Shown here piece after piece: positions 1-64,000 of a stretch of DNA of 64,000 nucleotides. How positions within the stretch are numbered: the first letter of the stretch is position 1; every line of letters begins with the position of its first letter. The notes beneath the pieces were generated by a model. The model had not been told where the DNA came from. It saw only the letters and a list, made by a program, of their open reading frames with translations, and ran no database searches. Origin of the DNA: an uncultured Nitrospirota bacterium (GTDB lineage Bacteria > Nitrospirota > Nitrospiria > JACRHA01); assembly GCA_964481895.1 (NCBI GenBank), contig CAYZUL010000003.1, positions 9,294-73,293 on the forward strand. Direction: 5' to 3'. Position numbers and translations under genes: made by a program.

Positions 1-527
1 ATGAAAACGATATTGACAACGAATCTCACCTTGTGCTCCTGAAGGGAGAGATTAACCCTGATGATCCGATACTTGTGAGGGTGCACTCAGGGTGTCTGAC
101 AGGGGACGTCTTCGGCTCCAAAAGGTGTGATTGCGGTGAACAACTGCACAAATCTATGGAGATGATTGCGAAAGAGGGCAGCGGGGTTATCCTCTACATG
201 CATCAGGAGGGGAGAGGGATCGGTCTTTTAAACAAGATCAAGGCCTATGGCCTTCAGGATGATGGCATGGATACCGTTGAAGCAAACCTGGAGCTCGGGT
301 TCAAGCCGGATCTGAGGGATTATGGGATCGGTGCCCAGATACTGGTAGACCTCGGAATCAGGAAGTTGAGGCTGATGACGAACAACCCGAGGAAGATAGT
401 GGGGCTTGAGGGTTATGGCCTTTCGATATTAGAGAGGGTTGCGATTGAGATGCCTCCCCATGAAAAAAATCTCCACTATTTGAGGACAAAGAAGCAGAAA
501 TTGGGGCATATCCTAAATAAGGTATAA
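1..527 (+). CDS. ribA: GTP cyclohydrolase II domain, 3' part of a riboflavin gene (likely bifunctional RibBA); 5' end lies outside the window
   Basis: The frame is open from nt 1 ([45 protein letters not shown]...), a typical RibA zinc/GTP-binding core. It is followed by ribH. Confidence 0.85.
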
Positions 528-551
528 AGCATAGAGGCCGAAGGAGAAATA

Positions 552-1019
552 ATGCCAAAGGTAGTGGAAGGTTCGATTATAGGAAAGGGGTTACGATTCG
601 GTATTGTTGTAAGCAGATTTAACGACTTTATATCAGATAAACTCCTGAATGGTGCAGTGGATGCCCTGACAAGGAGTGGGGCAAAAGGAGATGACATAGA
701 GATCACAAAAGTGCCTGGGTCCTTTGAGATCCCACTTGTTGCCAAGAAGATGGCCCAGACAGGCAAGTATGATGCGATAATCTGTCTTGGTGCAATCATA
801 AGGGGTGCGACCCCGCATTTTGAATATCTCTCCGCAGAAGTAACAAAGGGTATTGCCCAGATTTCATTAGACCTCACCTTCCCTATAGCATATGGGATCA
901 TCACTTCAGATAATCTTGAACAAGCGATAGAACGGGCCGGTACTAAGTCGGGCAATAAGGGATGGGATGCGGCACTCTCCGCTATAGAGATGGTGAATCT
1001 CTTTAAGAACCTGAAATAG
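552..1019 (+). CDS. ribH: 6,7-dimethyl-8-ribityllumazine synthase
   Basis: 155 aa. GIVVSRFN...VPGSFEIP...[14 protein letters not shown] lumazine synthase signature. RBS GGAGAAATAATG. Confidence 0.92.
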
Positions 1020-1036
1020 CAACGTATTGTAGACAA

Positions 1037-1507
1037 ATGGTATCTGGTATGAGATTAAGAAGAAAGGGAAGGGAATATGCACTGCAGCTTCTCTTTCAGT
1101 TTGATCTTAGCAGGGATGCCGAGGGGCTTTTTGATGGCTTCTGGCAGGGAAAAATCCTCCCTCTCCAGCTGATTGAGTTTACCGATATGCTGGTAAAAGG
1201 GGCTATAGTGCACCTTGCCATGATAGACAGGAAGATCATATCTAATGCCGAGAACTGGAGTCTCGACAGGATGGCGACAGTCGACCGGAACATCCTTAGG
1301 CTTGCAATCTACGAGCTGTTGTATCTGGATGATATCCCTTCAAAGGTAACTATAAATGAGGCGATCGAAATATCAAAGCGTTTCGGGGCAGAAGAATCGG
1401 GCTCTTTTATCAATGGGATACTTGACAGGATAGTTCAGTCTGATGAGAGGTTGATTAACAAGGCGGGAGGCATTAAGAGGATCGTTGGTACGGGTGGTGG
1501 CTCTTAA
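1037..1507 (+). CDS. nusB: transcription antitermination factor NusB
   Basis: 156 aa. REYALQLLFQFDL...DRNILRLAIYELLY...INGILDR NusB motifs. Classic ribH-nusB order. Confidence 0.9.
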   Translation: MVSGMRLRRKGREYALQLLFQFDLSRDAEGLFDGFWQGKILPLQLIEFTDMLVKGAIVHLAMIDRKIISNAENWSLDRMATVDRNILRLAIYELLYLDDIPSKVTINEAIEISKRFGAEESGSFINGILDRIVQSDERLINKAGGIKRIVGTGGGS

Positions 1508-1973
1508 AGAGAAGATAACCAGGATAAGGTTTGACATAATCGTTCTTGGTTTCCTCAAAGATGTAAGGCCGTTAAAGGGCATCATGGCTAATATCGACTG
1601 GATATATTCCGGGGCTATATCAAGGATGATCATAGAGGAAAAGATTTCGGGTTCGGGGGGTGAGGCGCTACTAATGGCGACCGGAGATAAGATGAAGACC
1701 CCGAGGGTTCTCCTCCTGGGACTGGGAGAGACGGCAAATTATTCCTATAATACCATCCTTAGACTCTCCTCTGAGATCGCCGACAGGCTGAGGGAGTTAA
1801 AATTGTCTGGTGGGGCATTTGAGATTCCTGATCTCCCAGGGTCAAGATTGGACAGAGCCAGATCCTTCGATACCTTTATTTCCGGATTTACGGGAGATAA
1901 TACCATGGATATAACTATGCTTGTTAGGGATGATGAGACAGCTGAAGAACTGGAGGAGAGGATCCCTATATGA
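1485..1973 (+). CDS. hypothetical protein; start uncertain (alternative ATG at 1584)
   Basis: 162-aa ORF in the operon between nusB and purB. No confident family assignment. It overlaps the nusB 3' end by 23 nt if the first ATG is used. Confidence 0.45.
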   Translation: MVRVVALKEKITRIRFDIIVLGFLKDVRPLKGIMANIDWIYSGAISRMIIEEKISGSGGEALLMATGDKMKTPRVLLLGLGETANYSYNTILRLSSEIADRLRELKLSGGAFEIPDLPGSRLDRARSFDTFISGFTGDNTMDITMLVRDDETAEELEERIPI

Positions 1974-3265
1974 TAGACAGGTATTCACTCCCTAAAATGA
2001 AGGCGATTTGGGAGCCTGAAAACAAGTTTAAGGCCTGGCTTAAGGTCGAGATACTGGTTTGCGAGGGACAGGCAAGCATAGGGATGATACCTTCCGGTGT
2101 GGCGGAGCGGATAAAAGATAAAGCCCGGGTAGATGTAAGGCGGATAGACAGGATAGAAGAGACGGTAAAGCACGACGTAATAGCCTTTTTGGGTGCCATA
2201 TCAGAAGGTCTCGGGGATGATGCCAAATATATCCATAAGGGGGTTACTTCGTCAGATATTATAGACACTGCCCTGGCGCTGCAGATGAAGGAGGCCGCAG
2301 ATATCATCATTGATGACTTAAAACGCCTGCTTCAAATTTTAAAGGACAAGGCAATAAAATATAAGGAAACGGTGATGATAGGCAGGTCCCACGGTATACA
2401 TGGGGAACCGATTACATTCGGTTTTAAGATGGCCCTCTGGCATGAGGAGGTTTGGAGGAATTTTAAAAGGATGGAGGCTGCAAAAGAGGCCATAAGCTAC
2501 GGGAAGATATCCGGTGCCATGGGGACGTTTGCACACCTTCCGCCTTCAGTGGAGGAATATGTTATGAGAGGGCTTGGATTAAAGCCGGATCCTATCTCAA
2601 GCCAGATAATACAACGTGACCGGCATGCCCAATATTTAACAACCCTTGCAATAATTGCGGGCAGCATAGATAAGTTTGCTACAGAGATCAGGCACCTCCA
2701 GAGGACAGAGGTGCTTGAGGCGGAAGAATTTTTTTCCGAGGGACAGCGGGGTTCATCGGCAATGCCCCACAAGAGAAACCCCGTATCATGCGAGAACCTA
2801 TCGGGTCTTGCAAGGATCGTCAGGGCAAATTCCATTGCCTCCCTCGAAGACATACCTCTATGGCATGAAAGGGATATAAGCCATTCCTCTGTCGAAAGGG
2901 TAATTATACCTGACAGTACTGTTATTATGGACTATATGATTAATAAGTTTACAGACATCCTTGATAAACTGACAGTATATCCTGCCAATATGAAGAAAAA
3001 CCTTGAGCTGACCGGAGGGCTTATCTATTCAGAGCGGGTAATGCTCGAGCTTCTCAAGAATGGTTTGGACAAAGACACGGCATACAGGAAGGTCCAGTCC
3101 CATGCCATGGCAGCGTGGAAGGGGATCGGAAAGTTTATGAGCCTGCTGGCAGATGATCCGGAGGTCAGAAAATACCTGACATACGAGGAGATATCAGACT
3201 GTTTTGAAAATGGATATTATCTGAAAAATATAGATGAGATATACCGTAGGGTATTTGGAAGGTAG
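1970..3265 (+). CDS. purB: adenylosuccinate lyase
   Basis: 431 aa. The N-terminus MIDRYSLPKMKAIWEPENKF and the fumarate-lyase signature (GSSAMPHKRNP) identify it. Confidence 0.95.
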   Translation: MIDRYSLPKMKAIWEPENKFKAWLKVEILVCEGQASIGMIPSGVAERIKDKARVDVRRIDRIEETVKHDVIAFLGAISEGLGDDAKYIHKGVTSSDIIDTALALQMKEAADIIIDDLKRLLQILKDKAIKYKETVMIGRSHGIHGEPITFGFKMALWHEEVWRNFKRMEAAKEAISYGKISGAMGTFAHLPPSVEEYVMRGLGLKPDPISSQIIQRDRHAQYLTTLAIIAGSIDKFATEIRHLQRTEVLEAEEFFSEGQRGSSAMPHKRNPVSCENLSGLARIVRANSIASLEDIPLWHERDISHSSVERVIIPDSTVIMDYMINKFTDILDKLTVYPANMKKNLELTGGLIYSERVMLELLKNGLDKDTAYRKVQSHAMAAWKGIGKFMSLLADDPEVRKYLTYEEISDCFENGYYLKNIDEIYRRVFGR

Positions 3266-3277
3266 ATACCCACGGGC

Positions 3278-3425
3278 AAGGCGAGCATGAGGGGGAGGCT
3301 CCGATGCGGCTTTCGCCATCGGAGGGGGCGACGCAAGCCCCTTTAGATCTATCCAGCAAGCAAAGCGAGCGTTGAGGGGGAGGCTCCATCAGGCTTTGCC
3401 TGTGGAGGGGGCGACGCAAGCCCCT
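3278..3425. repeat. GC-rich intergenic repeat, copy A (two tandem ~65-80-nt units, forward orientation)
   Basis: Units contain GAGGGGGAGGC...GGCTTTGCC...GGAGGGGGCGACGCAAGCCCCT. The same family recurs at 14553-14774, 34899-34994 and 41096-41233. Confidence 0.8.
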
Positions 3426-3447
3426 ATAAATAGAGGAGGATGTTCAA

Positions 3448-3702
3448 TTGAAGGCTCATGTGTATGTTACCTTGAAGAGGGGGATCCTGGATCCGGCGGG
3501 AAAGGCCGTTTTGTCCTCTCTGGAATCGCTGGGATACAAGGGTATATCGCAGGTAAGGATCGGGAAGTATATGGAGATAGACATAGAAGGTCGGTCAAAG
3601 GCTGAGGCGGAGAAGGATATAAAGGATATGTGCGAAACACTCCTCGCAAATACTACCATAGAGGACTATTCTTTTGAAATGGATGATAAAAAGGATTCTT
3701 GA
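3448..3702 (+). CDS. purS: phosphoribosylformylglycinamidine synthase subunit PurS
   Basis: 84 aa. PurS fold sequence KAHVYVTLKRGILDPAGKAV. TTG start at 3448 with RBS AGGAGGA at 3434-3440. Confidence 0.85.
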   Translation: MKAHVYVTLKRGILDPAGKAVLSSLESLGYKGISQVRIGKYMEIDIEGRSKAEAEKDIKDMCETLLANTTIEDYSFEMDDKKDS

Positions 3703-4850
3703 TGAGCCTTGAAGGACGACTGGAAGATCTGGGTCTTCCGGATATCTTCCAGATTATCGGTTTGAGTAAGAGGTCAGGGGCTTTGACCATAGTGAGGCAG
3801 GAAGGCACAGGGAGGCTTGTCTTCTGCCTGGGTCAGGTCGTTTATGCCAGCTCTGATAATAAAAGCAGGCTTGGTTATACCCTTGTAAAAAAAGGTCTTA
3901 TTTCCAATAAGGACCTTGAGAATGCCTTGAAAACCCAGAAGTTGAAGGGCGTTAAAAAACCTATAGGCACGATCCTGCTCGATGCCGGTGCGATAGACAG
4001 GAACATACTTGAAAAGGAGATAAGAAACCATGTTGTGGAGGTGGTAAGAGATCTTATGACATGGGAGAGCGGTTCTTTCCACTTTGAGCTTGGCGATCTG
4101 GTAGAGGGAGATGTTGCACTCAAATCTGGTATCAATCCGGAATTTCTCCTCCTTGAAAGCGCAAGGATTACGGATGAAGAAAAGAGAGAAAAGGAGAAGG
4201 CTCATGAGGTCAAGACTGAGACCCGGGTGATCAAGGAGAAAGAGGTGTCTGGAATTACAGCGACTGAACCCGTTACTGCTCAGTCTCAGACTAAACCTTT
4301 ACCGCAGGGGAGGAAGGACCTTGTCCTCCTTACATCAATGATCGCAGAACTCTCTGGACCGTCGACAAGCAGTGAGATCACACTTCTGATCCTCAGGTTT
4401 GCGAGTGAGTTAATGAATAGGGCGGTGCTCTTCCTGGTAAAGAAGGAGTATATTGCGGGACTTGGCCAGTTCGGAATTGTATTCAAGGAGGGATCTGCGG
4501 ATGTCAGGATAAGGGATGTGAAGATCCCGCTTAATGAAGAATCCTTACTCAGGGATGTTATAGAAAAAAAGACTACATTTAAAGGCCAACTTCCTTCTGG
4601 AGGATGGAATGACTATCTTGTTGAACAACTCGAATGTGAAAGACCTATCGAGGTATTCGTATCCCCTCTGATCAGCGACGGAAAGGTAATAGGACTTCTT
4701 TACGGTGACAATTTCCCGAACCGGGAAAGGATCGCTGAGACTGATGGACTTGAGGCCTTTATTAAGGTTTCAGGTGTGGCATTTGGCAAGGTGCTTCTGG
4801 AAAGGAGATTGCAGGAAACGAGGACACCGGAGCCGTCTGCAGGAAGGTAG
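3699..4850 (+). CDS. DUF4388-like N-domain + MshEN-type c-di-GMP-binding motifs + C-terminal GAF-like domain protein
   Basis: 383 aa. N-terminus LEGRLEDLGLPDIFQIIGLSKRSGALTI (DUF4388-like). RLGYTLVKKGLISNKDLENALKTQ matches the 24-aa MshEN motif (RLGxxLhxxGhhxxxxLxxxLxxQ), and a second degenerate copy is PIGTILLDAGAIDRNILEKEIRNH. The C-terminal ~150 aa are homologous to the C-terminus of the 22625-23641 protein (shared ...LYGDN... block). Confidence 0.6.
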   Translation: MMSLEGRLEDLGLPDIFQIIGLSKRSGALTIVRQEGTGRLVFCLGQVVYASSDNKSRLGYTLVKKGLISNKDLENALKTQKLKGVKKPIGTILLDAGAIDRNILEKEIRNHVVEVVRDLMTWESGSFHFELGDLVEGDVALKSGINPEFLLLESARITDEEKREKEKAHEVKTETRVIKEKEVSGITATEPVTAQSQTKPLPQGRKDLVLLTSMIAELSGPSTSSEITLLILRFASELMNRAVLFLVKKEYIAGLGQFGIVFKEGSADVRIRDVKIPLNEESLLRDVIEKKTTFKGQLPSGGWNDYLVEQLECERPIEVFVSPLISDGKVIGLLYGDNFPNRERIAETDGLEAFIKVSGVAFGKVLLERRLQETRTPEPSAGR

Positions 4851-4924
4851 AGTCATGCTTGTTATTGAGTTTCGTTGGTTAGGAGAGGCGAGTTAAGAGC
4901 CAACCCATAACTTAGAAATGAGGG

Positions 4925-5305
4925 TTGTCAGAGATGGAAAAAAGGGTTCTGATAGTAGAAGATTCAACTGCAATGAGATCCATGATTGCCTCTACAGTGG
5001 AAGAGATGAAAGGATATGTAACCGTAGAGGCGGCAAACGGCTTTGAGGCCTTAAGAATCATACCAAAGGAAAGATTTGATCTGATTATAACTGATATAAA
5101 CATGCCCCATATAAATGGGCTTGAGATCATATCCTTCGTAAAGAATCATCCCTCCTTTAACTCTATCCCCATTATCATTGTTACCACTGAGCAGTCAGAG
5201 GAAGACAGGAAGAAGGGTATTTCCCTTGGGGCATCTGAATATGTCATAAAACCATTCAATCCGGATCATCTAAAAAAGGTAGTAAAGAAGGTATTGGGAG
5301 AATAG
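4925..5305 (+). CDS. cheY: CheY-like response regulator receiver protein
   Basis: 126 aa, single REC domain (VLIVEDS...DLIITDINMP...ASEYVIKPF). Confidence 0.85.
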   Translation: MSEMEKRVLIVEDSTAMRSMIASTVEEMKGYVTVEAANGFEALRIIPKERFDLIITDINMPHINGLEIISFVKNHPSFNSIPIIIVTTEQSEEDRKKGISLGASEYVIKPFNPDHLKKVVKKVLGE

Positions 5306-5314
5306 GGCGAATTC

Positions 5315-7330
5315 ATGGGGTCAGAGTCCTTAAGTTCTGTTATCGCTGAAGCAGAAGAGATAATCGACGGATTAAATCAGAATCTCTTGGCCATGGAGGC
5401 CTCTGATAAATCCAACGTAAAGCCGGATCTTCTGAATAGCGTCTTCAGGGCAGCACATACTTTGAAGGGTATTTCGGGTATGGCTGGGCTCAGGAAGGTT
5501 TCAGATCTGAGTCACAGGATGGAAGAACTCCTGGACGGCCTCCGTATGGGCCGCCTGAGACTTACTGGTAAACTCCTTGATACGCTCTTTGAATCAGTTG
5601 ACACTCTGAGAAGATTGCTGGAGATGGCAAGTTCCGGTTCAGGGGACGATATGGATATTACCCCTGTACTGAAAAAGATCGAGGCAGCGGCTTCCGGCGG
5701 GCCAGACACGGAGTCTTCTTCTGTCCCTGCCGGGGTTGAATTGAACCAGGACATCTATAAGGTACTTACCGAATATGAGACGCACAGGCTAAACGAAAAT
5801 ATAAAGTCAGGAATGGGCCTTTATGAGATTAAGGCGCGGTTCAAGTTTGAAAGCTTCGATAAGGATCTGGTTGACCTTAATAAAAAGCTGCAGGAAATAG
5901 GAGAGATAATTACAACGCTCCCGTCAACAGGGATGTCACCTGAATCGGGTATCGAATTTAACCTAATAATAGGCACTGGTAAGGATCATCTAAGCATACA
6001 GAATGCCCTTGATGGAGAATCTGTAGAGATCAGGAGGATAGGAGGAGGAAAAATAAAGGCGGCGCAGACAGAGAAGGACGAGGAGGCTCCTCCGCAGTCT
6101 ATCCGGGGAGATGCTACTGAATCTATCAAAAGCCTCGCAAAGACCATAAGGGTGGATATAGCAAAACTTGACAGCCTCCTGAATATGGTGGGCGAGCTGG
6201 TCCTTACAAAATCGGTAATCAGCCGTATCAGCAAGGATCTGCTCATGGAGGGGGAGAGGGCAATAGATGTATCAGAACTCCAGAAGGCATCCCAGGATCT
6301 TGACAGAAAGGTGAGCATGCTGCAAGGGGAACTGGTAGAGGCCAGGATGATCCCCATTGGTCAGGTCTTCGAAAGGCTGCTCAGGATCGTCAGGAAGATC
6401 TCTAAAGAACTAAACAAGGAGGTTACCCTCCTGATTTCAGGTGAAGAAACAAAACTGGACAAGTCTATGGTAGAGGAGATAGCCGATCCCCTTATGCACC
6501 TGGTCAGGAATGCAATCGATCACGGGATAGAGGGAAAGGAGGAGCGCCTCAATGGCGGAAAGCCTGAGGCCGGAACCATAAAATTGTCTGCTCAACAGAA
6601 AGGTAACAGCGTTGTTGTGGAGGTTGAGGATGACGGTTCAGGGGTTGACCTTTCAAAGGTATATAAGAAGGCCCTCGAGCGGGGATTATTAGAGGAAAGT
6701 AAGGAGTATGGCCAAAAAGAGCTTTTCAGTTTCTTATTCCTCCCGGGTTTTACTACAAAGGAGGAGGTCACAGATATCTCTGGAAGAGGAGTCGGCCTTG
6801 ATGTGGTGGCCAAAAACATAGGGAAGCTGGGCGGTATGGTGGATATGGACACAGAGCTTGGAAAAGGGACAAAATTCACCCTGACGCTCCCTATTACAAT
6901 GGTAATCATTAAGGCCCTGATAGTAAGCGTAGGGGAGGAGACTTTTGCCATACCCATAAATTCTGTCTCCGAATCGCTTATGATCAAAAAGGGCGATATC
7001 AGGACCGTGGAGAAACATGGTGTTATCCAACTCCGTGACCGAACCCTCTCACTCCTCTGGTTGAGGGAGATATTTGCTCTTCCCTCCAAAGAAGAGAGCG
7101 AAAGGATATATGTTATAGTTGTTGGGCTGGCTGAAAAGAGGCTGGGACTGATAGTTGATGCCATAGAAGGCCAGCAGGAGGTAGTTATTAAATCTATAGG
7201 GAAGATCCTGAAGGATATCCCCGGGATTGCAGGCGCAACGGAGTTGGGAAACAGAAAGACCATCCTTGTCCTTGATATAGGCGCCCTGATAGATGAAGCA
7301 ACCTCGGTATCTTCAAGGCCGGTCAAGTAA
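5315..7330 (+). CDS. cheA: chemotaxis histidine kinase CheA
   Basis: 671 aa. Hpt domain (AAHTLKGISGMAGL), dimerisation domain, HATPase_c (DDGSGVD...GRGVGLDVV) and C-terminal CheW-like domain. Confidence 0.9.
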   Translation: MGSESLSSVIAEAEEIIDGLNQNLLAMEASDKSNVKPDLLNSVFRAAHTLKGISGMAGLRKVSDLSHRMEELLDGLRMGRLRLTGKLLDTLFESVDTLRRLLEMASSGSGDDMDITPVLKKIEAAASGGPDTESSSVPAGVELNQDIYKVLTEYETHRLNENIKSGMGLYEIKARFKFESFDKDLVDLNKKLQEIGEIITTLPSTGMSPESGIEFNLIIGTGKDHLSIQNALDGESVEIRRIGGGKIKAAQTEKDEEAPPQSIRGDATESIKSLAKTIRVDIAKLDSLLNMVGELVLTKSVISRISKDLLMEGERAIDVSELQKASQDLDRKVSMLQGELVEARMIPIGQVFERLLRIVRKISKELNKEVTLLISGEETKLDKSMVEEIADPLMHLVRNAIDHGIEGKEERLNGGKPEAGTIKLSAQQKGNSVVVEVEDDGSGVDLSKVYKKALERGLLEESKEYGQKELFSFLFLPGFTTKEEVTDISGRGVGLDVVAKNIGKLGGMVDMDTELGKGTKFTLTLPITMVIIKALIVSVGEETFAIPINSVSESLMIKKGDIRTVEKHGVIQLRDRTLSLLWLREIFALPSKEESERIYVIVVGLAEKRLGLIVDAIEGQQEVVIKSIGKILKDIPGIAGATELGNRKTILVLDIGALIDEATSVSSRPVK

Positions 7331-7440
7331 TCCTCAGCTGTACCGTTGAATTTAACAAAAAAATTACATCCACTTAACACAATATTAACTGTAAGGCTAT
7401 ATAGTAGTAGCATCAGACCATTAAAGATGAGGTTGGTCAG

Positions 7441-8103
7441 ATGAAGAATAATTCCGGCCTTGAAGAGATTGATGTATTGCGGAAATCTAGGGACTTTCTT
7501 CAGACTGTCATAGACAACATTGCTGACCCAACAATGGTGACCGATGTCAACTACCATATACTCCTTGCCAACAAGGCCATTAAAAAAACATTTGACGGGA
7601 GGAGGGACCCTGTAGCCGAACATCTTAGTTGCTTTGAGGTCATACATCGCCTGGACAGGCCCTGTCCTGTTGCATGCCCTGGTGCATACCCATGTCCGGT
7701 GAATGAGGTCATTTCTACCTTGATGCCTTCAAGGGTAGTGCATACCCTTCACGATTCATTGGATAATGAAATCTTTATGGAGATAATGGTCTCCCCTATT
7801 TTTGACGAGACAGGGGAGATTGTTAAGATTGTTGAGTCTTTCCGCGATATCACTAAGTATATTAAAGAGGAGGAAAAGCTGGAAGATCTTGTTTTTGATC
7901 TTCAGAATGCCCTTGCTAAAGCCAAGAGGTTGGCCGGCCTCCTCCCAATCTGCATGACATGTAAAAGGATAAGAAGTGAGAAGGGGGCTTGGGAGAATAT
8001 TGAGGTTTATATAAGGAATCACTCTGAGGCCGAGTTTACCCATGGTCTCTGCCCGGAATGTGAGAAGAAGATATATGGTTTTCGGAATGTAAGGGAGCAA
8101 TAA
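7441..8103 (+). CDS. PAS-domain sensor protein with C-terminal Cys-rich (CxxC...CPEC) module
   Basis: 220 aa. PAS-like N-terminus, then LPICMTCKRIRSEKGAWENIEVYIRNHSEAEFTHGLCPECEKK, a conserved putative Zn-ribbon output module seen in PAS/REC proteins. Confidence 0.6.
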   Translation: MKNNSGLEEIDVLRKSRDFLQTVIDNIADPTMVTDVNYHILLANKAIKKTFDGRRDPVAEHLSCFEVIHRLDRPCPVACPGAYPCPVNEVISTLMPSRVVHTLHDSLDNEIFMEIMVSPIFDETGEIVKIVESFRDITKYIKEEEKLEDLVFDLQNALAKAKRLAGLLPICMTCKRIRSEKGAWENIEVYIRNHSEAEFTHGLCPECEKKIYGFRNVREQ

Positions 8104-8124
8104 GGGCTGCAACCGTCAGCCCTG

Positions 8125-8862
8125 CTAATATAATACCTTCTTTAGGTAAAGTCCCTGGGGAGGGAGGTTTGTCACAGCCATCCTTGGGTCTCTTGAGTTG
8201 AGGATCCCGACCGCATCTTCCGGTCTTATCCTTCCCCTTCCTGCCTCAACGAGTGTCCCCATAATTCGTCTTACCATATGGTGAAGAAATCTGTCAGCTT
8301 CCAAGGTTATAATGATTTCTCCGGAATATCTCTTCATTTTTATGGCCCTGAGATTGCAAAGATTTTTCTTCTTATCCTCATAACGTGAGGACGAGTAGGC
8401 TGAAAAGTCATGCAGGCCCAAAAAACATAATGACGCCTTGCGCATGATATTTATGTCGAGAAGATCATGCAACTGAAATGTATAATTCCTCCTAAGGCTG
8501 GATATATGCCCACCATCTATGATCCGATATTCATATACCTTTCCTTTTGCAGAATACCTTGCATGGAAGTCATCCGGTACGACTTCTACCCGAAGTACCA
8601 CTATGTCGGCCGGGAGGAGGGAGTTAAGGGCCTTCCTCCAGCTATCCGTATCAAGCCTGGAGCAATCCTTGAAACTTGCCACCTGTCCTGATGCGTGTAC
8701 ACCTGCATCTGTCCTGCCTGCACCAATGAGGGGGAGATATGACCCTGTGATCCTCTTTGTGACATCCTGGATTGTGCCTTGGATAGTCGGCAGGTCCGGT
8801 TGATACTGCCATCCATGGTAGTTTGTCCCGTCATACTCAATAAGCAATCTTATATTCTGCAT
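8125..8862 (-). CDS. truA: tRNA pseudouridine(38-40) synthase
   Basis: 245 aa. IEYDGTNYHGWQ...GAGRTDAGVHASGQV TruA signature with catalytic Asp. Confidence 0.9.
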   Translation of the reverse strand: MQNIRLLIEYDGTNYHGWQYQPDLPTIQGTIQDVTKRITGSYLPLIGAGRTDAGVHASGQVASFKDCSRLDTDSWRKALNSLLPADIVVLRVEVVPDDFHARYSAKGKVYEYRIIDGGHISSLRRNYTFQLHDLLDINIMRKASLCFLGLHDFSAYSSSRYEDKKKNLCNLRAIKMKRYSGEIIITLEADRFLHHMVRRIMGTLVEAGRGRIRPEDAVGILNSRDPRMAVTNLPPQGLYLKKVLY

Positions 8863-8878
8863 TTATGTGGGTCTTTCT

Positions 8879-10438
8879 TCAGGAGGGGATTTGACCTTGC
8901 CTGTTTTCGATATACTCCCTGATGCCTTCTAAGAGGGCCTCTGCTATCTTCTGTCTGTAATCATCCTTTCTGAGAAGAGCTTCCTCATAGGGGTTGCTGA
9001 TAAATGAGACCTCAGCTAAGATACTGGGCATATCTGTATGTATAAGGACATAGAATGGCGCCTTCTTCACCCCGAGTTTTACTATATTATACCTCTTATC
9101 CAAAATCCCTGAGAAGGATTCCATTGTAAGGTGGGCGAATTCGAGCGACATTTCTGTGGTAAAATCCTTTGCAAGCTCCTTTAGTATTGCCTGGAGATAG
9201 TTTACATCCTCTTCCGATGTAGAGTTCTCTCTGGCTGCAGTAGCCAGTGCCCTTTTGTCAGAGGGGGCACCCAGGAGATAGACTTCAACACCCCTTGTAT
9301 TTTTCTTAGGGCTTGAATTTGCATGGATAGAAACAAATAGCTCCCCGTTGCTTCCATTTGCCAGCCGGCTTCTTTCGTCTAATGGGATAAATACATCTGT
9401 ATCCCTCGTCATGATGACCCTCTTCCCCATTTTCCTGATAATCATATCCCTTAGTCTAAGCCCGATATCCAGGACCACCTCTTTTTCAGTAAGCCCGCTC
9501 TTTCCGATGGCGCCAGGGTCCTTGCCGCCATGCCCTGGGTCTATTATTATTGTATCTATCTTTTGTGCCGGCTGACTGCTGACCATTTTATCTTTCTTTG
9601 AAGGGGGTTCCTCAGTCGGCTGTAGGGTATTCTTCTTGTTTGTATCTTTGCTGAATATATCTATAACGATCCTTGGCGGCGAGGGAAGGGGGAAGGCCGT
9701 GAATTTTTTCAGGCCATCAAACCAGAAGGAGATGGCAATTGCATCAGGCCCCGTCTCTGAGACCTGAACATTTTTTATTGAAGAATCACTGATCGACTCG
9801 ATCTTGTCCTTAAGTTCTTTGCCAACATAAAGGTTATAGAGGTTCAGGGTAACCCTATTTTCAGACGATGCGGCATGGTCGAACCTTACCAGTGTGTCCA
9901 GATCCAGGACAATCCTGGTATATTTTTGATGTGACCAGTATCTGATGTCCCTTGCCTCCGCCCTGCCGTTAACATCAATATCCTTTATCCTTTCATCTCC
10001 TCCATTCTTTTTGGCTATTTCTTCTATCCTGCTTATCTCTGTCCGGCTAAGCTGATATAGCTCTGAGTCGGGATAATCTGTGGTCACTGTAGAGAACAGT
10101 TCTTTTGCCTTTAGGAGATCCGATCTCTTTCCGGAATACCTGTATAGTCCGAAGTAAAGTCCCGCAGTATGGAATATCGATTTTTCTTTAAGTCCGTTCT
10201 CATTGGTTACAACGGAACTGTTAAGGGAGATAAATTTTCTTATGCATTCCTCCCAGTTTTTCCTGTACTTCTGCTTCTTTTTGGATTCTCTCAGGCTGTT
10301 TTCGCATGATGCTGCTGCATTAAACATTGTTTGGGCAGACCTTTTGGAGACCGTTGTTCCTTGTGAGTCCCGGATAATTGGAGAGAGGATGGTTATGATA
10401 ATAAGGCACAGAATTGTTTTTTGAATCATTCTTTTCAT
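8879..10438 (-). CDS. amiC: N-acetylmuramoyl-L-alanine amidase (Amidase_3, AmiC-like) with signal peptide
   Basis: IIIDPGHGGKDPGAIG...FVSIHANS Amidase_3 motifs. I chose the start at ATG 10438 (MKRMIQKTILCLIIITILS signal peptide) rather than the upstream ATG at 10561. Confidence 0.8.
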   Translation of the reverse strand: MKRMIQKTILCLIIITILSPIIRDSQGTTVSKRSAQTMFNAAASCENSLRESKKKQKYRKNWEECIRKFISLNSSVVTNENGLKEKSIFHTAGLYFGLYRYSGKRSDLLKAKELFSTVTTDYPDSELYQLSRTEISRIEEIAKKNGGDERIKDIDVNGRAEARDIRYWSHQKYTRIVLDLDTLVRFDHAASSENRVTLNLYNLYVGKELKDKIESISDSSIKNVQVSETGPDAIAISFWFDGLKKFTAFPLPSPPRIVIDIFSKDTNKKNTLQPTEEPPSKKDKMVSSQPAQKIDTIIIDPGHGGKDPGAIGKSGLTEKEVVLDIGLRLRDMIIRKMGKRVIMTRDTDVFIPLDERSRLANGSNGELFVSIHANSSPKKNTRGVEVYLLGAPSDKRALATAARENSTSEEDVNYLQAILKELAKDFTTEMSLEFAHLTMESFSGILDKRYNIVKLGVKKAPFYVLIHTDMPSILAEVSFISNPYEEALLRKDDYRQKIAEALLEGIREYIENRQGQIPS

Positions 10439-10597
10439 AGCTGTATGACGGTTAAAGTAAATTAGCTTAACTCCTATCCTTATGTCAATATTGTGCTGCC
10501 GGGCATCTTCCGAGTATCTTGGCTCCTTGACATAAGTATGCAAAAGACTATAATCTATCACGAGAGATTAAAAACCCAAATACTATTTAATATTAAA

Positions 10598-11572
10598 GTG
10601 AATTTTCCAATTTACCGGCCTAGAAGACTACGTCAGACAGAAGATTTAAGGCGGATGGTCAGGGAGACAAGACTATCCGTAGATAATCTTATCTATCCTA
10701 TGTTTGTTGTATGCGGGAAGGGGAAAAAAGAGGAGATTGGGTCTATGCCCGGAGTCTTCAGGTTTTCCGTAGACATGCTCACAAAAGAGGCCCAGGAGGT
10801 AGCCGGCCTTGGAATTCCAGCCGTAATCCTATTCGGGATTCCAGACAGAAAGGACGAAACAGGTTCGGAGGCCTATAACCCGAAGGGGGTTGTGCAGGAG
10901 GCAGTGAGGGCCCTGAAGGACAAGGTAAATGGTTTGACAGTTATAACAGATGTTTGTATTGATGAATATACATCCCACGGTCATTGTGGTCTGGTTAAGG
11001 ATGGGCGTATTTTAAACGATCCTACACTTGAGATCCTGTCCAGGATGGCACTCTCCCACGCAGAGGCGGGCGTGGATATGGTAGCGCCTTCCGATATGAT
11101 GGATGGGAGGGTGGGTTCAATAAGGAATGCCCTTGATGGCAACGGCTTCCATGATATACCTATTATGTCGTATGCCGCAAAGTATGCCTCATCATTCTAT
11201 GGCCCATTCAGGGAGGCGGCGGACTCGACGCCAAAGTTCGGAGACCGGCGTTCATATCAGATGGATCCGCCGAATGCCATAGAGGCATTGCGGGAGGTAG
11301 CTCTGGATATTGAGGAAGGGGCCGATATTATTATGGTAAAGCCGGCCCTGGCATACCTTGATATAATATACCGGGTAAAGACTGAGTATAATTATCCTGT
11401 GGCCGCATATAACGTAAGCGGGGAGTATTCAATGGTCAGGGCTGCTGCAAATTCAGGCTGGCTCGACGGTGATAGGGTAATGATGGAGATCCTTGTTTCT
11501 ATCAGGCGTGCAGGCGCCGATCTTATTCTTACCTATTCTGCCAAGGAAGCGGCAAGAATCTTAAATAAATAA
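10598..11572 (+). CDS. hemB: porphobilinogen synthase (delta-aminolevulinic acid dehydratase)
   Basis: The ORF is open from 10493, but the canonical HemB N-terminus (V/M)[11 protein letters not shown] begins at GTG 10598. Active-site region [14 protein letters not shown] is present. Confidence 0.85.
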
Positions 11573-12516
11573 TGAAAATCATCCATAGCTTTCCGGAAAC
11601 ACGTATAAGCGGCATTCAGCAGGGGCTTGCCTACCCCGTTATTACAATAGGAAACTTTGATGGCGTACACCTGGGCCATCAGGTGATAATGCGGTCAGTG
11701 GTGAAAGAGGCAGAAACAAAGGGTGGTACGGGAATTGTGGTTACATTTGAGCCCCATCCATCCAGGCTGCTTGCACCCAATAGACCTCTTAAGCTTTTAA
11801 CATCTTTTGATGAGAGGATGAGGCTCATAGAGGGGCTTGGGATAGATATGGTAATTTGCGCCAGGTTTGATGAGAAATTTGCACATATGTCTCCCTACGA
11901 GTTTGCTGCAAATATCCTTCATGGAGAGATAGGTGCAAAAGAGATATACGTCGGTGAAGATTTTGCATTCGGCTACAAAAGGAGCGGAAAGATAGATGAT
12001 CTTAAGAAGTACGGGGGGGAATTCGGTTTCAAAGTAGATACGATCCCGCCTGTGATACTGGACGGGGAGAGGGTAAGTTCATCAAGAATCAGGGGGCTTA
12101 TCGGGGACGGAAGGGTAGGGGAGTCTGCAAGGCTTCTTGGGAGATCTTATTCTATAGAGGGTTTGGTTGTTGCAGGAAAAAACAGGGGCAAGGATCTGGG
12201 TTATCCAACGGCAAATGTCAGGCCGCCTGATGAAATGATACCTAAAGATGGTGTCTATGCGGTAAAGGTCACACTTGATGCGGCATCGATGGATGGGGTT
12301 ACTTATATCGGGAATCAGCCTACATTCGGTATTAATGAGAAGATGGTGGAGGTGCATATCTTCAACTTCGATAAGAATCTATATGATAAGAGCATCAGAA
12401 TAACCTTTGTCGAACATATAAGGGATGATGTAACCTTTGAAAACAGGGATCTGCTTATAGGGCAGATTAGGGACGATATCAGGCGTGCAAAGGAATTGCT
12501 CCCTTTTCAGGGATAA
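11572..12516 (+). CDS. ribF: bifunctional riboflavin kinase / FMN adenylyltransferase
   Basis: 314 aa. GNFDGVHLGHQ (FAD synthetase) and a C-terminal riboflavin kinase domain. Confidence 0.9.
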   Translation: MKIIHSFPETRISGIQQGLAYPVITIGNFDGVHLGHQVIMRSVVKEAETKGGTGIVVTFEPHPSRLLAPNRPLKLLTSFDERMRLIEGLGIDMVICARFDEKFAHMSPYEFAANILHGEIGAKEIYVGEDFAFGYKRSGKIDDLKKYGGEFGFKVDTIPPVILDGERVSSSRIRGLIGDGRVGESARLLGRSYSIEGLVVAGKNRGKDLGYPTANVRPPDEMIPKDGVYAVKVTLDAASMDGVTYIGNQPTFGINEKMVEVHIFNFDKNLYDKSIRITFVEHIRDDVTFENRDLLIGQIRDDIRRAKELLPFQG

Positions 12517-12538
12517 ACAAGGGGTATCAGGACAAGCT

Positions 12539-13999
12539 ATGTCAAGGATATTAAGTAGTATGCGATTAGAGCCGATAATAAGTAAGGTGAAAGGGGAGAT
12601 AGTAAGAAATAGTCTGATTTTGGCAGGGGATAAGGTTGTTGTCGCCCTCTCAGGGGGCCCTGATTCTATGGCCATGCTCCATATATTGAGGGGGCTTATT
12701 CAAGAGTTGGATATAAGTCTCCACATTGCCCATCTGGATCATCAGTTCAGGGGCCTTCAATCCCAAAAGGATTCGGAATTCATAAGGAACTACGCGGATA
12801 GATTATGCCTTCCGGCAACAATTGAATCGATCGATGTGCCGTCTTTTGCAAGGAAAAATCGACTTTCCGCCCAGGCGGCCGCAAGGGAGATCAGATATGA
12901 ATTTCTCTTTAAGGTGGCCAGGGATGTTGGGGGGACAAAGATAGCCCTTGGACATACCTCGAATGACCAGGCAGAGACTATTTTGGCCAGAATACTTAGG
13001 GGGGCCGGCTCCAGGGGGCTCTCTGGTATCCCGGTTTATGGTAGGGGGACGATAATCAGGCCGCTCCTCTCTGTATCAAGGGCGGAGATAATTGATTATC
13101 TGAACCAATCGAATATCCCTTTCATTAATGACCCGACAAATGAGAAACCGATCTATCTCAGAAACAGGATAAGACATGAACTGCTGCCTCTTTTGGCTGA
13201 AAGATACAGCCCCGGCATATACGATATCTTAAACAGGGAGGCAGAAATATTATGCATGGAGAATGATTTTCTCTCCAAATATTCATCCGGTATCCTGGAT
13301 AATATTGTCAGTGATCATGGGGAGCGGGGTCTTGAGCTTGATCTTGGACTTTTTTCGCTGCTCCACACTGCTGTCAAAAGGAGGGTGATCCTTGAGGCCG
13401 TGAGGCGTGTCAAGGGGGATACTGATAATATCGGTTTTGTTCAGATAGAAGAGACCCTCCGGATGGCGGATAATGGAAGGACAGGGGCTGTCATAACATT
13501 CCCTGGCCAGGTCAGGATTAGAAGGGGATATAACCGGATTGTTGTCTCTTTTGGCGGGGATTTAGTCGACCCGGCAAGGTGGTCTGCTTTGCGTGTTGGC
13601 GAAGAGTGGAGTTTTGCCCTGCCTGTACCAGGAAGGGTTAATCTGAAACCATCATTAATGGAGATAGAGACCTCAATTATAGATGGTCCATGTATCTATA
13701 GCGGAGGGGACGGCAAAGGCGCCTCCTTTGACCTTGACATGTTTTCTTCTCCACTTACCATACGAAACAGGAGGAGGGGAGATGTCCTTTATCCCCTTGG
13801 GATGGGCGGAAAGAAAAAGAAGCTGCATGATATATTTATTGACATGAAGATATCATTTGAGGAAAGAGGGGGGATACCCCTGCTGGTATCTCCGGAAGGG
13901 ATCCTCTGGGTCATGGGTGTAAGGCAGGATGATAGGTTTAAGGTCAGGGATGGTGCAAAGAGGACACTCCTGGTAAAAATTCTGAAGGGAGGAGAATAG
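12539..13999 (+). CDS. tilS: tRNA(Ile)-lysidine synthetase
   Basis: PP-loop VVVALSGGPDSMAMLHIL. Start taken at ATG 12539 to avoid overlap with ribF (the ORF is open from 12485). tilS-hpt-ftsH synteny supports the call. Confidence 0.85.
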   Translation: MSRILSSMRLEPIISKVKGEIVRNSLILAGDKVVVALSGGPDSMAMLHILRGLIQELDISLHIAHLDHQFRGLQSQKDSEFIRNYADRLCLPATIESIDVPSFARKNRLSAQAAAREIRYEFLFKVARDVGGTKIALGHTSNDQAETILARILRGAGSRGLSGIPVYGRGTIIRPLLSVSRAEIIDYLNQSNIPFINDPTNEKPIYLRNRIRHELLPLLAERYSPGIYDILNREAEILCMENDFLSKYSSGILDNIVSDHGERGLELDLGLFSLLHTAVKRRVILEAVRRVKGDTDNIGFVQIEETLRMADNGRTGAVITFPGQVRIRRGYNRIVVSFGGDLVDPARWSALRVGEEWSFALPVPGRVNLKPSLMEIETSIIDGPCIYSGGDGKGASFDLDMFSSPLTIRNRRRGDVLYPLGMGGKKKKLHDIFIDMKISFEERGGIPLLVSPEGILWVMGVRQDDRFKVRDGAKRTLLVKILKGGE

Positions 14000-14000
14000 A

Positions 14001-14540
14001 ATGGCAGAGCGCATCTTTGGAAAACCGATAATAACGCAGGTTGAGATGCAGAGGAGGATAAAGGAACTAGGCAGGCGTATATCGATAGATTATGAAGGAA
14101 AAGATCTGCTTGTGGTCGGTGTATTAAAGGGCGCCTTTGCCTTCTTTGCTGACCTCATAAGGGCCATAAGGCTGCCGGTAAGGGTCGATTTTATAATGGT
14201 CTCGAGCTATGGGGTTAAGAGTAAGCCTGCCGGAAGGGTAAAGGTGATATCTGATCTTACAGCAGATATAGCAGGACAGGATGTGCTCATTGTTGAGGAT
14301 ATTGTTGATTCCGGGCTTACTGTCAACTCCCTGAAGAAGAACCTCATTTCCCGCAGACCCAAATCTCTTAAGTTTTGTGCACTTCTGGATAAGCAGGAGA
14401 GGAGAAAGATAGATGTTGTGATTGACTATGTGGGCTTCAAGATACCGAATAAATATGTGGTTGGTTACGGACTGGATTATCAGGATAAGTATAGAAACCT
14501 GCCTTACATAGCTGTGCTGGAGAATGTTGATGAGGAGTAG
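14001..14540 (+). CDS. hpt: hypoxanthine phosphoribosyltransferase
   Basis: 179 aa. PRPP-binding VLIVEDIVDSGLT. Confidence 0.9.
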   Translation: MAERIFGKPIITQVEMQRRIKELGRRISIDYEGKDLLVVGVLKGAFAFFADLIRAIRLPVRVDFIMVSSYGVKSKPAGRVKVISDLTADIAGQDVLIVEDIVDSGLTVNSLKKNLISRRPKSLKFCALLDKQERRKIDVVIDYVGFKIPNKYVVGYGLDYQDKYRNLPYIAVLENVDEE

Positions 14541-14552
14541 GCGGCCTATTAC

Positions 14553-14774
14553 AGGGGCTTGCGTCGCCCCCTCCACAGGCAAAGCCGAAGCGAGCATCCG
14601 GCTCGGCCGGTGCAAGCGCGGGGTGTGGGGGCATCGGAGGAGCCACTGCACCGGACAGGCCCCCACAGTTGATCGCCGCCTCCCCCTCAACGCTTGCCTG
14701 GCTCGCTGGATAGATCTAAAGGGTCTTGCGTCGCCTCGCCCCTACAACTCAACGCTCGCTTTGCTCGCTGGGGG
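14553..14774. repeat. GC-rich intergenic repeat, copy B (reverse orientation, with ~100-nt GC-rich insertion)
   Basis: AGGGGCTTGCGTCGCCCCCTCCAC...GCCTCCCCCTCAACGCTTGCCTGGCTCGCTGGATAGATCTAAAGGG is the reverse complement of copy A units. Confidence 0.8.
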
Positions 14775-14911
14775 TCCATGTTACCTGATGTTATCTAGAT
14801 ATTGTCATACAATAGAAAGTATGTTAGAATTTTTCCTAAAAGAATTTTTGGTGAAGAGCCTTGGCCTCAAGGCCAGGCAGGCATGATAAGATTATTTTTG
14901 GAGGAATTAGC

Positions 14912-16717
14912 TTGAAATCACGGAATAAATATTGGGTCCTCTGGGTGGTAGTCGGGTTATTTATGATACTCCTTTTTAATCTGTTTACTTTCATAGCCCC
15001 GTCCCAGGAAGAGGAGCTGGTGTTCAGTGATTTCATGAATAAACTTGAGGCCTCTGAAGTTGCCGAGGTTGTTATTAAGCAGAATCATATTAGTGGTCTC
15101 CTGAAGGATGGGAAGAAGTTTAAGACCTATACAACAGATTATCCGGACCTGGTGAAGATACTTCGTGAAAAGCATGTCAAGATAATTGCCAGGCCGCCTG
15201 ATGAGAATCCATGGTATATAGCTTTTCTGGTCACATGGGGGCCGCTCATCTTTGTAATAGCCCTCTGGTTCTTCCTGATGAGACAGATGCAGATGGGGGG
15301 AAACAAGGCGCTCTCTTTTGGAAAGAGCAGGGCAAGGCTTCTTGCTGAGGAAAAGAAGAAGATCACCTTTGCAGATGTAGCCGGGATAGATGAGGCAAAG
15401 GAAGAGGTCACCGAGATCATAGAGTTTTTGAAAGATCCCCACAAGTTCCAGAAGCTTGGAGGCAGGATTCCGAAGGGTGTTCTTATTGTCGGTCCGCCGG
15501 GCACAGGAAAAACCCTTCTGGCAAAGGCTATAGCCGGCGAGGCCGGAGTGCCTTTTTTCAGTATCAGCGGCTCTGATTTTGTAGAGATGTTTGTCGGTGT
15601 CGGGGCCTCAAGGGTGAGAGACCTCTTTGAGCAGGGAAGGAAGAACGCACCCTGCATAATATTCATCGATGAGATAGATGCTGTGGGCCGTTTGCGCGGT
15701 GCAGGTCTTGGCGGCGGACACGATGAAAGGGAACAGACCCTAAACCAGCTCTTAGTTGAGATGGATGGTTTTGAGACCAGTGAGGGTGTCATCCTGATCG
15801 CTGCAACAAACAGACCTGATGTGCTTGATCCAGCCCTGCTCAGGCCAGGAAGGTTCGACAGACAGATAGTCGTCTCAAGGCCTGATGTGAAAGGGAGACT
15901 GGAGATACTCAATGTCCATACAAAGAAGATACCCCTTCCCAAGGAAATGGATCTTGAGGTAATTGCAAGGGGGACACCAGGTTTTTCAGGTGCAGATCTG
16001 GAGAATCTCGTAAATGAGGCGGCGCTTCTTGCCGCAAGGAAGAATAAAAAGGCTGTAGAGATTGACGACTTCGAGTTTGCCAAGGATAAGGTGCTTATGG
16101 GCGTTGAGAGGAAGAGTTTAATAATCAGCGACGCAGAGAAGAGAAATACAGCCTATCACGAGGCCGGTCATGCGCTTGTGGCCAAGATACTCCCCGGCAC
16201 GGATCCTGTCCATAAGGTGACTATAATACCCAGAGGAAGGGCGCTTGGGGTTACCATGCAGCTTCCCACGGATGACAGATATAACTATCCGAAGGAATTT
16301 CTATACAACACCATTGCCATACTCTTAGGCGGAAGGGTTGCAGAGGAGGTCTTCTTAAAGCATATAACAACCGGGGCAGGGAATGATATTGAAAGGGCGA
16401 CTGAACTTGCGAGGAAGATGGTCTGTGAGTGGGGGATGAGCGAGAAGATGGGCCCGCTTACATTCGGCAAGAAGGAGGAGGAGATCTTTCTGGGCCGCGA
16501 GATAGCAAAGCATAGGGATTATAGCGAAACTACTGCCATAGATATAGATAATGAGGTAAAGCGCCTGGTATTTGAGAACTATGAGCGGGCAAAGGATATA
16601 ATTATAAAAAATATGAATGCCTTAAAGGGTATTGCTGAGGCCCTTTTGGAAAGGGAGGTGCTTGATGCGCAGGAGATCGACAAGATCATAAGCGAGGCAG
16701 CGCCATCTTTAACCTAA
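14912..16717 (+). CDS. ftsH: ATP-dependent zinc metalloprotease FtsH
   Basis: Walker [12 protein letters not shown] motif and HEAGH zinc site. Likely TTG start at 14912, preceded by GGAGGA at 14900-14905 (the ORF is open from 14861). Confidence 0.93.
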
Positions 16718-16873
16718 GATATGTATCTGCTATTTTAATTGCACCTACACTGCCTCCCTTCCAAAAAATAAAAAAAATCATGACCTTAAAAAAGTTTAGC
16801 TGATTTATTTCTATTCGCTTTTTTATTGCAGGATTGTCTTCGATCACGAACAATTTTCCGATGGAGAGGAGAT

Positions 16874-18070
16874 ATGGGTCACGTAAGAATATTAAAGATG
16901 GACGATGTGGAATTAATGCTCTCAAGACTCAGTCGTGAAGGCATAACCGTGTCCCAGGAAGAGATCAATAAGATTGTCCCTAAGAGATGTATCCTCCTGG
17001 TCGAGACCAGGAACCAGGATACGGTCAATATGCTTAAAAAAGAGATGCTCTTTCATGGCGGATCAGTATACTACGGGGATGGAAAGGGTCTGCTCCTTTC
17101 CGGAAGACAGGATTCCTTCATGCTGCTCGCAGAGAGCATGGAGGGGGTCGGCGAAGAGGTATCCGAAGTAGCCCTTGAGATCAGGGATTCCATAGTCAGA
17201 TACTCAAGAAGGGATTTCGTGTTGAGCGGAAGGGGTTTTAGTTTCGACCTTTCCACCAGAACCCATGTAATGGGGATATTGAATGTAACCCCGGATTCGT
17301 TCTCAGATGGCGGTCTCTTCGTGGAAGAAGAAAAGGCAGTAGCCCATGCAAAAAAGATGGTAGAAGAGGGTGCAGATATTTTAGATATTGGCGGCGAATC
17401 GACAAGGCCTGGCTCAAAGCCTGTTGCTGCGGAAGAAGAAATAAGGAGGATCATCCCCTTAATCGAGAGGCTTTCAAATGAGATAGATGTGCCCATTTCA
17501 ATCGATACATATAAATCCGAGGTTGCCAGGGCGGCGCTTGATGCCGGAGCAAGGATCATAAATGATATAAGCGGTCTCAGGTTTGATCAGGATATGGCGG
17601 GCCTGGCAGCCGAGAAGGAGGCGCCTGTCATCATAATGCATATGAAGGGAACCCCACAGGAGATGCAGGATGCACCTTCATACGATTCTGTTATGGGAGA
17701 GATCTATTCCTTCCTGAAGGAGAGGATTGACTATGCAATCTCTGCCGGTATAAGGCATGATAAGATAGTCATTGATCCTGGCATAGGATTCGGAAAGAAG
17801 GTCTCCGACAACCTTATGATATTAGATGCAATTGACGAACTAAGGGGTCTTGGATGTCCGATTCTCCTTGGTACATCGAGGAAATCTTTTATAGGTAAGA
17901 TACTTGATCTCCGGGAAGGAGAAAGGGTTGTAGGGACCGCTGCTACAGCGGCAGCAGGGATATTAAAGGGGGTCCATATCCTCCGTGTCCATGATGTGGG
18001 GCCTATGGTCCAGGTTGCCAGGATGATAGATGCCATAAAAAATAATAGCAGACATGAACATGGTAGTTGA
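16874..18070 (+). CDS. folP: dihydropteroate synthase with ~130-aa N-terminal extension of unknown function
   Basis: GILNVTPDSFSDGG...DIGGESTRPG pterin-binding domain in the C-terminal two-thirds. Start at ATG 16874 with RBS GGAGAGGAG (the ORF is open from 16826). Confidence 0.85.
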   Translation: MGHVRILKMDDVELMLSRLSREGITVSQEEINKIVPKRCILLVETRNQDTVNMLKKEMLFHGGSVYYGDGKGLLLSGRQDSFMLLAESMEGVGEEVSEVALEIRDSIVRYSRRDFVLSGRGFSFDLSTRTHVMGILNVTPDSFSDGGLFVEEEKAVAHAKKMVEEGADILDIGGESTRPGSKPVAAEEEIRRIIPLIERLSNEIDVPISIDTYKSEVARAALDAGARIINDISGLRFDQDMAGLAAEKEAPVIIMHMKGTPQEMQDAPSYDSVMGEIYSFLKERIDYAISAGIRHDKIVIDPGIGFGKKVSDNLMILDAIDELRGLGCPILLGTSRKSFIGKILDLREGERVVGTAATAAAGILKGVHILRVHDVGPMVQVARMIDAIKNNSRHEHGS

Positions 18071-18881
18071 GATTATACGGAACATAAGGTGGCAGGATAT
18101 ACTGGATATACTCCTTGTTGCCTTTATAATCTACAGGCTGATATTGATTATAAAGGGGACACGGACTTTTCAGATGCTTGCCGGCCTTGCCGTACTCCTG
18201 TTGGTCCTTATTGTATCCAGGTGGATAGAACTACATACTATGGACTGGATCTTTACAAGGCTCTGGTCCCAGATTGTAATCGTACTTATCATACTGTTTC
18301 AGCCGGAGATAAGAAGGGCGCTTGCACAAATGGGGAAGAACCCCTTTAGTAGTATTACGCCGATGGAGGAATTTAAGACCCTTGAGGAGATTGTGAAGGC
18401 CTCTGTCTCTCTTGCAAATAAGAAGATAGGTGGAATTATTGTCCTTGAACGGGAGATAGACCTGAGTGAGATAGTGGAGATGGGGATACAGCTTGACGCA
18501 AAGGTCTCAAAGGAGATCTTAAATGTCATCTTTCTTCCTCAATCGCCGATACATGACGGTGCAGTGATTATAAAAGGGAACCGCATCGTTGCGGCAGGCT
18601 GTTTCCTTCCCTTGAGTCTAAGCCCTGATATAAGCAAGATATTCGGTACGCGTCACAGGGCGGCCATGGGCATAACAGAAGAGACCGATGCAGTGGCAAT
18701 AGCATTATCGGAGGAGATGGGGACGATTTCAGTGATAATCGGCGGGAAGATGACCAGGGAGGTAGATGCGGCCACACTCCGGAGGATTCTCACCAAGATC
18801 TTCATCAAAGAGATGAAAAAAGATGGCGTGCCGATAATTCAAAGATTAAGGGATCTCTTCCCTGAAAGGACTGCAAAATAA
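18054..18881 (+). CDS. cdaA: diadenylate cyclase CdaA (c-di-AMP synthase), membrane-anchored
   Basis: 275 aa. Three N-terminal TM helices, then a DAC domain (DGAVIIKGNRIVAAGCFLPLS...TRHRAAMGITEETDAVAIALSEE). Confidence 0.85.
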   Translation: MNMVVEIIRNIRWQDILDILLVAFIIYRLILIIKGTRTFQMLAGLAVLLLVLIVSRWIELHTMDWIFTRLWSQIVIVLIILFQPEIRRALAQMGKNPFSSITPMEEFKTLEEIVKASVSLANKKIGGIIVLEREIDLSEIVEMGIQLDAKVSKEILNVIFLPQSPIHDGAVIIKGNRIVAAGCFLPLSLSPDISKIFGTRHRAAMGITEETDAVAIALSEEMGTISVIIGGKMTREVDAATLRRILTKIFIKEMKKDGVPIIQRLRDLFPERTAK

Positions 18882-18901
18882 CAGGTGTTATACTATTTTT
18901 T

Positions 18902-19999
18902 TTAATTGGAAATATTTGAGGAAGGTGAAAATCCATCGAGCCTGCTTATTCCGCCTATTGCTCCAAACCACCTATATCCCTCCCTGTCTATGGCAACAGT
19001 AAAGAGGCTTTCTCCCACCAAACCATCTTTTCCTTTGAAACTAAGCCACTTCTCTCCATCCAGCATGCTGACCCCTCCTTCAGTGGCAGCCCATAAGCCT
19101 CCGTCCTTATCTATTGTGATGTCTGAGATGAAATTTCCTGCCAATCCATCTCTTACAGAGTAGTTTTTCCATCCATTTCCGTCAAACCTGCTTATCCCTG
19201 CACCCCATGTACCGAACCATTTGTTATTGTTTGAGTCTACTGCTATTGAAAGTACAAAGTTAGGATTATATCCCTCCACTGATTTCTCAGGCTCCTGGGC
19301 GTGATACCTGCTCTTTACCTCTGTCCTTTCATAATCCCCTATCTCCTTTTTGTTTGCCCCAAGACCATTTTCATGGTTATAATTTTTCCAAATATTTCCG
19401 TCGAAGCTGCTTACGCCTGCCTCTGTGCCAAACCATTTAATCCCAGTCTTATCTATAGCCTCTGCGTATACCCATTCATCAGGAAGGCCGTCTTCAACTG
19501 AGTATGATCTCCATCCCCTCCCGTCGAATATACTCACACCCTTCCAATTTGCAACCCACATAGACCCGTCACTATCCCAGACGATATCGTAGACATAGGG
19601 GTCAGCAAGGTCAGGGACTGTATATGTCTTAAAAGACTTACCATCAAATTTTGTCAGCCCTCCCCCATGGGTCCCAATCCACTTGGCGCCATCCTTGCCG
19701 ATCTTAATTGTGGTTATTGCATTTGATATCAAACCGTTCTTCGTATCATACCTCTCTGTTATCCTGTCTTTTATCCTGTCATATTTTAGGAGACCCTTGT
19801 CAGTACCAACCCAGATAAAATGCTCCTCGAAGGCAAGGGCATACACATTACCATTTATCTGATAGTTGGTCCAGACAGGCTTCTGAGAATATAATGACCT
19901 ACCCTGGTCCTTCTTTGCGCACCCTTGAAAGATAAAATAGGTGAGGATCAAAAATAAAAGAATTGATATAAACTTGTAACCGTTGTAAGAATTGAACAT
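18902..19999 (-). CDS. lipoprotein with two-component-regulator propeller (Reg_prop) repeats
   Basis: Lipobox FQGC after a signal peptide. Repeated WIGTxxGGLxKFDG / WFGTWGAGISRFDG beta-propeller blades. Confidence 0.7.
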   Translation of the reverse strand: MFNSYNGYKFISILLFLILTYFIFQGCAKKDQGRSLYSQKPVWTNYQINGNVYALAFEEHFIWVGTDKGLLKYDRIKDRITERYDTKNGLISNAITTIKIGKDGAKWIGTHGGGLTKFDGKSFKTYTVPDLADPYVYDIVWDSDGSMWVANWKGVSIFDGRGWRSYSVEDGLPDEWVYAEAIDKTGIKWFGTEAGVSSFDGNIWKNYNHENGLGANKKEIGDYERTEVKSRYHAQEPEKSVEGYNPNFVLSIAVDSNNNKWFGTWGAGISRFDGNGWKNYSVRDGLAGNFISDITIDKDGGLWAATEGGVSMLDGEKWLSFKGKDGLVGESLFTVAIDREGYRWFGAIGGISRLDGFSPSSNISN

Positions 20000-20161
20000 T
20001 TAAGGCCTTTTAGAATAAGGTTATACCCCACCTAGGAAGCATATGTCAAGCCGATGCACTCTGTAGTGCATATGTTACAAACAAGAGAGGAAAACTTCCT
20101 AAGCCTCTTGTAGTAATACTCTATTCCGTAGGGCAACAGTGCAGTATGATATAATAAAAAA

Positions 20162-21604
20162 ATGTCTTTTGATAATATCAACACTACATCCCTGAAACCA
20201 TTGGTAGAATCAGATCTCTGTTTTAAATGCGATGTCTGTTGCAGGTTTATTGATAAAGAATCCCCGTTGCGGCCGTATTTTTCAAGGGATGAGATATGGA
20301 GGCTGATTAATGCTGGGATCTCTCCTGTGCCATTTGCAAGGCTGGATGGCTGCAAAATAGATCTGATACCTTATGGGGATTTACATATTTGCCCCTTTTT
20401 CGGATCAAGAGAAAACAGATGCACCATATATGACCTAAGACCCCTGGATTGCAAAATATATCCTGTGGCGGCAATGAAATCCCAGGGAGAATCCGGTATC
20501 CTGATCGGCATAGATACAAAATGTCCATATTCTGGTAAGGTGGAAAATGGAGATATTTTTTATTATGCTGATCTTATATCCCAAATGGCAACCAGTGAAG
20601 AGATCTTGGGTATAACAGGTGACTTTCAGGATGATGTAAGGGTTATTACATCTCTGTGGTTGCCTTGGGCAGGCACAGAGGCCTGCCCCTACGAGCTCCC
20701 ATCTTATCTCAAAATACTTAGCATAGAGGATAAACCTATCTTTGACAAATTTCTCTTCGGAACAAGCAGATTATCATCCCATTCATTCATTGTAAATTAT
20801 ATCTGGGGAGACCTCCTTAGCTACTATTGGAAGATAATAGATGGATGCCTCTGCCTCTTTGCAGAATATGACCAAAACATATTTATGCCTATACCTCCGG
20901 TAGGCATTAATCCAAGGATGGCATCTGCTAAGGCATTTGAGATAATGGCTAAGGTCAATAAAAACCCCTCTGTATCACGGATCGAGGATCTTGATTGTAA
21001 GGAATTAGAAGAGATCTTATCGCCTGGATACAGGCATGCATTGAAGGGTTACGAATATATTTACAGGAGGGATGAGCTTGTTTCGCTTAAAGGCAATCCC
21101 TATAAAGGGAAGAGGTCTTCTGTTAATCGCTTCTTGAGCCATTTCAATTATAGCTATGAGACCTTTCGGCCTTCTGATCTTGGTGATTGCCTGTCCCTCT
21201 ATATACGCTGGATGAAGGAGAGATATGAATCAAATCAGGATGATATCTGCAGGCAGATGCTCTATGATTCATATTCCGCGCACAGAAGGGCTATGATAGA
21301 CTGCGATTGCCTTGATCTGATCGGCCGGACCGTTAGGATCAATGGGTCTATAGCAGGATATACCTTTGGCTTCAGGTCAGGCCCCGATATTTTTACAGTC
21401 TTATCCGAGATTGCAGACCGGTCAGCAAAGGGCCTTTCTCAGTTCATCTTCAGGGAATTATGCAAAGGTGTTGAAGGTGTCAGGTTCATAAACACTATGG
21501 ACGACTCAGGGCTTGAGGGTATAAGAAGGACAAAACTCTCCTATCACCCATATAGACTGGAACCTTCTTATATAATTTCCCCTCACCCTTCCCTCTCCCC
21601 TTAG
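20162..21604 (+). CDS. fusion protein: YkgJ/UPF0153-type Cys-cluster (CxxCxxCC) domain + C-terminal ~300-aa domain of uncertain (GNAT/DUF2156-like?) family
   Basis: N-terminus LCFKCDVCCRF...CPFF...CTIYDLRPLDCKIYP (putative Fe-S/Zn-binding YkgJ family). The C-terminal family assignment is tentative. Confidence 0.5.
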   Translation: MSFDNINTTSLKPLVESDLCFKCDVCCRFIDKESPLRPYFSRDEIWRLINAGISPVPFARLDGCKIDLIPYGDLHICPFFGSRENRCTIYDLRPLDCKIYPVAAMKSQGESGILIGIDTKCPYSGKVENGDIFYYADLISQMATSEEILGITGDFQDDVRVITSLWLPWAGTEACPYELPSYLKILSIEDKPIFDKFLFGTSRLSSHSFIVNYIWGDLLSYYWKIIDGCLCLFAEYDQNIFMPIPPVGINPRMASAKAFEIMAKVNKNPSVSRIEDLDCKELEEILSPGYRHALKGYEYIYRRDELVSLKGNPYKGKRSSVNRFLSHFNYSYETFRPSDLGDCLSLYIRWMKERYESNQDDICRQMLYDSYSAHRRAMIDCDCLDLIGRTVRINGSIAGYTFGFRSGPDIFTVLSEIADRSAKGLSQFIFRELCKGVEGVRFINTMDDSGLEGIRRTKLSYHPYRLEPSYIISPHPSLSP

Positions 21605-21640
21605 AGGGGAGAGGAATAAGGAGAGGGGCGTTGTTTTTAC
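21580..21640 (+). terminator. Rho-independent terminator-like hairpin between convergent genes
   Basis: CCTCTCCCC-TTAGA-GGGGAGAGG perfect stem (21592-21614) inside a longer imperfect GC-rich IR, followed by TTGTTTTTA. Confidence 0.65.
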
Positions 21641-22020
21641 TAATCCTCGGCAAGGTGAATAATGATGTCCTTCTCGTTGATGAGCCATATATCCAGATCC
21701 GGGTCTCCATCTATGTTTCCTTCGGCCCTGGCTATAAACTTATTAGGATCTGAGATTGGCTCTATGATAATCTTGTAATATCTTAAGGGTTGCATAGGCG
21801 AGAATCCTATATCAGAGATGCTGCCGGAATAGCGGTCATGGTCTATATAATACATCCTTTCAAGTCTTACAATTTCTTTCAGGGCGATTTGAGCCTCTAT
21901 TCCCTTTGCCCGCTTTAGAAAATATTGATATATAGGGATGGCTATCCCCGTCAAAATAAGGGTGATTAAGAGCACGATTACCAGCTCTATAAGGGTAAAG
22001 CCCTTATCTTTTCTCTTCAT
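21640..22020 (-). CDS. pilE: type IV pilin-like protein (prepilin N-terminal methylation motif)
   Basis: MKRKDKG|FTLIELVIVLLI prepilin leader plus a hydrophobic helix. Start at ATG 22020 (the ORF is open to 22098). Confidence 0.7.
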   Translation of the reverse strand: MKRKDKGFTLIELVIVLLITLILTGIAIPIYQYFLKRAKGIEAQIALKEIVRLERMYYIDHDRYSGSISDIGFSPMQPLRYYKIIIEPISDPNKFIARAEGNIDGDPDLDIWLINEKDIIIHLAED

Positions 22021-22615
22021 TTTGATCTGATAACTCAAACTTATCCAGTATATTCCTGATCTCCTTATTCTTTTCGATAATCCCCTCCATTCTTTCAATC
22101 AACTCCTGCCTGCTGTTTAAACCTTCTAAACCATGTAAGTCCTTCAGTATCCCCGGGAGGTCTGCCCCCACATCCCTCTCCATCCTCTTTATATTCATCA
22201 TTGATTTGTCTATGTTTTCCAATAAGTGATTTAAAAGGTTGGCAAGCTCCTTCAGATCATCTCCTTTCCTGAGTCTGATCCTCACTGACAGGTCGCCGCC
22301 TATCACATCTTTAGCTGTCTTTTCAAACCTGTATATTGGGCCTGCAAGTTTATGGGTGACATAGACGCTTATAACGGCTAAAACAGAGATACTTATGGCA
22401 ATCGCAGGCCAGAGCCTTTCCCCTAAGATTATATACTGCATGGCTGCCTGTGCCTTTTCCTCAATGGGTGATCCGGAAATAAGGGTTATAGCCGGAGGTA
22501 TAAAGAGCGTCAGGACTATGAGGAATGTATATGCGATAAGCAGGATTGCGGTGAGGAATGCGTATCTCTTCTGGATAGGATGTATAAAAAACCTTCTACG
22601 CCTGAATGGACTCAA
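22004..22615 (-). CDS. membrane protein with two TM helices and a HAMP domain; no output domain
   Basis: 203 aa. HAMP-like LAGPIYRFEKTAKDVIGGDLSVRIRLRKGDDLKELANLLNHL, then a C-terminal coiled-coil. Confidence 0.6.
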   Translation of the reverse strand: MSPFRRRRFFIHPIQKRYAFLTAILLIAYTFLIVLTLFIPPAITLISGSPIEEKAQAAMQYIILGERLWPAIAISISVLAVISVYVTHKLAGPIYRFEKTAKDVIGGDLSVRIRLRKGDDLKELANLLNHLLENIDKSMMNIKRMERDVGADLPGILKDLHGLEGLNSRQELIERMEGIIEKNKEIRNILDKFELSDQNEEKR

Positions 22616-22624
22616 AGATGCCCC

Positions 22625-23641
22625 CTAAATTGCCATTAATTTTTTTCTTAACAATAAAATTTCCAGGGCAATAGACGCTGTCCATGCCAGCTTCTTAATG
22701 AAATCGATCTCGGAGATCCCCTTTCCAGACTTAATATTGTCCCCATATAAGATTGCCACGACCTGATCTTTTATTGTAAGGGGTATTGCAATTACCTCCT
22801 TTGGAAAGCGATCGTCAATCCTTTTCAGGAGGATCTGATTTCCCTGGGTAGCGATGAGCGGACCACTATAAGGTTCCTTGCTTTCTATAACATCAAGGAA
22901 GATCGACGGCTGGTCAAGCCTGATCTCAAGGCCTTCCAGCGCCTCCTTCTCAGTGTGAGGCGGATGTGCCCTCCAGCCTGATACAACCCCCTTCTTAACT
23001 ATAAACATTATAGCCCTGTCAAGGACAAGGCCTATATTCTTCATCAAGATCCCTATGATCTCCTCCCTCTCCTTTGTTTGAAGGAAATCCTCCTTTGCTG
23101 CCTTGAGATATGAATTAAGCTCTTCAGGGGTGGGTCTCTTCTTTTCAGTTACCTCCTCCTCTGTTAACCTCTTCCTTTCCTCATCAAGGATCGATATATA
23201 TCGCAATTTTCTGCTCACCTGATAATATTTCTCCAGTGCAAATTGTATCCTGGCCTCTGCGGCTATATATGTCTTAATAGAGCAGTTTGTCAAAAAGCCA
23301 ATCTCGTTTATAGCCTCAAAATCTGTCGGGTCCAGCATGGCAACATGCAGGGTATTCTTCTCTTTTCGCAGCGGGATTATATTAAATTTTCTGGCCAGAT
23401 CACGCGTAATGAGCCTTAATGCATCAGGATCTATCTGGTCAAAATCCTTGGGTCTTGCAAAGGGTATATTCAATCTTCTGCTTAAGAAGCCAGCAAGCCC
23501 CTCTTCGCTTAGATATCCAAGCTCTATAAGGTTTGTGCCGAGACGGCCGCCTACTGTAAGCTGTCTCTCAAGGACGTGGACAAGCTCTGCCTTTGTTATC
23601 AGGCCATCCTTAACAAGAAGATCCCCAAGTTTTTCAGTCAA
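22625..23641 (-). CDS. standalone MshEN (T2SSE_N-type c-di-GMP-binding) domain protein with C-terminal GAF-like domain
   Basis: KLGDLLVKDGLITKAELVHVLERQ and RLGTNLIELGYLSEEGLAGFLSRRL are tandem 24-aa MshEN motifs. The C-terminus is homologous to that of the 3699-4850 protein (AILYGDN). Confidence 0.65.
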   Translation of the reverse strand: MTEKLGDLLVKDGLITKAELVHVLERQLTVGGRLGTNLIELGYLSEEGLAGFLSRRLNIPFARPKDFDQIDPDALRLITRDLARKFNIIPLRKEKNTLHVAMLDPTDFEAINEIGFLTNCSIKTYIAAEARIQFALEKYYQVSRKLRYISILDEERKRLTEEEVTEKKRPTPEELNSYLKAAKEDFLQTKEREEIIGILMKNIGLVLDRAIMFIVKKGVVSGWRAHPPHTEKEALEGLEIRLDQPSIFLDVIESKEPYSGPLIATQGNQILLKRIDDRFPKEVIAIPLTIKDQVVAILYGDNIKSGKGISEIDFIKKLAWTASIALEILLLRKKLMAI

Positions 23642-23943
23642 TCCCCATCACCAGATTTATGCTTGCATTATGATCTGACCATTCGCCATGAATTTACTGT
23701 TAGGGCGCTACAATCTTGTGCCCTTGATTTGGGCACAGCTATAATAGATTGATATGTTTCCTCTTATCTCAGTTTCATTGTTAGTTTCGCCCCCCTCGCA
23801 TCGAATTCCTAAAAACATCCTCTATGGAGCCATGATTTTGCCATTATACCTCATCTCTGTTTCAGGCACAAAAATTTTATACCATACGACGGATGTTTTT
23901 TTCTAATTGTAGCAGTTATTTACCCATCTCGTTTATCCCTTGA

Positions 23944-24699
23944 CTAACTCTGAATATTAAAGATTTGCACAGCCTCCCCACCTGCCCCATCAGTTACAGA
24001 GACTACCACATAGACCTTACCCTTAAACGATGAGAAGATTTCCCATCTTATTAGTCCTGTTTCATGATCTATGGTCATTCCGTCAGGCGCTGATTTAAGG
24101 GAATATAAGAGCCTGTCTCTATCTGGATCTTCGGCCACGATCTGATAAGTAAAGCCGCTTTCATATTTGTAATCTCGAATAGACGAGGTTATTACCGGTT
24201 TCGCATTAAAGATATAGGCAAAGACCGTTATGGGCACGCCCTTTTCTTTTCCATCATCGGGGGTAACCGTAAGAGATATCTTATCACCCCGTTTAAGCTC
24301 AGTAGCTAAGGTATCTGAAGGCTCATTTAAGGGCCTTCCATCTATTGCCCATTGGTATGAAAGAGCTATATTATCACCGTCCCTGTTCTGGGTTAACACC
24401 TCGGCCCTTATCCTGTCGCCTTTTACAGGAGAAGATGGGGATAGTTTTATTGAGATGATTTCAGGACGGGCATTACTCTTCGGTTTCTCTACAGGCTGTT
24501 CTGGATCTATCACCGATATTTTATTTTGTTTAGTATCAATATCTATTTTCCTAGCCTCCCAGCTATAAGCAATAATACTGAGACCTATTAGGCTGCAAAG
24601 GGACAGCAAGAGGATCTTCCTTTGAAGATGCCGGCGAGGATCAGCAGCGTCAACATTCTTTTTCATCCTTTCTTGAATCTTATGTGCTAATAACATCAT
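23944..24699 (-). CDS. membrane-anchored protein with cadherin-like/Ig-like domain
   Basis: 251 aa. N-terminal TM helix. LLYSLKSAPDGMTIDHETGLIRW is typical of cadherin-like/putative Ig domains. Its start overlaps the pilY1-like stop by 4 nt (ATGA). Confidence 0.55.
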   Translation of the reverse strand: MMLLAHKIQERMKKNVDAADPRRHLQRKILLLSLCSLIGLSIIAYSWEARKIDIDTKQNKISVIDPEQPVEKPKSNARPEIISIKLSPSSPVKGDRIRAEVLTQNRDGDNIALSYQWAIDGRPLNEPSDTLATELKRGDKISLTVTPDDGKEKGVPITVFAYIFNAKPVITSSIRDYKYESGFTYQIVAEDPDRDRLLYSLKSAPDGMTIDHETGLIRWEIFSSFKGKVYVVVSVTDGAGGEAVQIFNIQS

Positions 24700-27600
24700 T
24701 TTTTAAGCCAGTGGACTATATTGGATATGATAGAATTTGCTGGTTGATTTTTAGCCTCTAATATAGCCCCTGATCCTATCTGAATCTTCTTCTCTAAGAT
24801 TTCCTGTCCCTCCTTTGGAGGTGGGATGATTATTGCCTCACCTGTTGGCGGGGCGCCAGGGCCTAACCTTACCCCTTTTTCAACAGTTACAGTGCCTGTG
24901 GTTATCCCTCCAGTTGCTTCCGGAGCAAGGATTGCCACATTTACTGGCGCAACCCCTGTAGTATAACCTAATGAAAAGAGAAAAGATTCACCTCCAGCAG
25001 AGCAGATATCTGCACTCGGCTTATATGTCAGGAAGTCTACAAGTCCGCCAACGGCAAGGGGCCTGGATATAACACGCTCAAGGGAAGAGAGCGTAATAAA
25101 CCAGCCATTCGTAGGTACTAATGCTGCCCCAGAAGTGGGAGAGATGGAGGTAACAACGGTCTTATTGCTAAAACTGTTGGTTGACGAATCATAGAGGCAT
25201 ATCTGGGTCGTCCCTGTAACTGTCCCAGTTGTAGATACACCTGTTCTGTCAGACAGACCAGTAGTTGTAAGTGGATAAGTTATACCTGAGGGCTTATCCA
25301 TAAGACCAAGGAAGATCTGGGTTGAGTTATCAACCTTATCCAGATCGCTATTAAACTTCCCTGAGCCTGCATAGACCCATATATTCCCATTGGCATCCTT
25401 GGCCGCATCAGGAGATGCGGTCAAGGGATAGTTATCTGAGAAGAGGTACTTGACACTTGGTGTCCATGGGGTGCTCAGATCCTGATTAGGTATGTCTATA
25501 GCCACGAGTTTCCCCTTCCAGCTTATTTTATTATACGCTGTTCCAAAGTAGATCTTCTCTGCTACATAATCCTTATCGGCATCTATTGCGAGGATATCGC
25601 TTACAATATGATTGTCGTCTGCGATTGTATCAGCATTGTCAAGGCTTATCTTCTTTGCAAGACTACCTGTTTTTAGATCGAGCATATAGATGTAACCTGT
25701 GCTAGTCCTGGCTATATCAGTAGCGCTCTTCGGGAGCTGTTTCGAGCCAGAGCCAAAGACCACATACCAGTTGCCATTCTGGGTATTATTTCCTGTCCTT
25801 ATGATTGAAGGATAGGTAGTGGCGTGACCGAGATCGGGATCAGAAAACTCCCAAAGGGAGACAGGGTTCTCAGGGTCTGTAATATCGATAGCGAAGTAGG
25901 ATGAGAACCCGACATTTGCAGGGGTCCCTGTTGGAGGTCCTGCTGGGTTTGCATCTGCCCCGGCACATGCGCCGCCAAACCTCATACCCCCGATCAGGAT
26001 GGTCTTCCAGCTACTCGATGTCCTGGTATCTGTAGGATTACCCTGAATACTGGCATCTACTAGCCTTACAGAGAGGTCGTTGTAATATATATGACAGTAG
26101 CTGGGGTCTGCAAGATATTTTAGATAGGGGAAGGCATTAAATGGGATATAGCCCCATACCTCCTCGCCAAGTTTGTCATTTTGAGTATCTGATGTACTGA
26201 AGAGATTCTTAAACAGGGCCTTAACACCCGAGGCCAAGGCTCCCAGGCTGTCATCCTTGTCCTTTAGATACCCGACCCTGAAGGCATGGAGTATCCCATC
26301 ATTTGCCCCAACAAAGGCTATGGCAGATCGCTGCTTATAGCTGCTGCTTGTAACATATTGATAATAGGTGCTGTCGGCATAGTCTATATGATAGGTATTT
26401 AGTGGCGTATTGGCAAAGACCTTTGGGGTGGAGTTTATGATGTCCCCAAGCTTCCACACCCTTAGACTCGTGCTTACAGTAACACGCCTGTCTCTATATG
26501 CTGAACTCACCGTGCTGCTGCAGGGATTATCGCCTATGATGCCTGTCTCAAGGCATTCACCCCTTATATACCTAACAATATTTTCAGCAGAATATGTAAC
26601 ATCCGGATTCAGGGCAGCGCTTAAGGCAGGATTGGTAGTTACATTCCCTACCGTGAAATCATTGGTCAGGAAGGTATTAGTAGTTGAGCTTCCTCTTTTT
26701 ACATCTTTTGATGTAAATATCCTTCGTGCAGAAGGGGCCATCAATGCAAGCTTCTTCCCTCCCTCCCAGAGGTAACTCACGTCTGAAAATGCCTTTATCT
26801 GAGGCGTTGAACATTGTGTCAGTGAGGAAGGAGTTCCATCATCACCACCATCTACATTTGTCGTAAATAGGGCACCTTTTGTTTCATTGTTTGCAGTATC
26901 AAAATATAATTTTAATACCTTGTCTTGTCCAAGATTGAGCCCAAAGTCATTGGTCGTATCCTCCCTCAGGTTGTCCTTCTGGTCTATCCAGAGATTCTGC
27001 AGATATCCGGTCCAGGTAACCTCCCTTACCCCTTCCTGCCTTGTAGGGAGAAAGTATGCCTGTACCATAGAACCTATCCCCCTCGAAGAGGTTGTAAGAA
27101 CAGAGACAGCCGTACCTGAGGCGGCACGCTTTAGGATATCTGCTATGGCATTGGTGATGCTTGCCTCAAGTTCATAGCCGTCGTCCCCTTCATAATATGT
27201 CAAAGGGAGATCAGAGGAATTAATAACACCATCTCCATTTGAATCCCGCAGATACTCTTTTAGATCCGGCCCTGGCTTCAAGTCACCATTTAGGTCATTA
27301 AACCCGCCGTTTATCGCAGCATCTTTTAATAGCTGAGATCCTTTTCCAAACATAAATACAGGGTATAGGATTATATTCTGGTTTCCTGTTAGGTCCGATC
27401 TGTTATCTACTGTCCTTGCCCACAAGGCCACATCGTCCAGATAGTCGGTCGCGTAAGAACTGCCGGAGGTCCCAGCCGGATCTTTGCTATCTGCGTCATA
27501 GTCACGTAAGCTTGTAGGAATGTTTGTATCCTGTGTCGCCTCTCCATCGGTCAACATCAGGATGAAGGACTTGGCGCAACGGACATATTGGTCAGACAGA

Positions 27601-29063
27601 CCCGATCCTGTCAGCTTGGAATACTGGTAATAATAGGGATCGTATAACGGACCAGTCTGGTAATCTGCGGGGGCATTTGAATAAGCTGGTGATTCTTGCC
27701 TGAAATATCTTACCGCCTCATAAAAGGTCTCAGCCAGGGGTGTCCATGTGGATGGGGACATATTCGAGATATGGGTAATCATATCAGTAGTAGAACCAAA
27801 ATCTACATAATTTTCTATATGCCCACCATCATATTTTCCGCCAACAGATCCCGATTCAATGCCGTTTCCCCTATTATAAAAGGACAAACCAAACCTGACG
27901 CCGCTGCTAAGTCTGTCCATGATACCCTCAGCCTTTTGCATCCCTTGATCTATAATGGTATTGTAAGGCCCGCCAGAGGGGGTGCTTGACGAGATAATAA
28001 GATAGACCTGTGTGGCGCGGGGAAAGACAGAGGCATAACTAGTATAGGCCTTAACTCCAAACCCCTGCAGACTTCCTATTCCAGAGGATTTAATATCATT
28101 CCAATCCCAGGCCACCCCTGTAGATGGATTGGTAGTCCAGCTGAAGTTATATGTAGTATAAGCATTTGAAATGTTTGAGAAGTTTGATGCGTAATCAGTG
28201 CCACTTATACGGATTACCCCTTGTATCCTCCTGGTCACGCTGCTGCTTGTGGCCTTTTTTGCAACCACCCTAACAGTCACACTTGTGATGGTGCCTAGTT
28301 TTGAACCTGTGTAATCGTAATCTAATATAACAGGGCTGACGGTATTGTTATTCTGGATATAGGTTGTGTCTCCATCTGATGTTGCCTCATTAACTGCGTC
28401 CCAAGCACTTGCTGCCCCTGTTACACTCCATCCAGCAGGGACACTTACATTAGCGTTTGGATAAGCATAAAAAGTCTGTGACCCAGGGTTAACCGGGCTT
28501 ATACTCAACTGGTCACCTGACATACTGTAACGGTAATCCCCTACAAATGGATAGATGATCCCTGGCACAGAGGAGTTATCAAGGTTCTTTTGAAAATCCC
28601 AGGACAAAGATGAATTTTCACCATAGAGCTTTACTGTGATAGCGCCCATTGGAGACCTCGGGGATGCCTTGCCGCCTATAAGGAGTTTTTTGGCGGCATC
28701 AATCCTGCGCGTGGTGGCCCAGTTCAGGAGGTTCCCGCTTGCAATAGGATTAGCCGCAGTCCCGCTTGTCATAGCCAAGGCGGTCACCTCCCACCGGCCA
28801 CTATTACTATAGATATAGTTTTTAGAAGGGTCAAAATAACCATAGTATGATCCACTTACAAACTGGGTCGGATCGTAAGATCCTGCATATGCCTGATCAT
28901 TCATACTCCCTGAGTTATCAAGAATAACGAGGACATTGGGTGGGATACTGCTGCTCACAAGGGGTGGAGTAGAACAATAGTCACCCATTGCGCCCCTTAC
29001 CGATGAAGGGACAAGCAGGAGAAAAAGAATGACAATCTTCAATATAATCTCTTGGTGTTTCAT
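24696..29063 (-). CDS. pilY1: PilY1-like type IV pilus tip adhesin (vWA domain + C-terminal PilY1 beta-propeller)
   Basis: ~1455 aa. Signal peptide, MIDAS VLVILDNSGSM, and a C-terminal region with PilY1-type propeller blades. Its position after pilX matches the Pseudomonas fimU-pilVWXY1 operon. Start at ATG 29063 with RBS AGAGGTGA. Confidence 0.75.
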   Translation of the reverse strand: MKHQEIILKIVILFLLLVPSSVRGAMGDYCSTPPLVSSSIPPNVLVILDNSGSMNDQAYAGSYDPTQFVSGSYYGYFDPSKNYIYSNSGRWEVTALAMTSGTAANPIASGNLLNWATTRRIDAAKKLLIGGKASPRSPMGAITVKLYGENSSLSWDFQKNLDNSSVPGIIYPFVGDYRYSMSGDQLSISPVNPGSQTFYAYPNANVSVPAGWSVTGAASAWDAVNEATSDGDTTYIQNNNTVSPVILDYDYTGSKLGTITSVTVRVVAKKATSSSVTRRIQGVIRISGTDYASNFSNISNAYTTYNFSWTTNPSTGVAWDWNDIKSSGIGSLQGFGVKAYTSYASVFPRATQVYLIISSSTPSGGPYNTIIDQGMQKAEGIMDRLSSGVRFGLSFYNRGNGIESGSVGGKYDGGHIENYVDFGSTTDMITHISNMSPSTWTPLAETFYEAVRYFRQESPAYSNAPADYQTGPLYDPYYYQYSKLTGSGLSDQYVRCAKSFILMLTDGEATQDTNIPTSLRDYDADSKDPAGTSGSSYATDYLDDVALWARTVDNRSDLTGNQNIILYPVFMFGKGSQLLKDAAINGGFNDLNGDLKPGPDLKEYLRDSNGDGVINSSDLPLTYYEGDDGYELEASITNAIADILKRAASGTAVSVLTTSSRGIGSMVQAYFLPTRQEGVREVTWTGYLQNLWIDQKDNLREDTTNDFGLNLGQDKVLKLYFDTANNETKGALFTTNVDGGDDGTPSSLTQCSTPQIKAFSDVSYLWEGGKKLALMAPSARRIFTSKDVKRGSSTTNTFLTNDFTVGNVTTNPALSAALNPDVTYSAENIVRYIRGECLETGIIGDNPCSSTVSSAYRDRRVTVSTSLRVWKLGDIINSTPKVFANTPLNTYHIDYADSTYYQYVTSSSYKQRSAIAFVGANDGILHAFRVGYLKDKDDSLGALASGVKALFKNLFSTSDTQNDKLGEEVWGYIPFNAFPYLKYLADPSYCHIYYNDLSVRLVDASIQGNPTDTRTSSSWKTILIGGMRFGGACAGADANPAGPPTGTPANVGFSSYFAIDITDPENPVSLWEFSDPDLGHATTYPSIIRTGNNTQNGNWYVVFGSGSKQLPKSATDIARTSTGYIYMLDLKTGSLAKKISLDNADTIADDNHIVSDILAIDADKDYVAEKIYFGTAYNKISWKGKLVAIDIPNQDLSTPWTPSVKYLFSDNYPLTASPDAAKDANGNIWVYAGSGKFNSDLDKVDNSTQIFLGLMDKPSGITYPLTTTGLSDRTGVSTTGTVTGTTQICLYDSSTNSFSNKTVVTSISPTSGAALVPTNGWFITLSSLERVISRPLAVGGLVDFLTYKPSADICSAGGESFLFSLGYTTGVAPVNVAILAPEATGGITTGTVTVEKGVRLGPGAPPTGEAIIIPPPKEGQEILEKKIQIGSGAILEAKNQPANSIISNIVHWLKK

Positions 29064-29102
29064 ATATTCACCTCTCTTTTTACCTTTGTTTTCCATCATA
29101 TA

Positions 29103-29417
29103 CTATTGCGGAATTGGATCCGGGTATTCCATTATTAACCTGATCATAGGCCCATTCTTTGTATATTCGTATTCAAATTCAACCCTGGTGGGGAGTGAGA
29201 GTTTGTGCAGGGAGACAGCCTTTCCTTCGCGATCCAGGATCCGGGCTGATGGATCTATCCAGTAGCCTTTATCATCAATCATAACTGCCCCATCCTCCTC
29301 GACAAGGTTGAGTATACCATCGGCCCTTACCTTGCCGGCGGCAATTGCCAGACTGCAAGCCATATATACCATGATTACTCCAAGTGCTAACCTAAAGAAT
29401 ATCTTCTTATGTCTCAT
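29103..29417 (-). CDS. small secreted protein of unknown function (signal peptide)
   Basis: 104 aa. MRHKKIFFRLALGVIMVYMACSLAIAAG signal peptide. Located between the pilX-like and pilY1-like genes. Confidence 0.45.
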   Translation of the reverse strand: MRHKKIFFRLALGVIMVYMACSLAIAAGKVRADGILNLVEEDGAVMIDDKGYWIDPSARILDREGKAVSLHKLSLPTRVEFEYEYTKNGPMIRLIMEYPDPIPQ

Positions 29418-29454
29418 CTTTTACCTCCTTAACTCCACCTTATCTACTTTTATC

Positions 29455-29937
29455 TTACCCGGTATACCTGTAGAGGGCGGAGTTCTCTGCCCTTGCATTA
29501 TTAGGGCCTGTAACCATTGTGGTGATCCTATAAAATACAGCAGTGCTTGGCACCCCCGCAGACCTTGCAAATTCAAGCCTTCCACCGGGTAGGTCTCTCG
29601 TATATAACCTCTCAAACGTAACAGTAGCAACATAGTTTCCTACGGCGCCTGGCAGGGTAATGGTGCCGCTACAGGGGGAGTTTTGATTTAAAACCCCATT
29701 AGAAATACAAATAGCCGATAATCTAGCAGTAACTGGTTCGCCAAGCATGGTCAGGTTTATGGTGTCTTTTACTATCTCTATGGCCCCATCCGCTGCCTCT
29801 TCGGCAGTTGCATATCTCTTGGCCGCCCCTGACATAGTCGTGGACTGTTCTACGAGATATAAAACCCCGGTCACCATGATAAATATAACTGCGCTTATTA
29901 TTAAGGCTATAATAAGGGCAGCGCCCCTCTCATTCAT
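29455..29937 (-). CDS. pilX: PilX-like minor pilin
   Basis: MNERGAALIIALIISAVIFIM matches the PilX N-terminal domain. Start at ATG 29937 (the ORF is open to 29979). Confidence 0.65.
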   Translation of the reverse strand: MNERGAALIIALIISAVIFIMVTGVLYLVEQSTTMSGAAKRYATAEEAADGAIEIVKDTINLTMLGEPVTARLSAICISNGVLNQNSPCSGTITLPGAVGNYVATVTFERLYTRDLPGGRLEFARSAGVPSTAVFYRITTMVTGPNNARAENSALYRYTG

Positions 29938-31013
29938 CTCATATTCCTTGGAGTTATATTTAATGATATCACTCTCCATCTGAACCTCCTTTGTTCTGCA
30001 GTAAGGGGTACATCCCTCCCGATAGTAAGGCTAGTATCCCCAACCCGGATACTCGCCAGTGGGTTTGTATAATCCGGGTCTTGTTTGCCTAATTGCACAA
30101 GTAGATATACCCTCACCTGTTTTAACCGTTTATTCAGAGTCTTTGCGTCATATCCTCCTGCGAGTACACCGCCATTATCCCAGAAATCTATTGCCCCATT
30201 CTCATCTGTATCAAGGCCGAAGGCGACCTGGAGGTCCAAAACACAGTTGAGAAGGGGTTCACCACCAGCAGGCGCAACTGTTGTCCTGCTCTCGGCCCTT
30301 AAAAGATTCTGGGTCCCCGTGGCACAGGTAGATGGAAGGGTAGAAGGAACTGTATCGCCCAGGGAATATCTGACGGCATAGAAGGGCTGAGTAGCCTGCG
30401 GATCTGCAGCATCCTGAAGTCCATACAGCAGGTTTCCTAAGGCCGGGTTTGCGAAAGCAATACTACCCACCCGTGTATTGATATTACAACATGCCCCTGT
30501 AAATACATACAACCATTGCCACACCCCTGCCACCTGCTGTGCAAGGAGCTTCTTTGTGCTAGGCTCTATCACTACGACCCTGTCGCCAATACCCAGATCC
30601 TCCCTTGCATCACCCCATGTCCTGAAGGTGGGGGTTGTATTTGCCATATATGTCCATTCCTGTGCCTGCCTTGATCCCATTCCAAGTGCCGTCCCCATAA
30701 GGGTTATGGTATCTGGAGCGACACTACTATTAGTTGCACTAACAGCCGTGGGGGAGAAATCCTGATCACCATCACCATCGTAATCATAGTCTTCTGCAAG
30801 GCCATAACCTGCCATGGTGATCTCCCTTTCCATAATACCCTTTGCTATCCCTAGCTCCATATCGGCCTCGGCTATCTTATATTCTCTGCCCATATGTTTC
30901 ACCTGGGTGGTATAGGCAACATAGATACCTGAAAGGATTATGAAGGATATGGCCAGGGACACGAGGATTTCTATCAGAGTGATTCCCCTAATATCTGTTA
31001 TATTAGATCTCAT
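29934..31013 (-). CDS. pilW: PilW-like minor pilin
   Basis: 359 aa. Prepilin motif RGITLIEILVSLAI. Confidence 0.7.
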   Translation of the reverse strand: MRSNITDIRGITLIEILVSLAISFIILSGIYVAYTTQVKHMGREYKIAEADMELGIAKGIMEREITMAGYGLAEDYDYDGDGDQDFSPTAVSATNSSVAPDTITLMGTALGMGSRQAQEWTYMANTTPTFRTWGDAREDLGIGDRVVVIEPSTKKLLAQQVAGVWQWLYVFTGACCNINTRVGSIAFANPALGNLLYGLQDAADPQATQPFYAVRYSLGDTVPSTLPSTCATGTQNLLRAESRTTVAPAGGEPLLNCVLDLQVAFGLDTDENGAIDFWDNGGVLAGGYDAKTLNKRLKQVRVYLLVQLGKQDPDYTNPLASIRVGDTSLTIGRDVPLTAEQRRFRWRVISLNITPRNMR

Positions 31014-31014
31014 C

Positions 31015-31539
31015 TTATGTTTTCCTGTGTTTATATATTACCGTGTTGTTTGAATACAGCTGTCCGCGATAGGTGAATAGGACAGCAATCTGTATTTCCC
31101 TTAGGTCATTTGTTAGCGTTGTTACATTCCAAGTAACATTATAGGTCTGTGTAAACCCCCTTATGGTCTGAATGGGATTTGGGTATTGTCGAAAATCAGG
31201 TGTTAGTGCTGCGTTGGTACTGTCATAAGGTGATAGTCCACTAAGGCCATTAACAATATTATCGAACGGCTGTGCAAGGATTATCTCTGCTACCTGAGTA
31301 GTGATTCTTATGCCTGAGTTCCTGATTTCATTTCGGCTGTTTATATCCATGGACTTGGTGGTAAGGCTTAAAAACCCGAGGATAGAAATTAAAAGGATAA
31401 CATCAGCTATCATCATCTCCAGGAGGGAAAAACCACTATCATTGGAAAGGAGATAGAGGGTAGTATGCTTGATACCCCCGTCTCCTTTACCCTCTATTCT
31501 TTGCCTACTATATTTATGATATGCTGCAATTAACCCCAT
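31015..31539 (-). CDS. pilV: PilV-like minor pilin (start uncertain)
   Basis: GFSLLEMMIADVILLISILG prepilin-type cleavage/methylation motif. No good alternative start lies closer to the motif, so the leader length is uncertain. Confidence 0.6.
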   Translation of the reverse strand: MGLIAAYHKYSRQRIEGKGDGGIKHTTLYLLSNDSGFSLLEMMIADVILLISILGFLSLTTKSMDINSRNEIRNSGIRITTQVAEIILAQPFDNIVNGLSGLSPYDSTNAALTPDFRQYPNPIQTIRGFTQTYNVTWNVTTLTNDLREIQIAVLFTYRGQLYSNNTVIYKHRKT

Positions 31540-32053
31540 CCCATGTCCCCTCTCTTATCCTGACAGGGTTTACCATAACACACCTTACCTCGGCAACCCC
31601 TGCCAGCCTCAAGACATATGTCTTGCCTATTTGACCCCAATTAGTATCCCTTGCCATCCCTCTTTTATCATATATCAGGACATCATTTGTCGGATCTGCT
31701 GCGTTACCTATTGTTACAGTTAAGAATGCTGGGAGGTTCGTAGACCGCACTCCCGCCTCCTCTCCGGTATTATCGTAGACAAAATCACTACTGATGAACT
31801 CAAAGGTTGTATAAGAGTTGTTTGACGCAAACCTTATACCAAACCCTCTACTATTTGCCGCCGAGCCTCTGGTCATTGCATCCTGCCTGATCCTTTGAAG
31901 ATCACCGAGAAGCCCCCTTGAGGCAGCGGTTAACCGATGTCTTTGAATAAAGCCAGTACCCATGGTGGCCATTGCCACAGCTATCCCTATTATAGCCACT
32001 ACAACCATAAGCTCAGTTAGTGAATAACCCTTCTTATTAGTTATGTATCGCAT
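31514..32053 (-). CDS. fimU: FimT/FimU (GspH)-like minor pilin
   Basis: MRYITNKKG|YSLTELMVVVAIIGIAVAMA. Start at ATG 32053 gives a 9-aa leader (the ORF is open to the TTG at 32083). Confidence 0.7.
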   Translation of the reverse strand: MRYITNKKGYSLTELMVVVAIIGIAVAMATMGTGFIQRHRLTAASRGLLGDLQRIRQDAMTRGSAANSRGFGIRFASNNSYTTFEFISSDFVYDNTGEEAGVRSTNLPAFLTVTIGNAADPTNDVLIYDKRGMARDTNWGQIGKTYVLRLAGVAEVRCVMVNPVRIREGTWDGVNCSIS

Positions 32054-32321
32054 ACTTGCCTTCTTTTGCAATAAAGATGCCAATTATTTTATAATAGAAT
32101 CCTCATAGTTTATAATGAATTATAGTGTAGAAAAGAAGAAATACAAGTAATTAAAGTATGAAATATAAGGGTAGCACTATGTAATTGATTACATAGTTTA
32201 AGGGGTAGGTTAGTCCCAGTAAAAAGGGTTTACTTTTCCTTTTGGGGATAGTATAATTTAGATAACATTATTATTAAATTATAAATAATTCTGCAGATTT
32301 ATATCATCATCGGAGGGATTT

Positions 32322-33821
32322 ATGGATAAGTTTATACAGCGTAAAAGGATTAAAGGTCTTCTTGTCGCAATCCTCCTTATTGGTCTGGGTATCACAGCAG
32401 GGATGATCATATCTTCTGACCTGGGTCTGTTTTCAAGCGGAGAGGCTGTAAATGAAGGGGTTAGGAAGGTTTCGGTTCCCCTGCCATTTACAGGACAGAG
32501 TTTTGTTGATGTTGCAAAGATAGCAACGCCGGCAGTGGTAAATATCTCAACCACCAGAAAGGTGGCGGGTCCCGGCAGATCCCCGCTTGATCCATTCTTT
32601 GAGGACCCCTTCTTTCGGCGGTTTTTTGGTGATGAGTTCCAAAGACGCGGGGTTCCAAAGGAGAGAAAGGAGCAATCTCTCGGATCTGGCGTTATAGTTG
32701 ATCCGGGCGGGCTTATAGTGACTAATAATCATGTAGTCTCCCAGGCCGATGAGATAGTAGTCCTATTATCGGACAGGAGGGAGTTCAAGGGTAAACTCAT
32801 TGGTACAGACCCTAAGTCTGATATTGCTGTAGTAAAGATCGAGGCAAAGGATCTGCCGTTTCTGGCGTGGGGTGACTCAGATAAGCTACAGGTGGGTGAA
32901 TATGCCCTGGCCATAGGGAATCCATTCGGCCTGAATCAGACGGTCACGGCAGGGATTATAAGCGCCGTAGGCAGGGCCAACGTTGGAATAGCAGAATATG
33001 AGGATTTCATTCAGACCGATGCAGCGATCAACCCGGGAAACTCCGGCGGGGCGCTCGTGAATGTCAAGGGGGAACTAATAGGTATTAATACAGCAATATT
33101 CAGCCGGAGCGGCGGTTATATGGGCATAGGCTTTGCTGTGCCGAGCAGCATGGCCAAGGCTGTTGTTGACAGCCTTGTTAAGTCGGGAAAGGTTGTCAGG
33201 GGGTGGCTCGGTGTCTCGATCCAGGTGATAAGTCAGGAACTGGCAAAGGAATTCGGATTGAAGGACAATAAAGGTGTCCTTGTCAGTGATGTGGCGGCAA
33301 ACAGCCCTGCTGGAAAGGGGGGGTTGTTAAGGGGAGATGTGATAACGGAGTATGACGGGAAGGTAGTTGATGAACCAAACCATCTGCGGAACATGGTTGC
33401 CCAGACCCCTATAGGAAAAAAGGTAAAGTTAAAGATCATGCGGGATAAGAGGGAAAAGGAGATAGAGCTTGCCATAGGCGAACTTCCAGCGGAGGCCCAG
33501 GTGTCAGGGGAGGAGAGGTCAGAAGGAGTGGCCGGAAATGTATTGGAAGGACTTGAGGTTGCCGACATAACCCCTGATATCGCCAGGGAGCTTGGCCTTG
33601 CCAAGGGAGAAACGGGTGTGGTTGTAACAAGCATAATTCCGGGGAGTCCTATAGAGGGGGCAGGATTGCAGGAGGGGGATGTGATAACAGAGATTAACAG
33701 GAAACCTGTGAGGAATACCAAGGACTTCGACTCAGTCGTTTCCCGGATAAAGGCCAATGAATCGGCCCTTATCCTTGTAACAAGGGCGGGAAGAAAGAGC
33801 TTTATTATCGCAAAACCATAG
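32322..33821 (+). CDS. degP: periplasmic serine endoprotease DegP/HtrA family (trypsin domain + 2 PDZ)
   Basis: 499 aa. Catalytic triad context (TNNHV, D, GNSGGAL) and two PDZ domains. Confidence 0.9.
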   Translation: MDKFIQRKRIKGLLVAILLIGLGITAGMIISSDLGLFSSGEAVNEGVRKVSVPLPFTGQSFVDVAKIATPAVVNISTTRKVAGPGRSPLDPFFEDPFFRRFFGDEFQRRGVPKERKEQSLGSGVIVDPGGLIVTNNHVVSQADEIVVLLSDRREFKGKLIGTDPKSDIAVVKIEAKDLPFLAWGDSDKLQVGEYALAIGNPFGLNQTVTAGIISAVGRANVGIAEYEDFIQTDAAINPGNSGGALVNVKGELIGINTAIFSRSGGYMGIGFAVPSSMAKAVVDSLVKSGKVVRGWLGVSIQVISQELAKEFGLKDNKGVLVSDVAANSPAGKGGLLRGDVITEYDGKVVDEPNHLRNMVAQTPIGKKVKLKIMRDKREKEIELAIGELPAEAQVSGEERSEGVAGNVLEGLEVADITPDIARELGLAKGETGVVVTSIIPGSPIEGAGLQEGDVITEINRKPVRNTKDFDSVVSRIKANESALILVTRAGRKSFIIAKP

Positions 33822-33863
33822 GTTTTGGCGTAATAAAATACAATAAAAAGGTGGTGATATAAA

Positions 33864-34883
33864 ATGATCTTAAGGGCTATATTTATATTAATAAGTTCTC
33901 TGCTTGGGTGGGCCCTCTTTTCTAATATAATGGATCTGGCTGAAGGCGGCTATTTTGGTCTTTTTGCAGGTTTTTCTACAGGCGCGGTAGTCTTGCTGCT
34001 TGAATACCAATTAAAAAAGGTTGATATAAGGACCATTATAGGGGGTTTTCTGGGATTGCTCCTTGGCACCCTTTCTGCAAGCCTACTGAGTTTTCTGAGC
34101 AGTTCCATTTTTAATGAGGATCAGTTCCTCTATTTTCCATGGAGGTTTTTCCTTCTTTTATCCTTCGGGTACCTCGGTCTTGCCTTTGGCATAAAGGCTG
34201 GGAAAGAGTTTTCTCCTACGGAGATAAGGAGGATGCTGAATGACGCCCCGGCTGAATCTAACAAAAAGATCCTTGATACAAGCGTGATTATCGATGGCAG
34301 GATAGCCGACCTGTGCGAGACAGGATTCCTTGAAGGCGTATTTATAGTGCCCCAGTTTATCCTTCAGGAACTCCAGCATATTGCCGATTCCTCCGATTCT
34401 ATGAAGAGGGCCAGGGGAAGAAGGGGCCTGGATATCCTCCACAGGGTACAAAAGATGGCAGATATAAATGTTAATATAATTGACGAGGATTTTCCGAATA
34501 TAAAGGATGTTGACTCCAAGATAGTTGCCCTGGGCAAAAAACTGGATGCCAAGGTTATTACGAATGATCTTAACCTGAATAAGGTGGCGGAACTCCAGGG
34601 GGTCAGGGTGTTAAATATAAACGAGCTGTGCAATGCCTTAAAGCCGGTTGTGTTGCCCGGTGAGAGCATGAGGGTTTTCGTCCTGAAGGAGGGTAAGGAG
34701 GCTGGTCAGGGCATTGCTTATCTTGATGATGGCACTATGATAGTGGTTGATGAGGCGCGCAGGCTTATTGGAAAGAATGCCGATGTTGTGGTAACGAGTG
34801 TACTTCAGACCACGGCAGGGCGGATGATCTTTTCGCGCCTGAAGGAGGAGACGGAGAGCGCCATCCTGCAATCTGTAAGGTAA
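33864..34883 (+). CDS. membrane PIN domain + TRAM domain protein (YacL-like)
   Basis: 339 aa. Four N-terminal TM helices, a PIN domain (ILDTSVIIDGRI...) and a C-terminal TRAM-like barrel. Confidence 0.7.
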   Translation: MILRAIFILISSLLGWALFSNIMDLAEGGYFGLFAGFSTGAVVLLLEYQLKKVDIRTIIGGFLGLLLGTLSASLLSFLSSSIFNEDQFLYFPWRFFLLLSFGYLGLAFGIKAGKEFSPTEIRRMLNDAPAESNKKILDTSVIIDGRIADLCETGFLEGVFIVPQFILQELQHIADSSDSMKRARGRRGLDILHRVQKMADINVNIIDEDFPNIKDVDSKIVALGKKLDAKVITNDLNLNKVAELQGVRVLNINELCNALKPVVLPGESMRVFVLKEGKEAGQGIAYLDDGTMIVVDEARRLIGKNADVVVTSVLQTTAGRMIFSRLKEETESAILQSVR

Positions 34884-34898
34884 ATGCAACCGACGTTG

Positions 34899-34994
34899 TC
34901 GTAGGGGGCAGGGCTTGCCATGCTCAGCGAGCAAAGCGAGCGTTGAGGGGGAGGCGACGATCATCTGTCGGTGGAGGGGGCGACGCAAGCCCCT
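34899..34994. repeat. GC-rich intergenic repeat, copy C (forward orientation, single unit)
   Basis: CAGCGAGCAAAGCGAGCGTTGAGGGGGAGGCGACGATCATCTGTCGGTGGAGGGGGCGACGCAAGCCCCT. It ends immediately before the ispD RBS, as copy A does before purS. Confidence 0.8.
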
Positions 34995-35010
34995 GTAATA
35001 GGAGGGATGG

Positions 35011-35712
35011 TTGAAGGTTACTGCACTTATCCCGTCTGCCGGGATCGGGAAGAGGATGGGAACAGAAAGGCCGAAGCAGTTTCTTGCTATCAATGGCCTT
35101 CCTATCCTTGTTTATACACTTAAGGTCTTTGAGGCCCTCCCTGAGATTGACGAGATCAATCTTATAGTCCATAAAGGAGAAGAGGGTTACTGCGAGAAGA
35201 TCATTGAAGGGTATAAGTTAAAGAAGGTGCTGAAGATCGTCTTTGGGGGTAAGACCCGTCAGGAGTCTGTCTATAACGGCCTCAAAGAGGTAAACGATGA
35301 GACCGGCATTGTAGTTATACATGATGCTGTCAGGCCCTTTGTTACTCCTGAAATAATAAGAAAGTCGATAAAGACTGCCAGATATTCTGACGGTGCCGTA
35401 GCGGCAATACCCGTAAGGGACACCATGAAATATGCAGGCGAGAAGGGTATTATAGAAAGGACCGTCAGCCGTTCAAACCTCTGGCTTGCCCAGACACCCC
35501 AGACCTTTAGATTGGATATCATTAAGGAGGCATACCACAGGGCATTTCTGGATAACTTCTCTGCGACTGATGATTCCTCCCTGGTCGAGAGAATCGGCTA
35601 TAAGGTAAAGCTGATTGAAGGCTCGTATACCAATATTAAGATTACTGCCCCCGAGGATATAATTCTTGCCCAAAGGATGCTTGATAAAGTAAGCCCTGCC
35701 TTGGTGCTGTGA
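35011..35712 (+). CDS. ispD: 2-C-methyl-D-erythritol 4-phosphate cytidylyltransferase
   Basis: ALIPSAGIGKRMG...KQF IspD N-terminus. TTG start at 35011 with RBS GGAGGG. Confidence 0.85.
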   Translation: MKVTALIPSAGIGKRMGTERPKQFLAINGLPILVYTLKVFEALPEIDEINLIVHKGEEGYCEKIIEGYKLKKVLKIVFGGKTRQESVYNGLKEVNDETGIVVIHDAVRPFVTPEIIRKSIKTARYSDGAVAAIPVRDTMKYAGEKGIIERTVSRSNLWLAQTPQTFRLDIIKEAYHRAFLDNFSATDDSSLVERIGYKVKLIEGSYTNIKITAPEDIILAQRMLDKVSPALVL

Positions 35713-35731
35713 TAAGGCCGGGGACAGGGAG

Positions 35732-36241
35732 ATGATAAGGACAGGCATAGGATATGATGTTCATCGTTTCTGCAAGGGAAGAAGGCTGGTCTTGGGCGGC
35801 ATTGAAATTCCTTTTGCGGAAGGACTTGCCGGTCATTCAGATGCAGATGTCCTGCTCCATGCCATGTGCGATGCAATGCTTGGCGCAATAGGGGAGGGGG
35901 ATATCGGTCAGCACTTCCCGGATCATGACATGCGATTCAAGGGCATTTCAAGCATGAGACTCCTTGAGGACGTGGCAGGGCTGCTAAAAAGAAAGGGATT
36001 TATATTGCTTAATATCGATTCGACAATAATCGCTGAAAGACCCAGGGTATCGGGCTTTGTCATGGGGATGAGGGAGAATATGGCAGGCTTACTGGGACTC
36101 GATATAGGGTGTGTAAATATAAAGGCGACAACGAACGAGGGCCTTGGTTTTATCGGAAGAGGAGAAGGGATTGCTGCCCAGGCAGTCTGCACAGTAAGAA
36201 AGGTAGACTCTACTGATGATGCGGATCCTTCTTTGATTTAG
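35732..36241 (+). CDS. ispF: 2-C-methyl-D-erythritol 2,4-cyclodiphosphate synthase
   Basis: 169 aa. RTGIGYDVHRF...HSDADVLLHA signature. Confidence 0.9.
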   Translation: MIRTGIGYDVHRFCKGRRLVLGGIEIPFAEGLAGHSDADVLLHAMCDAMLGAIGEGDIGQHFPDHDMRFKGISSMRLLEDVAGLLKRKGFILLNIDSTIIAERPRVSGFVMGMRENMAGLLGLDIGCVNIKATTNEGLGFIGRGEGIAAQAVCTVRKVDSTDDADPSLI

Positions 36242-36998
36242 ACCTCAATTGGGCATTCTCAAGGGCTACCGATGCATAGTGGGCAAATACGGAGAGGAGT
36301 TCCAGGTCATATTCCGTAAAGGCATGCCTCTCATTGCTAAAACAAGAGCAGTTAAGAACCCCGATCACCTTAACGCCTAAGCTCAAAGGGACACAAAGGG
36401 AAGAGAAAATATCGGCCTCCTTATCGATAAAATTGATAAAGCGGCCCCCCTTTACCTTGCCTGGCAGGATTATTGGTTCTCCTGTTTTGGCTACCCAGCC
36501 TGCTACACCCTCACCGATCTTCTGGGGTTTGAAGAATTTTTCCTCCAGGCCTGATGATGCTGCAACAATAAGGGTTTCACCCTTTTCATCAATAAGCATG
36601 ATTGAACTTCTGCTTATTTTAAACAATTCGAGAACGGATTTTAAAAGCTTATCCAGCGCCTTATGGGGTTCCTTTTCCAGGCTCACCGCTTCAACGGCCT
36701 TATGGAGAGTTGAGATCTCCTTGAGCTTTGTGTTCAGCAGTGATATTGTAACCTCCTGTTCTAATGTCTGGAGCTCTTCAATCCTCAATTGCCGGTTTAA
36801 TTCCATCAGTCTCCGTTCTTTGTCGACCACATATGAGCAGAAGAGGAAAGAAAAGATCCCCAGGAAGATGAGGAAAGTGCTTTTGCTTTCCAGAAAATAG
36901 GACAGGGCTATTACTGAGGTAGAGTAGACGGCTATTACCAGGATGGCGATAATCCAGAGTTCACGCCGCCTTTTTTCTATATCATTCCGTTTCATCAC
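36210..36998 (-). CDS. membrane-anchored GAF domain protein
   Basis: 262 aa. Two TM helices, a coiled-coil and a GAF domain (GEGVAGWVAKTGEPIIL). Confidence 0.65.
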   Translation of the reverse strand: MMKRNDIEKRRRELWIIAILVIAVYSTSVIALSYFLESKSTFLIFLGIFSFLFCSYVVDKERRLMELNRQLRIEELQTLEQEVTISLLNTKLKEISTLHKAVEAVSLEKEPHKALDKLLKSVLELFKISRSSIMLIDEKGETLIVAASSGLEEKFFKPQKIGEGVAGWVAKTGEPIILPGKVKGGRFINFIDKEADIFSSLCVPLSLGVKVIGVLNCSCFSNERHAFTEYDLELLSVFAHYASVALENAQLRSKSKKDPHHQ

Positions 36999-37059
36999 AG
37001 TTTGTTTTTTCTATGCACTATTTTTTAAATGGCGGCCTGTGGCAGCCGAACCAGCCTGA

Positions 37060-37338
37060 TCAGTCCGGAAAGTAGACCCAGGGCTTCCTTTCGGCCAGAT
37101 ATCTGTCGCCAAGATAATTGAGCCTTGCCCTGATCTTTTTAAATCCCCTTTTTTTAAGTTCATATGCCAACCCCTTTAATGCCTCATCCTGTGAAGGATA
37201 GGAATTTGCCAGGATATTAAGGCCCTCGTAATTAAAAGAAACAGAGAAGAGACCTTCTGATGCCGATATTGTAACAGACCTGTCAAAGTATCTTCCTTCA
37301 TTATCAAAACCTTCCAGTTGGTAGATAGAAGAAGTCAT
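37060..37338 (-). CDS. hypothetical protein
   Basis: 92-aa ORF with good coding appearance downstream of argB. No family recognised. Confidence 0.4.
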   Translation of the reverse strand: MTSSIYQLEGFDNEGRYFDRSVTISASEGLFSVSFNYEGLNILANSYPSQDEALKGLAYELKKRGFKKIRARLNYLGDRYLAERKPWVYFPD

Positions 37339-37361
37339 AACGTGTACTCCATATGTTTTTG

Positions 37362-38258
37362 TTATGAGATTATCTCTGTGCCGATACCTTTATCTGTAAA
37401 TACCTCAAGGAGGATAGCATGGGGAATCCTCCCGTCGATAATGTGCGTCTTTTTTACGCCCCCTTCAAGTGCAGCAAGACATGACCTTACCTTCGGGAGC
37501 ATGCCGTCGCTGATAACCTCATCCCGTATCAACTTTGACGTCTCCTTCTTTGAGAGGGTTGAAAACAGTCTCCCATCCTTATCCAGTATCCCCTGCACAT
37601 CTGTAAGGAATATGAGCTTCTCTGCCTTTAGGGCTGATGCAACTGAGCCTGCGGCAATATCCGCATTTATGTTGTAGCCCTTCCCATCCCTGTCTGCGCC
37701 TATAGGGGCAATCACAGGAATGAACCTGTCCCCCTCAAGACAGGAGAGGAGTCTTGGATCAACCTCCTCGACCTCTCCGGCCATCCCCATGTCAGGGGAT
37801 CCCGCTTTATTTCTCTTTGGTCTATCCAGTTCAATCTGTTTTGCAGTAATCAGTCTGCCATCCTTTCCTGTCAGACCGACGGCTTTTCCGCCATGCCTGT
37901 TTATTGCAGTGACGATCTCCTTATTTATGGTGCCGCCCAGAACCATCTCGACTATCTCCATTGTCTCCTTGTCAGTAACCCTTATCCCCTTTATAAACTG
38001 CGGTTCCTTTCCAAGCCTCTTCATCATTGAGGAAATCTGCGGTCCTCCTCCATGTACGATTACAGGGTTCATCCCGACATACTTCATCAGTACAACATCC
38101 TGAGCAAATGTTTCCTTTAGTTCTTCATCCACCATCGCCTTTCCGCCGTACTTTATTACCACTGTTTTTCCAAAGAATGTGCGGATATAGGGGAGGGCCT
38201 CAATCAGGATATCAGCCTTTTTTATAATCCTTTCCATTGATTCTCTGTCAGGTATCAT
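37362..38258 (-). CDS. argB: acetylglutamate kinase
   Basis: 298 aa. [10 protein letters not shown]...VHGGGPQI amino acid kinase motifs. Confidence 0.9.
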
Positions 38259-39634
38259 AAAATATACCTTGTAAGGTCCTCATTCTTTATTATACCGGCA
38301 AGCTTCTCCCTTACATATTTTGAATCTATCTTAAATTCCTTCTCTTTAGAGTCAGGGGCGTTAAATGAGATCTCATCCAGGAGCTTTTCAAGTATGGTAA
38401 AAAGCCTTCTTGCCCCTATGTTTTCGGCCCTCTCATTTACGGAGACCGTTATGGATGCTATCTCTTCAATCGCATCATCTGAAAAATCAAGTTTGACACC
38501 CTCGGTCTCAAGGAGGGCTATATACTGTTTTATCAATGCATTCTTGGGTTCAGTGAGAATTCTTATAAAATCTTCCTTTACAAGGGATTCAAGTTCTACA
38601 CGGATTGGAAAGCGCCCCTGGAGTTCAGGGATCAGGTCCGATGGTTTTGATACATGAAAAGCCCCGGCAGCTATAAATAATATATGGTCTGTCTTCACAA
38701 CTCCATACTTTGTAGTGACCGTAGACCCCTCAACTATAGGAAGCAGGTCTCTCTGTACCCCCTCCCTTGATACATCCGGACCGGCCCCCCTTTCCCTGCT
38801 TGCAATCTTGTCTATCTCATCAAGGAATATTATGCCTGACTGCTCTACCTTTGCGATGGCATCCCTTGTTACTTCATCCATGTCGATCAGCTTCTGGGCC
38901 TCTTCCTGGGTAATGGTCTTCAGTGCCTCCGGGACCTTCATCCTGACCTTCTTCTTTTTCCCGGGTAAGAGACCCCCGAACATCTCCCTCAGGTTTATCT
39001 CGAGATCTTCCATCCCTATGTTGGATATTACACCTATGGGAAGGGTCTTGTCCTTTACCTCAAGCTCGACAAATCTGCTATTGAGCTTCCCCTCTGCCAG
39101 CTGCTGCCGTAATTTTTCCCTTGTATGCTCATAAGATTCCGGGAGCTCGTGGGTAACTGCTTCACCCCTTCCCTCAGTGAATATACCAGGGGGTGGTTTC
39201 ATGGCAGGAGGAGGGAGCAGCAGATCCATGATCCTCTCTTCCGCCTGTTTTGCCGCCTTTTCCCTTACCTTCTCATAGTGTTCGGCCTTGACCATATTTA
39301 CAGAGAGCTCAACTAAGTCGCGAATCATCGACTCGACATCTCTGCCGACATAACCGACCTCAGTAAATTTTGATGCCTCTATTTTCAAAAATGGGGCCTT
39401 GGCCAGTTTTGCAAGCCTCCTTGATATCTCTGTCTTCCCAACGCCGGTTGGCCCTATCATTATTATATTTTTAGGCAGTACCTCATCCCTCAGGTCATCA
39501 GAAAGCCTCTGCCTGCGCCACCTGTTCCTCAAGGCTATGGCGACCATCCTCTTGGCATTATTCTGCCCTATTATATATTTGTCAAGCTCCTTAACAATCT
39601 CTTTCGGGACAAGACCCTCTACCATCTCCGTCAT
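38255..39634 (-). CDS. hslU: ATP-dependent protease ATPase subunit HslU
   Basis: 459 aa. [17 protein letters not shown], Walker A GPTGVGKT and an I-domain. Confidence 0.95.
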
Positions 39635-40194
39635 TATTTCAACTCCTCTACGATGATCTCCTTATTGGTATATATATCAATATCAGCGGCTATCAGCATA
39701 GCAGTTTTTGCGATAGTTGCCGCATCAAGGTCAGAATGGGATACCAGCGCCCTTGCCGCGGAAAGCGCATAGGGCCCACCGGACCCTATCGCCAGGATAC
39801 CGTCCTCCGGTTCTATGACATCCCCTGTCCCTGATATGAGAAAAGAATGCTCCCTGTCTGCAATTATAAGCAGCGCCTCTAGTCTCCTTAATACCCTGTC
39901 TGTCCTCCAGTCCTTTGCAAGCTCAACAGCAGCCCTGGTAATGTTCCCTTTATACTCCTCGATCTTTGCCTCAAACTTTTCAAAGAGTGTGAGCGCATCT
40001 GCCGTTGCCCCGGCAAACCCGGTCAGAATCTTGTCATTATACATTTTCCGCAGCTTCTTCGCATTATTCTTCATCACAGTTGTTCCCATTGTTATCTGTC
40101 CATCGGCTGCTATGGCGACCATTCCCTTATGCCTTATGCAGATGACAGTTGTGCTGCGTATCCTGTTTTTATTTTCTCGTCTTCCTTTTTCCAT
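39634..40194 (-). CDS. hslV: ATP-dependent protease subunit HslV
   Basis: [23 protein letters not shown] Ntn-hydrolase core. A 14-aa N-terminal extension precedes the catalytic Thr, so there is a possible propeptide or a mis-called start. Confidence 0.88.
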
Positions 40195-41080
40195 ATTCTT
40201 TTCCTCTGGGATGGGTCTTGTCGTATACCTCCATAAGCTTGTCCATGCTTAAATGTATATATCTCTGTGTCGTAGAGAGACTTGCATGTCCCAGGAGTTC
40301 CTGTATTGATCTTAGATCTGCCCCGCCATCTAAAAGATGGGTGGCGAAGGTATGCCTCAGGGTATGTGGTGTGGCATGGCGTATCATACCTATCCGCTTA
40401 ACATATTTTGCTACTATACCCTCGATGCCTCTTGCTGTCAATCTCCTGCCGAACCTGTTCAGAAAGATCGGGTGAGGCATGATCTCCTCCCTTTCCGTCC
40501 CGTTTATATATTCCGTCATGGCCTTTATCGCCTTTGAACCTAACGGTACGATCCTCTCCTTTTTACCCTTTCCCCTTACCCTTACCAGACCGTCACCAAG
40601 GTTAAGATCACCAAGGTTAAGGGATGCGAGTTCACTCACTCTTATACCGGCAGAGTAGAATGTCTCGAGTATAGCCCTGTCCCTCAAGCCGAATCGCTCA
40701 TTGCCGTCCGCTGATTCCATGAGTCTGATTGCCTCATCAAGCGTAAGAAAGGATGGGAGCATCTTTTCTCTCTTCGGGCTTGAGACCATTTTTGCCGGAT
40801 TTATCTCTATGATCCCCTCCCTGTTCAGATATCTAAAAAAACTTCTCAAAGAAGCGAGCCTCCTGCCCAGGGAGTTTCTTGATTCGCCTTTTTTGTGGAG
40901 CTCAGCCAGGAACCCCCTGATAATTATATGATCTATAGAGGCAAGCCTGATAGCCCCTCCGTTTTTCTTAAGGTATTCAGAGAACATCCTCAGATCGTAG
41001 GTATAACCTTTTACAGTATGTTCAGATGCCCCTCTCTCTACCTCAAGATATCTGATAAATCCTTCGACCTCTTTTTCCAT
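40169..41080 (-). CDS. xerC: tyrosine recombinase XerC/XerD (CodV-like)
   Basis: 303 aa. N-terminal core-binding domain and a C-terminal catalytic R..HxxR..Y region ([12 protein letters not shown]...TQRYIH). xerC-hslV-hslU synteny matches B. subtilis codV-clpQ-clpY. Confidence 0.85.
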
Positions 41081-41095
41081 TTAGATACCATTCCT

Positions 41096-41233
41096 AGGGG
41101 CTTGCGTCGCCCCCTCCACCGGCCAGGCCGGATGGAGCCTCCCCCTCAACGCTCGCAACGCTCGCTGGGTTGATACCCACTTGCAGGGGCTTTAGTCGCC
41201 CCCTACAACTCAATGCTTACTTTGCCCGCTTGG
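41096..41233. repeat. GC-rich intergenic repeat, copy D (reverse orientation)
   Basis: AGGGGCTTGCGTCGCCCCCTCCACC...GCCTCCCCCTCAACGCTCGCAACGCTCGCTGGG...GGGGCTTTAGTCGCCCCCTACAACTCAATGC, between the topA stop and the xerC start. Confidence 0.8.
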
Positions 41234-41246
41234 TGTACTCCTAATC

Positions 41247-43517
41247 TTAGGCTGTTTCTGCCTCTTTGTGTCCGCAACCCTCAGTCCTGCACTGGATGTT
41301 GATTTCACCGCCGGACCTCTTCTCTATCATGAATGGCGCCTTGCACAGGGGGCATGCCTTAGGGACGGGTTTTTCCCAGATTGCGAATTTACATTTAGGA
41401 TAGTTGGTGCAGGAATAAAATATCTTCCCCCTTTTTGTCCTCTTTTCTGTTAGTTCGCCGCCGCACCCTTCTTCAGGGCATTTAATGCCCGTAGTAATGG
41501 TCCTTGTATTCTGGCATTCGGGATAGCCTTCGCAGGCAAGGAATCTCCCGAATCTCCCCCTCTTTATAACCATCTTTTTACCGCACTTATCACATACCTC
41601 ATTGGTAATTTCAGTCTTGTCAATTACCTCAATCTCCCCGGTATCTTTTTTTACAAATTCCTTCGTGTTCTTGCATTCAGGGTAGCCGGGGCATGCCAGA
41701 AACTTCCCGTTCCTTCCCCATTTTATAACCATCTTCTTGCCGCATTTATCACAGGATATATCCGTATGAACCTCTTCCCTCTTAACGTTCTTCATCTCCA
41801 GTCCTGCCTTTTTAAGGCTATCCTGGAAGGGGTCATAGAAATCCCTTACAGCCTCGACCCATTCCTTCTCTCCCTCCTCTATCTCATCGAGTTCTTCTTC
41901 CATTTTTGCTGTAAATTCGACATCAATGATATTGGGGAAATGTGCAACGAGGAGTTCGTTTACGATGGTGCCGAGTTCTGTTGGTTTAAGCTTCCCCTCG
42001 ACCTTTTCTACATACTTCCTGTCCTGGATTGTGGTTACTATGGCGGCATAGGTGCTGGGTCTCCCTATCTCTTTCTCCTCCAGTTCCTTTATGAGTGTTG
42101 CCTCCGTATACCTTGGCGGCGGCTGGGTGAAGTGCTGTTTAGGTTCAAGGTTCAAGGGCCTTAGTTCCTCTCCTACTTCAAGCTGCGGCAGCCTTGAACC
42201 GTCTTCTTCTTCAGCCTCCTGAGACCCGTGGGTCTGTTCGACCTCTCCTCTTTCTTCTGAGTATACTGCTGTAAATCCTGGAAATCTGACGATCGAACCA
42301 GTTGCCTTAAAGAGATATTCACCTGCCCCGATATCTACCCGTGTAATGTCCATGATAGCCGGGTTCATCTGCGAGGCAACAAACCTGTTCCATATCAGTT
42401 TGTAGAGATTGTAATGATCACGCCCAAGATATGCCTTTATCTTCTCAGGGTCCCTTGTTATTGATGTTGGCCTTATAGCCTCATGGGCCTCCTGGGCGGT
42501 CTTTTTGGTCTTATAGACCGGGGGCTTGGCAGGGAGATAGTCTCTGCCATATTTTTCGATTATATAGCCTCTTACCTCTTCCTGGGCCTCCTCCCCGATC
42601 CTGGTTGAATCGGTACGCATATAGGTTATGAGGCCTACAGGACCCTCATCTCCTATCTCTATCCCTTCATAGAGTTGCTGGGCCAATAGCATGGTCTTTT
42701 TTGGGGAGAATTTTAACTTCTGTGATGCCTCCTGCTGAAGTCTGCTTGTAATGAAAGGCGCTACAGGATTCCTCCTCTTCTCCTTTTTTTCGATATTCTT
42801 TACTACAAAACTTCTACCTTCAAGCAGCCTCACTACTTCAGCGGCCGCGGCCCCGTTACCAATATCGATCTCCTCATCGCCCTTTTTGAAAAGCTTTGCC
42901 TCAAAGGGGGGAGGCAATTTTCCTTCCAGTCTTGCAGTTATGGACCAGTACTCTTCGGTTACAAAGGATGTTATCGCGCTCTCCCTTTCGCATATAAGTC
43001 TCACAGCTACAGACTGCACCCTTCCTGCGCTTAACCCCCTCCTTACCTTTTCCCATAAAAGGGGGCTTAGCATATATCCCACAATCCGGTCGAGTATCCT
43101 CCTGGCCTGCTGTGCATTTACCTTCTTCAGATCCAGCCTTCCCGGGTGCTCCATGGCCTTTCTTATTGCAGTTTCTGTAATCTCGTTGAAAAGAACCCTG
43201 TAGATCCTATCGCTGTTGCCATTTAACTCCTCGGCTATATGCCAGGCAATGGCCTCCCCCTCACGGTCAGGGTCGGGGGCTAGGTAGATCTTTTTTGCAG
43301 TCTTTGCCGACTTCTTAATCTCATCGATAAATTTTCCCTTGTCTTTGATCGTTACATATTCAGGTCTGAAATCGTTATCTATATCTATGCCCAGTTTCTT
43401 CACCGGCAGGTCTCTTACATGACCCATTGATGCCTTTACTATATAATCCTTTCCAAGGTACTTGCTGATTGTCTTGGCCTTGGAAGGCGATTCGACTATC
43501 ACGACCGACTTAGACAT
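41247..43517 (-). CDS. topA: DNA topoisomerase I
   Basis: 756 aa. TOPRIM N-terminus (VVIVESPSKAKTISKYLG), an active-site Tyr region and C-terminal C4 zinc ribbons. Confidence 0.95.
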   Translation of the reverse strand: MSKSVVIVESPSKAKTISKYLGKDYIVKASMGHVRDLPVKKLGIDIDNDFRPEYVTIKDKGKFIDEIKKSAKTAKKIYLAPDPDREGEAIAWHIAEELNGNSDRIYRVLFNEITETAIRKAMEHPGRLDLKKVNAQQARRILDRIVGYMLSPLLWEKVRRGLSAGRVQSVAVRLICERESAITSFVTEEYWSITARLEGKLPPPFEAKLFKKGDEEIDIGNGAAAAEVVRLLEGRSFVVKNIEKKEKRRNPVAPFITSRLQQEASQKLKFSPKKTMLLAQQLYEGIEIGDEGPVGLITYMRTDSTRIGEEAQEEVRGYIIEKYGRDYLPAKPPVYKTKKTAQEAHEAIRPTSITRDPEKIKAYLGRDHYNLYKLIWNRFVASQMNPAIMDITRVDIGAGEYLFKATGSIVRFPGFTAVYSEERGEVEQTHGSQEAEEEDGSRLPQLEVGEELRPLNLEPKQHFTQPPPRYTEATLIKELEEKEIGRPSTYAAIVTTIQDRKYVEKVEGKLKPTELGTIVNELLVAHFPNIIDVEFTAKMEEELDEIEEGEKEWVEAVRDFYDPFQDSLKKAGLEMKNVKREEVHTDISCDKCGKKMVIKWGRNGKFLACPGYPECKNTKEFVKKDTGEIEVIDKTEITNEVCDKCGKKMVIKRGRFGRFLACEGYPECQNTRTITTGIKCPEEGCGGELTEKRTKRGKIFYSCTNYPKCKFAIWEKPVPKACPLCKAPFMIEKRSGGEINIQCRTEGCGHKEAETA

Positions 43518-43545
43518 CTAACCTCCAAAAAATTACTTATCAGAT

Positions 43546-44649
43546 TTATCTTTTAATATACATGTTTCCGTCAAGCTTCCGGACTGCGCCCTTTAGTTCC
43601 AGGCCCAATAAGATTGTTGAGACCCTGGATGAGGGAAGACCGCTGCCAAAGGTAATTTCATCTATATGTCTTGGTTCATATGACATAAGGTTACGGATTA
43701 ATTCTTCCTCTCCTGAAAGATTGTGTCTTTCTTCTTTATTTAACATGTCAACTTCCCTTTTGGCAAGTTGAGGTATCAACTCTTCAAGTATATCATCTAT
43801 ATTCTCTACAAGCTTTGCACCCTTTTTTATCAGACCGTTTGTGCCGCTGCTATTCCTTGAATTGATATTCCCGGGGATTGCAAAGACCTCCCGCCCATGT
43901 TCAAGGGCGGCATTGGCTGTTATCAATGAGCCGCTGTCATTGGATGCCTCTATAACGAGCACCCCTGCCGAGATCCCGCTTATGATCCGGTTCCTCTTGG
44001 GGAAGTTTATCCTCTCCGGCGGGGTCCCTGGCTCAAATTCGGATATTATTGCGCCATTTTCAACGATCTTGCCAGCCAACTCCCTGTTGTCGGGGGGATA
44101 TAATATATCAATGCCCGACCCCAAAACCGCTATAGTCCTCCCTCCTGCTGTCATCGCCCCCTGATGCGCAAAGGTGTCTATCCCCCTCGCCATTCCGCTT
44201 ACAATCGTATAACCATAAGATACCAATTCACTGCTTAACCTTTCCGTTATCGTCCTTCCGTAAGTTGTCGCATTTCTGGCGCCTACTATTGCTATGGCGT
44301 TTTCATCCTCTTTTGTTATTTCTCCTTTAATGTATAATATCGGCGGCGGATCATAGATCTTCCTGAGCCTTTCCGGATAGACGCTGTTATTCAGGGTTAT
44401 AACAGTTATACCTAACCTTTCTATCTCATCGATCTCATCCACTATCTTTTTATCAGGCTTAAACCTAACTATATTGTTTGCCAGGGAACTGCCTATGCCT
44501 TCCACCTTTAATAATTCAGAGAGGCCTGCAGATAGGGCGCATTCCGGAGACCCGAAGGTCTCAATAAGCCTTTTAAAATTGACATTCCCAATACCCGGAA
44601 CGGATCTTAAGGCAAGCCAGTAATATATATCTTCTTTCGCTGATCCCAT
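43546..44649 (-). CDS. dprA: DNA processing protein DprA (Smf)
   Basis: 367 aa. Rossmann-like DprA domain (IVSGMARGIDTFAHQGA). dprA-topA synteny. Confidence 0.85.
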   Translation of the reverse strand: MGSAKEDIYYWLALRSVPGIGNVNFKRLIETFGSPECALSAGLSELLKVEGIGSSLANNIVRFKPDKKIVDEIDEIERLGITVITLNNSVYPERLRKIYDPPPILYIKGEITKEDENAIAIVGARNATTYGRTITERLSSELVSYGYTIVSGMARGIDTFAHQGAMTAGGRTIAVLGSGIDILYPPDNRELAGKIVENGAIISEFEPGTPPERINFPKRNRIISGISAGVLVIEASNDSGSLITANAALEHGREVFAIPGNINSRNSSGTNGLIKKGAKLVENIDDILEELIPQLAKREVDMLNKEERHNLSGEEELIRNLMSYEPRHIDEITFGSGLPSSRVSTILLGLELKGAVRKLDGNMYIKR

Positions 44650-44752
44650 GTATGACCGTTCTATTGCAGTGGTTTAAATTGGCTACAAATTATATTATAT
44701 GGTTGGTCAGAGTCAAGACCTTTCAGACATTGTTCTTTTAATTATATTTTTT

Positions 44753-44792
44753 GATGGCACTCCTTGGCAAAGATGCCATCTCCTGTTATAAT
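44753..44792 (+). promoter_or_regulatory. sigma70-like promoter (-35 TTGGCA 44765-44770, 16-nt spacer, -10 TATAAT 44787-44792) overlapped by palindrome GATGGCA-N14-TGCCATC (44753-44780)
   Basis: Near-consensus hexamers 48 nt upstream of the tkt ATG. A perfect 7-bp inverted repeat overlaps the -35, suggesting a dimeric regulator operator. Confidence 0.5.
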
Positions 44793-44839
44793 GAAACCCT
44801 TGTAAACAAGACGTAACTTACTGGAGACCCGTCATAAAG

Positions 44840-46894
44840 ATGAAAACCGATGGAAATGAATTAGATCAGCTTTGTATCAACACAATCCGCATGCTGGCTG
44901 TTGATGCGGTACAGAAGGCCAACTCCGGGCACCCCGGGGCCCCAATGGGCCTGGCCACGCTGGCTTATGCCCTGTGGACCCGCTTTTTAAAACATAGCCC
45001 CAGGAATCCTCTCTGGCCTGACCGCGACAGGTTTGTCCTTTCAGCCGGGCATGCCTCGATGCTCCTCTACAGCCTGCTCCATCTGACAGGCTATGATCTA
45101 TCGCTTGAGGAGATAAAGGGATTCCGGCAATGGGGGAGTAAGACACCGGGGCATCCCGAAAATGTCCATACCCCGGGTGTGGAGACAACGACGGGCCCGC
45201 TTGGGCAGGGTTTTGCCAATGGCGTTGGAATGGCCATTGTTGAGCGTCTCCTTGCGGAGCGTTTTAACCGTCCAGGACATACCATTGTGGATCATTATAC
45301 CTATGTAGTTGCAAGTGATGGCGACATGATGGAGGGGATCGCCTCGGAGGCTGCATCCCTTGCCGGCAACCTTGGTCTTGGAAAACTGATCTGCTTTTAT
45401 GATGACAACCATGTGACCATCGAGGGGTCTACTGATCTCTCCTTCCATGAGGATGTGAAGAGGCGTTTTGAGGCATACCACTGGCATGTAATATCAATTC
45501 AGGATGACGGGAATGACCTTGGGGCGATCTCAAAGGCTATCATGGCTGCTCAGACAGAGACATCCGTTCCATCCCTCATTATAGTCCGTACCCATATAGG
45601 TTATGGGAGTCCAAACAGGCAGGATACGGCCAAGGCCCATGGCGAACCGCTGGGGCATGATGAGGTAAAACTTACAAAACAAAATTTGGCTTGGCCCCTG
45701 GAGCCCGACTTTTATATACCTGATGCGGTGCTGGATAATTTTCGCAAGGCTGTTGAAAAGGGTATTTCCCTTGAGACCGACTGGCAGAAGCGGTTTGATG
45801 CATATTCTGCAGAGCATCCAGACCTGGCAAGTGAATGGCAGCAGGTAATGAGCAGAAAACTTCCAGCAGGATGGGATTCGGATGTCAGGGGATACAAGCC
45901 TAAGGGTTCGATGGCGACCCGGCAGGCCTCGGGCGAGGTGTTAAATCTGATCGCCCCCCGTTTATCTACCCTGGTTGGCGGTTCGGCCGATCTTGCACCT
46001 TCGAACAATACCAATCTTAAGGGGTTTGCTGATATCTCTAAAAAGGATTTCAGCGGACGCAACATCCACTTTGGTGTCCGGGAGCATGCCATGGGAGGTG
46101 TCTTAAATGGGATGGCTCTCCATGGAGGGGTCATCCCCTATGGGGGTACATTTCTTATATTTTCAGATTATATGAAGCCTTCCATACGGCTGGCCGCCCT
46201 TATGGGTCTTCCTGTTGTCTATGTCTTTACCCACGACAGCATCGGTCTTGGGGAGGATGGCCCGACGCATCAGCCTATTGAACACCTGGCCGGCCTGAGG
46301 GCTATCCCAAATCTTACAGTGATCCGCCCTGCTGATGCGGCAGAGACAGCCGTTGCCTGGCGCCTGGCAATCGAAGGGCAGAGAGGTCCTGTTGCCCTGG
46401 TATTGACACGCCAGAAGCTTCCTGTCCTGGACCGGGGCCTGTATGCGTCGGCCGATCTTCTGGAAAAGGGTGGATACGTCCTTTTCGAGACCAAGGGAAA
46501 AAGGCCGGAGCTGATCCTTATAGCCACAGGTTCTGAGATTCATTTGGCATTAGAGGCGGTCCAGAAACTTGAGTCGCAGGGGATTGCCTTGCGAATTGTA
46601 AGTATACCTAGTTGGGAACTTTTTGACCGGCAACCTGCCGAGTATCGTCTGTCAGTACTCCCTCCTGAGGTGCCGGCAAGGATCTCCATTGAGGCGGCTT
46701 CTATCTTCGGATGGGATCGTTATGTCGGCAGCGAGGGTGCAATTATCGGTCTTGACCGGTTTGGCGCCTCAGCCCCCGGAGAGGTCCTGATGCGGGAGTT
46801 CGGGTTCTCGGTTGAGAATATTGTTTTACGGGCTCAGGCCCTCTTGAAGAATCTGTCTAATGCTGGTTCAAACAAAAAAGGTAAGCGCCATTAA
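44840..46894 (+). CDS. tkt: transketolase
   Basis: 684 aa. TPP-binding motifs (GHPG...GPLGQG), transketolase pyrimidine-binding domain and C-terminal domain. Confidence 0.95.
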
Positions 46895-46942
46895 TACCAA
46901 TTCGAATTCAACAGGATACCAGGGCGGCGAGGAGGAGTTAGT

Positions 46943-47866
46943 ATGGAAAAGAGGATAAGTGATATCTTAAGCTGGTATGCCAGCGACAATCCAGGCACTA
47001 AAACCAACCTTGCCCGCATACTAAACCATGGAAAACTGGGTGGCACAGGAAGATTGGTTATCCTTCCGGTTGATCAGGGTTTTGAGCATGGCCCTGCGCG
47101 CAGTTTTGCACCCAATCCATCTGCCTATAACCCTCTATACCACTTTGAGCTCGCTATTGAATCAGGTTGCAGCGCATATGCAGCCCCCCTCGGATTTATT
47201 GAGGCCGGCGCAGCGGAGTATGCCGGAGAGATCCCGCTAATCCTGAAACTAAACAGCCATGACACCCTGACAGATGAAAAGGATCCCCTCTCGGCTCAGA
47301 CTGCAAGTGTACGTGATGCCCTGAGGCTTGGCTGTGCCGGTGTCGGATATACAATCTATCCCGGCTCGGCCTTCAGTCAGGAAATGTACGAGCAGCTTCG
47401 GGAGATTGCCGAGGAGGCCAGGAGTCTTGGTCTTGTCGTAGTAGTCTGGTCTTATCCGCGGGGCTCAGGTTTGACCCCGAAGGGTGAGACCGCGATTGAT
47501 GTCGTGGCCTATGCCACACAGATTGCCTGCCAGCTTGGGGCGCACATTGTCAAGGTCAAATTGCCGGCTGATCATATCGAGCAGGCCGCGGCCAGGAAGG
47601 TATACGAGACATACCATATACCTGTCAAGACCCCTGAAGACCGGGTCCGCCACGTTGTGCAGAGCGCCTTTGATGGCAGGCGGATCGTCATCTTCTCCGG
47701 CGGAACCAAAGAGGAGGACGAGGTCTTTTTTAGCCAGGTCAGGGCCATAAGGGATGGCGGCGGCTTTGGTTCGATCATCGGCCGCAATACCTTTCAACGT
47801 CCCAGGGAGGATGCATTAAGGTTTCTCGAAAGGGTAATGAAGATATATACCGGAGAAGCGGGATAA
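46943..47866 (+). CDS. fbaB: class I fructose-bisphosphate aldolase (DhnA/FbaB-type, DeoC/LacD family)
   Basis: 307 aa. VILPVDQGFEHGP and a Schiff-base lysine region (IVKVKL), typical of archaeal-type class I aldolases. The related AroA-prime function cannot be excluded. Confidence 0.55.
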   Translation: MEKRISDILSWYASDNPGTKTNLARILNHGKLGGTGRLVILPVDQGFEHGPARSFAPNPSAYNPLYHFELAIESGCSAYAAPLGFIEAGAAEYAGEIPLILKLNSHDTLTDEKDPLSAQTASVRDALRLGCAGVGYTIYPGSAFSQEMYEQLREIAEEARSLGLVVVVWSYPRGSGLTPKGETAIDVVAYATQIACQLGAHIVKVKLPADHIEQAAARKVYETYHIPVKTPEDRVRHVVQSAFDGRRIVIFSGGTKEEDEVFFSQVRAIRDGGGFGSIIGRNTFQRPREDALRFLERVMKIYTGEAG

Positions 47867-47889
47867 GGAATTTACTAAGGAGGTAGTAT

Positions 47890-50067
47890 TTGGAGCGTTT
47901 GAGGGTTGGTTTCCTTTGGCACATGCATCAGCCTTATTATAAGGATCCTCTCACCGGGGCCTATTCCGTACCATGGGTACGGCTCCATGGAATAAGGGCC
48001 TATTACGATATGGCCAAGTTGCTCCTTGATTTTCCCGATATCAGGGTTACAGTTAATTTCGTACCTTCCCTTCTTCTTCAGATCCTCGACTATCAGCAGG
48101 GCCAGGCCCGGGATATCTTTCTGGAGTATACCTTAAGGCCGGCTGCTGACCTGGAGGAGGCTGAACAGCGGTTTATCCTCCGATATTTCTTTATGGCCAA
48201 CTGGGAAACCATGGTAAAGCCTATGGCGAGATATTATGAACTCCTTCATGACCGGGGGGTAAATCCTGACGAGCAGACGCTGGATAGGGCTGTTTTCCAG
48301 TTTAAGGCACGGGATTACCTGGACATTCAGGTGCTTTTCAACCTCTCCTGGTTCGGCTTTAAGGCAGTGGAGGAGTTGCCGGCCATGTCTGAGCTGATTT
48401 CAAAAGGACGCAACTATACAGAGGATGATAAGGCCGTGGTTATCAGGCATCAGCATGATATCCTCCGGAGGCTGATCCCGCTTTACAGGGGTCTTGAGGA
48501 GACCGGACAGATTGAACTGACCACAAGTCCCTTCTATCATCCGATCCTGCCATTAATTTACGATACCAACATAGCCCGAAGATGTATGCCGTATTCGCCT
48601 TTACCGGACAGGTTTGAGGCGCCGGAGGATGCAAAGAACCAGATCAGAAAGGCCGTTGAATTTCATTCCCGCATTTTTGGGAAAAAGCCGCGGGGTTCAT
48701 GGCCTTCTGAGGGATCTGTCTGTCCTGAGGTGATCCCCTTCCTGGCAGATGCCGGCCTCCGCTGGATTGCAACAGATGAAGAGATCCTGCTTAATTCTAT
48801 GCCTATGCTCTCCCGGAAGGATGCCCTGTACAGGTCTTACATTGCTGTATCTGAAGGCCGTGAGATAGGTATAGTATTTCGCGATAAAGAGATCTCCAAC
48901 CTGATCAGCTTCACATTGGGAAAGATGGATGCAGCTGCTGCTGTCGACAGCCTGTTTAAGAGGTTTAAGGCCGTCCATGATATGTTTGAGAACAGGAATG
49001 AGTCTGCCCTGGTAACGATCATCATGGATGGAGAGAACCCATGGGAGTATTACCCTGAAGGCGGACGCCGCTTTCTGACTGAACTCTATTCCCGCCTGTC
49101 AAAATCCTCCGACTTCATGACCGTCCGGATTTCGGATGATCTTGACCGGCATCAGCCGCGGCAGCGGATCCATCACCTCTACTCCGGTTCCTGGATCAAT
49201 CATGATTTTGATATCTGGATCGGCTCCTTCGAAGAGAATCTGGCCTGGGAATATCTGAGCCGTACCCGCAGGGCCCTGCTCCCCCTTCTTAATGATTCCT
49301 CCGTGCCACAAGATAAGCGTGAAGCGGCCTGGGAGGCGATCTATGCAGCCGAGGGGAGCGATTGGTTCTGGTGGTATGGTGACGACTTCACGAGCGCACA
49401 GGAAGAGGAGTTTGACAGGCTTTTCCGGGGGCACCTTGCCGGGGCATTCCGGCATCTGGGCCTGGAGGTTCCCAAATATCTGTCCCGTTCGATCATCCAT
49501 CTTCATCCTGCAAAACATGTGATCGTGCCTGTAAATTTTATCCATCCTGTCCTTGACGGTAAGCGCACCACCTATTTTGAATGGCAGGGCGCAGGCCGCT
49601 ATGATGCCATGCTTCGCACATTGATCCCTGATGCCGGACCCCCGCTCTTATCGGCTATATACTATGGGTTCAACCTGACACACTGCTACCTCCGTATAGA
49701 CCCAATTGAAGGGGATGGCCCGGAGAAGCTGAAAGGATATGAGATCCATGTCCATTTCTTCGACGGACCTGAGGAATACAAATGCGTCATACCTAGTACC
49801 AACGGCATCCTTTCCCGATTTTTCATTAACCGGAGCTGGGATGGGATACGGTATGAACTGCTGGCAGAGGCAGATACCATTGCAATGGGACAAGTCTTGG
49901 AACTTGCAGTGCCCTTTGACGCCCTTGGATGGAAGCCGGGGGAGAGTTTCAATTTTATCGTAGAGGTCCTGGTGGATGGAAAGGTGATAGAGACCTATCC
50001 CCCTAAGGGTTATATACCAATTGAGGTGCCTGGTAAGGACTTTGAACAGATGATGTGGAGCGTCTGA
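47890..50067 (+). CDS. glycoside hydrolase family 57 protein (alpha-glucan branching/4-alpha-glucanotransferase-like)
   Basis: 725 aa. GH57 N-terminal signature GFLWHMHQPYY. TTG start with RBS AAGGAGG. Confidence 0.8.
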   Translation: MERLRVGFLWHMHQPYYKDPLTGAYSVPWVRLHGIRAYYDMAKLLLDFPDIRVTVNFVPSLLLQILDYQQGQARDIFLEYTLRPAADLEEAEQRFILRYFFMANWETMVKPMARYYELLHDRGVNPDEQTLDRAVFQFKARDYLDIQVLFNLSWFGFKAVEELPAMSELISKGRNYTEDDKAVVIRHQHDILRRLIPLYRGLEETGQIELTTSPFYHPILPLIYDTNIARRCMPYSPLPDRFEAPEDAKNQIRKAVEFHSRIFGKKPRGSWPSEGSVCPEVIPFLADAGLRWIATDEEILLNSMPMLSRKDALYRSYIAVSEGREIGIVFRDKEISNLISFTLGKMDAAAAVDSLFKRFKAVHDMFENRNESALVTIIMDGENPWEYYPEGGRRFLTELYSRLSKSSDFMTVRISDDLDRHQPRQRIHHLYSGSWINHDFDIWIGSFEENLAWEYLSRTRRALLPLLNDSSVPQDKREAAWEAIYAAEGSDWFWWYGDDFTSAQEEEFDRLFRGHLAGAFRHLGLEVPKYLSRSIIHLHPAKHVIVPVNFIHPVLDGKRTTYFEWQGAGRYDAMLRTLIPDAGPPLLSAIYYGFNLTHCYLRIDPIEGDGPEKLKGYEIHVHFFDGPEEYKCVIPSTNGILSRFFINRSWDGIRYELLAEADTIAMGQVLELAVPFDALGWKPGESFNFIVEVLVDGKVIETYPPKGYIPIEVPGKDFEQMMWSV

Positions 50068-52223
50068 TGGGGCAGGTCTTCCTTCTTCTTGGGATACACA
50101 ATCACCAGCCTGTGGGCAATTTTGAGCACGTATTCCGGGAGGCACACGATAGATGCTACAGGCCTTTTCTTGATCTCCTCATGGAACATAGGACTATTCG
50201 TGTGGCCATGCATTACAGCGGCCCTTTGTTCGATTGGATGGAAGGGAATGAACCTTCATTTATCGGCCGGCTAAAGGAGATGGCGAAAAAAAGACAGGTG
50301 GAACTCCTCACGGGCGGCTACTACGAGCCTATCCTTGCCTCAATACCGGCAAGGGACGGAATAGGGCAGATCGGGATGATGACGCAATATTTGCGAAACA
50401 GGCTTGGCGCTGATCCTAAGGGGCTCTGGCTTGCTGAACGAGTATGGGAGCCGTCTCTTCCCGGCCTGCTTAATTCTTGTGGTATCGGTTATTCCCTTCT
50501 TGATGATACACATTTTCAGTATACCGGGGTCAAGCCTGAGACCTTGCGCGGCTATTACCTGACCGAGCATGAAGGGAAGGTCCTGGCGATATTTCCCATA
50601 AGCAAAAGGCTCCGTTACCTAATCCCCTTCCGTCAGCCGGAGGAGACGATAGAATATCTTGATCAACTGAGAAAGGAGGGTCCGGTTGCTATTACCTATG
50701 CAGACGATGGTGAGAAGTTCGGCCTCTGGCCCGGTACATATCGCTGGGTCTATGACATGGGATGGATAGAGAGATTCTTTAACCTTCTGGAGAAAAACAG
50801 TGACTGGATCACTACCATTACCCCCGGCGAATACCTGGCCAAGGCTCCGTCTTCCGGCCGTATTTATCTGCCGACGGCCTCATATGAAGAGATGATGGAA
50901 TGGGCCCTGCCTACAGAGACTATCCTGGAAAGGGAGGCGTTAGTTGCGAAGCTTGAGGCCTCAGGCCTGAAGGGCGCGACGGAGGGTTTTCTGCGCGGCG
51001 GACTCTGGAACCATTTTCTCGTAAAGTATCCTGAGATCAATCTTATGCATAAGAAGGCCCTATATATAAGCGAGAAACTTTCCCTCAAGGAGAAGAGACC
51101 CGGCATTTCCATGACCAAATGGTTTGCGGAGGCGAGGCGGGAGCTTTACAAGGCCCAGGGAAACGATGTCTACTGGCATGGGCTGTTCGGCGGGTACTAT
51201 CTAAATTATCTTCGGCATGCCGTGCACGAGCATCTCATAAAGGCTGAGAGGCTTATCGACGCTAAGACTGATCCCCGAATCCGCCTGACAGAGACAGACC
51301 TGGACCGGGATGGCTACCAGGAATTTATAGCAGAAACAGACTGTTTAAACCTCTATCTAAAACCGGATGATGGCGCCACAGTTATTGAGATCGATTACAG
51401 AACAAAGCCACTCTGCCTTACACATGTCCCGATGCGGAGGCCTGAGGCATACCATAAAAAGATCAAGATAGATCAGCCGGCTGCCTCTTCCCCTTCTCCG
51501 GGCAGTATCCCCTCTATCCATGAGCTCTCATCTTTAAAACCATCTGTCGCTGGCAAGAGACTGATCTACGATCGCTTGCCGAGGTGGTCATTCCGGGATC
51601 ACATCCTGACGAACGATACAACCCTGGACCAATTTGAGGCATCGAATTACGCGGAGATAGGTGGTTTTTCTCATAAACCTTATCAAAAAATAGAAGCCGG
51701 GACCAACACAGATGGGATCGTACTTGCCTTCCAACATACAGACATGATACACGACCTCTCCCTGACGGCCAAAAAGGTTTATACTGTTTCGGCTTCAGAT
51801 GCCGCATTTACCGTTCAGTATGCCTTTAGCCATGGGCCAGAGCAGTCAGAGTCGCCGGATCAGAATGGCCATGGCCTCCTCTGGGGGGTGGAGCTTAATC
51901 TGACCCTGCTGGCCGGCTCTGACCCAAGGCGTTATTACAGCTTTCCCGGAAGGGGTGTAGAAGAAAAACTCCTAAATAGCAGGGGGGTCCTGGAGGATCT
52001 TACTGAGGCGCATCTGATAGATGAATGGCAGGGGGTTGATATATGCCTTGAATTTAAGCCGGCCGCGCGCCTCTGGAGATTCCCGATAGAAACGATATCG
52101 CAATCAGAAGAGGGATTAGAGTCGAACTATCAAGGTTCCTGCCTTGTCATCCTCTGGCCTTTGACCCTTCCACTAAAGGGGAAGCAGGAGCGTCTCATCA
52201 CCATGAAGATCTCCGGACTTTAG
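50067..52223 (+). CDS. glycoside hydrolase family 57 protein (second paralog, amylopullulanase/4-alpha-glucanotransferase-like with DUF1925/1926-like C-terminus)
   Basis: LLLGIHNHQPVGNF GH57 signature. ATG 50067 overlaps the upstream stop (TGATG). The ORF is open from GTG 50055. Confidence 0.8.
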   Translation: MGQVFLLLGIHNHQPVGNFEHVFREAHDRCYRPFLDLLMEHRTIRVAMHYSGPLFDWMEGNEPSFIGRLKEMAKKRQVELLTGGYYEPILASIPARDGIGQIGMMTQYLRNRLGADPKGLWLAERVWEPSLPGLLNSCGIGYSLLDDTHFQYTGVKPETLRGYYLTEHEGKVLAIFPISKRLRYLIPFRQPEETIEYLDQLRKEGPVAITYADDGEKFGLWPGTYRWVYDMGWIERFFNLLEKNSDWITTITPGEYLAKAPSSGRIYLPTASYEEMMEWALPTETILEREALVAKLEASGLKGATEGFLRGGLWNHFLVKYPEINLMHKKALYISEKLSLKEKRPGISMTKWFAEARRELYKAQGNDVYWHGLFGGYYLNYLRHAVHEHLIKAERLIDAKTDPRIRLTETDLDRDGYQEFIAETDCLNLYLKPDDGATVIEIDYRTKPLCLTHVPMRRPEAYHKKIKIDQPAASSPSPGSIPSIHELSSLKPSVAGKRLIYDRLPRWSFRDHILTNDTTLDQFEASNYAEIGGFSHKPYQKIEAGTNTDGIVLAFQHTDMIHDLSLTAKKVYTVSASDAAFTVQYAFSHGPEQSESPDQNGHGLLWGVELNLTLLAGSDPRRYYSFPGRGVEEKLLNSRGVLEDLTEAHLIDEWQGVDICLEFKPAARLWRFPIETISQSEEGLESNYQGSCLVILWPLTLPLKGKQERLITMKISGL

Positions 52224-52356
52224 ACCCTACTATCTCCAGTTCTTAGCTTTCAAATTCACTGTTAGAAATCTAATGTCTAGAATGGGAATACTGGTCTGGT
52301 TAATGGAACACCTCGTATCTGCCGATATAAATCTAAACGTACAAAATGGGGACTTG

Positions 52357-52385
52357 TTGATCTGATTATTGAAATCCCTTATAAT
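52357..52385 (+). promoter_or_regulatory. sigma70-like promoter (-35 TTGATC 52357-52362, 17-nt spacer, -10 TATAAT 52380-52385)
   Basis: Good hexamers with optimal spacing 49 nt upstream of the galT-like ATG. RBS GGGAGG. Confidence 0.5.
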
Positions 52386-52433
52386 CATTGAACTAAGACA
52401 AACTTACAGTAAAAAAGGGAGGTTATATCTGAT

Positions 52434-53450
52434 ATGCCTGAACTAAGAAAAGACCCCATCAGTCAACGATGGGTAATTATTGCTACTGAACGGAGCAAGC
52501 GTGCAAACCATTATAAATCTTCTGGTCCTCCTCCGCAGGTTGAGCCGAAGTTCTGCCCCTTCTGTTCTGGTAATGAGGATAAGACCCCGCCGGAGATACT
52601 GGCCTACAGGCCTGATGGATCGAGACCGAATACACCGGGATGGCATATAAGGGTTGTGGCGAACAAGTTTCCGGCACTCAGGATCGAGGGTGGATTAAAC
52701 CGGGAAGGGGAGGGGATCTACGACAAGATGAACGGGATAGGGGCCCATGAGGTGATCATTGAAACCCCGGACCATAAACAGACCATGGCAACCATGACAG
52801 ACAAGTATGTCGAGGATATCCTCTGGAGCTTCCGGGACAGGATCCTCGACCTTAAAAAAGACAGACGATTCCGGTTTATCCTCCTCTTTAAAAACCATGG
52901 TGAGGCAGCCGGCGCCAGTGTTGATCATTCCCACTCTCAGCTTATTGCGCTCCCGATTGTCCCAAGGAATGTGATCGATGAGCTTCGGGGGGCCAAGGAT
53001 TACTACGACCAGAAGGAGCGGTGTATCTTCTGTGATATTATCCGGCAGGAGACAGCCTCAAAGGTCCGTCTGGTCAGTGAAAATGATCATTATGTATGCA
53101 TTACCCCCTACGCAGCGCGTTTCCCCTTCGAGACATGGATCTTACCCAAAAAGCATGGCCCTTTTTTTGAGGATTCCCAAAAGTATGAATTCGAGGCCCT
53201 TGCCAGGATACTCTGTGATACCCTAAGACGCCTGGACAAGGCCCTCAATAATCCCCCTTACAATTTTATCATCCATAGTGCACCTGTCAATCAGGCATAT
53301 CATGATGAGGATTACTACCACTGGCACCTGCAGATCATGCCGCGCCTGACCAATATAGCTGGTTTTGAGTGGGGCACAGGTTTTTATATAAATCCTACAC
53401 CTCCTGAGGAGGCAGCGAAATTCCTCCGCGAGCTGGAGCTCAGGGATTAG
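52434..53450 (+). CDS. galT: galactose-1-phosphate uridylyltransferase-like HIT-family nucleotidyltransferase
   Basis: 338 aa. Zn-binding CPFCSGNE and a HxHxQ-type active site (SVDHSHSQL). Placement in a glycogen cluster suggests sugar-1-phosphate nucleotidyl transfer related to glucan metabolism. Confidence 0.75.
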   Translation: MPELRKDPISQRWVIIATERSKRANHYKSSGPPPQVEPKFCPFCSGNEDKTPPEILAYRPDGSRPNTPGWHIRVVANKFPALRIEGGLNREGEGIYDKMNGIGAHEVIIETPDHKQTMATMTDKYVEDILWSFRDRILDLKKDRRFRFILLFKNHGEAAGASVDHSHSQLIALPIVPRNVIDELRGAKDYYDQKERCIFCDIIRQETASKVRLVSENDHYVCITPYAARFPFETWILPKKHGPFFEDSQKYEFEALARILCDTLRRLDKALNNPPYNFIIHSAPVNQAYHDEDYYHWHLQIMPRLTNIAGFEWGTGFYINPTPPEEAAKFLRELELRD

Positions 53451-54922
53451 TGCGAATACTCTACGCCGCATCTGAGGTTACACCCTTTGCCAAGACGGGC
53501 GGCCTGGCTGATGTGGCCGGGGCCCTTCCCGCAGCGCTGGCAGGACTGGGACACGATGTCAAGGTGGTCATGCCGGGGTATAATGGTGTTAAGGATAAAC
53601 CTGGAAGATATACTCCGAGGGGTAATATAAAGGTCAGTCTTGCCGGCGGGGTTTATCCCTTTGATGTAGAGTCGGGCCGTCTGCCTGAAACCGGTGTCGA
53701 GATCCTGTTCCTGTCCAATAGCCGCCTCTTTGACCGGCCAGGACTGTATCAGGAGAAGGGGAAGGATTACCCTGATAACCTGGAGCGGTTTGCGGCCTTC
53801 AGCCGTGCCCTACTTGAGGTCCCGGGATTGTTGGACTGGTATCCGGATGTGATCCATTGCAACGACTGGCAGACTGCATTGATCCCTGCCTACATAAAGG
53901 CCCATTTCCCGGACGACCCCAGGTTTACCGGGACAGGCACCCTCTTTACTGTCCATAATCTCGGCTACCAGGGGCTTTTCCCCGCTTCGGAATATCCAAA
54001 ATTATCCCTCCCCCCTGAATTCTTTACGCCGGAGACCCTTGAATTTTACGGAAAGGTAAATCTCCTCAAGGCAGGTCTTGTGTTTGCCGATATCCTGACT
54101 ACGGTAAGTCCTACATATAGCCATGAGATCCAGACACCCCAGTTTGGGTGCGGCCTGGAGGGGATCCTCCACGAAAGGAGCAATGATCTTTTCGGTATAA
54201 TAAACGGGGTCGATTATCAGCGATGGGATCCGGCCCATGATCCCCACCTGGGACAGCCTTATGATGCCCGGCAGTTGCAGGGCAAACGTCTTTGCAGGAG
54301 GCAACTCCAGAAGGCATCTAAACTGCCAATAAAAAAGGTACCCATCATCGGGATGATCACAAGGCTTACCGAGCAGAAGGGGGTAGACCTGGTAATAGAG
54401 GTGCTCGATGAATTGATGATGCTTGACATCCAGGTAGTCATCCTGGGCGAAGGAGACCCGGATATACACCAGAAACTCAATGAGGCGATGGGCCGTTATC
54501 CCAAAAAGCTTTCAGTCCATATCAACTTTGATGAGTCTCTGGCCCATCTGATCGAGGCCGGATCGGATATTTTTTTAATGCCTTCCCGCTATGAACCATG
54601 CGGCTTAAACCAGTTATACAGTTTAAGGTATGGGACAGTCCCTATTGTCCGGAAGACAGGCGGGCTGGCAGACACCATTATAGATGCCACGCCATCCAAC
54701 ATCGCTGCCGGCAAGGCAAATGGTTTCCTTTTCGAGCATGCGAGTTCCCATGAACTTCTTACAACTGTGAGGCTGGCCATTAACTTGTTTCATGAAACGG
54801 ATCTCTGGCTCCAATTGATCCGAAATGGAATGATGGCAGATTTCTCATGGGGCCGCTCCGCCAGGGAATATGAGAGGCTCTATCGTCTTGCCATTGATAA
54901 GGCGACAGATACTGGAAAGTAA
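53450..54922 (+). CDS. glgA: glycogen synthase (ADP-glucose type)
   Basis: 490 aa. MRILYAASEVTPFAKTGGLADVAGALP N-terminus. GT-B fold. GTG start overlapping the galT-like stop (TAGTG). Confidence 0.9.
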   Translation: MRILYAASEVTPFAKTGGLADVAGALPAALAGLGHDVKVVMPGYNGVKDKPGRYTPRGNIKVSLAGGVYPFDVESGRLPETGVEILFLSNSRLFDRPGLYQEKGKDYPDNLERFAAFSRALLEVPGLLDWYPDVIHCNDWQTALIPAYIKAHFPDDPRFTGTGTLFTVHNLGYQGLFPASEYPKLSLPPEFFTPETLEFYGKVNLLKAGLVFADILTTVSPTYSHEIQTPQFGCGLEGILHERSNDLFGIINGVDYQRWDPAHDPHLGQPYDARQLQGKRLCRRQLQKASKLPIKKVPIIGMITRLTEQKGVDLVIEVLDELMMLDIQVVILGEGDPDIHQKLNEAMGRYPKKLSVHINFDESLAHLIEAGSDIFLMPSRYEPCGLNQLYSLRYGTVPIVRKTGGLADTIIDATPSNIAAGKANGFLFEHASSHELLTTVRLAINLFHETDLWLQLIRNGMMADFSWGRSAREYERLYRLAIDKATDTGK

Positions 54923-55035
54923 TAAGAATGTCTTGTGATGCGATGTCCTAATCCCTCACTTCACCTCCGGCGGTGATATCACAAGATTCGTATCAGAACC
55001 TATCCTGACTTGAAAAGAGCCGCCATTTCAAATAA

Positions 55036-58000
55036 TTAAGAAATAAAATCAATGGCAACTAGCCTAAGCAATTCAGGCTTGTATGGCGGAATCTCTTTCT
55101 TTTCAAAGGTAAACTTTCCTTCAAGGAATTCTGATAATTCCCTTAAAAGGCCCTTCCAATTTTTATGATTATTCTTATAATCTCTCCAGATAGCCCTTAA
55201 TCCTTGAAGCCTCTTTTTTGTAAGGCTTATGGTTAAAAGCCTTTCCTTTACCTCTTCCCACTTATCTTCAAGCGCTTTTTCTTCAGGAAAGTCCAATATA
55301 TGTTCATCTATTTGCAGATCTATCTCTCTAATGAGATTTGATACAAACTTCTTGCTCCTGTCTTGGCTTAATTCAGAAAATGTGGAATCCACCCCTTCCC
55401 TCTGTTCTGCCTCTTTATAAGTTTCCTCTATTTCTATAATCACCTCTCTATTTACCTCATAGACCCTTTCAAAGAAATCAGGTATCACCCTTTTCTCTTC
55501 AGGAGGACAGGAGATAAAATCTAAGATCCTTGTCTTGTTTGTAATCTTCTCCCCTGTTGAAAGATCATAAAGATACCAGAAATGGAAGTCCTCACCATAT
55601 TTATAATAGAAAAAGATCCCTTTTATATCTCTCTTGAGACCGCTATGAATCCCAAGGGGGATAGATTCAAGCCCTTCAAGCCCCTTTGTCCTAAGATAGT
55701 TTTTCAAAGGCTGATAGAATCTCTCTCCGCCGCCAAAGACATCTCTTTCAAGTTCATCAAATATCATCTTATCCCGCTTCCTAATCCTTCTTATAACGCC
55801 AAATACTTTTGGATTAACCTCTTCTCCAAGAACTGTCTGATCAAGCCCGACTGCATTGTCGATATTCCGTATCTTTTTCTGGAGGATCTCCATAAGGCGC
55901 AAAAGGTCTTCTAGCTCCTCCTCCGGGAAGAAATTGTATACATAGATCTCATCAAAGGTAGAACCTATTCTATCTATTCTGCCTGCCCTCTGGATCATCC
56001 TGGTAGGGTTCCAGTGGAGGTCATAATTGATAAGATACTGGGCCTTTTGAAGGTTCATCCCCTCAGAGAGGACATCCGTGCTCATTAAGATATTAATCTC
56101 CCCCTTCATAAAGTCATCAACAATCCTCGTGCGTCTGGTGGCAGAGGCTACCCTGCCTGAAATCTTCTCTATTCTAATCTTTGAAAATAGGCTGTCTTCG
56201 GATATATTTTTATGGATATAATCATATCCATAACAATATATAATCAAGGGTATCTGCATAATATGTGAATACAACAACCTGTCCTTTTCTGCCCAATTCC
56301 AGGAGTCTCTTCTTTAGCTCCTTAAGCTTTGCATCTGCCTCCGCATCAATCGTCTCGACCATCCTGCCCATTTCATTGAATAGGGCTATATCCTTATCAA
56401 TTTCACCAAAGAGTTCTTCTTTTTTATAATCTTCAAGATTGATATCTTCCAGTTCATCAACAAATTCTTCAGCAGTCTCCTCATCCAGGTTGGAGATATA
56501 TTTATAAAAGGTTTTTTTAGTGAGGAGCTTACCCTTCATTAGATATCCCTTAAATTTCTCCAGAAAGGCCAGATGATTGGAGACGCTCTTTCTAAATGCA
56601 TCAACACTGCTTTCAAGCCTCTTTAGCAGAATGGTCCTGAAGATCCCTTCCAGGGCCACCATCCTGCCCAATGCCATCTCCTCATCTTTGGAAAGCCTCT
56701 CTTTCTTTCTATATTCGAGTACCCGATAATAGGCCATGGTCAATCTTTCACTTATAATCCTGGATATATCTCTATAGAGCCCCTGATAGGCATTATCGAG
56801 CTTGTAATTGATATTCTCCAATATCCTTTTGGGAAAGACGATCTTTTTCCCATAAATCTCTGCGTCAGGATAGTTCTCTCTGACATAATCCCTTGTCCTC
56901 CTGATTGATATCTCGTTCATGAGATCATTTAGGAGTGTAGGATCGCCCTCTTTATCAATATCCTTAAAAAACTTAAAGAGGCTCGGTATCCCCTCCTTGA
57001 GAAAGATATTCTGATCCATAAAGGTGAGCAGCATTATCTGCCAGTAAAGATCCCACAGGGTATTATTAATGGGTGTGGCAGTAAGAAATAAGATATAAGG
57101 CCTCCTCCCATTCCCTCCTATATGATTGATAATGGTAAATAGATTTTCCCAACGATTAGAAAGGGGATTTCTAAAGTTGTGGCTCTCATCTACCACTATC
57201 AGGGAAACCTCATCAAGATTACCTCCTACTGAATGTCTTGCTTTATCCAGAAAATCAAGAGATGCAAGCTCTTCCTGGGATAGGATGCTCTCAGACAGGA
57301 TAAGGTCTTTAACCTCATTTCTCCACATCTCCCTTAATTGGGCAGGGCAGATAATAAGAAACCTCTTTCTTTTATAAAAACCAAACTCCTCTATGATCTT
57401 TTTGGCTATCCATGTCTTACCCAGGCCTACTGCATCTGCTATCATGCAGGCCTTATATTTTTTAAGACGGGTAAAAACCCTCCTTACGGCATCTTCCTGA
57501 AACTCTGCAAGGTTAACCAGTGAGGAAGGTCTGGCATCTTTCTCCTTTTCTTCATCATCAATTTTTAAGTCGTCTTTTTGTAATTCATAGAGGGACTTTA
57601 TATAAACCTCAAAAGGGCTATACTCCTTAGTCCCGAAACGGGAGGAATCAAGGAGTTCAATCAGTCTTGCCTTGAAATCAACCGCCTCATTCCAGAATTT
57701 GTCAAACCAGTTTGTCCGCACATATTGCGCCTCTGACTCAAGAGAAACAGAGTTTAACTCCGTGTTATGCGTAAGACCTGATGGTGTGAAGTTTGATGAG
57801 CCTACTACCACAAGACTATCGAATATATATGCTTTACCATGGAAAAATTCCTTATCGTAGAGCCTGACCTCCACATTATCTTTATTGAGAAACCCTATTA
57901 TCTCCTTGGCCAGGTTATTTTTATCTTTAGAGAGATCAAACCCTTCAACCTCCTCCTTAATCATTTTCAAAAGCAGATCCCCAAGCGTAGTCTCATTTTT

Positions 58001-58195
58001 TATCTCTGGTGCTTTCCCCAGGAGAAGCCGGAATCTTTTGACCCCCTGGATATTCTCTTTTATTAAGGCATAGGCCTGGATATTAAAAAAGGCGGTAGCA
58101 ATATCAAATTGGGTATTTGGTATCTCCTTCAGGACATCATTAAGGAAGGTAGATAACTTTACATCGCTGTTGTCTATGATTTTCTTTGGGATCAT
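55036..58195 (-). pseudogene. PLD-family nuclease (HKD) + SNF2-family helicase fusion gene, disrupted by a frameshift from a 22-bp insertion
   Basis: The N-terminal ~180 aa carry the HKD motif FHGKAYIFDSLVVVGSSNFT. SNF2 motifs follow (ADAVGLGKT, LIVVDESHNFRN). The helicase C-terminal domain (ILMSTDVLSEGMNLQ...QRAGRIDRIGS) continues in another frame, as ORFs 56222-58195 and 55036-56277. Removing the 22 nt between the 8-bp direct repeats ATATAATC (56216-56223 and 56238-56245) restores ...TLDYIHKNISED.... Confidence 0.75.
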
Positions 58196-58340
58196 ATATC
58201 TCCAATCGCCCTATGCTTGACAACCCGATAGCATTGTATCATACTATAAATGAGCGATAAGACCGTTGTGGGTTCCTTTGGCGTTCCCTTCCGTAGGTTG
58301 GCCAAGCCAGAGGGCACGCACCCACAGGGCACGCTCATTT

Positions 58341-58973
58341 TTATGGTAAATAAACGTCATCGTATTTGATCTTACTCTTAAAAACGTCAAACCATTCCTT
58401 ATCATCTTTTTCGTATTTCCGGAAGATCCCCCAGGAAAATAAATCAACTGCCTGAAGAGGCAGGTCTTCATGGGAAAGATGGTGATCTATATCGAGTGGG
58501 ATTCTTGGTTCTATTCTGCCGCTTAACTGACGGATCAGGTAGTCATCGAACTCTCTTATTTCTTTCTTACTCTTGCTCCTGTCTATTACAAGTCCGACTC
58601 TTACCGAGGCATTTGTAAAAGGAATGACATCAAGAACTTTTCTTGCGATAAAGTTGTAAACCCTGTCCTTTTTCTGTGACAAATAATCATATACCCGTCT
58701 TTTGTTGAGCGTGAGGGCGTAAAGCTCGAAGGGGACAGCTTCAACATGCCGGTAAAAATATCTCTTTATTTCTATGGATTGCTTTGACCCTTTCAGTTCA
58801 GTCTGTTGTTTCGGGAATTTACTTTGCAGGGTTCTTTTTACAGCCTTAGCTATTTTCTTCCTGTTTTCCATGTCATGTACCAGCATTACAGTAACCGTAA
58901 AATACTTCGACGGTTTCTTTGCGAAGAAGTCGAACCCCAGGTCGCCGCTTTCATCAAGGTACAAATATAGCAT
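58341..58973 (-). CDS. DUF3800 family protein
   Basis: 210 aa. N-terminal MLYLYLDESGDLGF, the hallmark DUF3800 motif. Confidence 0.6.
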   Translation of the reverse strand: MLYLYLDESGDLGFDFFAKKPSKYFTVTVMLVHDMENRKKIAKAVKRTLQSKFPKQQTELKGSKQSIEIKRYFYRHVEAVPFELYALTLNKRRVYDYLSQKKDRVYNFIARKVLDVIPFTNASVRVGLVIDRSKSKKEIREFDDYLIRQLSGRIEPRIPLDIDHHLSHEDLPLQAVDLFSWGIFRKYEKDDKEWFDVFKSKIKYDDVYLP

Positions 58974-59039
58974 TTATTTCCTATGTTTTATTGGAATACT
59001 CCTTGTAGATATCTCTTAAAAATTCATGACCCCTTGAGC

Positions 59040-61946
59040 CTAAGCAAATTCTCTTTTCCTTAGTTCAACATCTTCATCAGCTCGCTTTTGTTCGTATGTA
59101 ATTCTCCTGTCTAAATAATCTTCATATTTTCTAACAAAGGATTGTATAGTCTTGTTCTTGTCTTTTTCCCAGTCCTGGACTTCTTGCCGTTTGGCTCTAT
59201 AGGCTTCCACAAAACCATACTCACCAATTACGACACCGGTCTGTGACAAGATAATAAACATTTCTTTCATATATTTATCACTGTGATATCTTTTTATAAA
59301 TTCTTTGCACACACCGTACAAAAAAGGCTCTCCCTTATATGCCCTCAAAACTGAAATAACGATCTTTGCATTCTTATCCCCGCCCTTCATAATCAGATTT
59401 ATCATTTCACTCTCAAGTGATTTATCGAAAGCCGGAAAGATTGCCTGCAGGAAATGGCTCGCTTCCCATTGGAACAACCAGTCTTTTTCTGCAAACCAAC
59501 CTACTATTTCTCGGACTACTATATTGGCGTGCTTCTGAAGCGGCTTATTTATTATGTGCAAACTGAACGGTATTGCATCATATCTTTCCCCTTCTTGTTT
59601 ATGTAGACGCTTAGAGACCCGTTTTCTAAAAAACTGTATCAGCCTTTTAGGATACTTCTCAGCAACTGGAGATAGTATTTCCTCGGCGTGATAGTCGATA
59701 TCCGGCGCAAAGATCAAGCTGTCAAGTATAGCCACAAGATCTTTCTCAGTGAGGGCATCGAGAAGTGACGGTTTTCTGAACCATACACCTCTGATCCAAT
59801 GGTAGTTCCTTAATTCAGCCAGTTTCTTGATAGCCCCAACGAAGACCTTCTTAAGCTTCGTGGACTTCGGATATTTCGGATAATTTCGGACAATCGCGCT
59901 TACGATACGGGAAAGAGCATCTGCGTCATTATTCTCACTTGCCCTGTTGTATATACCTTTCAGAAGAGGGGTATCGATTTCCTCCACATATTCAAGCAAA
60001 TCTGCACATATAGATAGTCTCTTATTCTCGCCAATCCACTTTTTCAATATGTCTTTAGCGTTTATGGATGACTCGCCTTTCCATAAACCCGCAAGCATGT
60101 GAATTAAGCAAGGATCAAGCTCTTTTTCATTTTGATAGAGCAACATTAAGGCAAACTCTGTTTTTTGTTTTCCAATTTCGAACAGGAACATATTAAAATA
60201 TTGGAATTCACCCCAACTTACGGGATAATTTTTGATGATAGCTAAAATCCTGCTTTGCCAATCCTCATAAGAGCTCTTATTTATGCTATCAATCAACACT
60301 TGAAGTTTCTCTTTGCGTAACTTCTCTGTTTCTTTAACGTCTAATCCAGCGGCAACCCCATAATCGTAACCGACAAGAATCCTGTATGTTTCGTATTCTT
60401 TATTCGAAGAAATGTTTGACCGAAGGGAATAGGCTTTATCATTCAAGCCCTTTCTATCAAAAAACTGTGACTGTTCTTCAATGTCTTTAATAATCTCATT
60501 TTCCGCTGTGGGCAAAATCTCACTATAAAATTCAATTAGCATATTGGTATTCTCAACGACCATTTGCAGGAGGTTATCTCCGTAGTTCCCTTGGTGTGGT
60601 GTCTGCGACGCATCTTGTAATACTTGTAATACCCTGATCCGCTGGGTTATCTCTTTCATGTCGTGATATAACCGTTTTAGCAGGTTTATAGTACGAGTTC
60701 TGATACTTTTCAACTCATCGTTCACAGGAAGCGGCCCATAATGAAATGTGACAGTCTTGTAGTCAGACATCGAAGTGCCTTCAAAAGAAGGCTTTAGCAA
60801 CTGGCTGGCGATTTCCGTAACAGCCTCGAAATATTCGATAATTTTTGTGTTATTCCACTTCTCCATTTTATCCAAGACAAAAAGCTGTGGGGAATAACCA
60901 ATTTTCTGAATCACATGCAAGTTATAACTCGCAAGCTTACTCAAACCCTCTATAGCTTTCTTCTTTACAGTGGGATTTGAATCGCCTGAGAGCCGAATAA
61001 GCAATTCAAATATTTTTTCGGTATGGAAGTATTTCAATTCACTTAAGATATCCAAACAGATTTTTGCTATGTCAGCATAGTGCTTTCCTTCAAATTCTCC
61101 AAGTGCTGTTTTTATGGGTTCTGGAACGCTCCCTTTTGCATTTTGCAGAGCGCTGTCTACGATGGTGATGATATCGAATTTCTTTGGTGTCTTGTCTCCG
61201 AATTCTTTAACGAATTGATGCAACAGGGAGAGCTGTTCGTACAAGTCATTATTAGACGCTGATTTCATGATCCCTTCTAAGAATCGAACGTCAAATACTG
61301 TCTTGCCTTGTTTAAGTTTCTCGAACTGCTTATAAATGAACTCAAAGCTATAGCTCGCCTGCCTGATGTGATTTTGCATCACATCTGAGAACTGTTTTTT
61401 CAAGGATTCGAACGCAGGCCGGTCAAATACCGATAACTCCTTTTGGGGTTTATATATAATGTCATGTGCCATTTCGGACCATGCATGATAAAGGACGGTC
61501 GTAAGTTGAATCTCGCATCTCAAGCCTGTGAATTTTACGTATTCAGTTAGGTCCAGCCTGTCCTTATTCAGGTGAACAACAAGATGGTGAGCGTTATAGT
61601 CATCAGGGGAGAATTTAGGAACATTCTTGATGACCGAAAACTCTTTGTAGACGTATTCAATAAATCGCCCTATATCACTATCAAGATAAAAAATAACTCT
61701 GCAACCGGCAAGATCGTCCAATTCTGCAAAGGGTATATTTTGCAGTTTTGAGTTGTCTCTAATTTTTCGCTCCAATGATTCTGGGTCTTTTTCGCGTGCG
61801 GATACCACCTGGTAGTGAAATCCGTTATTCTTCAATAAGGTTTCTAATATGAATTTCACCGCGCTTGAAAAATCCTTATAAGTGAGCTGGATCCTTTTAT
61901 ACTGCTCCAGAAGTGATGTAATCTTTTCCTTGCTATCCACCCTCAC
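59040..61946 (-). CDS. RelA/SpoT-like (RSH/toxSAS-type) nucleotidyltransferase domain fused to ~770-aa HEAT/ARM-like alpha-helical repeat region
   Basis: 968 aa. Residues ~40-170 carry REKDPESLERKI (R.K...S..K), DDLAGCRVIFYLD and CEIQLTTVLYHAWSEMAHDIIYK (ExQxRT..xHxWxExxHxxxYK), the (p)ppGpp-synthetase-fold signature. The remainder is helical repeats (e.g. NPTVKKKAIEGLSKLA). Low GC. 4-nt overlap with the upstream methyltransferase gene. Confidence 0.7.
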   Translation of the reverse strand: MRVDSKEKITSLLEQYKRIQLTYKDFSSAVKFILETLLKNNGFHYQVVSAREKDPESLERKIRDNSKLQNIPFAELDDLAGCRVIFYLDSDIGRFIEYVYKEFSVIKNVPKFSPDDYNAHHLVVHLNKDRLDLTEYVKFTGLRCEIQLTTVLYHAWSEMAHDIIYKPQKELSVFDRPAFESLKKQFSDVMQNHIRQASYSFEFIYKQFEKLKQGKTVFDVRFLEGIMKSASNNDLYEQLSLLHQFVKEFGDKTPKKFDIITIVDSALQNAKGSVPEPIKTALGEFEGKHYADIAKICLDILSELKYFHTEKIFELLIRLSGDSNPTVKKKAIEGLSKLASYNLHVIQKIGYSPQLFVLDKMEKWNNTKIIEYFEAVTEIASQLLKPSFEGTSMSDYKTVTFHYGPLPVNDELKSIRTRTINLLKRLYHDMKEITQRIRVLQVLQDASQTPHQGNYGDNLLQMVVENTNMLIEFYSEILPTAENEIIKDIEEQSQFFDRKGLNDKAYSLRSNISSNKEYETYRILVGYDYGVAAGLDVKETEKLRKEKLQVLIDSINKSSYEDWQSRILAIIKNYPVSWGEFQYFNMFLFEIGKQKTEFALMLLYQNEKELDPCLIHMLAGLWKGESSINAKDILKKWIGENKRLSICADLLEYVEEIDTPLLKGIYNRASENNDADALSRIVSAIVRNYPKYPKSTKLKKVFVGAIKKLAELRNYHWIRGVWFRKPSLLDALTEKDLVAILDSLIFAPDIDYHAEEILSPVAEKYPKRLIQFFRKRVSKRLHKQEGERYDAIPFSLHIINKPLQKHANIVVREIVGWFAEKDWLFQWEASHFLQAIFPAFDKSLESEMINLIMKGGDKNAKIVISVLRAYKGEPFLYGVCKEFIKRYHSDKYMKEMFIILSQTGVVIGEYGFVEAYRAKRQEVQDWEKDKNKTIQSFVRKYEDYLDRRITYEQKRADEDVELRKREFA

Positions 61947-64000
61947 ACGCTCCTCGCCTTCTCAAGCCTGTTCTTGACCAGCTCGCATACCGCCCAATAG
62001 ACCTCGTTTCTTTCTTCTTGTGTCAGACCAAGGATGTCGAAGACAATATCATGGAGGGCCTTGCGGTCAGGAAGGGGATTGGGTGTTTGCTCGCGGATGG
62101 GACGGGTCGGGTTGATGCGAAGTTCTTCGAAGACCGAATTAATCCTTCGTTTACCAAGTTCTGAATCTATGAGTTCCTCTATCTTGCTCCTCTGCTTCTT
62201 TTGCAACAGAGACGGTGCAACTATAATCTCAGCCCGCCTCAAATCCTCAACAAGCAATCTTACAGCCCCTCCACCTAATCCCTTTCTTCCAAGAACCTCA
62301 ACAAAAAACGCTGTCAATGTACTATTTAGGAGACCACACAAGATTGTAGATATTGAATCATCTTTTGGGACTATGCCATGAAAGTTATGAGTAAAATAGA
62401 GATTGTGAGTATTGTAATGACATAAATGCCTATCACCTCTAATATCTACCCATAACAATTTTGCATGTTTTAACTCTCTTCTTATTCCTTCGATCAATAT
62501 CAATAGGGTATCAGTATCATTTTCCCCAAAAATAATTTTTTCGATTTCTCTTGGGCTTTTGAGAACGGGCAGCGTTTCATATTTTGCAGAGTAACCTTCA
62601 CTTTTCGGAATCAGGATTTCGCTATTGAGTCCTTTTCGGCTCCATGCAACTGTGATTACCTTGCCAATGTGAGGTTGAATGGCTGTCAATTTATCATTGC
62701 CCTTTTCAAGTATTGTATAGAATATATCCGGCGCCCTCAGATATTTTCCTCCCCATTTGTTCCCCTCATATTTACCGGTGAGGAATTTGTCTTTCAATAA
62801 TGACTGAGATTGCTTCGTCGCTCTGCTCCTCGCAATGACATCCTTTTCTTCTGACTTCTGAGTTTCTTCGGGATACTCCCATCCGTCATCCAGAAGCATC
62901 TCCTGTTTTACCGGATAGACCCTGTAGGTATCTGTTTTCCGAATGGCATCTGCCATTTCTATCTCAAGAAGGTTTTTTACGTTTACAACTTCCTCAAAGG
63001 GCCTTTTGAACATAACAAATCGGGCTGTCTCTTCTAATGCGGGCCATGTACCCTGCACACGACCGACATCTGGCGGCCCGAAGATGGCAATAATCGTATT
63101 CACGTCCGCATGTTCAAAGCTCCTCTTTGCCTCGTTATCATAGACCGCCTTGATTGGGCAGTACTTGAGGAGGAACTCCTGAAGATCCGCTCCATACCCC
63201 ACATCGAGCCATGAATTAGAGGTGATAAAGCAGAATGTGCCCTTGTCATTAAGAAGCGAGAGGCCGTGGAAATAGAAATAGATGTAATAATCGCTTTTTT
63301 TATCAAGCTTCTTTATGAAGGGGTAATGAACCTGTATCGAGCTAAGAAGTTTTTCCTTGTATCCCCTCTTGTCCTCAAGGGTCACCTCTGCCTTGAGCTT
63401 ATTTGGAGGGGCGATCTTCTCCTGCCTTACATATGGCGGATTACCGATGACAATATCAAAGCCCCCCTTATCGCCAAAGATCTCTGCAAAGTCAATGTCC
63501 CAGACAAAGGGTTTTTGTCCTGGCAACTGGATTTTCCTTTTCGTCTCCAGCAAATGTTCGATCTCCTGCCCTTTGGCCTTTATCTGTTCTTCAAAGAGAG
63601 AGGGCGAACGACCGTTCGCCCCTACATCAAACATCTCTATCTGGATTTTTCTTTTTTCGCCTTTTAATGCCTGGATCTCCTTTTGGAGGCTTACAATCTT
63701 CTCATCCAGTATCTCGCCAAAGATCCTTAGCTCTTCCTGTAAAAGGCCCTCAGCGCTCTTAAATTTGCCTGTCGGGTCATTGTTGTAGTATTTCTCCTTC
63801 TCCGCCTTCAGGGATGTAAGCCTTTTCTTGATGGAAGGAGAAAGCTTACTGTCCCTGACATGGAGGTTTACTCCTCCTACCTCTTGTACTAATGAATCTC
63901 CTATCCTGAGCCTTAAGTTGAGGTTTGGAAGAAGTGGGAAGAGCTTTCTCTGCTCATATGGGATATCCTCTTCGATGATTAACTGAAGCCATAGCCTAAG
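61943..64000 (-). CDS. N6-adenine DNA methyltransferase, Eco57I/TaqII/PglX-like gamma class (5' end lies beyond the window)
   Basis: The reading frame stays open on the minus strand from 63634 to the window edge (...RIGDSLV...). DIVIGNPPYV motif IV (D/N-PPY) and a C-terminal TRD-like region (LLNSTLTAFFVEVLGRKGLGGGAVRL...AP) are typical of type IIG/IIL RM and BREX PglX methyltransferases. Confidence 0.75.
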   Translation of the reverse strand, partial: LRLWLQLIIEEDIPYEQRKLFPLLPNLNLRLRIGDSLVQEVGGVNLHVRDSKLSPSIKKRLTSLKAEKEKYYNNDPTGKFKSAEGLLQEELRIFGEILDEKIVSLQKEIQALKGEKRKIQIEMFDVGANGRSPSLFEEQIKAKGQEIEHLLETKRKIQLPGQKPFVWDIDFAEIFGDKGGFDIVIGNPPYVRQEKIAPPNKLKAEVTLEDKRGYKEKLLSSIQVHYPFIKKLDKKSDYYIYFYFHGLSLLNDKGTFCFITSNSWLDVGYGADLQEFLLKYCPIKAVYDNEAKRSFEHADVNTIIAIFGPPDVGRVQGTWPALEETARFVMFKRPFEEVVNVKNLLEIEMADAIRKTDTYRVYPVKQEMLLDDGWEYPEETQKSEEKDVIARSRATKQSQSLLKDKFLTGKYEGNKWGGKYLRAPDIFYTILEKGNDKLTAIQPHIGKVITVAWSRKGLNSEILIPKSEGYSAKYETLPVLKSPREIEKIIFGENDTDTLLILIEGIRRELKHAKLLWVDIRGDRHLCHYNTHNLYFTHNFHGIVPKDDSISTILCGLLNSTLTAFFVEVLGRKGLGGGAVRLLVEDLRRAEIIVAPSLLQKKQRSKIEELIDSELGKRRINSVFEELRINPTRPIREQTPNPLPDRKALHDIVFDILGLTQEERNEVYWAVCELVKNRLEKARSV

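Follow-up and report, generated by a model that had tools for sequence, protein, structure and literature searches.

The 64-kb Nitrospirota stretch analysed here in its entirety (the window) carries seven units of a short repeat at four intergenic loci, designated A to D (Table 1). The units were located by scanning the window, with filters off, using a covariance model (CM) built from related copies. The initial annotation had listed four dispersed copies in both orientations; the loci and orientations were confirmed, and the four loci together comprise seven units. At every locus a partial or short unit comes first and a full unit second, and the neighbouring units are direct tandem repeats (4 of 4 loci), as they are in arrays such as L001, where identical units follow one another with a period of 86 nt. 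The 22-mer GGAGGGGGCGACGCAAGCCCCT was found five times exactly and once with three mismatches (3321, 3404 and 34973 on the plus strand; 14553, 41096 and 41185 on the minus strand) and was not expected at all from 100 dinucleotide shuffles, and GAGCGTTGAGGGGGAGGC occurred four times against 0.04 expected. Two further CM matches, at 36377-36477 and 43216-43288, lie within coding regions (a GAF-domain gene and topA, respectively) and were rejected as chance.

Table 1. Repeat units and flanking genes in the window. Positions are those of the window; CM, covariance model.
Feature	Coordinates	Strand	Support	Components
purB (adenylosuccinate lyase)	1970..3265	+	Pfam	
Unit A1 (5'-rearranged)	3262..3347	+	CM 60.5 bits at 3264-3347	H2 3299-3324; H3 3325-3341
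Unit A2 (canonical)	3348..3435	+	CM 94.1 bits	H1 3356-3370; linker 3371-3383; H2 3384-3407; H3 3408-3424; tail 3425-3434
hpt	14001..14540	+	Pfam; upstream neighbour of locus B	
Unit B-long	14543..14716	-	CM 48.1 bits at 14543-14629; true extent to about 14716	H3 14554-14570
Unit B-short	14710..14776	-	CM 26.2 bits, E = 2e-5	
Partial 5' unit or leader, locus C	34897..34918	+		GTCGTAGGGGGCAGGGCTTGCC
Unit C	34919..35004	+	CM 60.0 bits	H1 34927-34941; linker 34942-34954; H2 34955-34976; H3 34977-34993
Unit D (canonical)	41086..41173	-	CM 86.9 bits	H3 41097-41113
Unit D-short	41175..41237	-	CM 26.5 bits, E = 1.7e-5	GTAG-type H3 41186-41202

The minimal unit of ~86 nt consists, in order, of the trinucleotide YAG, a 6 bp hairpin (H1), a purine-rich linker (GAGGGGGAGG), a second hairpin (H2) of ~10 bp, a third hairpin (H3) and a tail. 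H2 is variable, free in sequence and accepts inserted modules. H3 (GGGGC-GACGCAA-GCCCC) is invariant, and the tail is an A/T-rich 9 nt with the consensus T-ATAATAGA. The hairpin initially ascribed to each copy was present in every full unit, with stem GGGGC/GCCCC and loop GACGCAA. Short units have GTAG directly 5' of H3, where canonical units have GGAG; GTAG also begins a further segment, H0.

At locus A, unit A1 opens with GTAG (3262-3265), of which the last three bases are the stop codon of purB, and continues with the 5' half of H0, a truncated H1 and, after H2 and H3, the tail TTTAGATCT; 70 nt of this unit are 100% identical to L014, from a different Nitrospirota MAG. Unit A2 has the H1 stem GCAAGC/GCGAGC, the linker GTTGAGGGGGAGG and the tail TATAAATAGA, which shares the bases AG with the ribosome-binding site of purS (GAGGAGG, 3433-3439; TTG start at 3448, Pfam PurS). 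Unit C, with the tail TGTAATAGG, is likewise followed directly by the ribosome-binding site and TTG start (35011) of ispD (Pfam IspD), confirming the earlier observation that the copies at A and C abut ribosome-binding sites: both end directly 5' of the Shine-Dalgarno sequence. The H2 of unit C is a degenerate deletion derivative of the long form described below, and the leader upstream of it, GTAG with a remnant of a G-run, is conserved in the relative L116.

Locus B lies antisense between hpt and ftsH, both on the plus strand. In unit B-long the H1, linker, H3 and tail are canonical, and a conserved GC-rich module of ~87 nt takes the place of the 5' strand of H2. The extra sequence had been noticed initially as an insertion in this copy; it is real, and it belongs to a recurrent long subfamily rather than being private to the locus. 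Copies in L101, L070, L051, L048, L018, L050 and L010 match copy B at 90-93% identity, and an alignment of 13 copies of the long subfamily is nearly invariant. A pseudoknot can be drawn in the long H2 module (GUGGGGGC/GCCCCCAC interleaved with CCGGUGCA/UGCACCGG), the 13 copies being nearly identical there. Neither short unit has an H2: B-short consists of H1 followed by GTTGAGTTGTAGGGGCGAGGCGACGCAAGACCC, a degenerate H3 of the GTAG type, and D-short of a degenerate H1 followed by GTTGAGTTGTAGGGGGCGACTAAAGCCCCT, which holds the 22-mer with three mismatches. Unit D has the same orientation as topA and the xerC-like recombinase gene (Pfam Topoisom_bac and Phage_integrase); the distance from its tail to the ATG of the xerC-like gene (41080) is 5-6 nt if measured from the 3' end of the model and about 13 nt if the 9-nt tail is defined by sequence (~41087-41095). 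The element swaps modules and forms tandem arrays.

The predicted pairing of H1 and H2 was examined across copies. Paired cells amounted to 89.8%, compared with 79.5% in shuffles, and cells with double changes numbered 98 compared with 23; the covariation score of 0.251 (0.085 in shuffles) was reached by none of 500 shuffles, and slid controls gave at most 0.067. An independent metagenome set gave the same fraction of paired cells (89.8%), 182 double changes versus 40.5, and covariation of 0.259 versus 0.075. Conservation of H1 and H2 is at the level of structure; the covariation evidence pertains to these two hairpins, and the database scans were anchored on the H3 core. The two strands are not equivalent, with 54 G.U cells versus 22 A.C cells, and the commonest H1 contains tandem G.A/A.G pairs that would be C.T/T.C on the opposite strand. 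The strand that folds well is the one read GGGGC..GCCCC. RNA folding, suggested at the outset as a check, gave single-sequence z-scores of only -0.7 to -2.4 and inconsistent MFE structures, whereas covariation was strong. Pairing between the linker G-run and the 3' strand of H3 was considered and is not required, linker variants such as GAGGAGGAGG having no G-run. Folds resembling a tRNA cloverleaf, the HDV ribozyme or twister were rejected by topology, by hand, and had no support from Rfam. In a search of the whole window against Rfam 15 at the gathering threshold, the only match was DUF3800-V at 58247-58341, and no family was found at the repeat. In E-value mode, 300-nt slices of two loci gave Gl_U1 (E = 0.058) and Intron_gpII (E = 0.79) as best matches, at 16-18 bits compared with gathering thresholds of 40-100 bits.

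A unit usually follows a stop codon and precedes the next ribosome-binding site. Upstream ORFs ended no more than 20 nt from H1 in 25 of 79 cases, 22 of 57 downstream starts lay within 20 nt of the tail, and several units adjoin the 5' ends of tRNAs. Between co-directional neighbours, 53 units were sense and 22 antisense. A first crude estimate of this bias was 54:14, and a second gene-calling rule with the metagenome set included gave 95:54; because the estimate fell, the bias (about 64-71% on crude gene calls) is regarded as only moderate. Roughly 30% of copies run antisense to the genes on both sides, as locus B of the window does in three genomes. Given the stop-to-ribosome-binding-site position and the roughly two-thirds of copies in sense orientation, the unit is probably co-transcribed. 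A co-transcribed unit may act as a putative stable intercistronic cluster of RNA hairpins, an effect that would be secondary, and the role of mRNA stabiliser raised in the initial annotation is a possible one. A sequence scan found no promoter in the element.

These features bear on the proposal that the unit is a host-selected, cis-acting structured RNA of operons, such as an RNase processing site with a 3'-exonuclease barrier, a ribosome stand-by site or an insulator, whose multiplicity is a by-product. The strong covariation of H1 and H2, the excess of G.U over A.C on the sense strand, the preference for the orientation of the neighbours, the tight placement by gene ends and starts, and the Shine-Dalgarno-like purine linker and H3 loop, invariant across phyla, all agree with such an RNA, as do the units at tRNA 5' ends, where RNase P would free a unit with a defined 3' end. 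Against it stand the copies antisense to both neighbours, locus B included, the close relatives that lack the unit at the same operon junctions, the functionally unrelated neighbouring genes, the tandem arrays of identical units (L001) and the lack of an Rfam family; moreover, the gene-end duplications described below are not explained by an RNA role alone. A host RNA of this kind is considered an unlikely explanation of the family.

The terminator function first suggested for the element was not borne out: no T-run follows H3 (tail TATAATAGA) and a terminator scan was negative within the units. That the units only seem repetitive and are in fact common intrinsic terminators, attenuators or integron attC sites has next to no probability. 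A GC-rich H3 downstream of genes would suit this account, and GCGTTGAG is loosely like an attC R' box, but units lie inside operons directly 5' of ribosome-binding sites, some are antisense, and the unit is >90% conserved between phyla. Neither an inverse core (RYYYAAC), nor cassette arrays, nor an adjacent intI was found, and many copies carry GCGAGAGG in place of GCGTTGAGG. The integrase-family gene nearby is the chromosomal xerC-like gene beside topA, and the neighbours are housekeeping genes.

The 19-mer H3 core occurred, among the matches listed, at numbers of loci exceeding 105 in genomes and 120 in metagenomes. The labels of these sequences were Nitrospirota, Desulfobacterota (Syntrophorhabdaceae/Syntrophus), Myxococcales, Patescibacteria/Saccharibacteria and Pseudomonadota, although MAG labels may contain errors. 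Subfamilies are lineage-specific and differ in H1 and H2, whereas H3 and the linker are common to several phyla; the ~86-nt multi-hairpin unit is >90% conserved between phyla, and the flanking genes are dissimilar at the DNA level. Phage (INPHARED), plasmid (PLSDB) and viral contig collections contained no match to the element, and hence no copies that could explain spread between phyla. Literature searches, in full text for a 17-mer and by keyword, returned nothing relevant. REP, BOX, ERIC and similar structured interspersed repeats do not normally extend beyond one genus. An identical hairpin across phyla implies that the unit either crossed between them very recently or is recognised by a conserved factor.

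The loci were compared with orthologous sites in relatives, hpt serving as the query for filled or empty locus B sites. The purB-purS, hpt-ftsH and ispD sites are all empty in relatives whose flanking proteins are 76-93% identical. At purB-purS the empty site is that of CAZYNY010000071. At hpt-ftsH the site is empty in L110 and L111, carries a short-H2 form in L108 and the long form in L107 and the window, and at ispD an intact long form is present in L116 (93% identical IspD) and the site is empty in L118 (76%). Empty orthologous sites in such close relatives demonstrate that the element is mobile. The difference between filled and empty Nitrospirota alleles at the three sites was a replacement of ~18-60 nt, with no clean insertion and no duplication. 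Short-read contigs break at the element in L106, L109, L115 and L117.

Locus A affects purB over its last 72 codons and its stop codon. The protein ends in ..VFGR* in the window and in ..VFEDKGAGN* in the empty-site relative (L113 comparison). In a comparison of the window with relative C, only purB was hyper-divergent, and only in the 200 nt leading up to the element, the 72 codons containing 14 synonymous and 15 non-synonymous changes, and purS downstream differed at 3 of 255 nt.

The element has a sharp 3' end and a ragged 5' end, sequence information dropping to zero at +9 after GCCCCT. Approximately 13 of ~235 copies (~5%, among the matches listed) are flanked by duplications, 20-89 nt long, of a gene or tRNA end, and these begin 3-12 nt past the core. 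Besides tRNAs, the duplicated ends include those of GrpE, LexA, NuoC and UDG-like genes. In all seven diverged duplications the two copies are identical beside the 3' end of the element and then differ, mostly at synonymous positions; the identical tract directly 3' of the element measured 16-41 nt in six of the seven. Codon usage gives mixed signals on which duplicate is foreign, the upstream one looking native in three of four cases and third-position GC in L216 suggesting the opposite. TTGAT stands 5' of the duplicated target in L025 and L216, target contexts elsewhere being heterogeneous. Among the roles first guessed for the element, that of a recombination hotspot is the one most favoured by these data. 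The initial annotation had missed the covarying three-hairpin architecture, the two-unit tandem loci, the near-identity between phyla and the long, polar gene-end duplications.

If the element were SINE-like, reverse transcription would start at the 3' end of an RNA that stops at the tail, which predicts 5'-truncated copies, co-mobilised upstream mRNA and variable-length target duplications. The conserved 3' end with a variable or truncated 5' part (A1, B-short, D-short), the polypurine tract, the 20-89 nt duplications and the sense bias fit such an origin. No reverse transcriptase lies near the copies, however, no repeat tail follows the 3' end, and most copies have no duplication; furthermore, the synonymous differences within diverged duplicates indicate two functional alleles, so the duplicated DNA comes from another genome and not from the cell's own mRNA. 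A SINE-like origin is highly improbable.

Candidate mobilisers were sought near the copies. The 761 ORFs of 105 element-centred loci included no recurrent transposase, integrase or reverse transcriptase, and all-against-all clustering of these ORFs yielded only generic families (sensor kinases, ABC ATPases). The association with a REP-associated transposase that had been anticipated was not seen: tblastn with RayT and IS608 TnpA queries found no linked RAYT in 1.58 Mb of element-centred DNA. The sole Y1_Tnp gene in that DNA, in L042 (PF01797, E = 2.9e-16), is flanked by 23-nt inverted repeats unrelated to the element.

The ends of the element are relevant to its class. The MITE half of the original REP/MITE-like label is not supported: terminal inverted repeats are absent, the 5' end (GTAGATACC.. 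or YAG-H1) having no reverse complementarity to the 3' end (..GCCCCTATAATAGA), and so is a short target-site duplication of fixed length, filled and empty alleles showing none at the three sites and duplications elsewhere varying from 20 to 89 nt. The REP half holds for a dispersed, hairpin-forming intergenic family of the REP/BIME kind that is present in both orientations and mobile. Compared with a REP palindrome, the element is also extragenic and multi-copy with a GTAG or GGAG foot, but it is a three-hairpin array of ~86 nt. The inverted doublets typical of REPINs were not found, the window loci and L001 being direct tandems.

The boundary 9 nt past H3, together with strand-specific folding, is a feature of IS200/IS605 right ends, and the element could be a right-end-only derivative of an IS200/IS605 (HUH/Y1) transposon, a relic like a PATE or an omega RNA. 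H3 and the tail would then be the subterminal hairpin and cleavage site, and the transcript might be a guide-RNA scaffold whose 3' flank guides homing into matching alleles. The precise boundary beside a ragged 5' end, the ordinary sites without target-site duplication, the REP-like GTAG/GGAG immediately 5' of the hairpin foot and the TTGAT before two duplicated targets are as this derivation predicts, and a tract of 16-41 nt is as long as a guide-target match or a minimal segment for recombination would be. Against these, none of the copies examined is linked to a Y1 (tnpA) or tnpB gene, no such ORF recurs near the copies, no left end is present, Rfam IS605-orfB/HEARO-type families are unmatched even at E = 10, sequences before the target are otherwise heterogeneous, and cross-phylum identity is atypical of such families; to our knowledge, moreover, IS200/IS605 elements do not make flanking duplications. 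Such a derivation is judged very unlikely.

On balance, these data favour, with some confidence, a non-autonomous mosaic repeat of the REP/BIME kind with a defined 3' terminus, spread in part by recombination. The four window loci would be insertions of a modular, hairpin-forming interspersed repeat, like REP/BIME or BOX. By analogy with HUH transposases and IS200/IS605 right ends, we infer that H3 and the tail may form the recognition and cleavage module of a putative trans-acting enzyme that sets the 3' terminus. An element resident beside a gene would be passed to homologous loci in other genomes, where a strand ending at the tail would bring the donor gene end with it, homology anchoring the gene side and illegitimate joining occurring at the 3' terminus. 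Such a strand-transfer step would produce both the replaced gene ends and the polar duplications.

A 19-nt hairpin kept exact across phyla, loop included, is not what transposon ends usually show and in that respect goes against a mobile mosaic repeat; a conserved host factor or an RNA function could lie behind the exact cross-phylum H3 instead.

There is also a slim chance that the ends of homologous genes or tRNAs are rewritten by an undescribed system for mobility or recombination, with the unit as its cis-acting 3' end. In such a system a strand stopping 9 nt past H3 would enter homologous 3' ends in other genomes, the donor gene end would keep the gene intact, and the resident end would be pushed aside. 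The match needed by such a system would be the 16-41-nt identical tract, as a minimal pairing segment or as the site recognised by an omega-RNA-like guide.

A ~86-nt unit with an identical 19-nt hairpin is common to Nitrospirota, Desulfobacterota, Patescibacteria and others of anoxic groundwater and sediment. It reshapes the ends of essential genes, as where it supplies the stop codon of purB in the window, marks polar recombination junctions, and breaks up the short-read assemblies of these uncultured lineages. MAG annotation would benefit from a covariance model of the element, which would also provide a marker of recent gene flow. If polar gene-end replacement stems from a dedicated mechanism, it would be a new route by which a minimal element enters conserved genes without killing them, and if an undescribed system is at work, it would be a tiny element, common to several phyla, that spreads horizontally and rewrites gene ends.

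No RNA family or transposon type described so far matches the element, and its likeness to known systems is partial in each case. With IS200/IS605 right ends, PATEs and TnpB omega/reRNAs it shares a subterminal hairpin with a boundary ~10 nt later, strand-specific folding, the lack of target duplication and a transcript that would end at the boundary and run on into flanking DNA. The element differs from these transposons in having no left end, no tnpA/tnpB and no Rfam IS605-orfB match, and in the flanking duplications of ~5% of copies. Elements that integrate at 3' ends, such as tRNA islands and ICESt1/CIME in fda, likewise bring a variant copy that completes the gene and push the resident end downstream, where it forms a direct repeat; 3' halves of tRNAs are frequent targets. 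Unlike these islands, the element has only ~90-130 nt between the repeats and encodes no integrase, and the restored segment is different for each target gene, which makes a fixed attP impossible. Like the element, BOX of Streptococcus pneumoniae, and also ERIC/IRU and MIRU, are modular intergenic repeats with stable folds. BOX has the composition boxA-boxB(n)-boxC, is co-transcribed with its neighbours, varies in module number and has no known transposase; mycobacterial MIRUs resemble the element further in occupying intercistronic spacers and forming tandem arrays. The element has no sequence similarity to these repeats and differs from them in its sharp 3' terminus and invariant terminal hairpin. 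BOX, ERIC and MIRU are each confined to one genus or family. REP/BIME of Enterobacteria and the REPINs of Pseudomonas are mobilised by RAYT, a Y1 HUH transposase. The element differs from REPINs in being a direct tandem repeat, not an inverted doublet, with three or four different hairpins in fixed order, and from REPs in having no linked RAYT and an H3 core identical across phyla, REPs being species-specific; we know of no long polar gene-end duplications described for REPs. Like REP/BIME, the element is short, GC-rich, extragenic and palindromic, has GTAG or GGAG at the 5' foot where REP/BIME have GTAG, is free of terminal inverted repeats and target-site duplications, and is present in many copies per genome, intergenic, often in operons and in mosaics with other motifs.

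The repeat is a structured, strand-specific and modular element with a precise 3′ end; it is polymorphic between relatives and common to several phyla. In the window, the 22-mer and the second motif on which the initial annotation had based the family did recur beyond chance (five exact occurrences and one with three mismatches against an expectation of none, and four occurrences against 0.04, respectively). The four reported loci stood, but not the single copy assigned to each: every locus is a short tandem array, and a covariance-model search located seven units. An exact search for the 19-mer GGGGGCGACGCAAGCCCCT, using one genome per species, returned at least 105 loci, and a JGI metagenome search at least 120 further loci. 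Copies occur at no fewer than 225 loci in all, and the helices show covariation.

Positions of repeat units, element modules and other features in the window and in fetched loci (L numbers) from other genomes or metagenomes
Sequence	Positions	Strand	Feature	Basis
Window	3264-3347	+	unit, locus A (purB/purS)	covariance model; genes, Pfam
Window	3348-3435	+	unit, locus A	covariance model
Window	14543-~14716	-	unit, locus B (hpt/ftsH)	covariance model; genes, Pfam
Window	14710-14776	-	unit, locus B	covariance model
Window	34919-35004	+	unit, locus C (PIN-TRAM gene/ispD)	covariance model; genes, Pfam
Window	41086-41173	-	unit, locus D (topA/xerC-like recombinase)	covariance model; genes, Pfam
Window	41175-41237	-	unit, locus D	covariance model
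Window	14586-14665	-	long H2 module	
Window	16717-16850		ftsH-folP spacer	
L107	12760-12960		ftsH-folP spacer	
Window	41506-41594, 41665-41753		direct repeat in topA	
Window	58247-58341	+	DUF3800-V RNA motif	Rfam
L061	320-440		heptamer module	
L062	~2190-2290		heptamer module	
L070	~5945-6080, 6660-6730		heptamer module	
L099	~1420-1500		heptamer module	
L108	193-1900		block unaligned to window	
L042	1332-2346		Y1_Tnp gene	PF01797
L042	4413-4560		second insertion at tRNA-Gln 3′ end	

The unit consensus was derived from 124 oriented copies lined up. From its 5′ start the unit comprises (Y)AG; H1, most commonly GCGAGC-AAA-GCGAGC, a stem of 6 bp with tandem G.A/A.G as its two middle pairs; a purine-rich linker, G(A/TT)GAGGGGGAGG; H2, typically CTCCATCCGGC-TTT-GCCGGTGGAG and otherwise free in sequence; H3, GGGGC-GACGCAA-GCCCC; and the tail, T-ATAATAGA. 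Other lineages have fully Watson-Crick H1 stems instead (e.g. GCCCAC/GTGGGC, GCGGC/GCCGC and GCTCAC/GTGAGC). The unit has a sharp 3′ boundary, sequence information falling to background by +9 after GCCCCT, and a ragged 5′ one; a five-unit array in L001 repeats every ~86 nt, the length of the minimal unit. A further hairpin of 15 bp, H0 (GTAGATACCCACGGGC...GCCCGTGGGTATCTAC), is present in many Nitrospirota copies, with a compensatory variant in L062, and other copies have different leaders instead. In some of the Nitrospirota copies, units with GCGAGCGGATGCGAGC as H1 carry an extra conserved module upstream, with three to five tandem heptamers (GGAGTCA/GGGGTCA) followed by GGAAAGTCTGGATTCTGAATCTTTTAAAC, which is one more piece of the element mosaic. 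The extra GC-rich DNA reported at locus B is present but is not a private insertion; it is a conserved module that hardly varies among 13 copies taken from several genomes. This long H2 module, found in the window and at 12 other loci, can be drawn as an H-type pseudoknot in which GUGGGGGC/GCCCCCAC would interleave with CCGGUGCA/UGCACCGG, the 13 copies being too alike for covariation.

In a 55-sequence MAFFT alignment, 89.8% of cells in the three helices were paired (79.5% when shuffled), both sides of a pair had changed in 98 cells (23 expected), and the covariation score was 0.251 against 0.085; none of 500 shuffles reached 0.251, and slid-register controls peaked at 0.067. The metagenome copies gave 89.8% paired cells, 182 double-change cells against 40.5 and a covariation score of 0.259 against 0.075, in an alignment fitted to the covariance model and thus favouring the modelled structure. 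H3 was without any variation in searches that were themselves anchored on its sequence; its loop was also invariant in extra copies recovered by the model without that anchor. Because G.U cells outnumbered A.C cells (54 and 22), and H1 has tandem G.A pairs that would become C.T pairs on the opposite strand, the strand as written is the folding strand. No Rfam family matched the element, even at E = 10 on 300-nt slices. The sole Rfam match in the window was a full-length DUF3800-V motif (71.4 bits, gathering score 37.4, E = 3.6e-14). The units contained no sigma-70-like promoter and no terminator-like site, and the tail has no T-run, which speaks against the terminator role first proposed; attC core sites were absent. 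An 89-nt direct repeat of 76% identity in topA was rejected as an element copy, being a coding repeat of C4 zinc-ribbon domains (Zn_ribbon_Top1, three stretches).

Hpt homologues placed the window in the Nitrospirota. Since two relatives, JACRHA010000109 (GCA_016234185.1) and CAZYNY01 (GCA_964648095.1), share ~94% and ~91% DNA identity with the window, orthologous sites could be compared. In CAZYNY010000071 locus A lacks the element and the purB-purS gap is 13 nt; purB ends there in ..VFEDKGAGN* and in the window in ..VFGR*, its stop being the TAG of the element's GTAG, with ~18 nt replaced and the purS RBS directly after the tail. At locus B, the window and JACRHA01 have a long and a short unit, where CAZYNY01 has a standard unit with a short H2 together with a truncated short unit; the locus is empty in L110 and L111 (91% and 76% Hpt identity). 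The long form is intact at locus C in a relative whose IspD is 93% identical, so the poorly pairing H2 of the window derives from that form by an internal deletion; in another relative (76%) an unrelated spacer of 60 nt takes its place. These differences at loci A to C show that the element has been gained, lost and remodelled over the time in which species diverge. Four short-read contigs (L106, L109, L115 and L117; Logan and ENA) stop inside the element or at its edge, L115 starting GAGGGGGCGACGCAAGCCCC; such ends are expected of a dispersed repeat and indicate that it fragments short-read assemblies of the genomes that bear it. The ftsH-folP spacer is ~130 nt longer in the 94%-identical relative (L107), the extra DNA including another palindromic repeat, TGTCATCCCCGAATG...CGGGAATGACG, unrelated to the element; L110 has a similar palindrome, GTCATTCCGAA...TTCGGAATGAC. 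In the 91%-identical relative (L108), compared with the window upstream of ~10500, a small unaligned block with DUF433, 23S_rRNA_IVP and a Polbeta/HepT-like toxin-antitoxin pair resembles an accessory islet beside the conserved hemB-ribF-tilS-hpt-ftsH run.

Ordinary insertion sites show no duplication. About 13 of ~235 copies, all outside the window lineage, lie between direct duplicates of 20-89 nt, of which the downstream one starts 3-12 nt past the H3-containing core, i.e. at the 3′ boundary of the element. The duplicated segment is usually the 3′ end of a protein gene (NifU-like, L025; LexA-like, L084; UDG-like, L026; NuoC, L105; GrpE, L023; VOC/epimerase-like, L216; an unnamed ORF, L140) or of a tRNA (tRNA-Gln, L042, three copies with two elements; tRNA-Ala, L183; tRNA-Arg, L188); in L022 it is the 5′ half of tRNA-Lys with its promoter. 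The upstream duplicate completes the gene, and in L216 and L023 its stop codon is supplied by the element leader, as in window purB. The tRNA duplicates differ little or not at all. The seven diverged protein duplicates all start with an identical stretch (8, 16, 23, 24, 24, 32 and 41 nt) and the remaining differences are mostly synonymous (11 of 11 in NuoC, 7 of 7 in LexA, and 8 plus 2 conservative replacements in GrpE). Amino-acid replacements are present as well in L140 and L026, the latter also with an in-frame indel. Non-synonymous changes would build up in a duplicate that had lost its function and was decaying where it lay; two functional alleles are therefore needed, which requires DNA brought in by recombination from a related genome.

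The polarity of the duplications was consistent (7 of 7, two-sided p ~0.016) and agrees with a model that takes the downstream copy as the resident segment. The upstream copy would be resident up to a crossover and would continue as donor gene end, leader and element, whose 3′ terminus would be joined to the beginning of that segment. This model also explains the gene-end replacement at locus A, and is supported there because the end of purB is divergent and purS much less so. When the window is compared with CAZYNY01, 14 synonymous and 15 non-synonymous differences fall in the last 72 codons of purB, where other stretches have ~4 and 1.5 per 40 codons; the adjacent downstream gene, purS, has 3 differences in 255 nt. 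In the reverse arrangement, import may begin at the tail and run downstream; codon usage of the duplicates is an ambiguous pointer to which copy is foreign. Spread between genomes would combine homology in the adjacent gene with a joint at the 3′ terminus that is illegitimate or made by an enzyme.

Host labels came from the record titles of element-bearing contigs, in which MAG taxonomy may mislead. The carriers are Nitrospirota (including Manganitrophaceae/Troglogloeales), Syntrophorhabdaceae, Syntrophus and other "Deltaproteobacteria", Myxococcales, Patescibacteria/Saccharibacteria and one uncultured Pseudomonadota MAG; two complete chromosomes and one 2.4-Mb contig are among those listed. 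AT-rich Patescibacteria contigs keep the linker, H3 and tail unchanged and have their own H1 and H2 (e.g. GCCGCGACCGCGGC and CTTCATTTGGG/CCCAAATGAAG), and these copies are thus not Nitrospirota binning contaminants. DNA similarity between the fetched loci and the window was limited to the element.

No copy was found in phage, plasmid or viral contig collections, and no transposase, integrase or reverse transcriptase recurred among 761 ORFs around 105 copies. The integrase-family neighbour at locus D was rejected as an element-borne enzyme, being a chromosomal xerC-like gene beside topA and hslV. The suggested association with a RAYT-type transposase was not found in 1.58 Mb of fetched DNA, where tblastn with two Y1 transposase queries yielded one Y1_Tnp gene, with unrelated repeats. 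This gene (319 aa, IS200-like/RAYT-like) lies in L042 between perfect 23-nt inverted repeats, CAAGGGGTCAAGTCTTGACTTTT, 2 kb from the tRNA-Gln with the triplicated 3′ end. A second insertion at that tRNA-Gln is a different element, ending GGGGCGCGAGCCCCTGTAATAACA, with a stem and tail as in H3 and a different loop and body; this suggests sister families with a common kind of 3′ end and target. We infer that H3 and the tail form the recognition/cleavage module of a putative trans-acting factor.

A unit usually takes up the space from a stop codon to the following ribosome-binding site. Among 79 upstream ORFs on the strand of the unit, 25 have their end no more than 20 nt from H1, and among 57 downstream ORFs that share its strand and have a Shine-Dalgarno sequence, 22 have their start no more than 20 nt from the tail; several units abut tRNA genes exactly. 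A first, crude count against the upstream gene gave 54 co-oriented and 14 opposed copies; a second gene-calling rule gave 95 and 54 over both data sets, and 53 sense and 22 antisense between co-directional genes. The sense bias is real but moderate. Orientations of + - + - in the window, and flips with local gene direction within single loci, argue against a purely replication-linked bias. From this placement and bias, the unit is probably transcribed within operons, and as an RNA hairpin cluster it could act on processing, stability or translational coupling. A host-selected function of this kind was ranked second because antisense copies amount to ~30% and the same junctions are without the element in close relatives.

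Literature searches, in which coverage of searchable texts was incomplete, found no published description of the element. REPINs are defined by inverted doublets and a RAYT, and MITEs, to which the initial annotation had likened the family, by terminal inverted repeats and a short target duplication of fixed length; the element has neither the doublets nor the two MITE features, no RAYT linked to it was found in the fetched DNA, and it failed the defining tests of terminators, attC sites and every Rfam family. In function it resembles REP/BIME, BOX, ERIC and MIRU repeats. Its GTAG/GGAG foot and its geometry of a hairpin ~9 nt from the end are reminiscent of REPs; that geometry, and nothing else, is common to IS200/IS605 right ends. 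Cross-phylum identity and polar gene-end duplications may set the element apart from REP/BOX-like repeats.

Follow-up and report, generated by a model that had tools for sequence, protein, structure and literature searches.

To our knowledge, only three c-di-GMP receptor modules are widespread, MshEN being one of them, and almost all of the functional knowledge of MshEN that we are aware of comes from ATPase fusions. In the compilation by Wang et al. (2016; Suppl. Table 4, PMC5013675), P. aeruginosa PA3740 consists of MshEN_N and a diverged N1, carries no ATPase, and is linked to swarming, while M. xanthus FrgA (MXAN_1130) has the order MshEN-UNK-HEAT and is linked to aggregation and swarming. 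The same table contains GAF-MshEN-T2SSE, MshEN-REC, and MshEN-xN1; MshEN-GAF is absent from it, and our literature searches found no MshEN-GAF architecture. PATAN is an output domain shown experimentally in cyanobacteria to bind the N-terminal region of PilB as well as PilC (10.1101/2021.06.11.447907). In the FimX-PilZ-PilB system of Xanthomonas and Pseudomonas, pilus assembly is controlled by a c-di-GMP-binding protein that is distinct from PilB and targets its N-domain, and the PilZ-PilB interaction is supported (PMC11580455).

In the present study, we analyzed a protein with an MshEN head and a GAF-like domain, which is encoded in a 64-kb window (the whole stretch of DNA under analysis). 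We consider the chances to be about even that this protein is a soluble, ATPase-less putative c-di-GMP receptor with an accessory regulatory role at the type IV pilus machine. Its location among type IV pilus genes points to a c-di-GMP route to pilus control that has not been described. The gene and the parts of its product are as follows.

22625..23641, minus strand: MshEN-GAF-like protein (the target), 338 aa, TTG start (ORF and public-contig gene call)
23474..23632, minus strand: MshEN_N with two 24-residue c-di-GMP motifs (residues 4-27 and 33-56) and the 5-residue spacer LTVGG (NF053729, 5HTL alignment, 36 homologues)
23213..23470, minus strand: MshEN_C/T2SSE_N1-like alpha/beta subdomain, residues 58-143 (Pfam PF05157, E 6.6e-20)
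23129..23212, minus strand: charged low-confidence linker, residues 144-171 (pLDDT 52-59 at residues 141-170)
22628..23128, minus strand: divergent GAF-fold domain, residues 172-338, with conserved R209, K216, G260, and P287 and an LYGDN signature (including Y299, D301, and N302)

An independent gene call on the public contig gave the identical 338-aa product. The initial annotation described tandem MshEN 24-mers without an ATPase domain, and both motifs were recovered (K4-Q27 and R33-R56). The NCBIfam model NF053729 (53-residue c-di-GMP motif) matched residues 4-55 with 55.7 bits (cutoff 38), and Pfam MshEN (PF05157) matched residues 58-143 with 71.3 bits (cutoff 23.1). The T2SSE ATPase domain (PF00437) had no match among the Pfam and NCBIfam profiles, and the protein ends at residue 338. 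The PilB model TIGR02538 covered only profile positions 1-168 of 564 (72.7 bits versus a cutoff of 675). PATAN/DUF4388 (PF14332) and HEAT repeats gave no profile match in the target.

The motifs aligned without gaps to V. cholerae MshE (5HTL). In motif 1, R9, L10, G11, D12, L25, L29, and Q32 of MshE correspond to K4, L5, G6, D7, L20, L24, and Q27 of the target; in motif 2, R38, L39, G40, L54, L58, and Q61 correspond to R33, L34, G35, L49, L53, and R56. Eleven of these 13 key residues are identical, and the exceptions are the conservative change of R9 to K and the change of Q61 to R. The target deviates from the strict motif at three positions only: by these two changes, at the first and last positions, and by Y43 at position 11 of motif 2, where the strict motif has L/V/I/F and MshE has F48. 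All three are permitted by the relaxed MshEN motif of Wang et al. (2016; PMC5013675). Therefore, the arrangement, initially described as canonical, is only nearly so, given the K at R9 and the R at Q61, the latter of which is not a conserved position in the family.

The AF2 model of the full-length protein had a pLDDT of 85.8 and a pTM of 0.51; because of this pTM, the domain arrangement cannot be read from the model. Its secondary structure placed helices at residues 5-11, 17-30, 34-40, and 46-57 of MshEN_N, followed in MshEN_C by short helices (64-68, 72-77, 80-86), strands (88-94, 97-102, 121-126), and two further helices (108-118, 129-140). This is the layout of a four-helix MshEN_N and an alpha/beta MshEN_C, a fold assignment based on secondary structure and the sequence profile. 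Positions 1-145 of the family profile matched the N-domains of PilB, PilF, and MshE in the PDB, with PilB N-domains as the best matches (5zfr, 3e-41; PilF, 7e-52); among solved structures, the PilB N-domains of Geobacter and Myxococcus are the nearest. Over 140 aa, the N-terminus of the target was 38-39% identical to a Nitrospirota PilB from the same kind of locus. These comparisons identify residues 1-145 as a complete paralogue of the PilB N-terminal regulatory domain, comprising the four-helix MshEN_N with its predicted c-di-GMP site and the alpha/beta N1.

We found 765 homologues of the target. The family consists of conserved full-length proteins of 320-365 aa with their own C-terminal domain and is frequent in Nitrospirota; the length of the linker between MshEN and the GAF-like domain differs among homologues. 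The MshEN motifs are conserved in orthologues. G6, L24, Q27, G35, and L53 were invariant in 36 full-length homologues (38-93% identity), R33 was present in 35 of the 36, and the 5-residue spacer was kept. The position equivalent to R9 was K in 22 of the 36, that equivalent to Q61 varied (K/Y/F/R), and position 14 (I19 of MshE) was K or R in 15 of the 36 and L in the target. Thus, nearly all of the residues predicted to contact c-di-GMP are kept across the MshEN-GAF family.

The C-terminal ~150 aa had been proposed to be homologous to a second protein in the window, which adjoins chemotaxis genes.

3699..4850, plus strand: PATAN/DUF4388 protein with an MshEN-like helical insert (residues 57-105) and a GAF-like domain (~226-371) (profiles, BLASTP)
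4925-5305, plus strand: cheY (Pfam)
5315-7330, plus strand: cheA-cheW fusion (Pfam)

The pairwise alignment bore this out. BLASTP aligned residues 194-335 of the target with residues 226-371 of the second protein (29% identity, 53% positives, E 7e-15), and the alignment includes the block VIAIPLTIKDQVVAILYGDN / VFVSPLISDGKVIGLLYGDN. A canonical GAF protein from the same window (36210-36998) was used as a control. We regard the homology as specific because this control gave only E 0.004 over 54 residues. The target scored below threshold with the Pfam GAF profiles (PF01590, PF13185, and PF13492; GAF_3, 16.9 bits, cutoff 27; GAF_2, 13.0 bits, cutoff 28.6), GAF_2 reached E<=0.001 in only 7 of the 109 domain-family representatives, and the C-terminal profile gave only weak GAF matches among PDB sequences (E 0.002-0.3). 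The domain has the GAF fold, in which helices flank an antiparallel sheet of six strands and further helices stand at the N- and C-terminus. We concluded that the shared C-terminal domain, the last ~165 residues of the target, is a divergent and specialized GAF fold. Its family comprises about 3,500 clusters at 50% identity and is almost confined to positions behind MshEN, PATAN/DUF4388, or receiver modules (PATAN in 31 and REC in 21 of the 109 representatives). The signature of R, K, G, P, and YGDN is strongly conserved and common to the MshEN-GAF and PATAN families.

The paralogue at 3699-4850 matched DUF4388 (PF14332) with 100 bits (cutoff 25), and the order purS-X-cheY-cheA, in which X is the PATAN paralogue, is conserved. 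In its insert, one 24-mer fits the strict motif, the spacer has 7 residues, and the second motif is degenerate; the score against NF053729 was 37.8 bits, just under the cutoff of 38. Therefore, its status as a c-di-GMP receptor is weaker than that of the target. The genes of both putative receptors initially proposed are conserved.

Pfam and NCBIfam matches also supported the position of the target in a minor-pilin locus, with PilV/GspH-like pilins, PilW, PilX, and PilY1.

21640..22020, minus strand: PilA-like prepilin, 126 aa (MKRKDKG/FTLIELV; N_methyl motif)
22004..22615, minus strand: membrane protein, 203 aa, with two predicted TM helices, HAMP, and a coiled coil (weak Pfam HAMP and NCBIfam matches)
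23642..23943, minus strand: non-coding gap of 302 nt upstream of the target (sequence read)
23944..24699, minus strand: Ig-domain protein (He_PIG/Big_9), 251 aa (Pfam)
24696..29099, minus strand: PilY1-like protein, 1467 aa (Pfam T4P_PilY1, E 5.9e-13)
29455..32083, minus strand: minor pilin genes (Pfam and NCBIfam), namely the next four
29455-29979, minus strand: PilX
29934-31013, minus strand: PilW
31015-31539, minus strand: PilV-like
31514-32083, minus strand: GspH/FimT-like

The gene for the 203-aa HAMP protein starts 10 nt past the stop of the target. Its TM helices were judged by eye from hydrophobic segments, and its NCBIfam matches were to the TM2-HAMP part of histidine kinases. This 2TM-HAMP gene is kept directly downstream in related loci (L001, L002, L005-L010), as is the Ig-domain gene upstream in three of them (L001, L002, L008). 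The PilA-like prepilin had PilA_Myxo (N-terminal part) as its best NCBIfam match (E 8.8e-18, below cutoff); the 126-aa gene was also called on the public contig and is kept downstream in related loci. The 302-nt gap, in which a hairpin (GTGCCC-N7-GGGCAC) was seen by eye, may divide a second transcription unit from pilY1-Ig. A promoter and terminator scan of 21400-24800 gave no sites above those of shuffled sequence, and a candidate promoter picked by eye (TTGTGC-17-TATAAT) failed in it. In an Rfam gathering scan of the whole window, neither a c-di-GMP riboswitch nor any other known RNA was detected in the gap. The sole Rfam match in the window was a DUF3800-V RNA at 58247-58341. Against the reading as an accessory regulator, genes for GGDEF, EAL, or HD-GYP proteins were not detected within the 64-kb window; in its favor, diguanylate cyclase genes are present near homologues.

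Synteny was counted over 80 species-representative loci, and at least 61 of them had a type IV pilus neighborhood. In 51 loci, the gene directly follows pilR of a pilB-pilT-pilC-pilS-pilR cluster, and there are three more such loci besides; carriers of the pilR-linked copy include a cultured Thermodesulfovibrio. Ten loci have the minor-pilin/PilY1 setting of the target, in which the gene lies after the minor-pilin/PilY1 operon and before the 2TM-HAMP gene, followed by the PilA-like pilin gene. Thus, most Nitrospirota carriers have the gene within a type IV pilus cluster, a far stronger association than could have been known initially. However, eight more distant homologues sit behind tatA/B-tatC, and pilus genes were not detected there. 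They exclude a universal linkage, and the association with pili is therefore specific to a clade.

The PilB N-domain is a docking site for regulators, and the chains of PDB entries 7LKM and 7LKO, which we take to be the Xanthomonas PilB N-domain-PilZ complex, were among the sequence matches of the family profile. We infer that the tandem motif binds c-di-GMP in the manner of MshE and PilB. By analogy, the protein could then act as a decoy or adaptor that occupies or bridges the sites of the PilB N-domain, on the platform (PilM/PilC) or on PilB. With the long helices at its ends, the GAF-like domain may serve in dimerization and/or in a second input or partner contact. The partner in the sub-clade of the target may be the 2TM-HAMP membrane protein encoded immediately downstream. 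The net effect would be that c-di-GMP tunes pilus assembly, or its priming by the minor pilins and PilY1 encoded alongside and by the PilA-like pilin. A broader proposal is offered only tentatively, as we lean toward doubting it. It holds that the GAF variant is an unrecognized signaling module reserved for regulators of pili and chemosensing (in fusions with MshEN, PATAN, or REC, and probably corresponding to the UNK region of FrgA), and that in Nitrospirota the MshEN-GAF proteins serve as decoy or adaptor forms of the PilB N-domain, through which c-di-GMP gates the assembly of pili or the deployment of the PilY1/minor-pilin tip complex.

The GAF-like domain may alternatively be a common effector, to which MshEN feeds c-di-GMP in the target and PATAN or REC feeds chemosensory signals in the paralogue, with the same downstream target. 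Among the 109 representatives, the domain is always C-terminal to recognized input modules (MshEN, REC), REC-GAF-like proteins would otherwise have no output, and both families share the strongly conserved surface signature (R, K, G, P, and YGDN). However, GAF folds are typically sensors or dimerizers, and no common target is encoded near both genes. Moreover, PATAN, which stands before the GAF-like domain of the paralogue, has itself been shown to be an output domain (10.1101/2021.06.11.447907). We consider a common effector to be rather unlikely. A role at the level of transcription, as a c-di-GMP-responsive anti-activator or co-sensor of PilS-PilR/sigma-54 pilin control, appears less probable still. 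The position directly after pilS-pilR in the larger clade fits such a role equally well, and this counts against an accessory regulator of the machine. However, the target contains no detected DNA-binding domain, no pilS or pilR was found near it in the window, and the N-domain resembles the machine-docking part of PilB rather than any known EBP regulator.

It is also conceivable that the motif no longer binds the nucleotide, as in XpsE, and that the protein has a constitutive role in the structure or assembly of the pilus machine. XpsE and P. aeruginosa PilB are examples of degenerate MshEN domains that do not bind (PMC5013675), and position Q61 varies in the family of the target. Against this, the NF053729 score is well above its cutoff, and the disabling substitutions of XpsE (G11V, I19R, L29R, R38G, G40L, L54H, L58C) are absent from the target, which has G6, L14, L24, R33, G35, L49, and L53. 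These positions are mostly kept in the family, apart from the K or R at position 14 noted above. Among the positions of binding loss in XpsE, only Q61 (V in XpsE) differs in the target (R56). A loss of binding is thus quite improbable in our judgment. The resemblance of the N-terminus to PilB would also fit a remnant of a truncated pilB; this explanation is ruled out for practical purposes by the 765 homologues of conserved full length with their own C-terminal domain and by the intact pilB genes that co-occur in the same loci.

An accessory, c-di-GMP-responsive regulator of the pilus machine remains our preferred reading of the target. Nitrospirota include nitrite oxidizers, manganese oxidizers, and sulfate reducers, and we know of no genetic model in this phylum. 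If the above reasoning holds, an ATPase-less MshEN protein of pilus operons would offer a simple experimental handle on the path from c-di-GMP to the pilus in Nitrospirota. Recognition of the GAF variant would also give a fold to the about 3,500 clusters labeled hypothetical or DUF4388, and would link three poorly understood classes of regulators, namely FrgA, PATAN proteins, and stand-alone MshEN proteins. The GAF assignment of the shared domain, its large family and restricted fusion partners, the spread of MshEN-GAF in Nitrospirota with its conserved motif residues, the pilus-cluster synteny, and the tatC setting of distant relatives are new.

Similar to MshE (5HTL) and the PilB/PilF ATPases, the target has two 24-residue motifs with a 5-residue spacer, an N1 subdomain, and the company of pilus genes. 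In contrast, it has a GAF-fold domain in place of the T2SSE ATPase, K for R9, and R at Q61. Canonical GAF domains (Lcd1, 5W10; PtsP, 3TRC; Geobacter MCP, 3OOV) are 12-19% identical to the target domain, which differs from them in scoring below the Pfam thresholds, in its own conserved signature, and in its restricted fusion partners. PA3740, implicated in surface motility, is likewise a stand-alone ATPase-less MshEN protein. However, the target has a canonical N1 and a 165-residue GAF-like domain, whereas the listed domains of PA3740 include no further one.

FrgA differs from the target in its HEAT repeats. Myxococcota MshEN-GAF-like-HEAT proteins (P0255 and 57 relatives) carry the GAF-like domain, with an LYGD motif, between MshEN and HEAT (P0255 versus the domain profile, E 6e-30; HEAT_2 present). 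Since these proteins share the architecture of FrgA, its UNK region is probably the GAF-like domain. The 70 N-terminal residues of FrgA given in the supplement had P0281 as their best match (41% identity); FrgA by name was absent from the matches of the search seeded with P0255. The window paralogue resembles the PatA-type PATAN regulators of cyanobacterial phototaxis (PixE, PixG, LsiR) in its PATAN domain and its place in a che cluster. The cyanobacterial proteins have a C-terminal receiver where the Nitrospirota paralogue has the GAF-like domain, and the target lacks PATAN. The closest functional analogue of the mechanism proposed for the target is FimX-PilZ-PilB, the receptor domains of which (degenerate EAL/GGDEF and PilZ) are unrelated to MshEN. 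If the broader proposal above is correct, the MshEN-GAF proteins would represent a third independently evolved solution, beside c-di-GMP binding by PilB/MshE and the FimX-PilZ relay.

The MshEN-GAF protein is the 338-residue product of a TTG-start ORF, and an independent gene call on a public contig has this product unchanged, with the two downstream genes also the same. The genes of the window considered first are as follows.

22625-23641 (-), MshEN-GAF protein
22004-22615 (-), 2TM-HAMP-coiled-coil protein, resembling a histidine kinase's N-terminal half and lacking the kinase core
3699-4850 (+), PATAN/DUF4388 protein (100 bits), the paralogue through the C-terminal domain
36210-36998 (-), canonical GAF protein (Pfam GAF, E 5e-19), membrane-anchored and lacking an output domain, which served as a control
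18054-18881 (+), cdaA (c-di-AMP cyclase)

Residues 4-55 of the MshEN-GAF protein match NCBIfam NF053729, a 53-residue c-di-GMP motif model (55.7 bits; cutoff 38), and residues 58-143 match Pfam MshEN PF05157 (71.3 bits; cutoff 23.1). Direct reading gave KLGDLLVKDGLITKAELVHVLERQ for motif 1 and RLGTNLIELGYLSEEGLAGFLSRR for motif 2, separated by LTVGG. The initial annotation had proposed a tandem MshEN protein without an ATPase, and this was borne out: profile searches found no ATPase domain, and the PilB model TIGR02538 matches by its first 168 positions only. The protein is not a PilB/GspE ATPase. Over 140 residues, its MshEN part shares 38-39% identity with the N-terminus of a PilB encoded at one of the pilus loci, which makes it a paralogue of the regulatory head of PilB itself.

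The alignment with Vibrio cholerae MshE (PDB 5HTL) contains no gaps, with residue n corresponding to MshE n+5. The c-di-GMP contacts of MshE identified by Wang et al. 2016 (PMC5013675) correspond in motif 1 to R9→K4, L10→L5, G11→G6, D12→D7, L25→L20, L29→L24, and Q32→Q27, and in motif 2 to R38→R33, L39→L34, G40→G35, L54→L49, L58→L53, and Q61→R56. The arrangement is thus canonical at most contacts, but not at K4 and R56. With the exception of the Q61 position, no XpsE-disabling substitution is present. By thresholds, motif, and predicted fold, this is an MshEN family member predicted to bind c-di-GMP.

A word-indexed search returned 765 homologues; the full-length ones (320-365 aa) were almost all from Nitrospirota MAGs, and every one was annotated as hypothetical. 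The motifs are conserved in orthologues. Across 36 aligned sequences, G6, L24, Q27, G35, and L53 never vary; R33 is kept in 35, as is K or R at position 4, and the Q61-equivalent position varies (K, Y, F, R). A 5-residue spacer (residues 28-32, within the two-motif segment at 23474-23632 (-)) is kept in all 36 and is strongly conserved as V[IT][FM]GG, with GG invariant, whereas the corresponding spacer of MshE has been described as non-conserved.

Positions 1-145 of a profile built from these 36 full-length homologues match the solved N-terminal domains of PilB, PilF, and MshE (for example, PilF 6f8l, 7e-52; Geobacter PilB 5zfr, 3e-41; MshE 5htl, 1e-21); the C-terminal half of this full-length profile had no PDB match. 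The AlphaFold2 model from the same alignment was confident (pLDDT 85.8). In it, MshEN_N is helical and the N1 subdomain alpha/beta, residues ~145-170 form a charged linker of low confidence, and the C-terminus is a further alpha/beta domain. Since the pTM was 0.51, the model does not define the relative placement of the domains. We concluded that the architecture is a complete MshEN, a linker, and a divergent GAF, the last being a GAF by fold and not by Pfam thresholds.

The C-terminal similarity to the paralogue, also proposed in the initial annotation, held on pairwise alignment (BLASTP; residues 194-335 against 226-371, 29% identity, E 7e-15). With the canonical GAF control, the alignment covered 54 residues at only E 0.004, which indicates that the relationship is specific rather than generic. 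R209, K216, G260, P287, and an LYGDN motif are kept in this GAF-like domain. Searched alone with an exhaustive HMM search, it retrieved representatives of 3,495 clusters (E<=1e-10). A Pfam scan of the best 109 representatives of at least 300 aa detected MshEN in 69, DUF4388/PATAN in 31, a receiver (REC) in 21, any Pfam GAF model (GAF_2) in seven, and HEAT repeats in one. Therefore, the domain is a distinct GAF subfamily with few partner types.

The paralogue carries one strict MshEN 24-mer (RLGYTLVKKGLISNKDLENALKTQ) in an alpha-helical insert (residues 57-105); a spacer of 7 residues separates it from a second motif, which is degenerate and has a terminal H. It scored 37.8 bits with NF053729, under the cutoff of 38, and the strict first motif occurs in 81 of 119 of its homologues. 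Judging from these motifs, the "helical insertion" known from PATAN domains may act as a nucleotide site of the MshEN_N type. Nitrospiria, Ca. Manganitrophus noduliformans among them, keep the gene order purS, PATAN-GAF-like, cheY, cheA, (MerR-like), cheW, MCP (window 3448-7330; loci L086, L087, and L088). L088 has a REC-GGDEF gene within the che cluster (11132-12061). The che cluster of the window is shorter, with a PAS-only protein (7441-8103) after cheA and the next genes on the opposite strand.

Upstream of the MshEN-GAF gene are four pilin-like genes (GspH/FimT-like, PilV-like, PilW, and PilX), a 1467-aa PilY1, and an Ig-domain protein, the last separated from it by 302 nt. The 2TM-HAMP gene (203 aa, two predicted TM helices) lies 10 nt downstream, followed by a 126-aa prepilin best matching the N-terminal part of Myxococcus-type PilA. 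Other Nitrospirota have the same order, with homologues at 48-50% identity. A perfect inverted repeat, GTGCCC-N7-GGGCAC, without a following T-run, lies ~75-90 nt 5' of the start (~23715-23733 (-)); it might serve as an operator or form a hairpin in the 5' UTR. None of the ORFs scanned across the 64-kb window encoded GGDEF, EAL, or HD-GYP; GGDEF genes occur near homologues in L001 (16840-19434) and L004 (14306-15394). Elsewhere in the window, a DUF3800-V RNA (Rfam, 71.4 bits; 58247-58341 (+)) directly adjoins a DUF3800 gene (58341-58973). Around it, ~10 kb (54000-64000) of lower GC (0.40-0.44) carry genes for a PLD/SNF2 helicase, an Eco57I-type methylase, and a RelA_SpoT-domain protein of 968 aa; the region resembles a defence or mobile island.

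One genome per species was scanned; of the resulting 80 loci, nearly all belong to Nitrospirota (Thermodesulfovibrionales, Nitrospiria, Ca. Manganitrophaceae, and Ca. Sulfobium), with contexts assigned by BLASTP against reference pilus proteins. In 51, pilR is directly upstream, at the end of pilB-pilT-pilC-pilS-pilR; three more have this order with a slightly larger gap. Only a few bases at most separate the start codon from the pilR stop in the pilR-linked clade. Ten are minor-pilin/PilY1 loci as in the window, eight follow tatA/B-tatC, six have other contexts, and two were too short for classification. One MAG has two copies (L020 and L066). The 2TM-HAMP gene directly follows in the minor-pilin-linked clade (L001, L002, and L005-L010) and went undetected in L012, L060, L063, L067, and L068, which are more divergent. 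The tat-linked homologues (L069, L070, L072, L074, and L076-L079; 30-33% identical, from MAGs outside Nitrospirota) begin at the end of tatC or overlap it, and no pilus genes were detected near these eight loci. In L003/L031 (contig_11683, long-read MAG), pilB, pilT, pilC, and pilS are each broken into several ORFs, probably by assembly frameshifts and not as pseudogenes; the MshEN-GAF gene behind pilR is intact. The tie to type IV pilus operons is strong and clade-specific.

The protein thus joins an intact-looking putative c-di-GMP site on a PilB N-domain paralogue to a GAF-fold domain, and the placement of its gene in pilus operons is conserved. MshEN binds c-di-GMP through exactly the residues mapped here (PMC5013675), PilZ interacts with PilB (PMC11580455), and PATAN proteins dock on the PilB N-terminal region (10.1101/2021.06.11.447907). 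From its residues, the protein probably binds c-di-GMP through the tandem motif, and a role in pilus regulation is somewhat favored; for the two combined, a c-di-GMP receptor regulating the pilus machine, we consider the chances even. It would act post-translationally at the motor or platform. That it does so as a decoy or adaptor in contacts of the PilB N-domain, proposed by analogy, is tentative at best. The GAF-like domain may mediate dimerization, receive a second input, or contact a partner; in the minor-pilin-linked clade, a candidate for that partner is the HAMP membrane protein conserved with it.

While its observations were confirmed, the initial annotation also regarded the common domain as a shared effector, and its interpretation stands only in part; we find the shared-effector reading doubtful. 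A function in transcription together with PilS-PilR would suit the position behind pilR, but not kinship with the PilB head or the locus in the window, which has no pilS or pilR gene nearby, and appears unlikely. A nucleotide-blind structural component would accommodate R56 and the variable Q61 position; the conserved contacts make it very improbable. We favor the c-di-GMP receptor over these readings.

Supplementary Table 4 of Wang et al. 2016 (PMC5013675) includes, among others, GAF-MshEN-T2SSE, MshEN-REC, MshEN-xN1 (PA3740), MshEN-UNK-HEAT (FrgA), and REC-MshEN_N-UNK (Bd2402). MshEN with a C-terminal GAF is absent from that table and was not found described in full-text literature searches. 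FrgA-architecture proteins of Myxococcota (the MshEN-GAF-like-HEAT protein P0255 and relatives) share the GAF-like domain; therefore, the "UNK" of FrgA is probably this domain. The Nitrospirota protein is a predicted MshEN receptor whose GAF-type partner domain is specific to the family and was previously undescribed.

Follow-up and report, generated by a model that had tools for sequence, protein, structure and literature searches.

The window analysed here, a 64,000-nucleotide stretch of DNA from an uncultured Nitrospirota bacterium, changes in composition downstream of glgA (53450-54922, plus strand; TIGR02095, 569 bits). Specifically, a 113-nt convergent spacer (54923-55035) runs from the stop codon of glgA to that of a PLD-SNF2 gene, and from this boundary onward GC content shifts, measuring 0.39-0.42 across 55000-62000 as compared with 0.50-0.53 in the glg cluster and a mean of approximately 0.46 for the whole window. 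The drop to about 40% GC reported in the first-pass annotation of this DNA was thus reproduced, as was the shared orientation of the four genes it listed, every protein-coding gene of the island lying on the minus strand. The far boundary of the island and the N-terminus of its first gene fall beyond the window end. The locus was set against approximately 170 related loci, given L numbers where they must be told apart.

In the direction of transcription, the first gene (61943-64000, minus strand) encodes an N6-adenine DNA methylase of Eco57I/MmeI type, of which the window contains the C-terminal 685 aa; its reading frame stays open up to base 64000 and leaves the N-terminal ~540 aa outside. 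A Pfam match to Eco57I (1e-27), a weak match to TaqI_C and the presence of an NPPY motif bear out the earlier description of a partial Eco57I/PglX-like methyltransferase, and PADLOC matched both REase_MTase_IIG and DrmMI, each partially. Residues 1-436 of the window piece share 72% identity with the full-length, 1,223-aa methylase of L089. Methylases of the related loci measure ~1,220-1,280 aa and comprise Eco57I, MmeI_Mtase and M_Eco57I_C/TaqI_C domains, with no domain recognised by domain search in the N-terminal ~420 aa.

The stop codon of the methylase gene overlaps by 4 nt the GTG start codon of a gene encoding a 968-aa protein (59040-61946, minus strand), which, as first described, is a RelA/SpoT-HEAT fusion. 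Amino acids ~1-215 compose a RelA/SpoT nucleotidyltransferase resembling small alarmone synthetases (Pfam RelA_SpoT, 44.7 bits, cutoff 27), with invariant catalytic motifs (R51/K53, D78-x2-G-x-R83, Y117/H121, E145-x-Q147 and H161/Y165), and the other ~750 aa form a HEAT/ARM-like alpha-solenoid in an AF2 model (pLDDT 87.7). The N-terminal domain is nearest in sequence to housekeeping RelP/RelQ, and fold comparison did not distinguish an alarmone synthetase from a tRNA-modifying enzyme. A query with the solenoid alone recovered 1,182 cluster representatives; among the best 150 of these, 53 carry a RelA/SpoT head, ~27 a DUF4365 head, and 69 either no head or a short one. The solenoid is conserved to about the same degree as the catalytic domain, an evenness that contrasts with the rapid evolution of the sensor in many phage-sensing proteins and that would also suit a conserved cellular partner.

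The third gene encodes a 210-aa DUF3800 protein (58341-58973, minus strand), an assignment upheld by Pfam (4.4e-12, 47.4 bits, cutoff 21), and DUF3800 is described as having an RNase H-like fold (PMC10910872). On the plus strand, antisense to the operon, convergent with DUF3800 and 52 nt from the PLD-SNF2 start codon, is a DUF3800-V structured RNA (58247-58341; Rfam RF02964, 71.4 bits, gathering threshold 37.4), a fifth element absent from the initial gene list. A promoter-like site (58217-58245, plus strand; TTGACA, 17 nt, CATACT) that agrees with consensus at 10 of 12 positions ends 1 nt before the RNA and is a putative promoter for it. The RNA occupies the equivalent place and orientation in L081 and L089, where the TTGACA box is invariant and identically positioned, and its structure is retained in all three copies. 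A DUF3800 gene with an RNA motif on the opposite strand is an arrangement described by Weinberg et al. (2017) for RF02964, and the present match, above threshold and spanning the full model (1-96), is of the same kind as the DUF3800-associated RNA motifs of that study. We propose that DUF3800 and the antisense RNA, putatively transcribed separately, would function as a protein-RNA pair. The window's DUF3800 protein and its L089 counterpart share only 23% identity and are therefore regarded as different modules.

The remaining gene was originally read as a PLD-nuclease-SNF2 fusion, and while PLDc_2, SNF2-related and Helicase_C domains were all found, the gene is split into two open reading frames. 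The N-terminal piece (56222-58195, minus strand; 657 aa) contains a PLD/HKD nuclease and the N-lobe of an SNF2 ATPase (Pfam PLDc_2, SNF2-rel_dom and ResIII), its translation showing an HKD motif (HGKAYIFD...GSSN), Walker A (GLGKT) and DESH before a premature stop caused by a frameshift. The C-terminal piece, a 413-aa ORF (55036-56277, minus strand), holds the SNF2 Helicase_C lobe and a C-terminal extension (Pfam Helicase_C, 2.7e-20; PADLOC 'HKD+Snf2', 1e-23, and DrmD, 3e-23). The split exists because a 22-nt insertion, GATTATATATTGTTATGGATAT (56224-56245, minus strand), shifts the frame; the octamer that opens it, GATTATAT, has a second copy directly after the insertion, at 56216-56223. In DNA alignment the insertion is missing from three intact homologs (L089, L085 and L081), and its deletion in silico yields a 1,045-aa ORF, a normal length for a family of at least 7,549 members, nearly all of ~1,047 aa. 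The frameshift is present in a second assembly (L001, SRR4343435), which does not constitute independent confirmation because that assembly may derive from the same reads.

Comparison across loci identifies two of these genes as a unit. Where the PLD-SNF2 protein is at least 50% identical to that of the window and at least 1 kb of upstream DNA is available, a methylase gene lies upstream on the same strand in 23 of 25 loci; the two are also co-oriented neighbours in ~10 distant loci, and in L077, L104, L108, L109, L136 and L167 their order is flipped yet they remain adjacent. This recurrence supports the earlier suggestion that a methyltransferase plus a helicase/nuclease follows RM-, DISARM- or BREX-like logic, and the methylase and PLD-SNF2 genes are predicted to form a widespread two-gene restriction-modification-like pair, here termed the frame. 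The methylase, with its own target-recognition region, would mark host DNA, and the PLD-SNF2 protein would track along unmarked DNA using ATP and then cut it.

The space between the frame genes varies. The two genes abut or overlap (gap of 20 nt or less) in 7 close loci, the space measures 154 nt in 1, and in 15 others it holds 0.46-5.8 kb of variable ORFs, so that a constant frame with changing cargo is evident across loci. Among 66 cargo ORFs, those at other loci include a Dsr1-like protein (3.7e-148), a CBASS cyclase (1.4e-101), AbiLi and AbiEii; the 66 also include the PADLOC candidates PDC-M04, M38, M19, S01 and S05, as well as TIR domain, ParE, Fic, DUF433/DUF5615 and SLFN_AlbA_2 genes. 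The methylase/PLD-SNF2 junction is a place where other defence and toxin-antitoxin modules have repeatedly been inserted, and it is in this slot that the RelA/SpoT-like gene sits, embedded as initially reported.

Defence genes embedded within modification systems are a known phenomenon (Payne et al., 2024; 10.1101/2024.01.29.577857), with precedents in the Hma hotspot (PMC11232893) and in TgvAB within a Type I RM system (PMC11411939), and the PADLOC PDC candidates as a class derive from embedding in BREX, DISARM or RM systems (Payne et al., 2024). In those precedents, as here, a modification-based system has unrelated defence and toxin-antitoxin modules lodged between genes that share a strand, and the frequency of inserts in close loci (~65%) is comparable to that of Hma (62.7-66.5%; PMC11232893). 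[quoted passage not shown]

Several described systems resemble the frame in part. Firstly, Class 1 DISARM (DrmD SNF2 helicase, DrmMI adenine methylase, DrmA, DrmB and DrmC PLD nuclease) likewise brings together, in one co-oriented cluster, a large N6-adenine methylase of the Eco57I family, a PLD nuclease and an ATPase of SNF2 type, and DrmD is the top NCBIfam and PADLOC match of the window helicase. That match, however, reaches 195 bits, far under the 610-bit cutoff, the PLD domain at the studied locus is fused to the SNF2 protein, and neither DrmA (YprA-like helicase) nor DrmB (DUF1998) was found in the related loci examined. Secondly, the methylase recalls BREX PglX and the MmeI/Eco57I Type IIG/IIL enzymes in domain family and in size (~1,220-1,280 aa), but PglX models give it 54 bits where the cutoff is 500, no PglZ or BrxC lies near it, and it is paired with a PLD-SNF2 protein instead of having an endonuclease in cis. 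Additionally, Type ISP enzymes (LlaGI, LlaBIII) unite a nuclease, an SF2 translocase, a methylase and a target-recognition domain and act on unmodified DNA; their nuclease is Mrr-like, whereas the studied pair is PLD/HKD and spread over two polypeptides, and the likeness is one of logic. The predicted logic of the pair resembles that of a Type ISP enzyme divided between two polypeptides, or DrmMI with a DrmC-DrmD fusion lacking DrmA and DrmB. As far as could be found, the frame pair and the solenoid family are uncharacterised in the literature.

Outside the frame, the RelA/SpoT-solenoid gene is autonomous. It occurs at 74 genome loci in bacteria and archaea, none of which has a homolog of the methylase, DUF3800 or PLD-SNF2 in the vicinity, and in 43 genome loci from many phyla it has no conserved partner or neighbour family. 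Elsewhere it lies beside integrase and conjugation genes, Type I RM genes and various DNA methylases; its distribution is patchy, with 40-50% identity between domains of life and a single partial relative in viral contigs. In L076, L174 and L079 it is intact and the frame genes are mere remnants. We propose the protein as a single-protein sensor-effector candidate, in which the conserved helical-repeat solenoid would hold the N-terminal pyrophosphokinase off until a trigger binds. The enzyme would then act in one of two ways, by producing (p)ppGpp or (pp)pApp as a toxic alarmone or by pyrophosphorylating the 3' ends of tRNAs. Either would arrest growth, as toxic alarmone synthetases such as CapRel do. 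It differs from CapRel/toxSAS proteins in its ~750-aa C-terminal HEAT-like solenoid, CapRel having a small antitoxin domain, and no toxSAS appeared among its PDB sequence-search matches. The PADLOC candidate PDC-S33 has the RelA/SpoT-like N-terminal domain in common with it (E 1.1e-12, aa 27-157), but its 349-position profile is without a solenoid and the alignment is limited to that domain.

Within the clade sharing at least 72% identity, the RelA/SpoT gene directly follows a methylase gene, whole or reduced to a remnant, in 7-8 of 10 contexts and, because of this placement and the 4-nt overlap in the window, it may be functionally or expression-coupled to the methylase. One reading holds that the protein, autonomous in origin, guards the pair, silenced by the methylase or complex and released by a phage anti-restriction factor, on the model of PrrC inside the EcoprrI hsd locus, PrrC being found almost exclusively inside Type I RM systems (Payne et al., 2024). 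Consistent with this are the start/stop codon overlap, which suggests translational coupling, and a position right after the methylase in the window, L079/L080, L174 and L077, the last despite 31% methylase identity and a reversed frame. Yet ~43 full-length relatives in other phyla are without a methylase neighbour, as are L002 and L176/L177 though of the close clade, other genes intervene in L076, L178 and L089, and the gene stands intact beside a methylase remnant in L076 and L174, such that this guarding role appears unlikely.

The view that the protein is a regulated, non-immune stress alarmone synthetase, its solenoid an interaction scaffold and its gene a hitch-hiker in mobile DNA, draws on the kinship in sequence and structure with RelP/RelQ, the strong and even conservation over the whole length, the rarity in viral contigs and the lack of a conserved adjacent antitoxin-like gene. 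It appears quite unlikely given the patchy spread across domains of life, the mobile and RM neighbourhoods, a slot that otherwise hosts known defence genes, sibling proteins in which a DUF4365 nuclease-like head is joined to this solenoid, and an N-terminal domain common to PDC-S33, itself found by embedding.

That the four genes and the RNA compose one integrated defence system, in which the methylase would mark self, PLD-SNF2 would restrict, and RelA/SpoT-solenoid and DUF3800 would serve as obligate subunits or second-line effectors, is highly improbable despite their co-orientation, tight packing and 4-nt overlap, the return of all four gene types in L089 (with PLD-SNF2 intact) and L175, and remnants in L076 and L178, since the frame genes abut with nothing between them in 7-8 close loci and flank unrelated cargo elsewhere, 74 of 74 genome loci have the RelA/SpoT gene without the others, that gene outlasts frame decay, L089 has additional cargo genes and its DUF3800 is a different module. 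The first-pass annotation had treated the four genes as one unusual combination, a candidate rejected here: the RelA/SpoT gene lacks a conserved partner in the 43 loci, slot cargo is unrelated elsewhere, and DUF3800 with its RNA is a module of its own. Its remark that the combination matches no described system stands, PADLOC and NCBIfam models claiming no such set. The full set is co-localised elsewhere, solely in the narrow clade of at least 72% RelA/SpoT identity (L089 and L175), with decayed versions in L076, L174, L178 and L079.

Taken together, these data favour, with a probability of roughly 0.68, the reading of the region as a defence island built of frame plus cargo, acquired horizontally and seen here in part, in agreement with the original proposal of a defence-type island; all biochemical activities of the locus, and its defence function, are predictions. 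In this genome the slot holds two independent passengers, the RelA/SpoT-solenoid gene and DUF3800 with its RNA, and, judging from the split PLD-SNF2 gene, restriction has probably been lost with the passengers still intact. For the DUF3800-V RNA, what is new is its context: each of the three copies lies just upstream of a PLD-SNF2 gene, within the cargo slot.

Every long open reading frame (ORF) from position 55036 to the window end lies on the minus strand, and glgA (53450-54922) converges on this island across a 113-nt spacer. The first-pass annotation had described a drop in GC downstream of glgA, and this is borne out: GC content is 0.39-0.42 in the island, whereas the neighbouring glycogen cluster has 0.50-0.53 and the mean over the whole window is about 0.46. 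Because the glycogen cluster (46000-54000) itself lies above the 0.42-0.49 found across positions 1-44000, the contrast at the border overstates the deviation of the island from the genome average. Read from the window end, the minus strand carries a methylase gene (61943-64000), a RelA/SpoT-solenoid gene (59040-61946), a DUF3800 gene (58341-58973; Pfam PF12686, 47.4 bits against a gathering score of 21, profile positions 1-149), and a PLD-SNF2 helicase-nuclease gene (55036-58195) that is broken into ORFs of 657 and 413 aa. The methylase is partial, as had been proposed, since its frame remains open to base 64000; the 685 aa visible include an Eco57I domain together with the NPPY motif and a weakly matched specificity region of the TaqI_C type. 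Equally, the RelA/SpoT protein does have 968 aa and overlaps the methylase by 4 nt, its GTG start lying over the methylase stop. The four gene types originally listed are thus all present, and what had been overlooked is a DUF3800-V RNA (58247-58341, plus strand; Rfam RF02964, full-length model, 71.4 bits against a gathering score of 37.4) antisense in the 145-nt gap between the DUF3800 and PLD-SNF2 genes. A weak flavi_FSE match (E 0.73, 19.8 bits against a gathering score of 43) was dismissed as chance. The island is defence-like and the initial observation was largely right; the reading of its four genes as one unusual system is a different matter.

Examination of the neighbourhoods of PLD-SNF2 homologs reveals a recurrent two-gene frame, in which a 1,218-1,281-aa Eco57I/MmeI-type methylase lies upstream of PLD-SNF2 on the same strand and the intervening genes vary. 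A metagenome scan contributed 80 further PLD-SNF2 loci. Among loci that are at least 50% identical to the window PLD-SNF2 and whose sequence extends 1 kb or more upstream, the methylase is found upstream in 23 of 25: the two genes abut or overlap in 7, are separated by a 154-nt gap in 1, and enclose 0.46-5.8 kb of inserted ORFs in 15, the corresponding gap in the window being 3.7 kb. The pairing is kept in more distant loci, partly with reversed order. Catalytic motifs are intact in both partners (NPPY in the methylase; HKD in the PLD domain; Walker A, DESH and motif VI in the SNF2 domain), and a sequence search of the PDB returned no close solved structure for either. By inference, the frame is a DNA-modification-based defence system. 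No description of a two-gene methylase and PLD-SNF2 system was found in the literature searched, where absence is not proof, and the frame appears uncharacterised in those sources.

Several loci depart from this layout. In a more distant clade (L104, L108, L109, L136, L167, and L077) PLD-SNF2 precedes the methylase, the two still being adjacent. In L105 (2490-7553) the methylase match extends over about 5 kb of DNA, compared with a gene of about 3.7 kb, which hints at an insertion within the methylase gene itself. A candidate methylase-helicase fusion in L097 was rejected, as the two ORFs overlap but sit in different frames. Right behind the methylase in L089 (4206-5523) and L175 (1044-2361) lie a 354-aa PLD-only protein with a weak NgoFVII-like match and a DUF2924/RAMA ('restriction enzyme adenine methylase associated') protein of about 78-100 aa; the former may serve the frame as a further nuclease, and the latter as an accessory that binds DNA. 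A Type IIG/IIL (MmeI-like) restriction-modification enzyme would carry an endonuclease domain on the same chain as its methylase; the first 420 residues of the L089 methylase, a region that lies outside the window, contain no recognised domain and have no sequence relative in the PDB.

Two known families of systems invite comparison with the frame. With respect to DISARM, PADLOC models of the DISARM-type PLD nuclease and methylase give ambiguous matches to the island proteins (DrmC at 3e-5; DrmMI at 4e-12, over about 130 aa only). With NF038317 (DISARM_DrmD) the window helicase reaches 195 bits where the cutoff is 610, and with NF038318 82 where it is 950. Moreover, neither DrmA (YprA-like helicase) nor DrmB (DUF1998) was found by Pfam among the neighbours in L077, L081, L085 and L086, or in L089 by tblastn and partial Pfam scans, and, unlike in Class 1 DISARM, the PLD domain of the frame is fused to the helicase. 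The absence of DrmA and DrmB from these loci and a DrmD score far under its cutoff lead us to reject membership in DISARM. Membership in BREX is rejected on similar grounds, as PglZ and BrxC are absent from the related loci examined (L077, L081, L085, L086) and PglX models fall far short, BREX_1_MTaseX reaching 54 bits on the methylase against a cutoff of 500. All DrmD, PglX and 'phospholipD_antiphage' matches in PADLOC and NCBIfam are sub-threshold, and neither resource yields a system-level or equivalog match for the island, consistent with the earlier failure to match it to a described system.

The space between the frame genes behaves as a cargo slot. Pfam and PADLOC sort 66 ORFs inserted there into four groups: known or candidate defence genes (a CBASS cyclase, a TIR protein resembling Dsr1, AbiLi, AbiEii, and PADLOC candidates M04, M38, M19, S01 and S05); toxin-antitoxin-type genes (ParE, Fic, DUF433/DUF5615, nucleotidyltransferases); other families (SLFN_AlbA_2/HATPase_c_4, AAA_14/DUF4143); and the cargo types of the window itself, DUF3800 and RelA_SpoT. 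Embedding of defence genes is a known phenomenon, and the PDC candidates of PADLOC derive from just such a 'guilt-by-embedding' approach (Payne et al., 2024; 10.1101/2024.01.29.577857). One of these candidates, PDC-S33, matches the RelA/SpoT head. In the window, the cargo is nested between same-strand genes, the slot holds known defence systems elsewhere, and the RelA/SpoT-solenoid gene also occurs outside such an embedding.

If the four genes nevertheless formed an obligate system, the other three should accompany the RelA/SpoT-solenoid gene in other genomes. When the window methylase, DUF3800 and PLD-SNF2, together with full-length homologs, were compared by tblastn with 74 RelA/SpoT-solenoid genome loci, no matches were obtained at 1e-6, and an obligate four-gene system is accordingly rejected. 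The conserved pairing of methylase and RelA/SpoT gene that the first-pass annotation had proposed examining is likewise missing from these 74 loci. Association with the other three genes is confined to the closest RelA/SpoT clade (at least 72% identity), and even there it varies. Both L089 and L175 retain the order methylase, RelA/SpoT, DUF3800, with extra genes present and a DUF3800 of another subtype; L089 ends in an intact PLD-SNF2, and the L175 contig stops short of that position. The order in L077 is PLD-SNF2, VapBC, methylase, RelA/SpoT. In L076, L174, L178 and L079 the RelA/SpoT gene sits among the remains of the other three genes and toxin-antitoxin pairs have been inserted, the RelA/SpoT gene itself being intact in L076, L178 and L079 and 3'-truncated in L174 (851 aa). 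Finally, the frame is entirely absent from L002 and L176/L177, which carry RelA/SpoT genes of the close clade. The lack of a partner in the 74 loci, together with survival amid a decayed or missing frame, argues that the RelA/SpoT-solenoid gene is autonomous and outlives the frame.

More broadly, all-vs-all clustering of neighbouring ORFs identified no universal neighbour family, and the 145 flanking ORFs from 43 loci include integrases, assorted DNA methylases, Type I RM subunits, conjugation genes and HTH/S24 regulators (Pfam/PADLOC). The surroundings of this gene are therefore of the mobile-element and defence-island type, with no fixed partner. Solely in a proteobacterial sub-clade, near distant relatives (about 27% identity; L021-L048), ORF clusters of about 166 aa (14 loci) and about 202 aa (10 loci) recur, which could be a clade-specific partner. 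A phage-borne origin finds no support, as only a single partial relative was found in viral contigs.

Taken together, these data indicate that the four-gene 'combination' is a mosaic of a two-gene frame and two independent passengers, with one component broken, and not the unusual single system first supposed: the slot holds unrelated cargo elsewhere, and the RelA/SpoT-solenoid gene does without the other three in the 74 genome loci. In L079, two copies of the C-terminal ~48 codons of the methylase (1-144 and 3999-4142) are present, one directly before the RelA/SpoT gene and the other after a BrnT/BrnA pair and before the PLD-SNF2 remnants, which suggests cassette exchange by recombination via the methylase 3' end. 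The case matters for the annotation of such islands, since a seemingly exotic set of four genes can turn out to be a mosaic.

The first passenger combines two dissimilar parts. A RelA_SpoT domain at residues 51-169 (Pfam, over the gathering score), with a synthetase fold and conserved motifs, places the protein in the RSH synthetase superfamily, and the residues expected of a working synthetase are invariant throughout the alignment. A confident AlphaFold prediction from 41 homologs (pLDDT 87.7) shows the other ~750 residues as an alpha-solenoid that structure comparison likens to MMS19, CAND1 and karyopherins; sequence searches of the PDB return housekeeping small alarmone synthetases only. 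The full-length family (about 970 aa) occurs in Nitrospirota, Thermodesulfobacteriota, Patescibacteria, Legionella, Bacillus-like Firmicutes, Proteobacteria and several archaeal phyla, a pattern that points to horizontal spread. A search with the solenoid alone against 1.84 billion cluster representatives gave 1,182 matches, 594 of them at E <=1e-30. Among the best 150, a RelA/SpoT head is present in 53 (about 977 aa) and an N-terminal DUF4365 domain, which we take to have a PD-(D/E)xK-type nuclease fold, in about 27 (about 1,030-1,086 aa; for example the solenoid relatives P0242, P0249, P0263 and P0268); a further 69 have no head or a short N-terminal extension (about 794 aa, some being fragments; for example P0248, P0254 and P0298). 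Enzymatic heads that are exchanged on an otherwise unchanging large domain typically mark sensor-effector immune proteins, and this arrangement is the main support for proposing such a role here. A caveat is that conservation is about equal in the solenoid and in the catalytic head, which would also fit binding of a conserved cellular ligand. In contrast to toxSAS/CapRel proteins, which have a small C-terminal domain, the window protein has a solenoid, and neighbour clustering found no conserved antitoxin gene adjoining it. A RelA/SpoT-HEAT defence protein is not described in the literature searched, although such absence is not proof, and the solenoid family appears uncharacterised in the sources searched.

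The second passenger pairs a protein with an RNA. DUF3800 proteins are described as having an RNase H-like fold (PMC10910872) and have been linked to noncoding RNAs (Weinberg et al., 2017). In the window, the DUF3800-V RNA abuts the DUF3800 stop codon, and a promoter-like TTGACA-17-CATACT site matching the consensus (58217-58245, plus strand) stops 1 base short of it. The RNA also occurs in L081 (8589-8684) and L089 (9841-9936), in each case antisense, just upstream of PLD-SNF2 and beside DUF3800; cargo-bearing loci lacking DUF3800 have no RNA, which indicates that it goes with DUF3800 and not with the helicase. Identity among the three RNAs is about 90%, with the predicted structure kept and the -35 box invariant. 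The RNAs are far better conserved than their presumed partner, the window and L081/L089 protein subtypes being 23% identical. Remnants of window-type DUF3800 genes in L076, L085 and L178 identify DUF3800 as a frequent tenant of the slot. A conserved 161-aa ORF, unmatched in Pfam and NCBIfam, is consistently found behind the L081-type DUF3800 gene and ahead of the RNA (L081 8018-8503, L089 9279-9764, L175 6117-6602), and may supply a third component of this module.

Regarding the PLD-SNF2 fusion, the domains first reported are present, but the single intact gene is not: a 22-nt insertion (56224-56245), missing from 3 intact homologs in a DNA alignment, shifts the frame, and its deletion in silico restores a 1,045-aa ORF. 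At least 7,549 relatives were found at E <=1e-20, and nearly all of the best 120 are about 1,047 aa long. The first 8 bases of the insertion, GATTATAT, recur right after it, with 14 unrelated bases between the copies (56216-56245); from its sequence the insertion looks like a small duplication or excision footprint. The split is also seen in a Logan assembly, possibly built from the same reads as the window. Restriction has probably been lost in this genome, where the methylase may persist as an orphan.

Family knowledge suggests how the components could operate. Within the frame, the methylase would mark adenines within the sites that its own specificity region recognises, and PLD-SNF2 would translocate along unmarked DNA and then cleave it, probably as a dimer since each chain carries one HKD motif. 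The solenoid would hold the RelA/SpoT head inactive until a trigger binds, whereupon the released head would arrest growth via a toxic alarmone or tRNA pyrophosphorylation. DUF3800, for its part, would act on or together with its own RNA. That the frame is a new two-gene defence system, the solenoid a new sensor family, and DUF3800 and its RNA a working pair is, as a joint proposal, tentative, and we place its probability at roughly one in three. The frame may be a widespread restriction-like pair whose junction would be a dedicated entry point for further immune genes. The solenoid proteins may be single-protein sensors of bacteria and archaea with a RelA/SpoT pyrophosphokinase head, a DUF4365 nuclease-like head or none, the RelA/SpoT version perhaps being an effector that arrests growth as CapRel does but relies on an entirely different sensor. 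Likewise, DUF3800 and its antisense RNA may constitute a protein-RNA immune or toxin-antitoxin-like pair. If this proposal is true, an abundant restriction-like frame would be usable as a new 'embedding' bait for more immune genes, and a defence cargo slot with a conserved promoter-like site would provide a testable context for the DUF3800 RNA motifs reported in 2017. It would also mean that a RelA/SpoT effector can be joined to a large helical-repeat sensor, whose exchangeable heads open the sensor-effector idea to direct testing.
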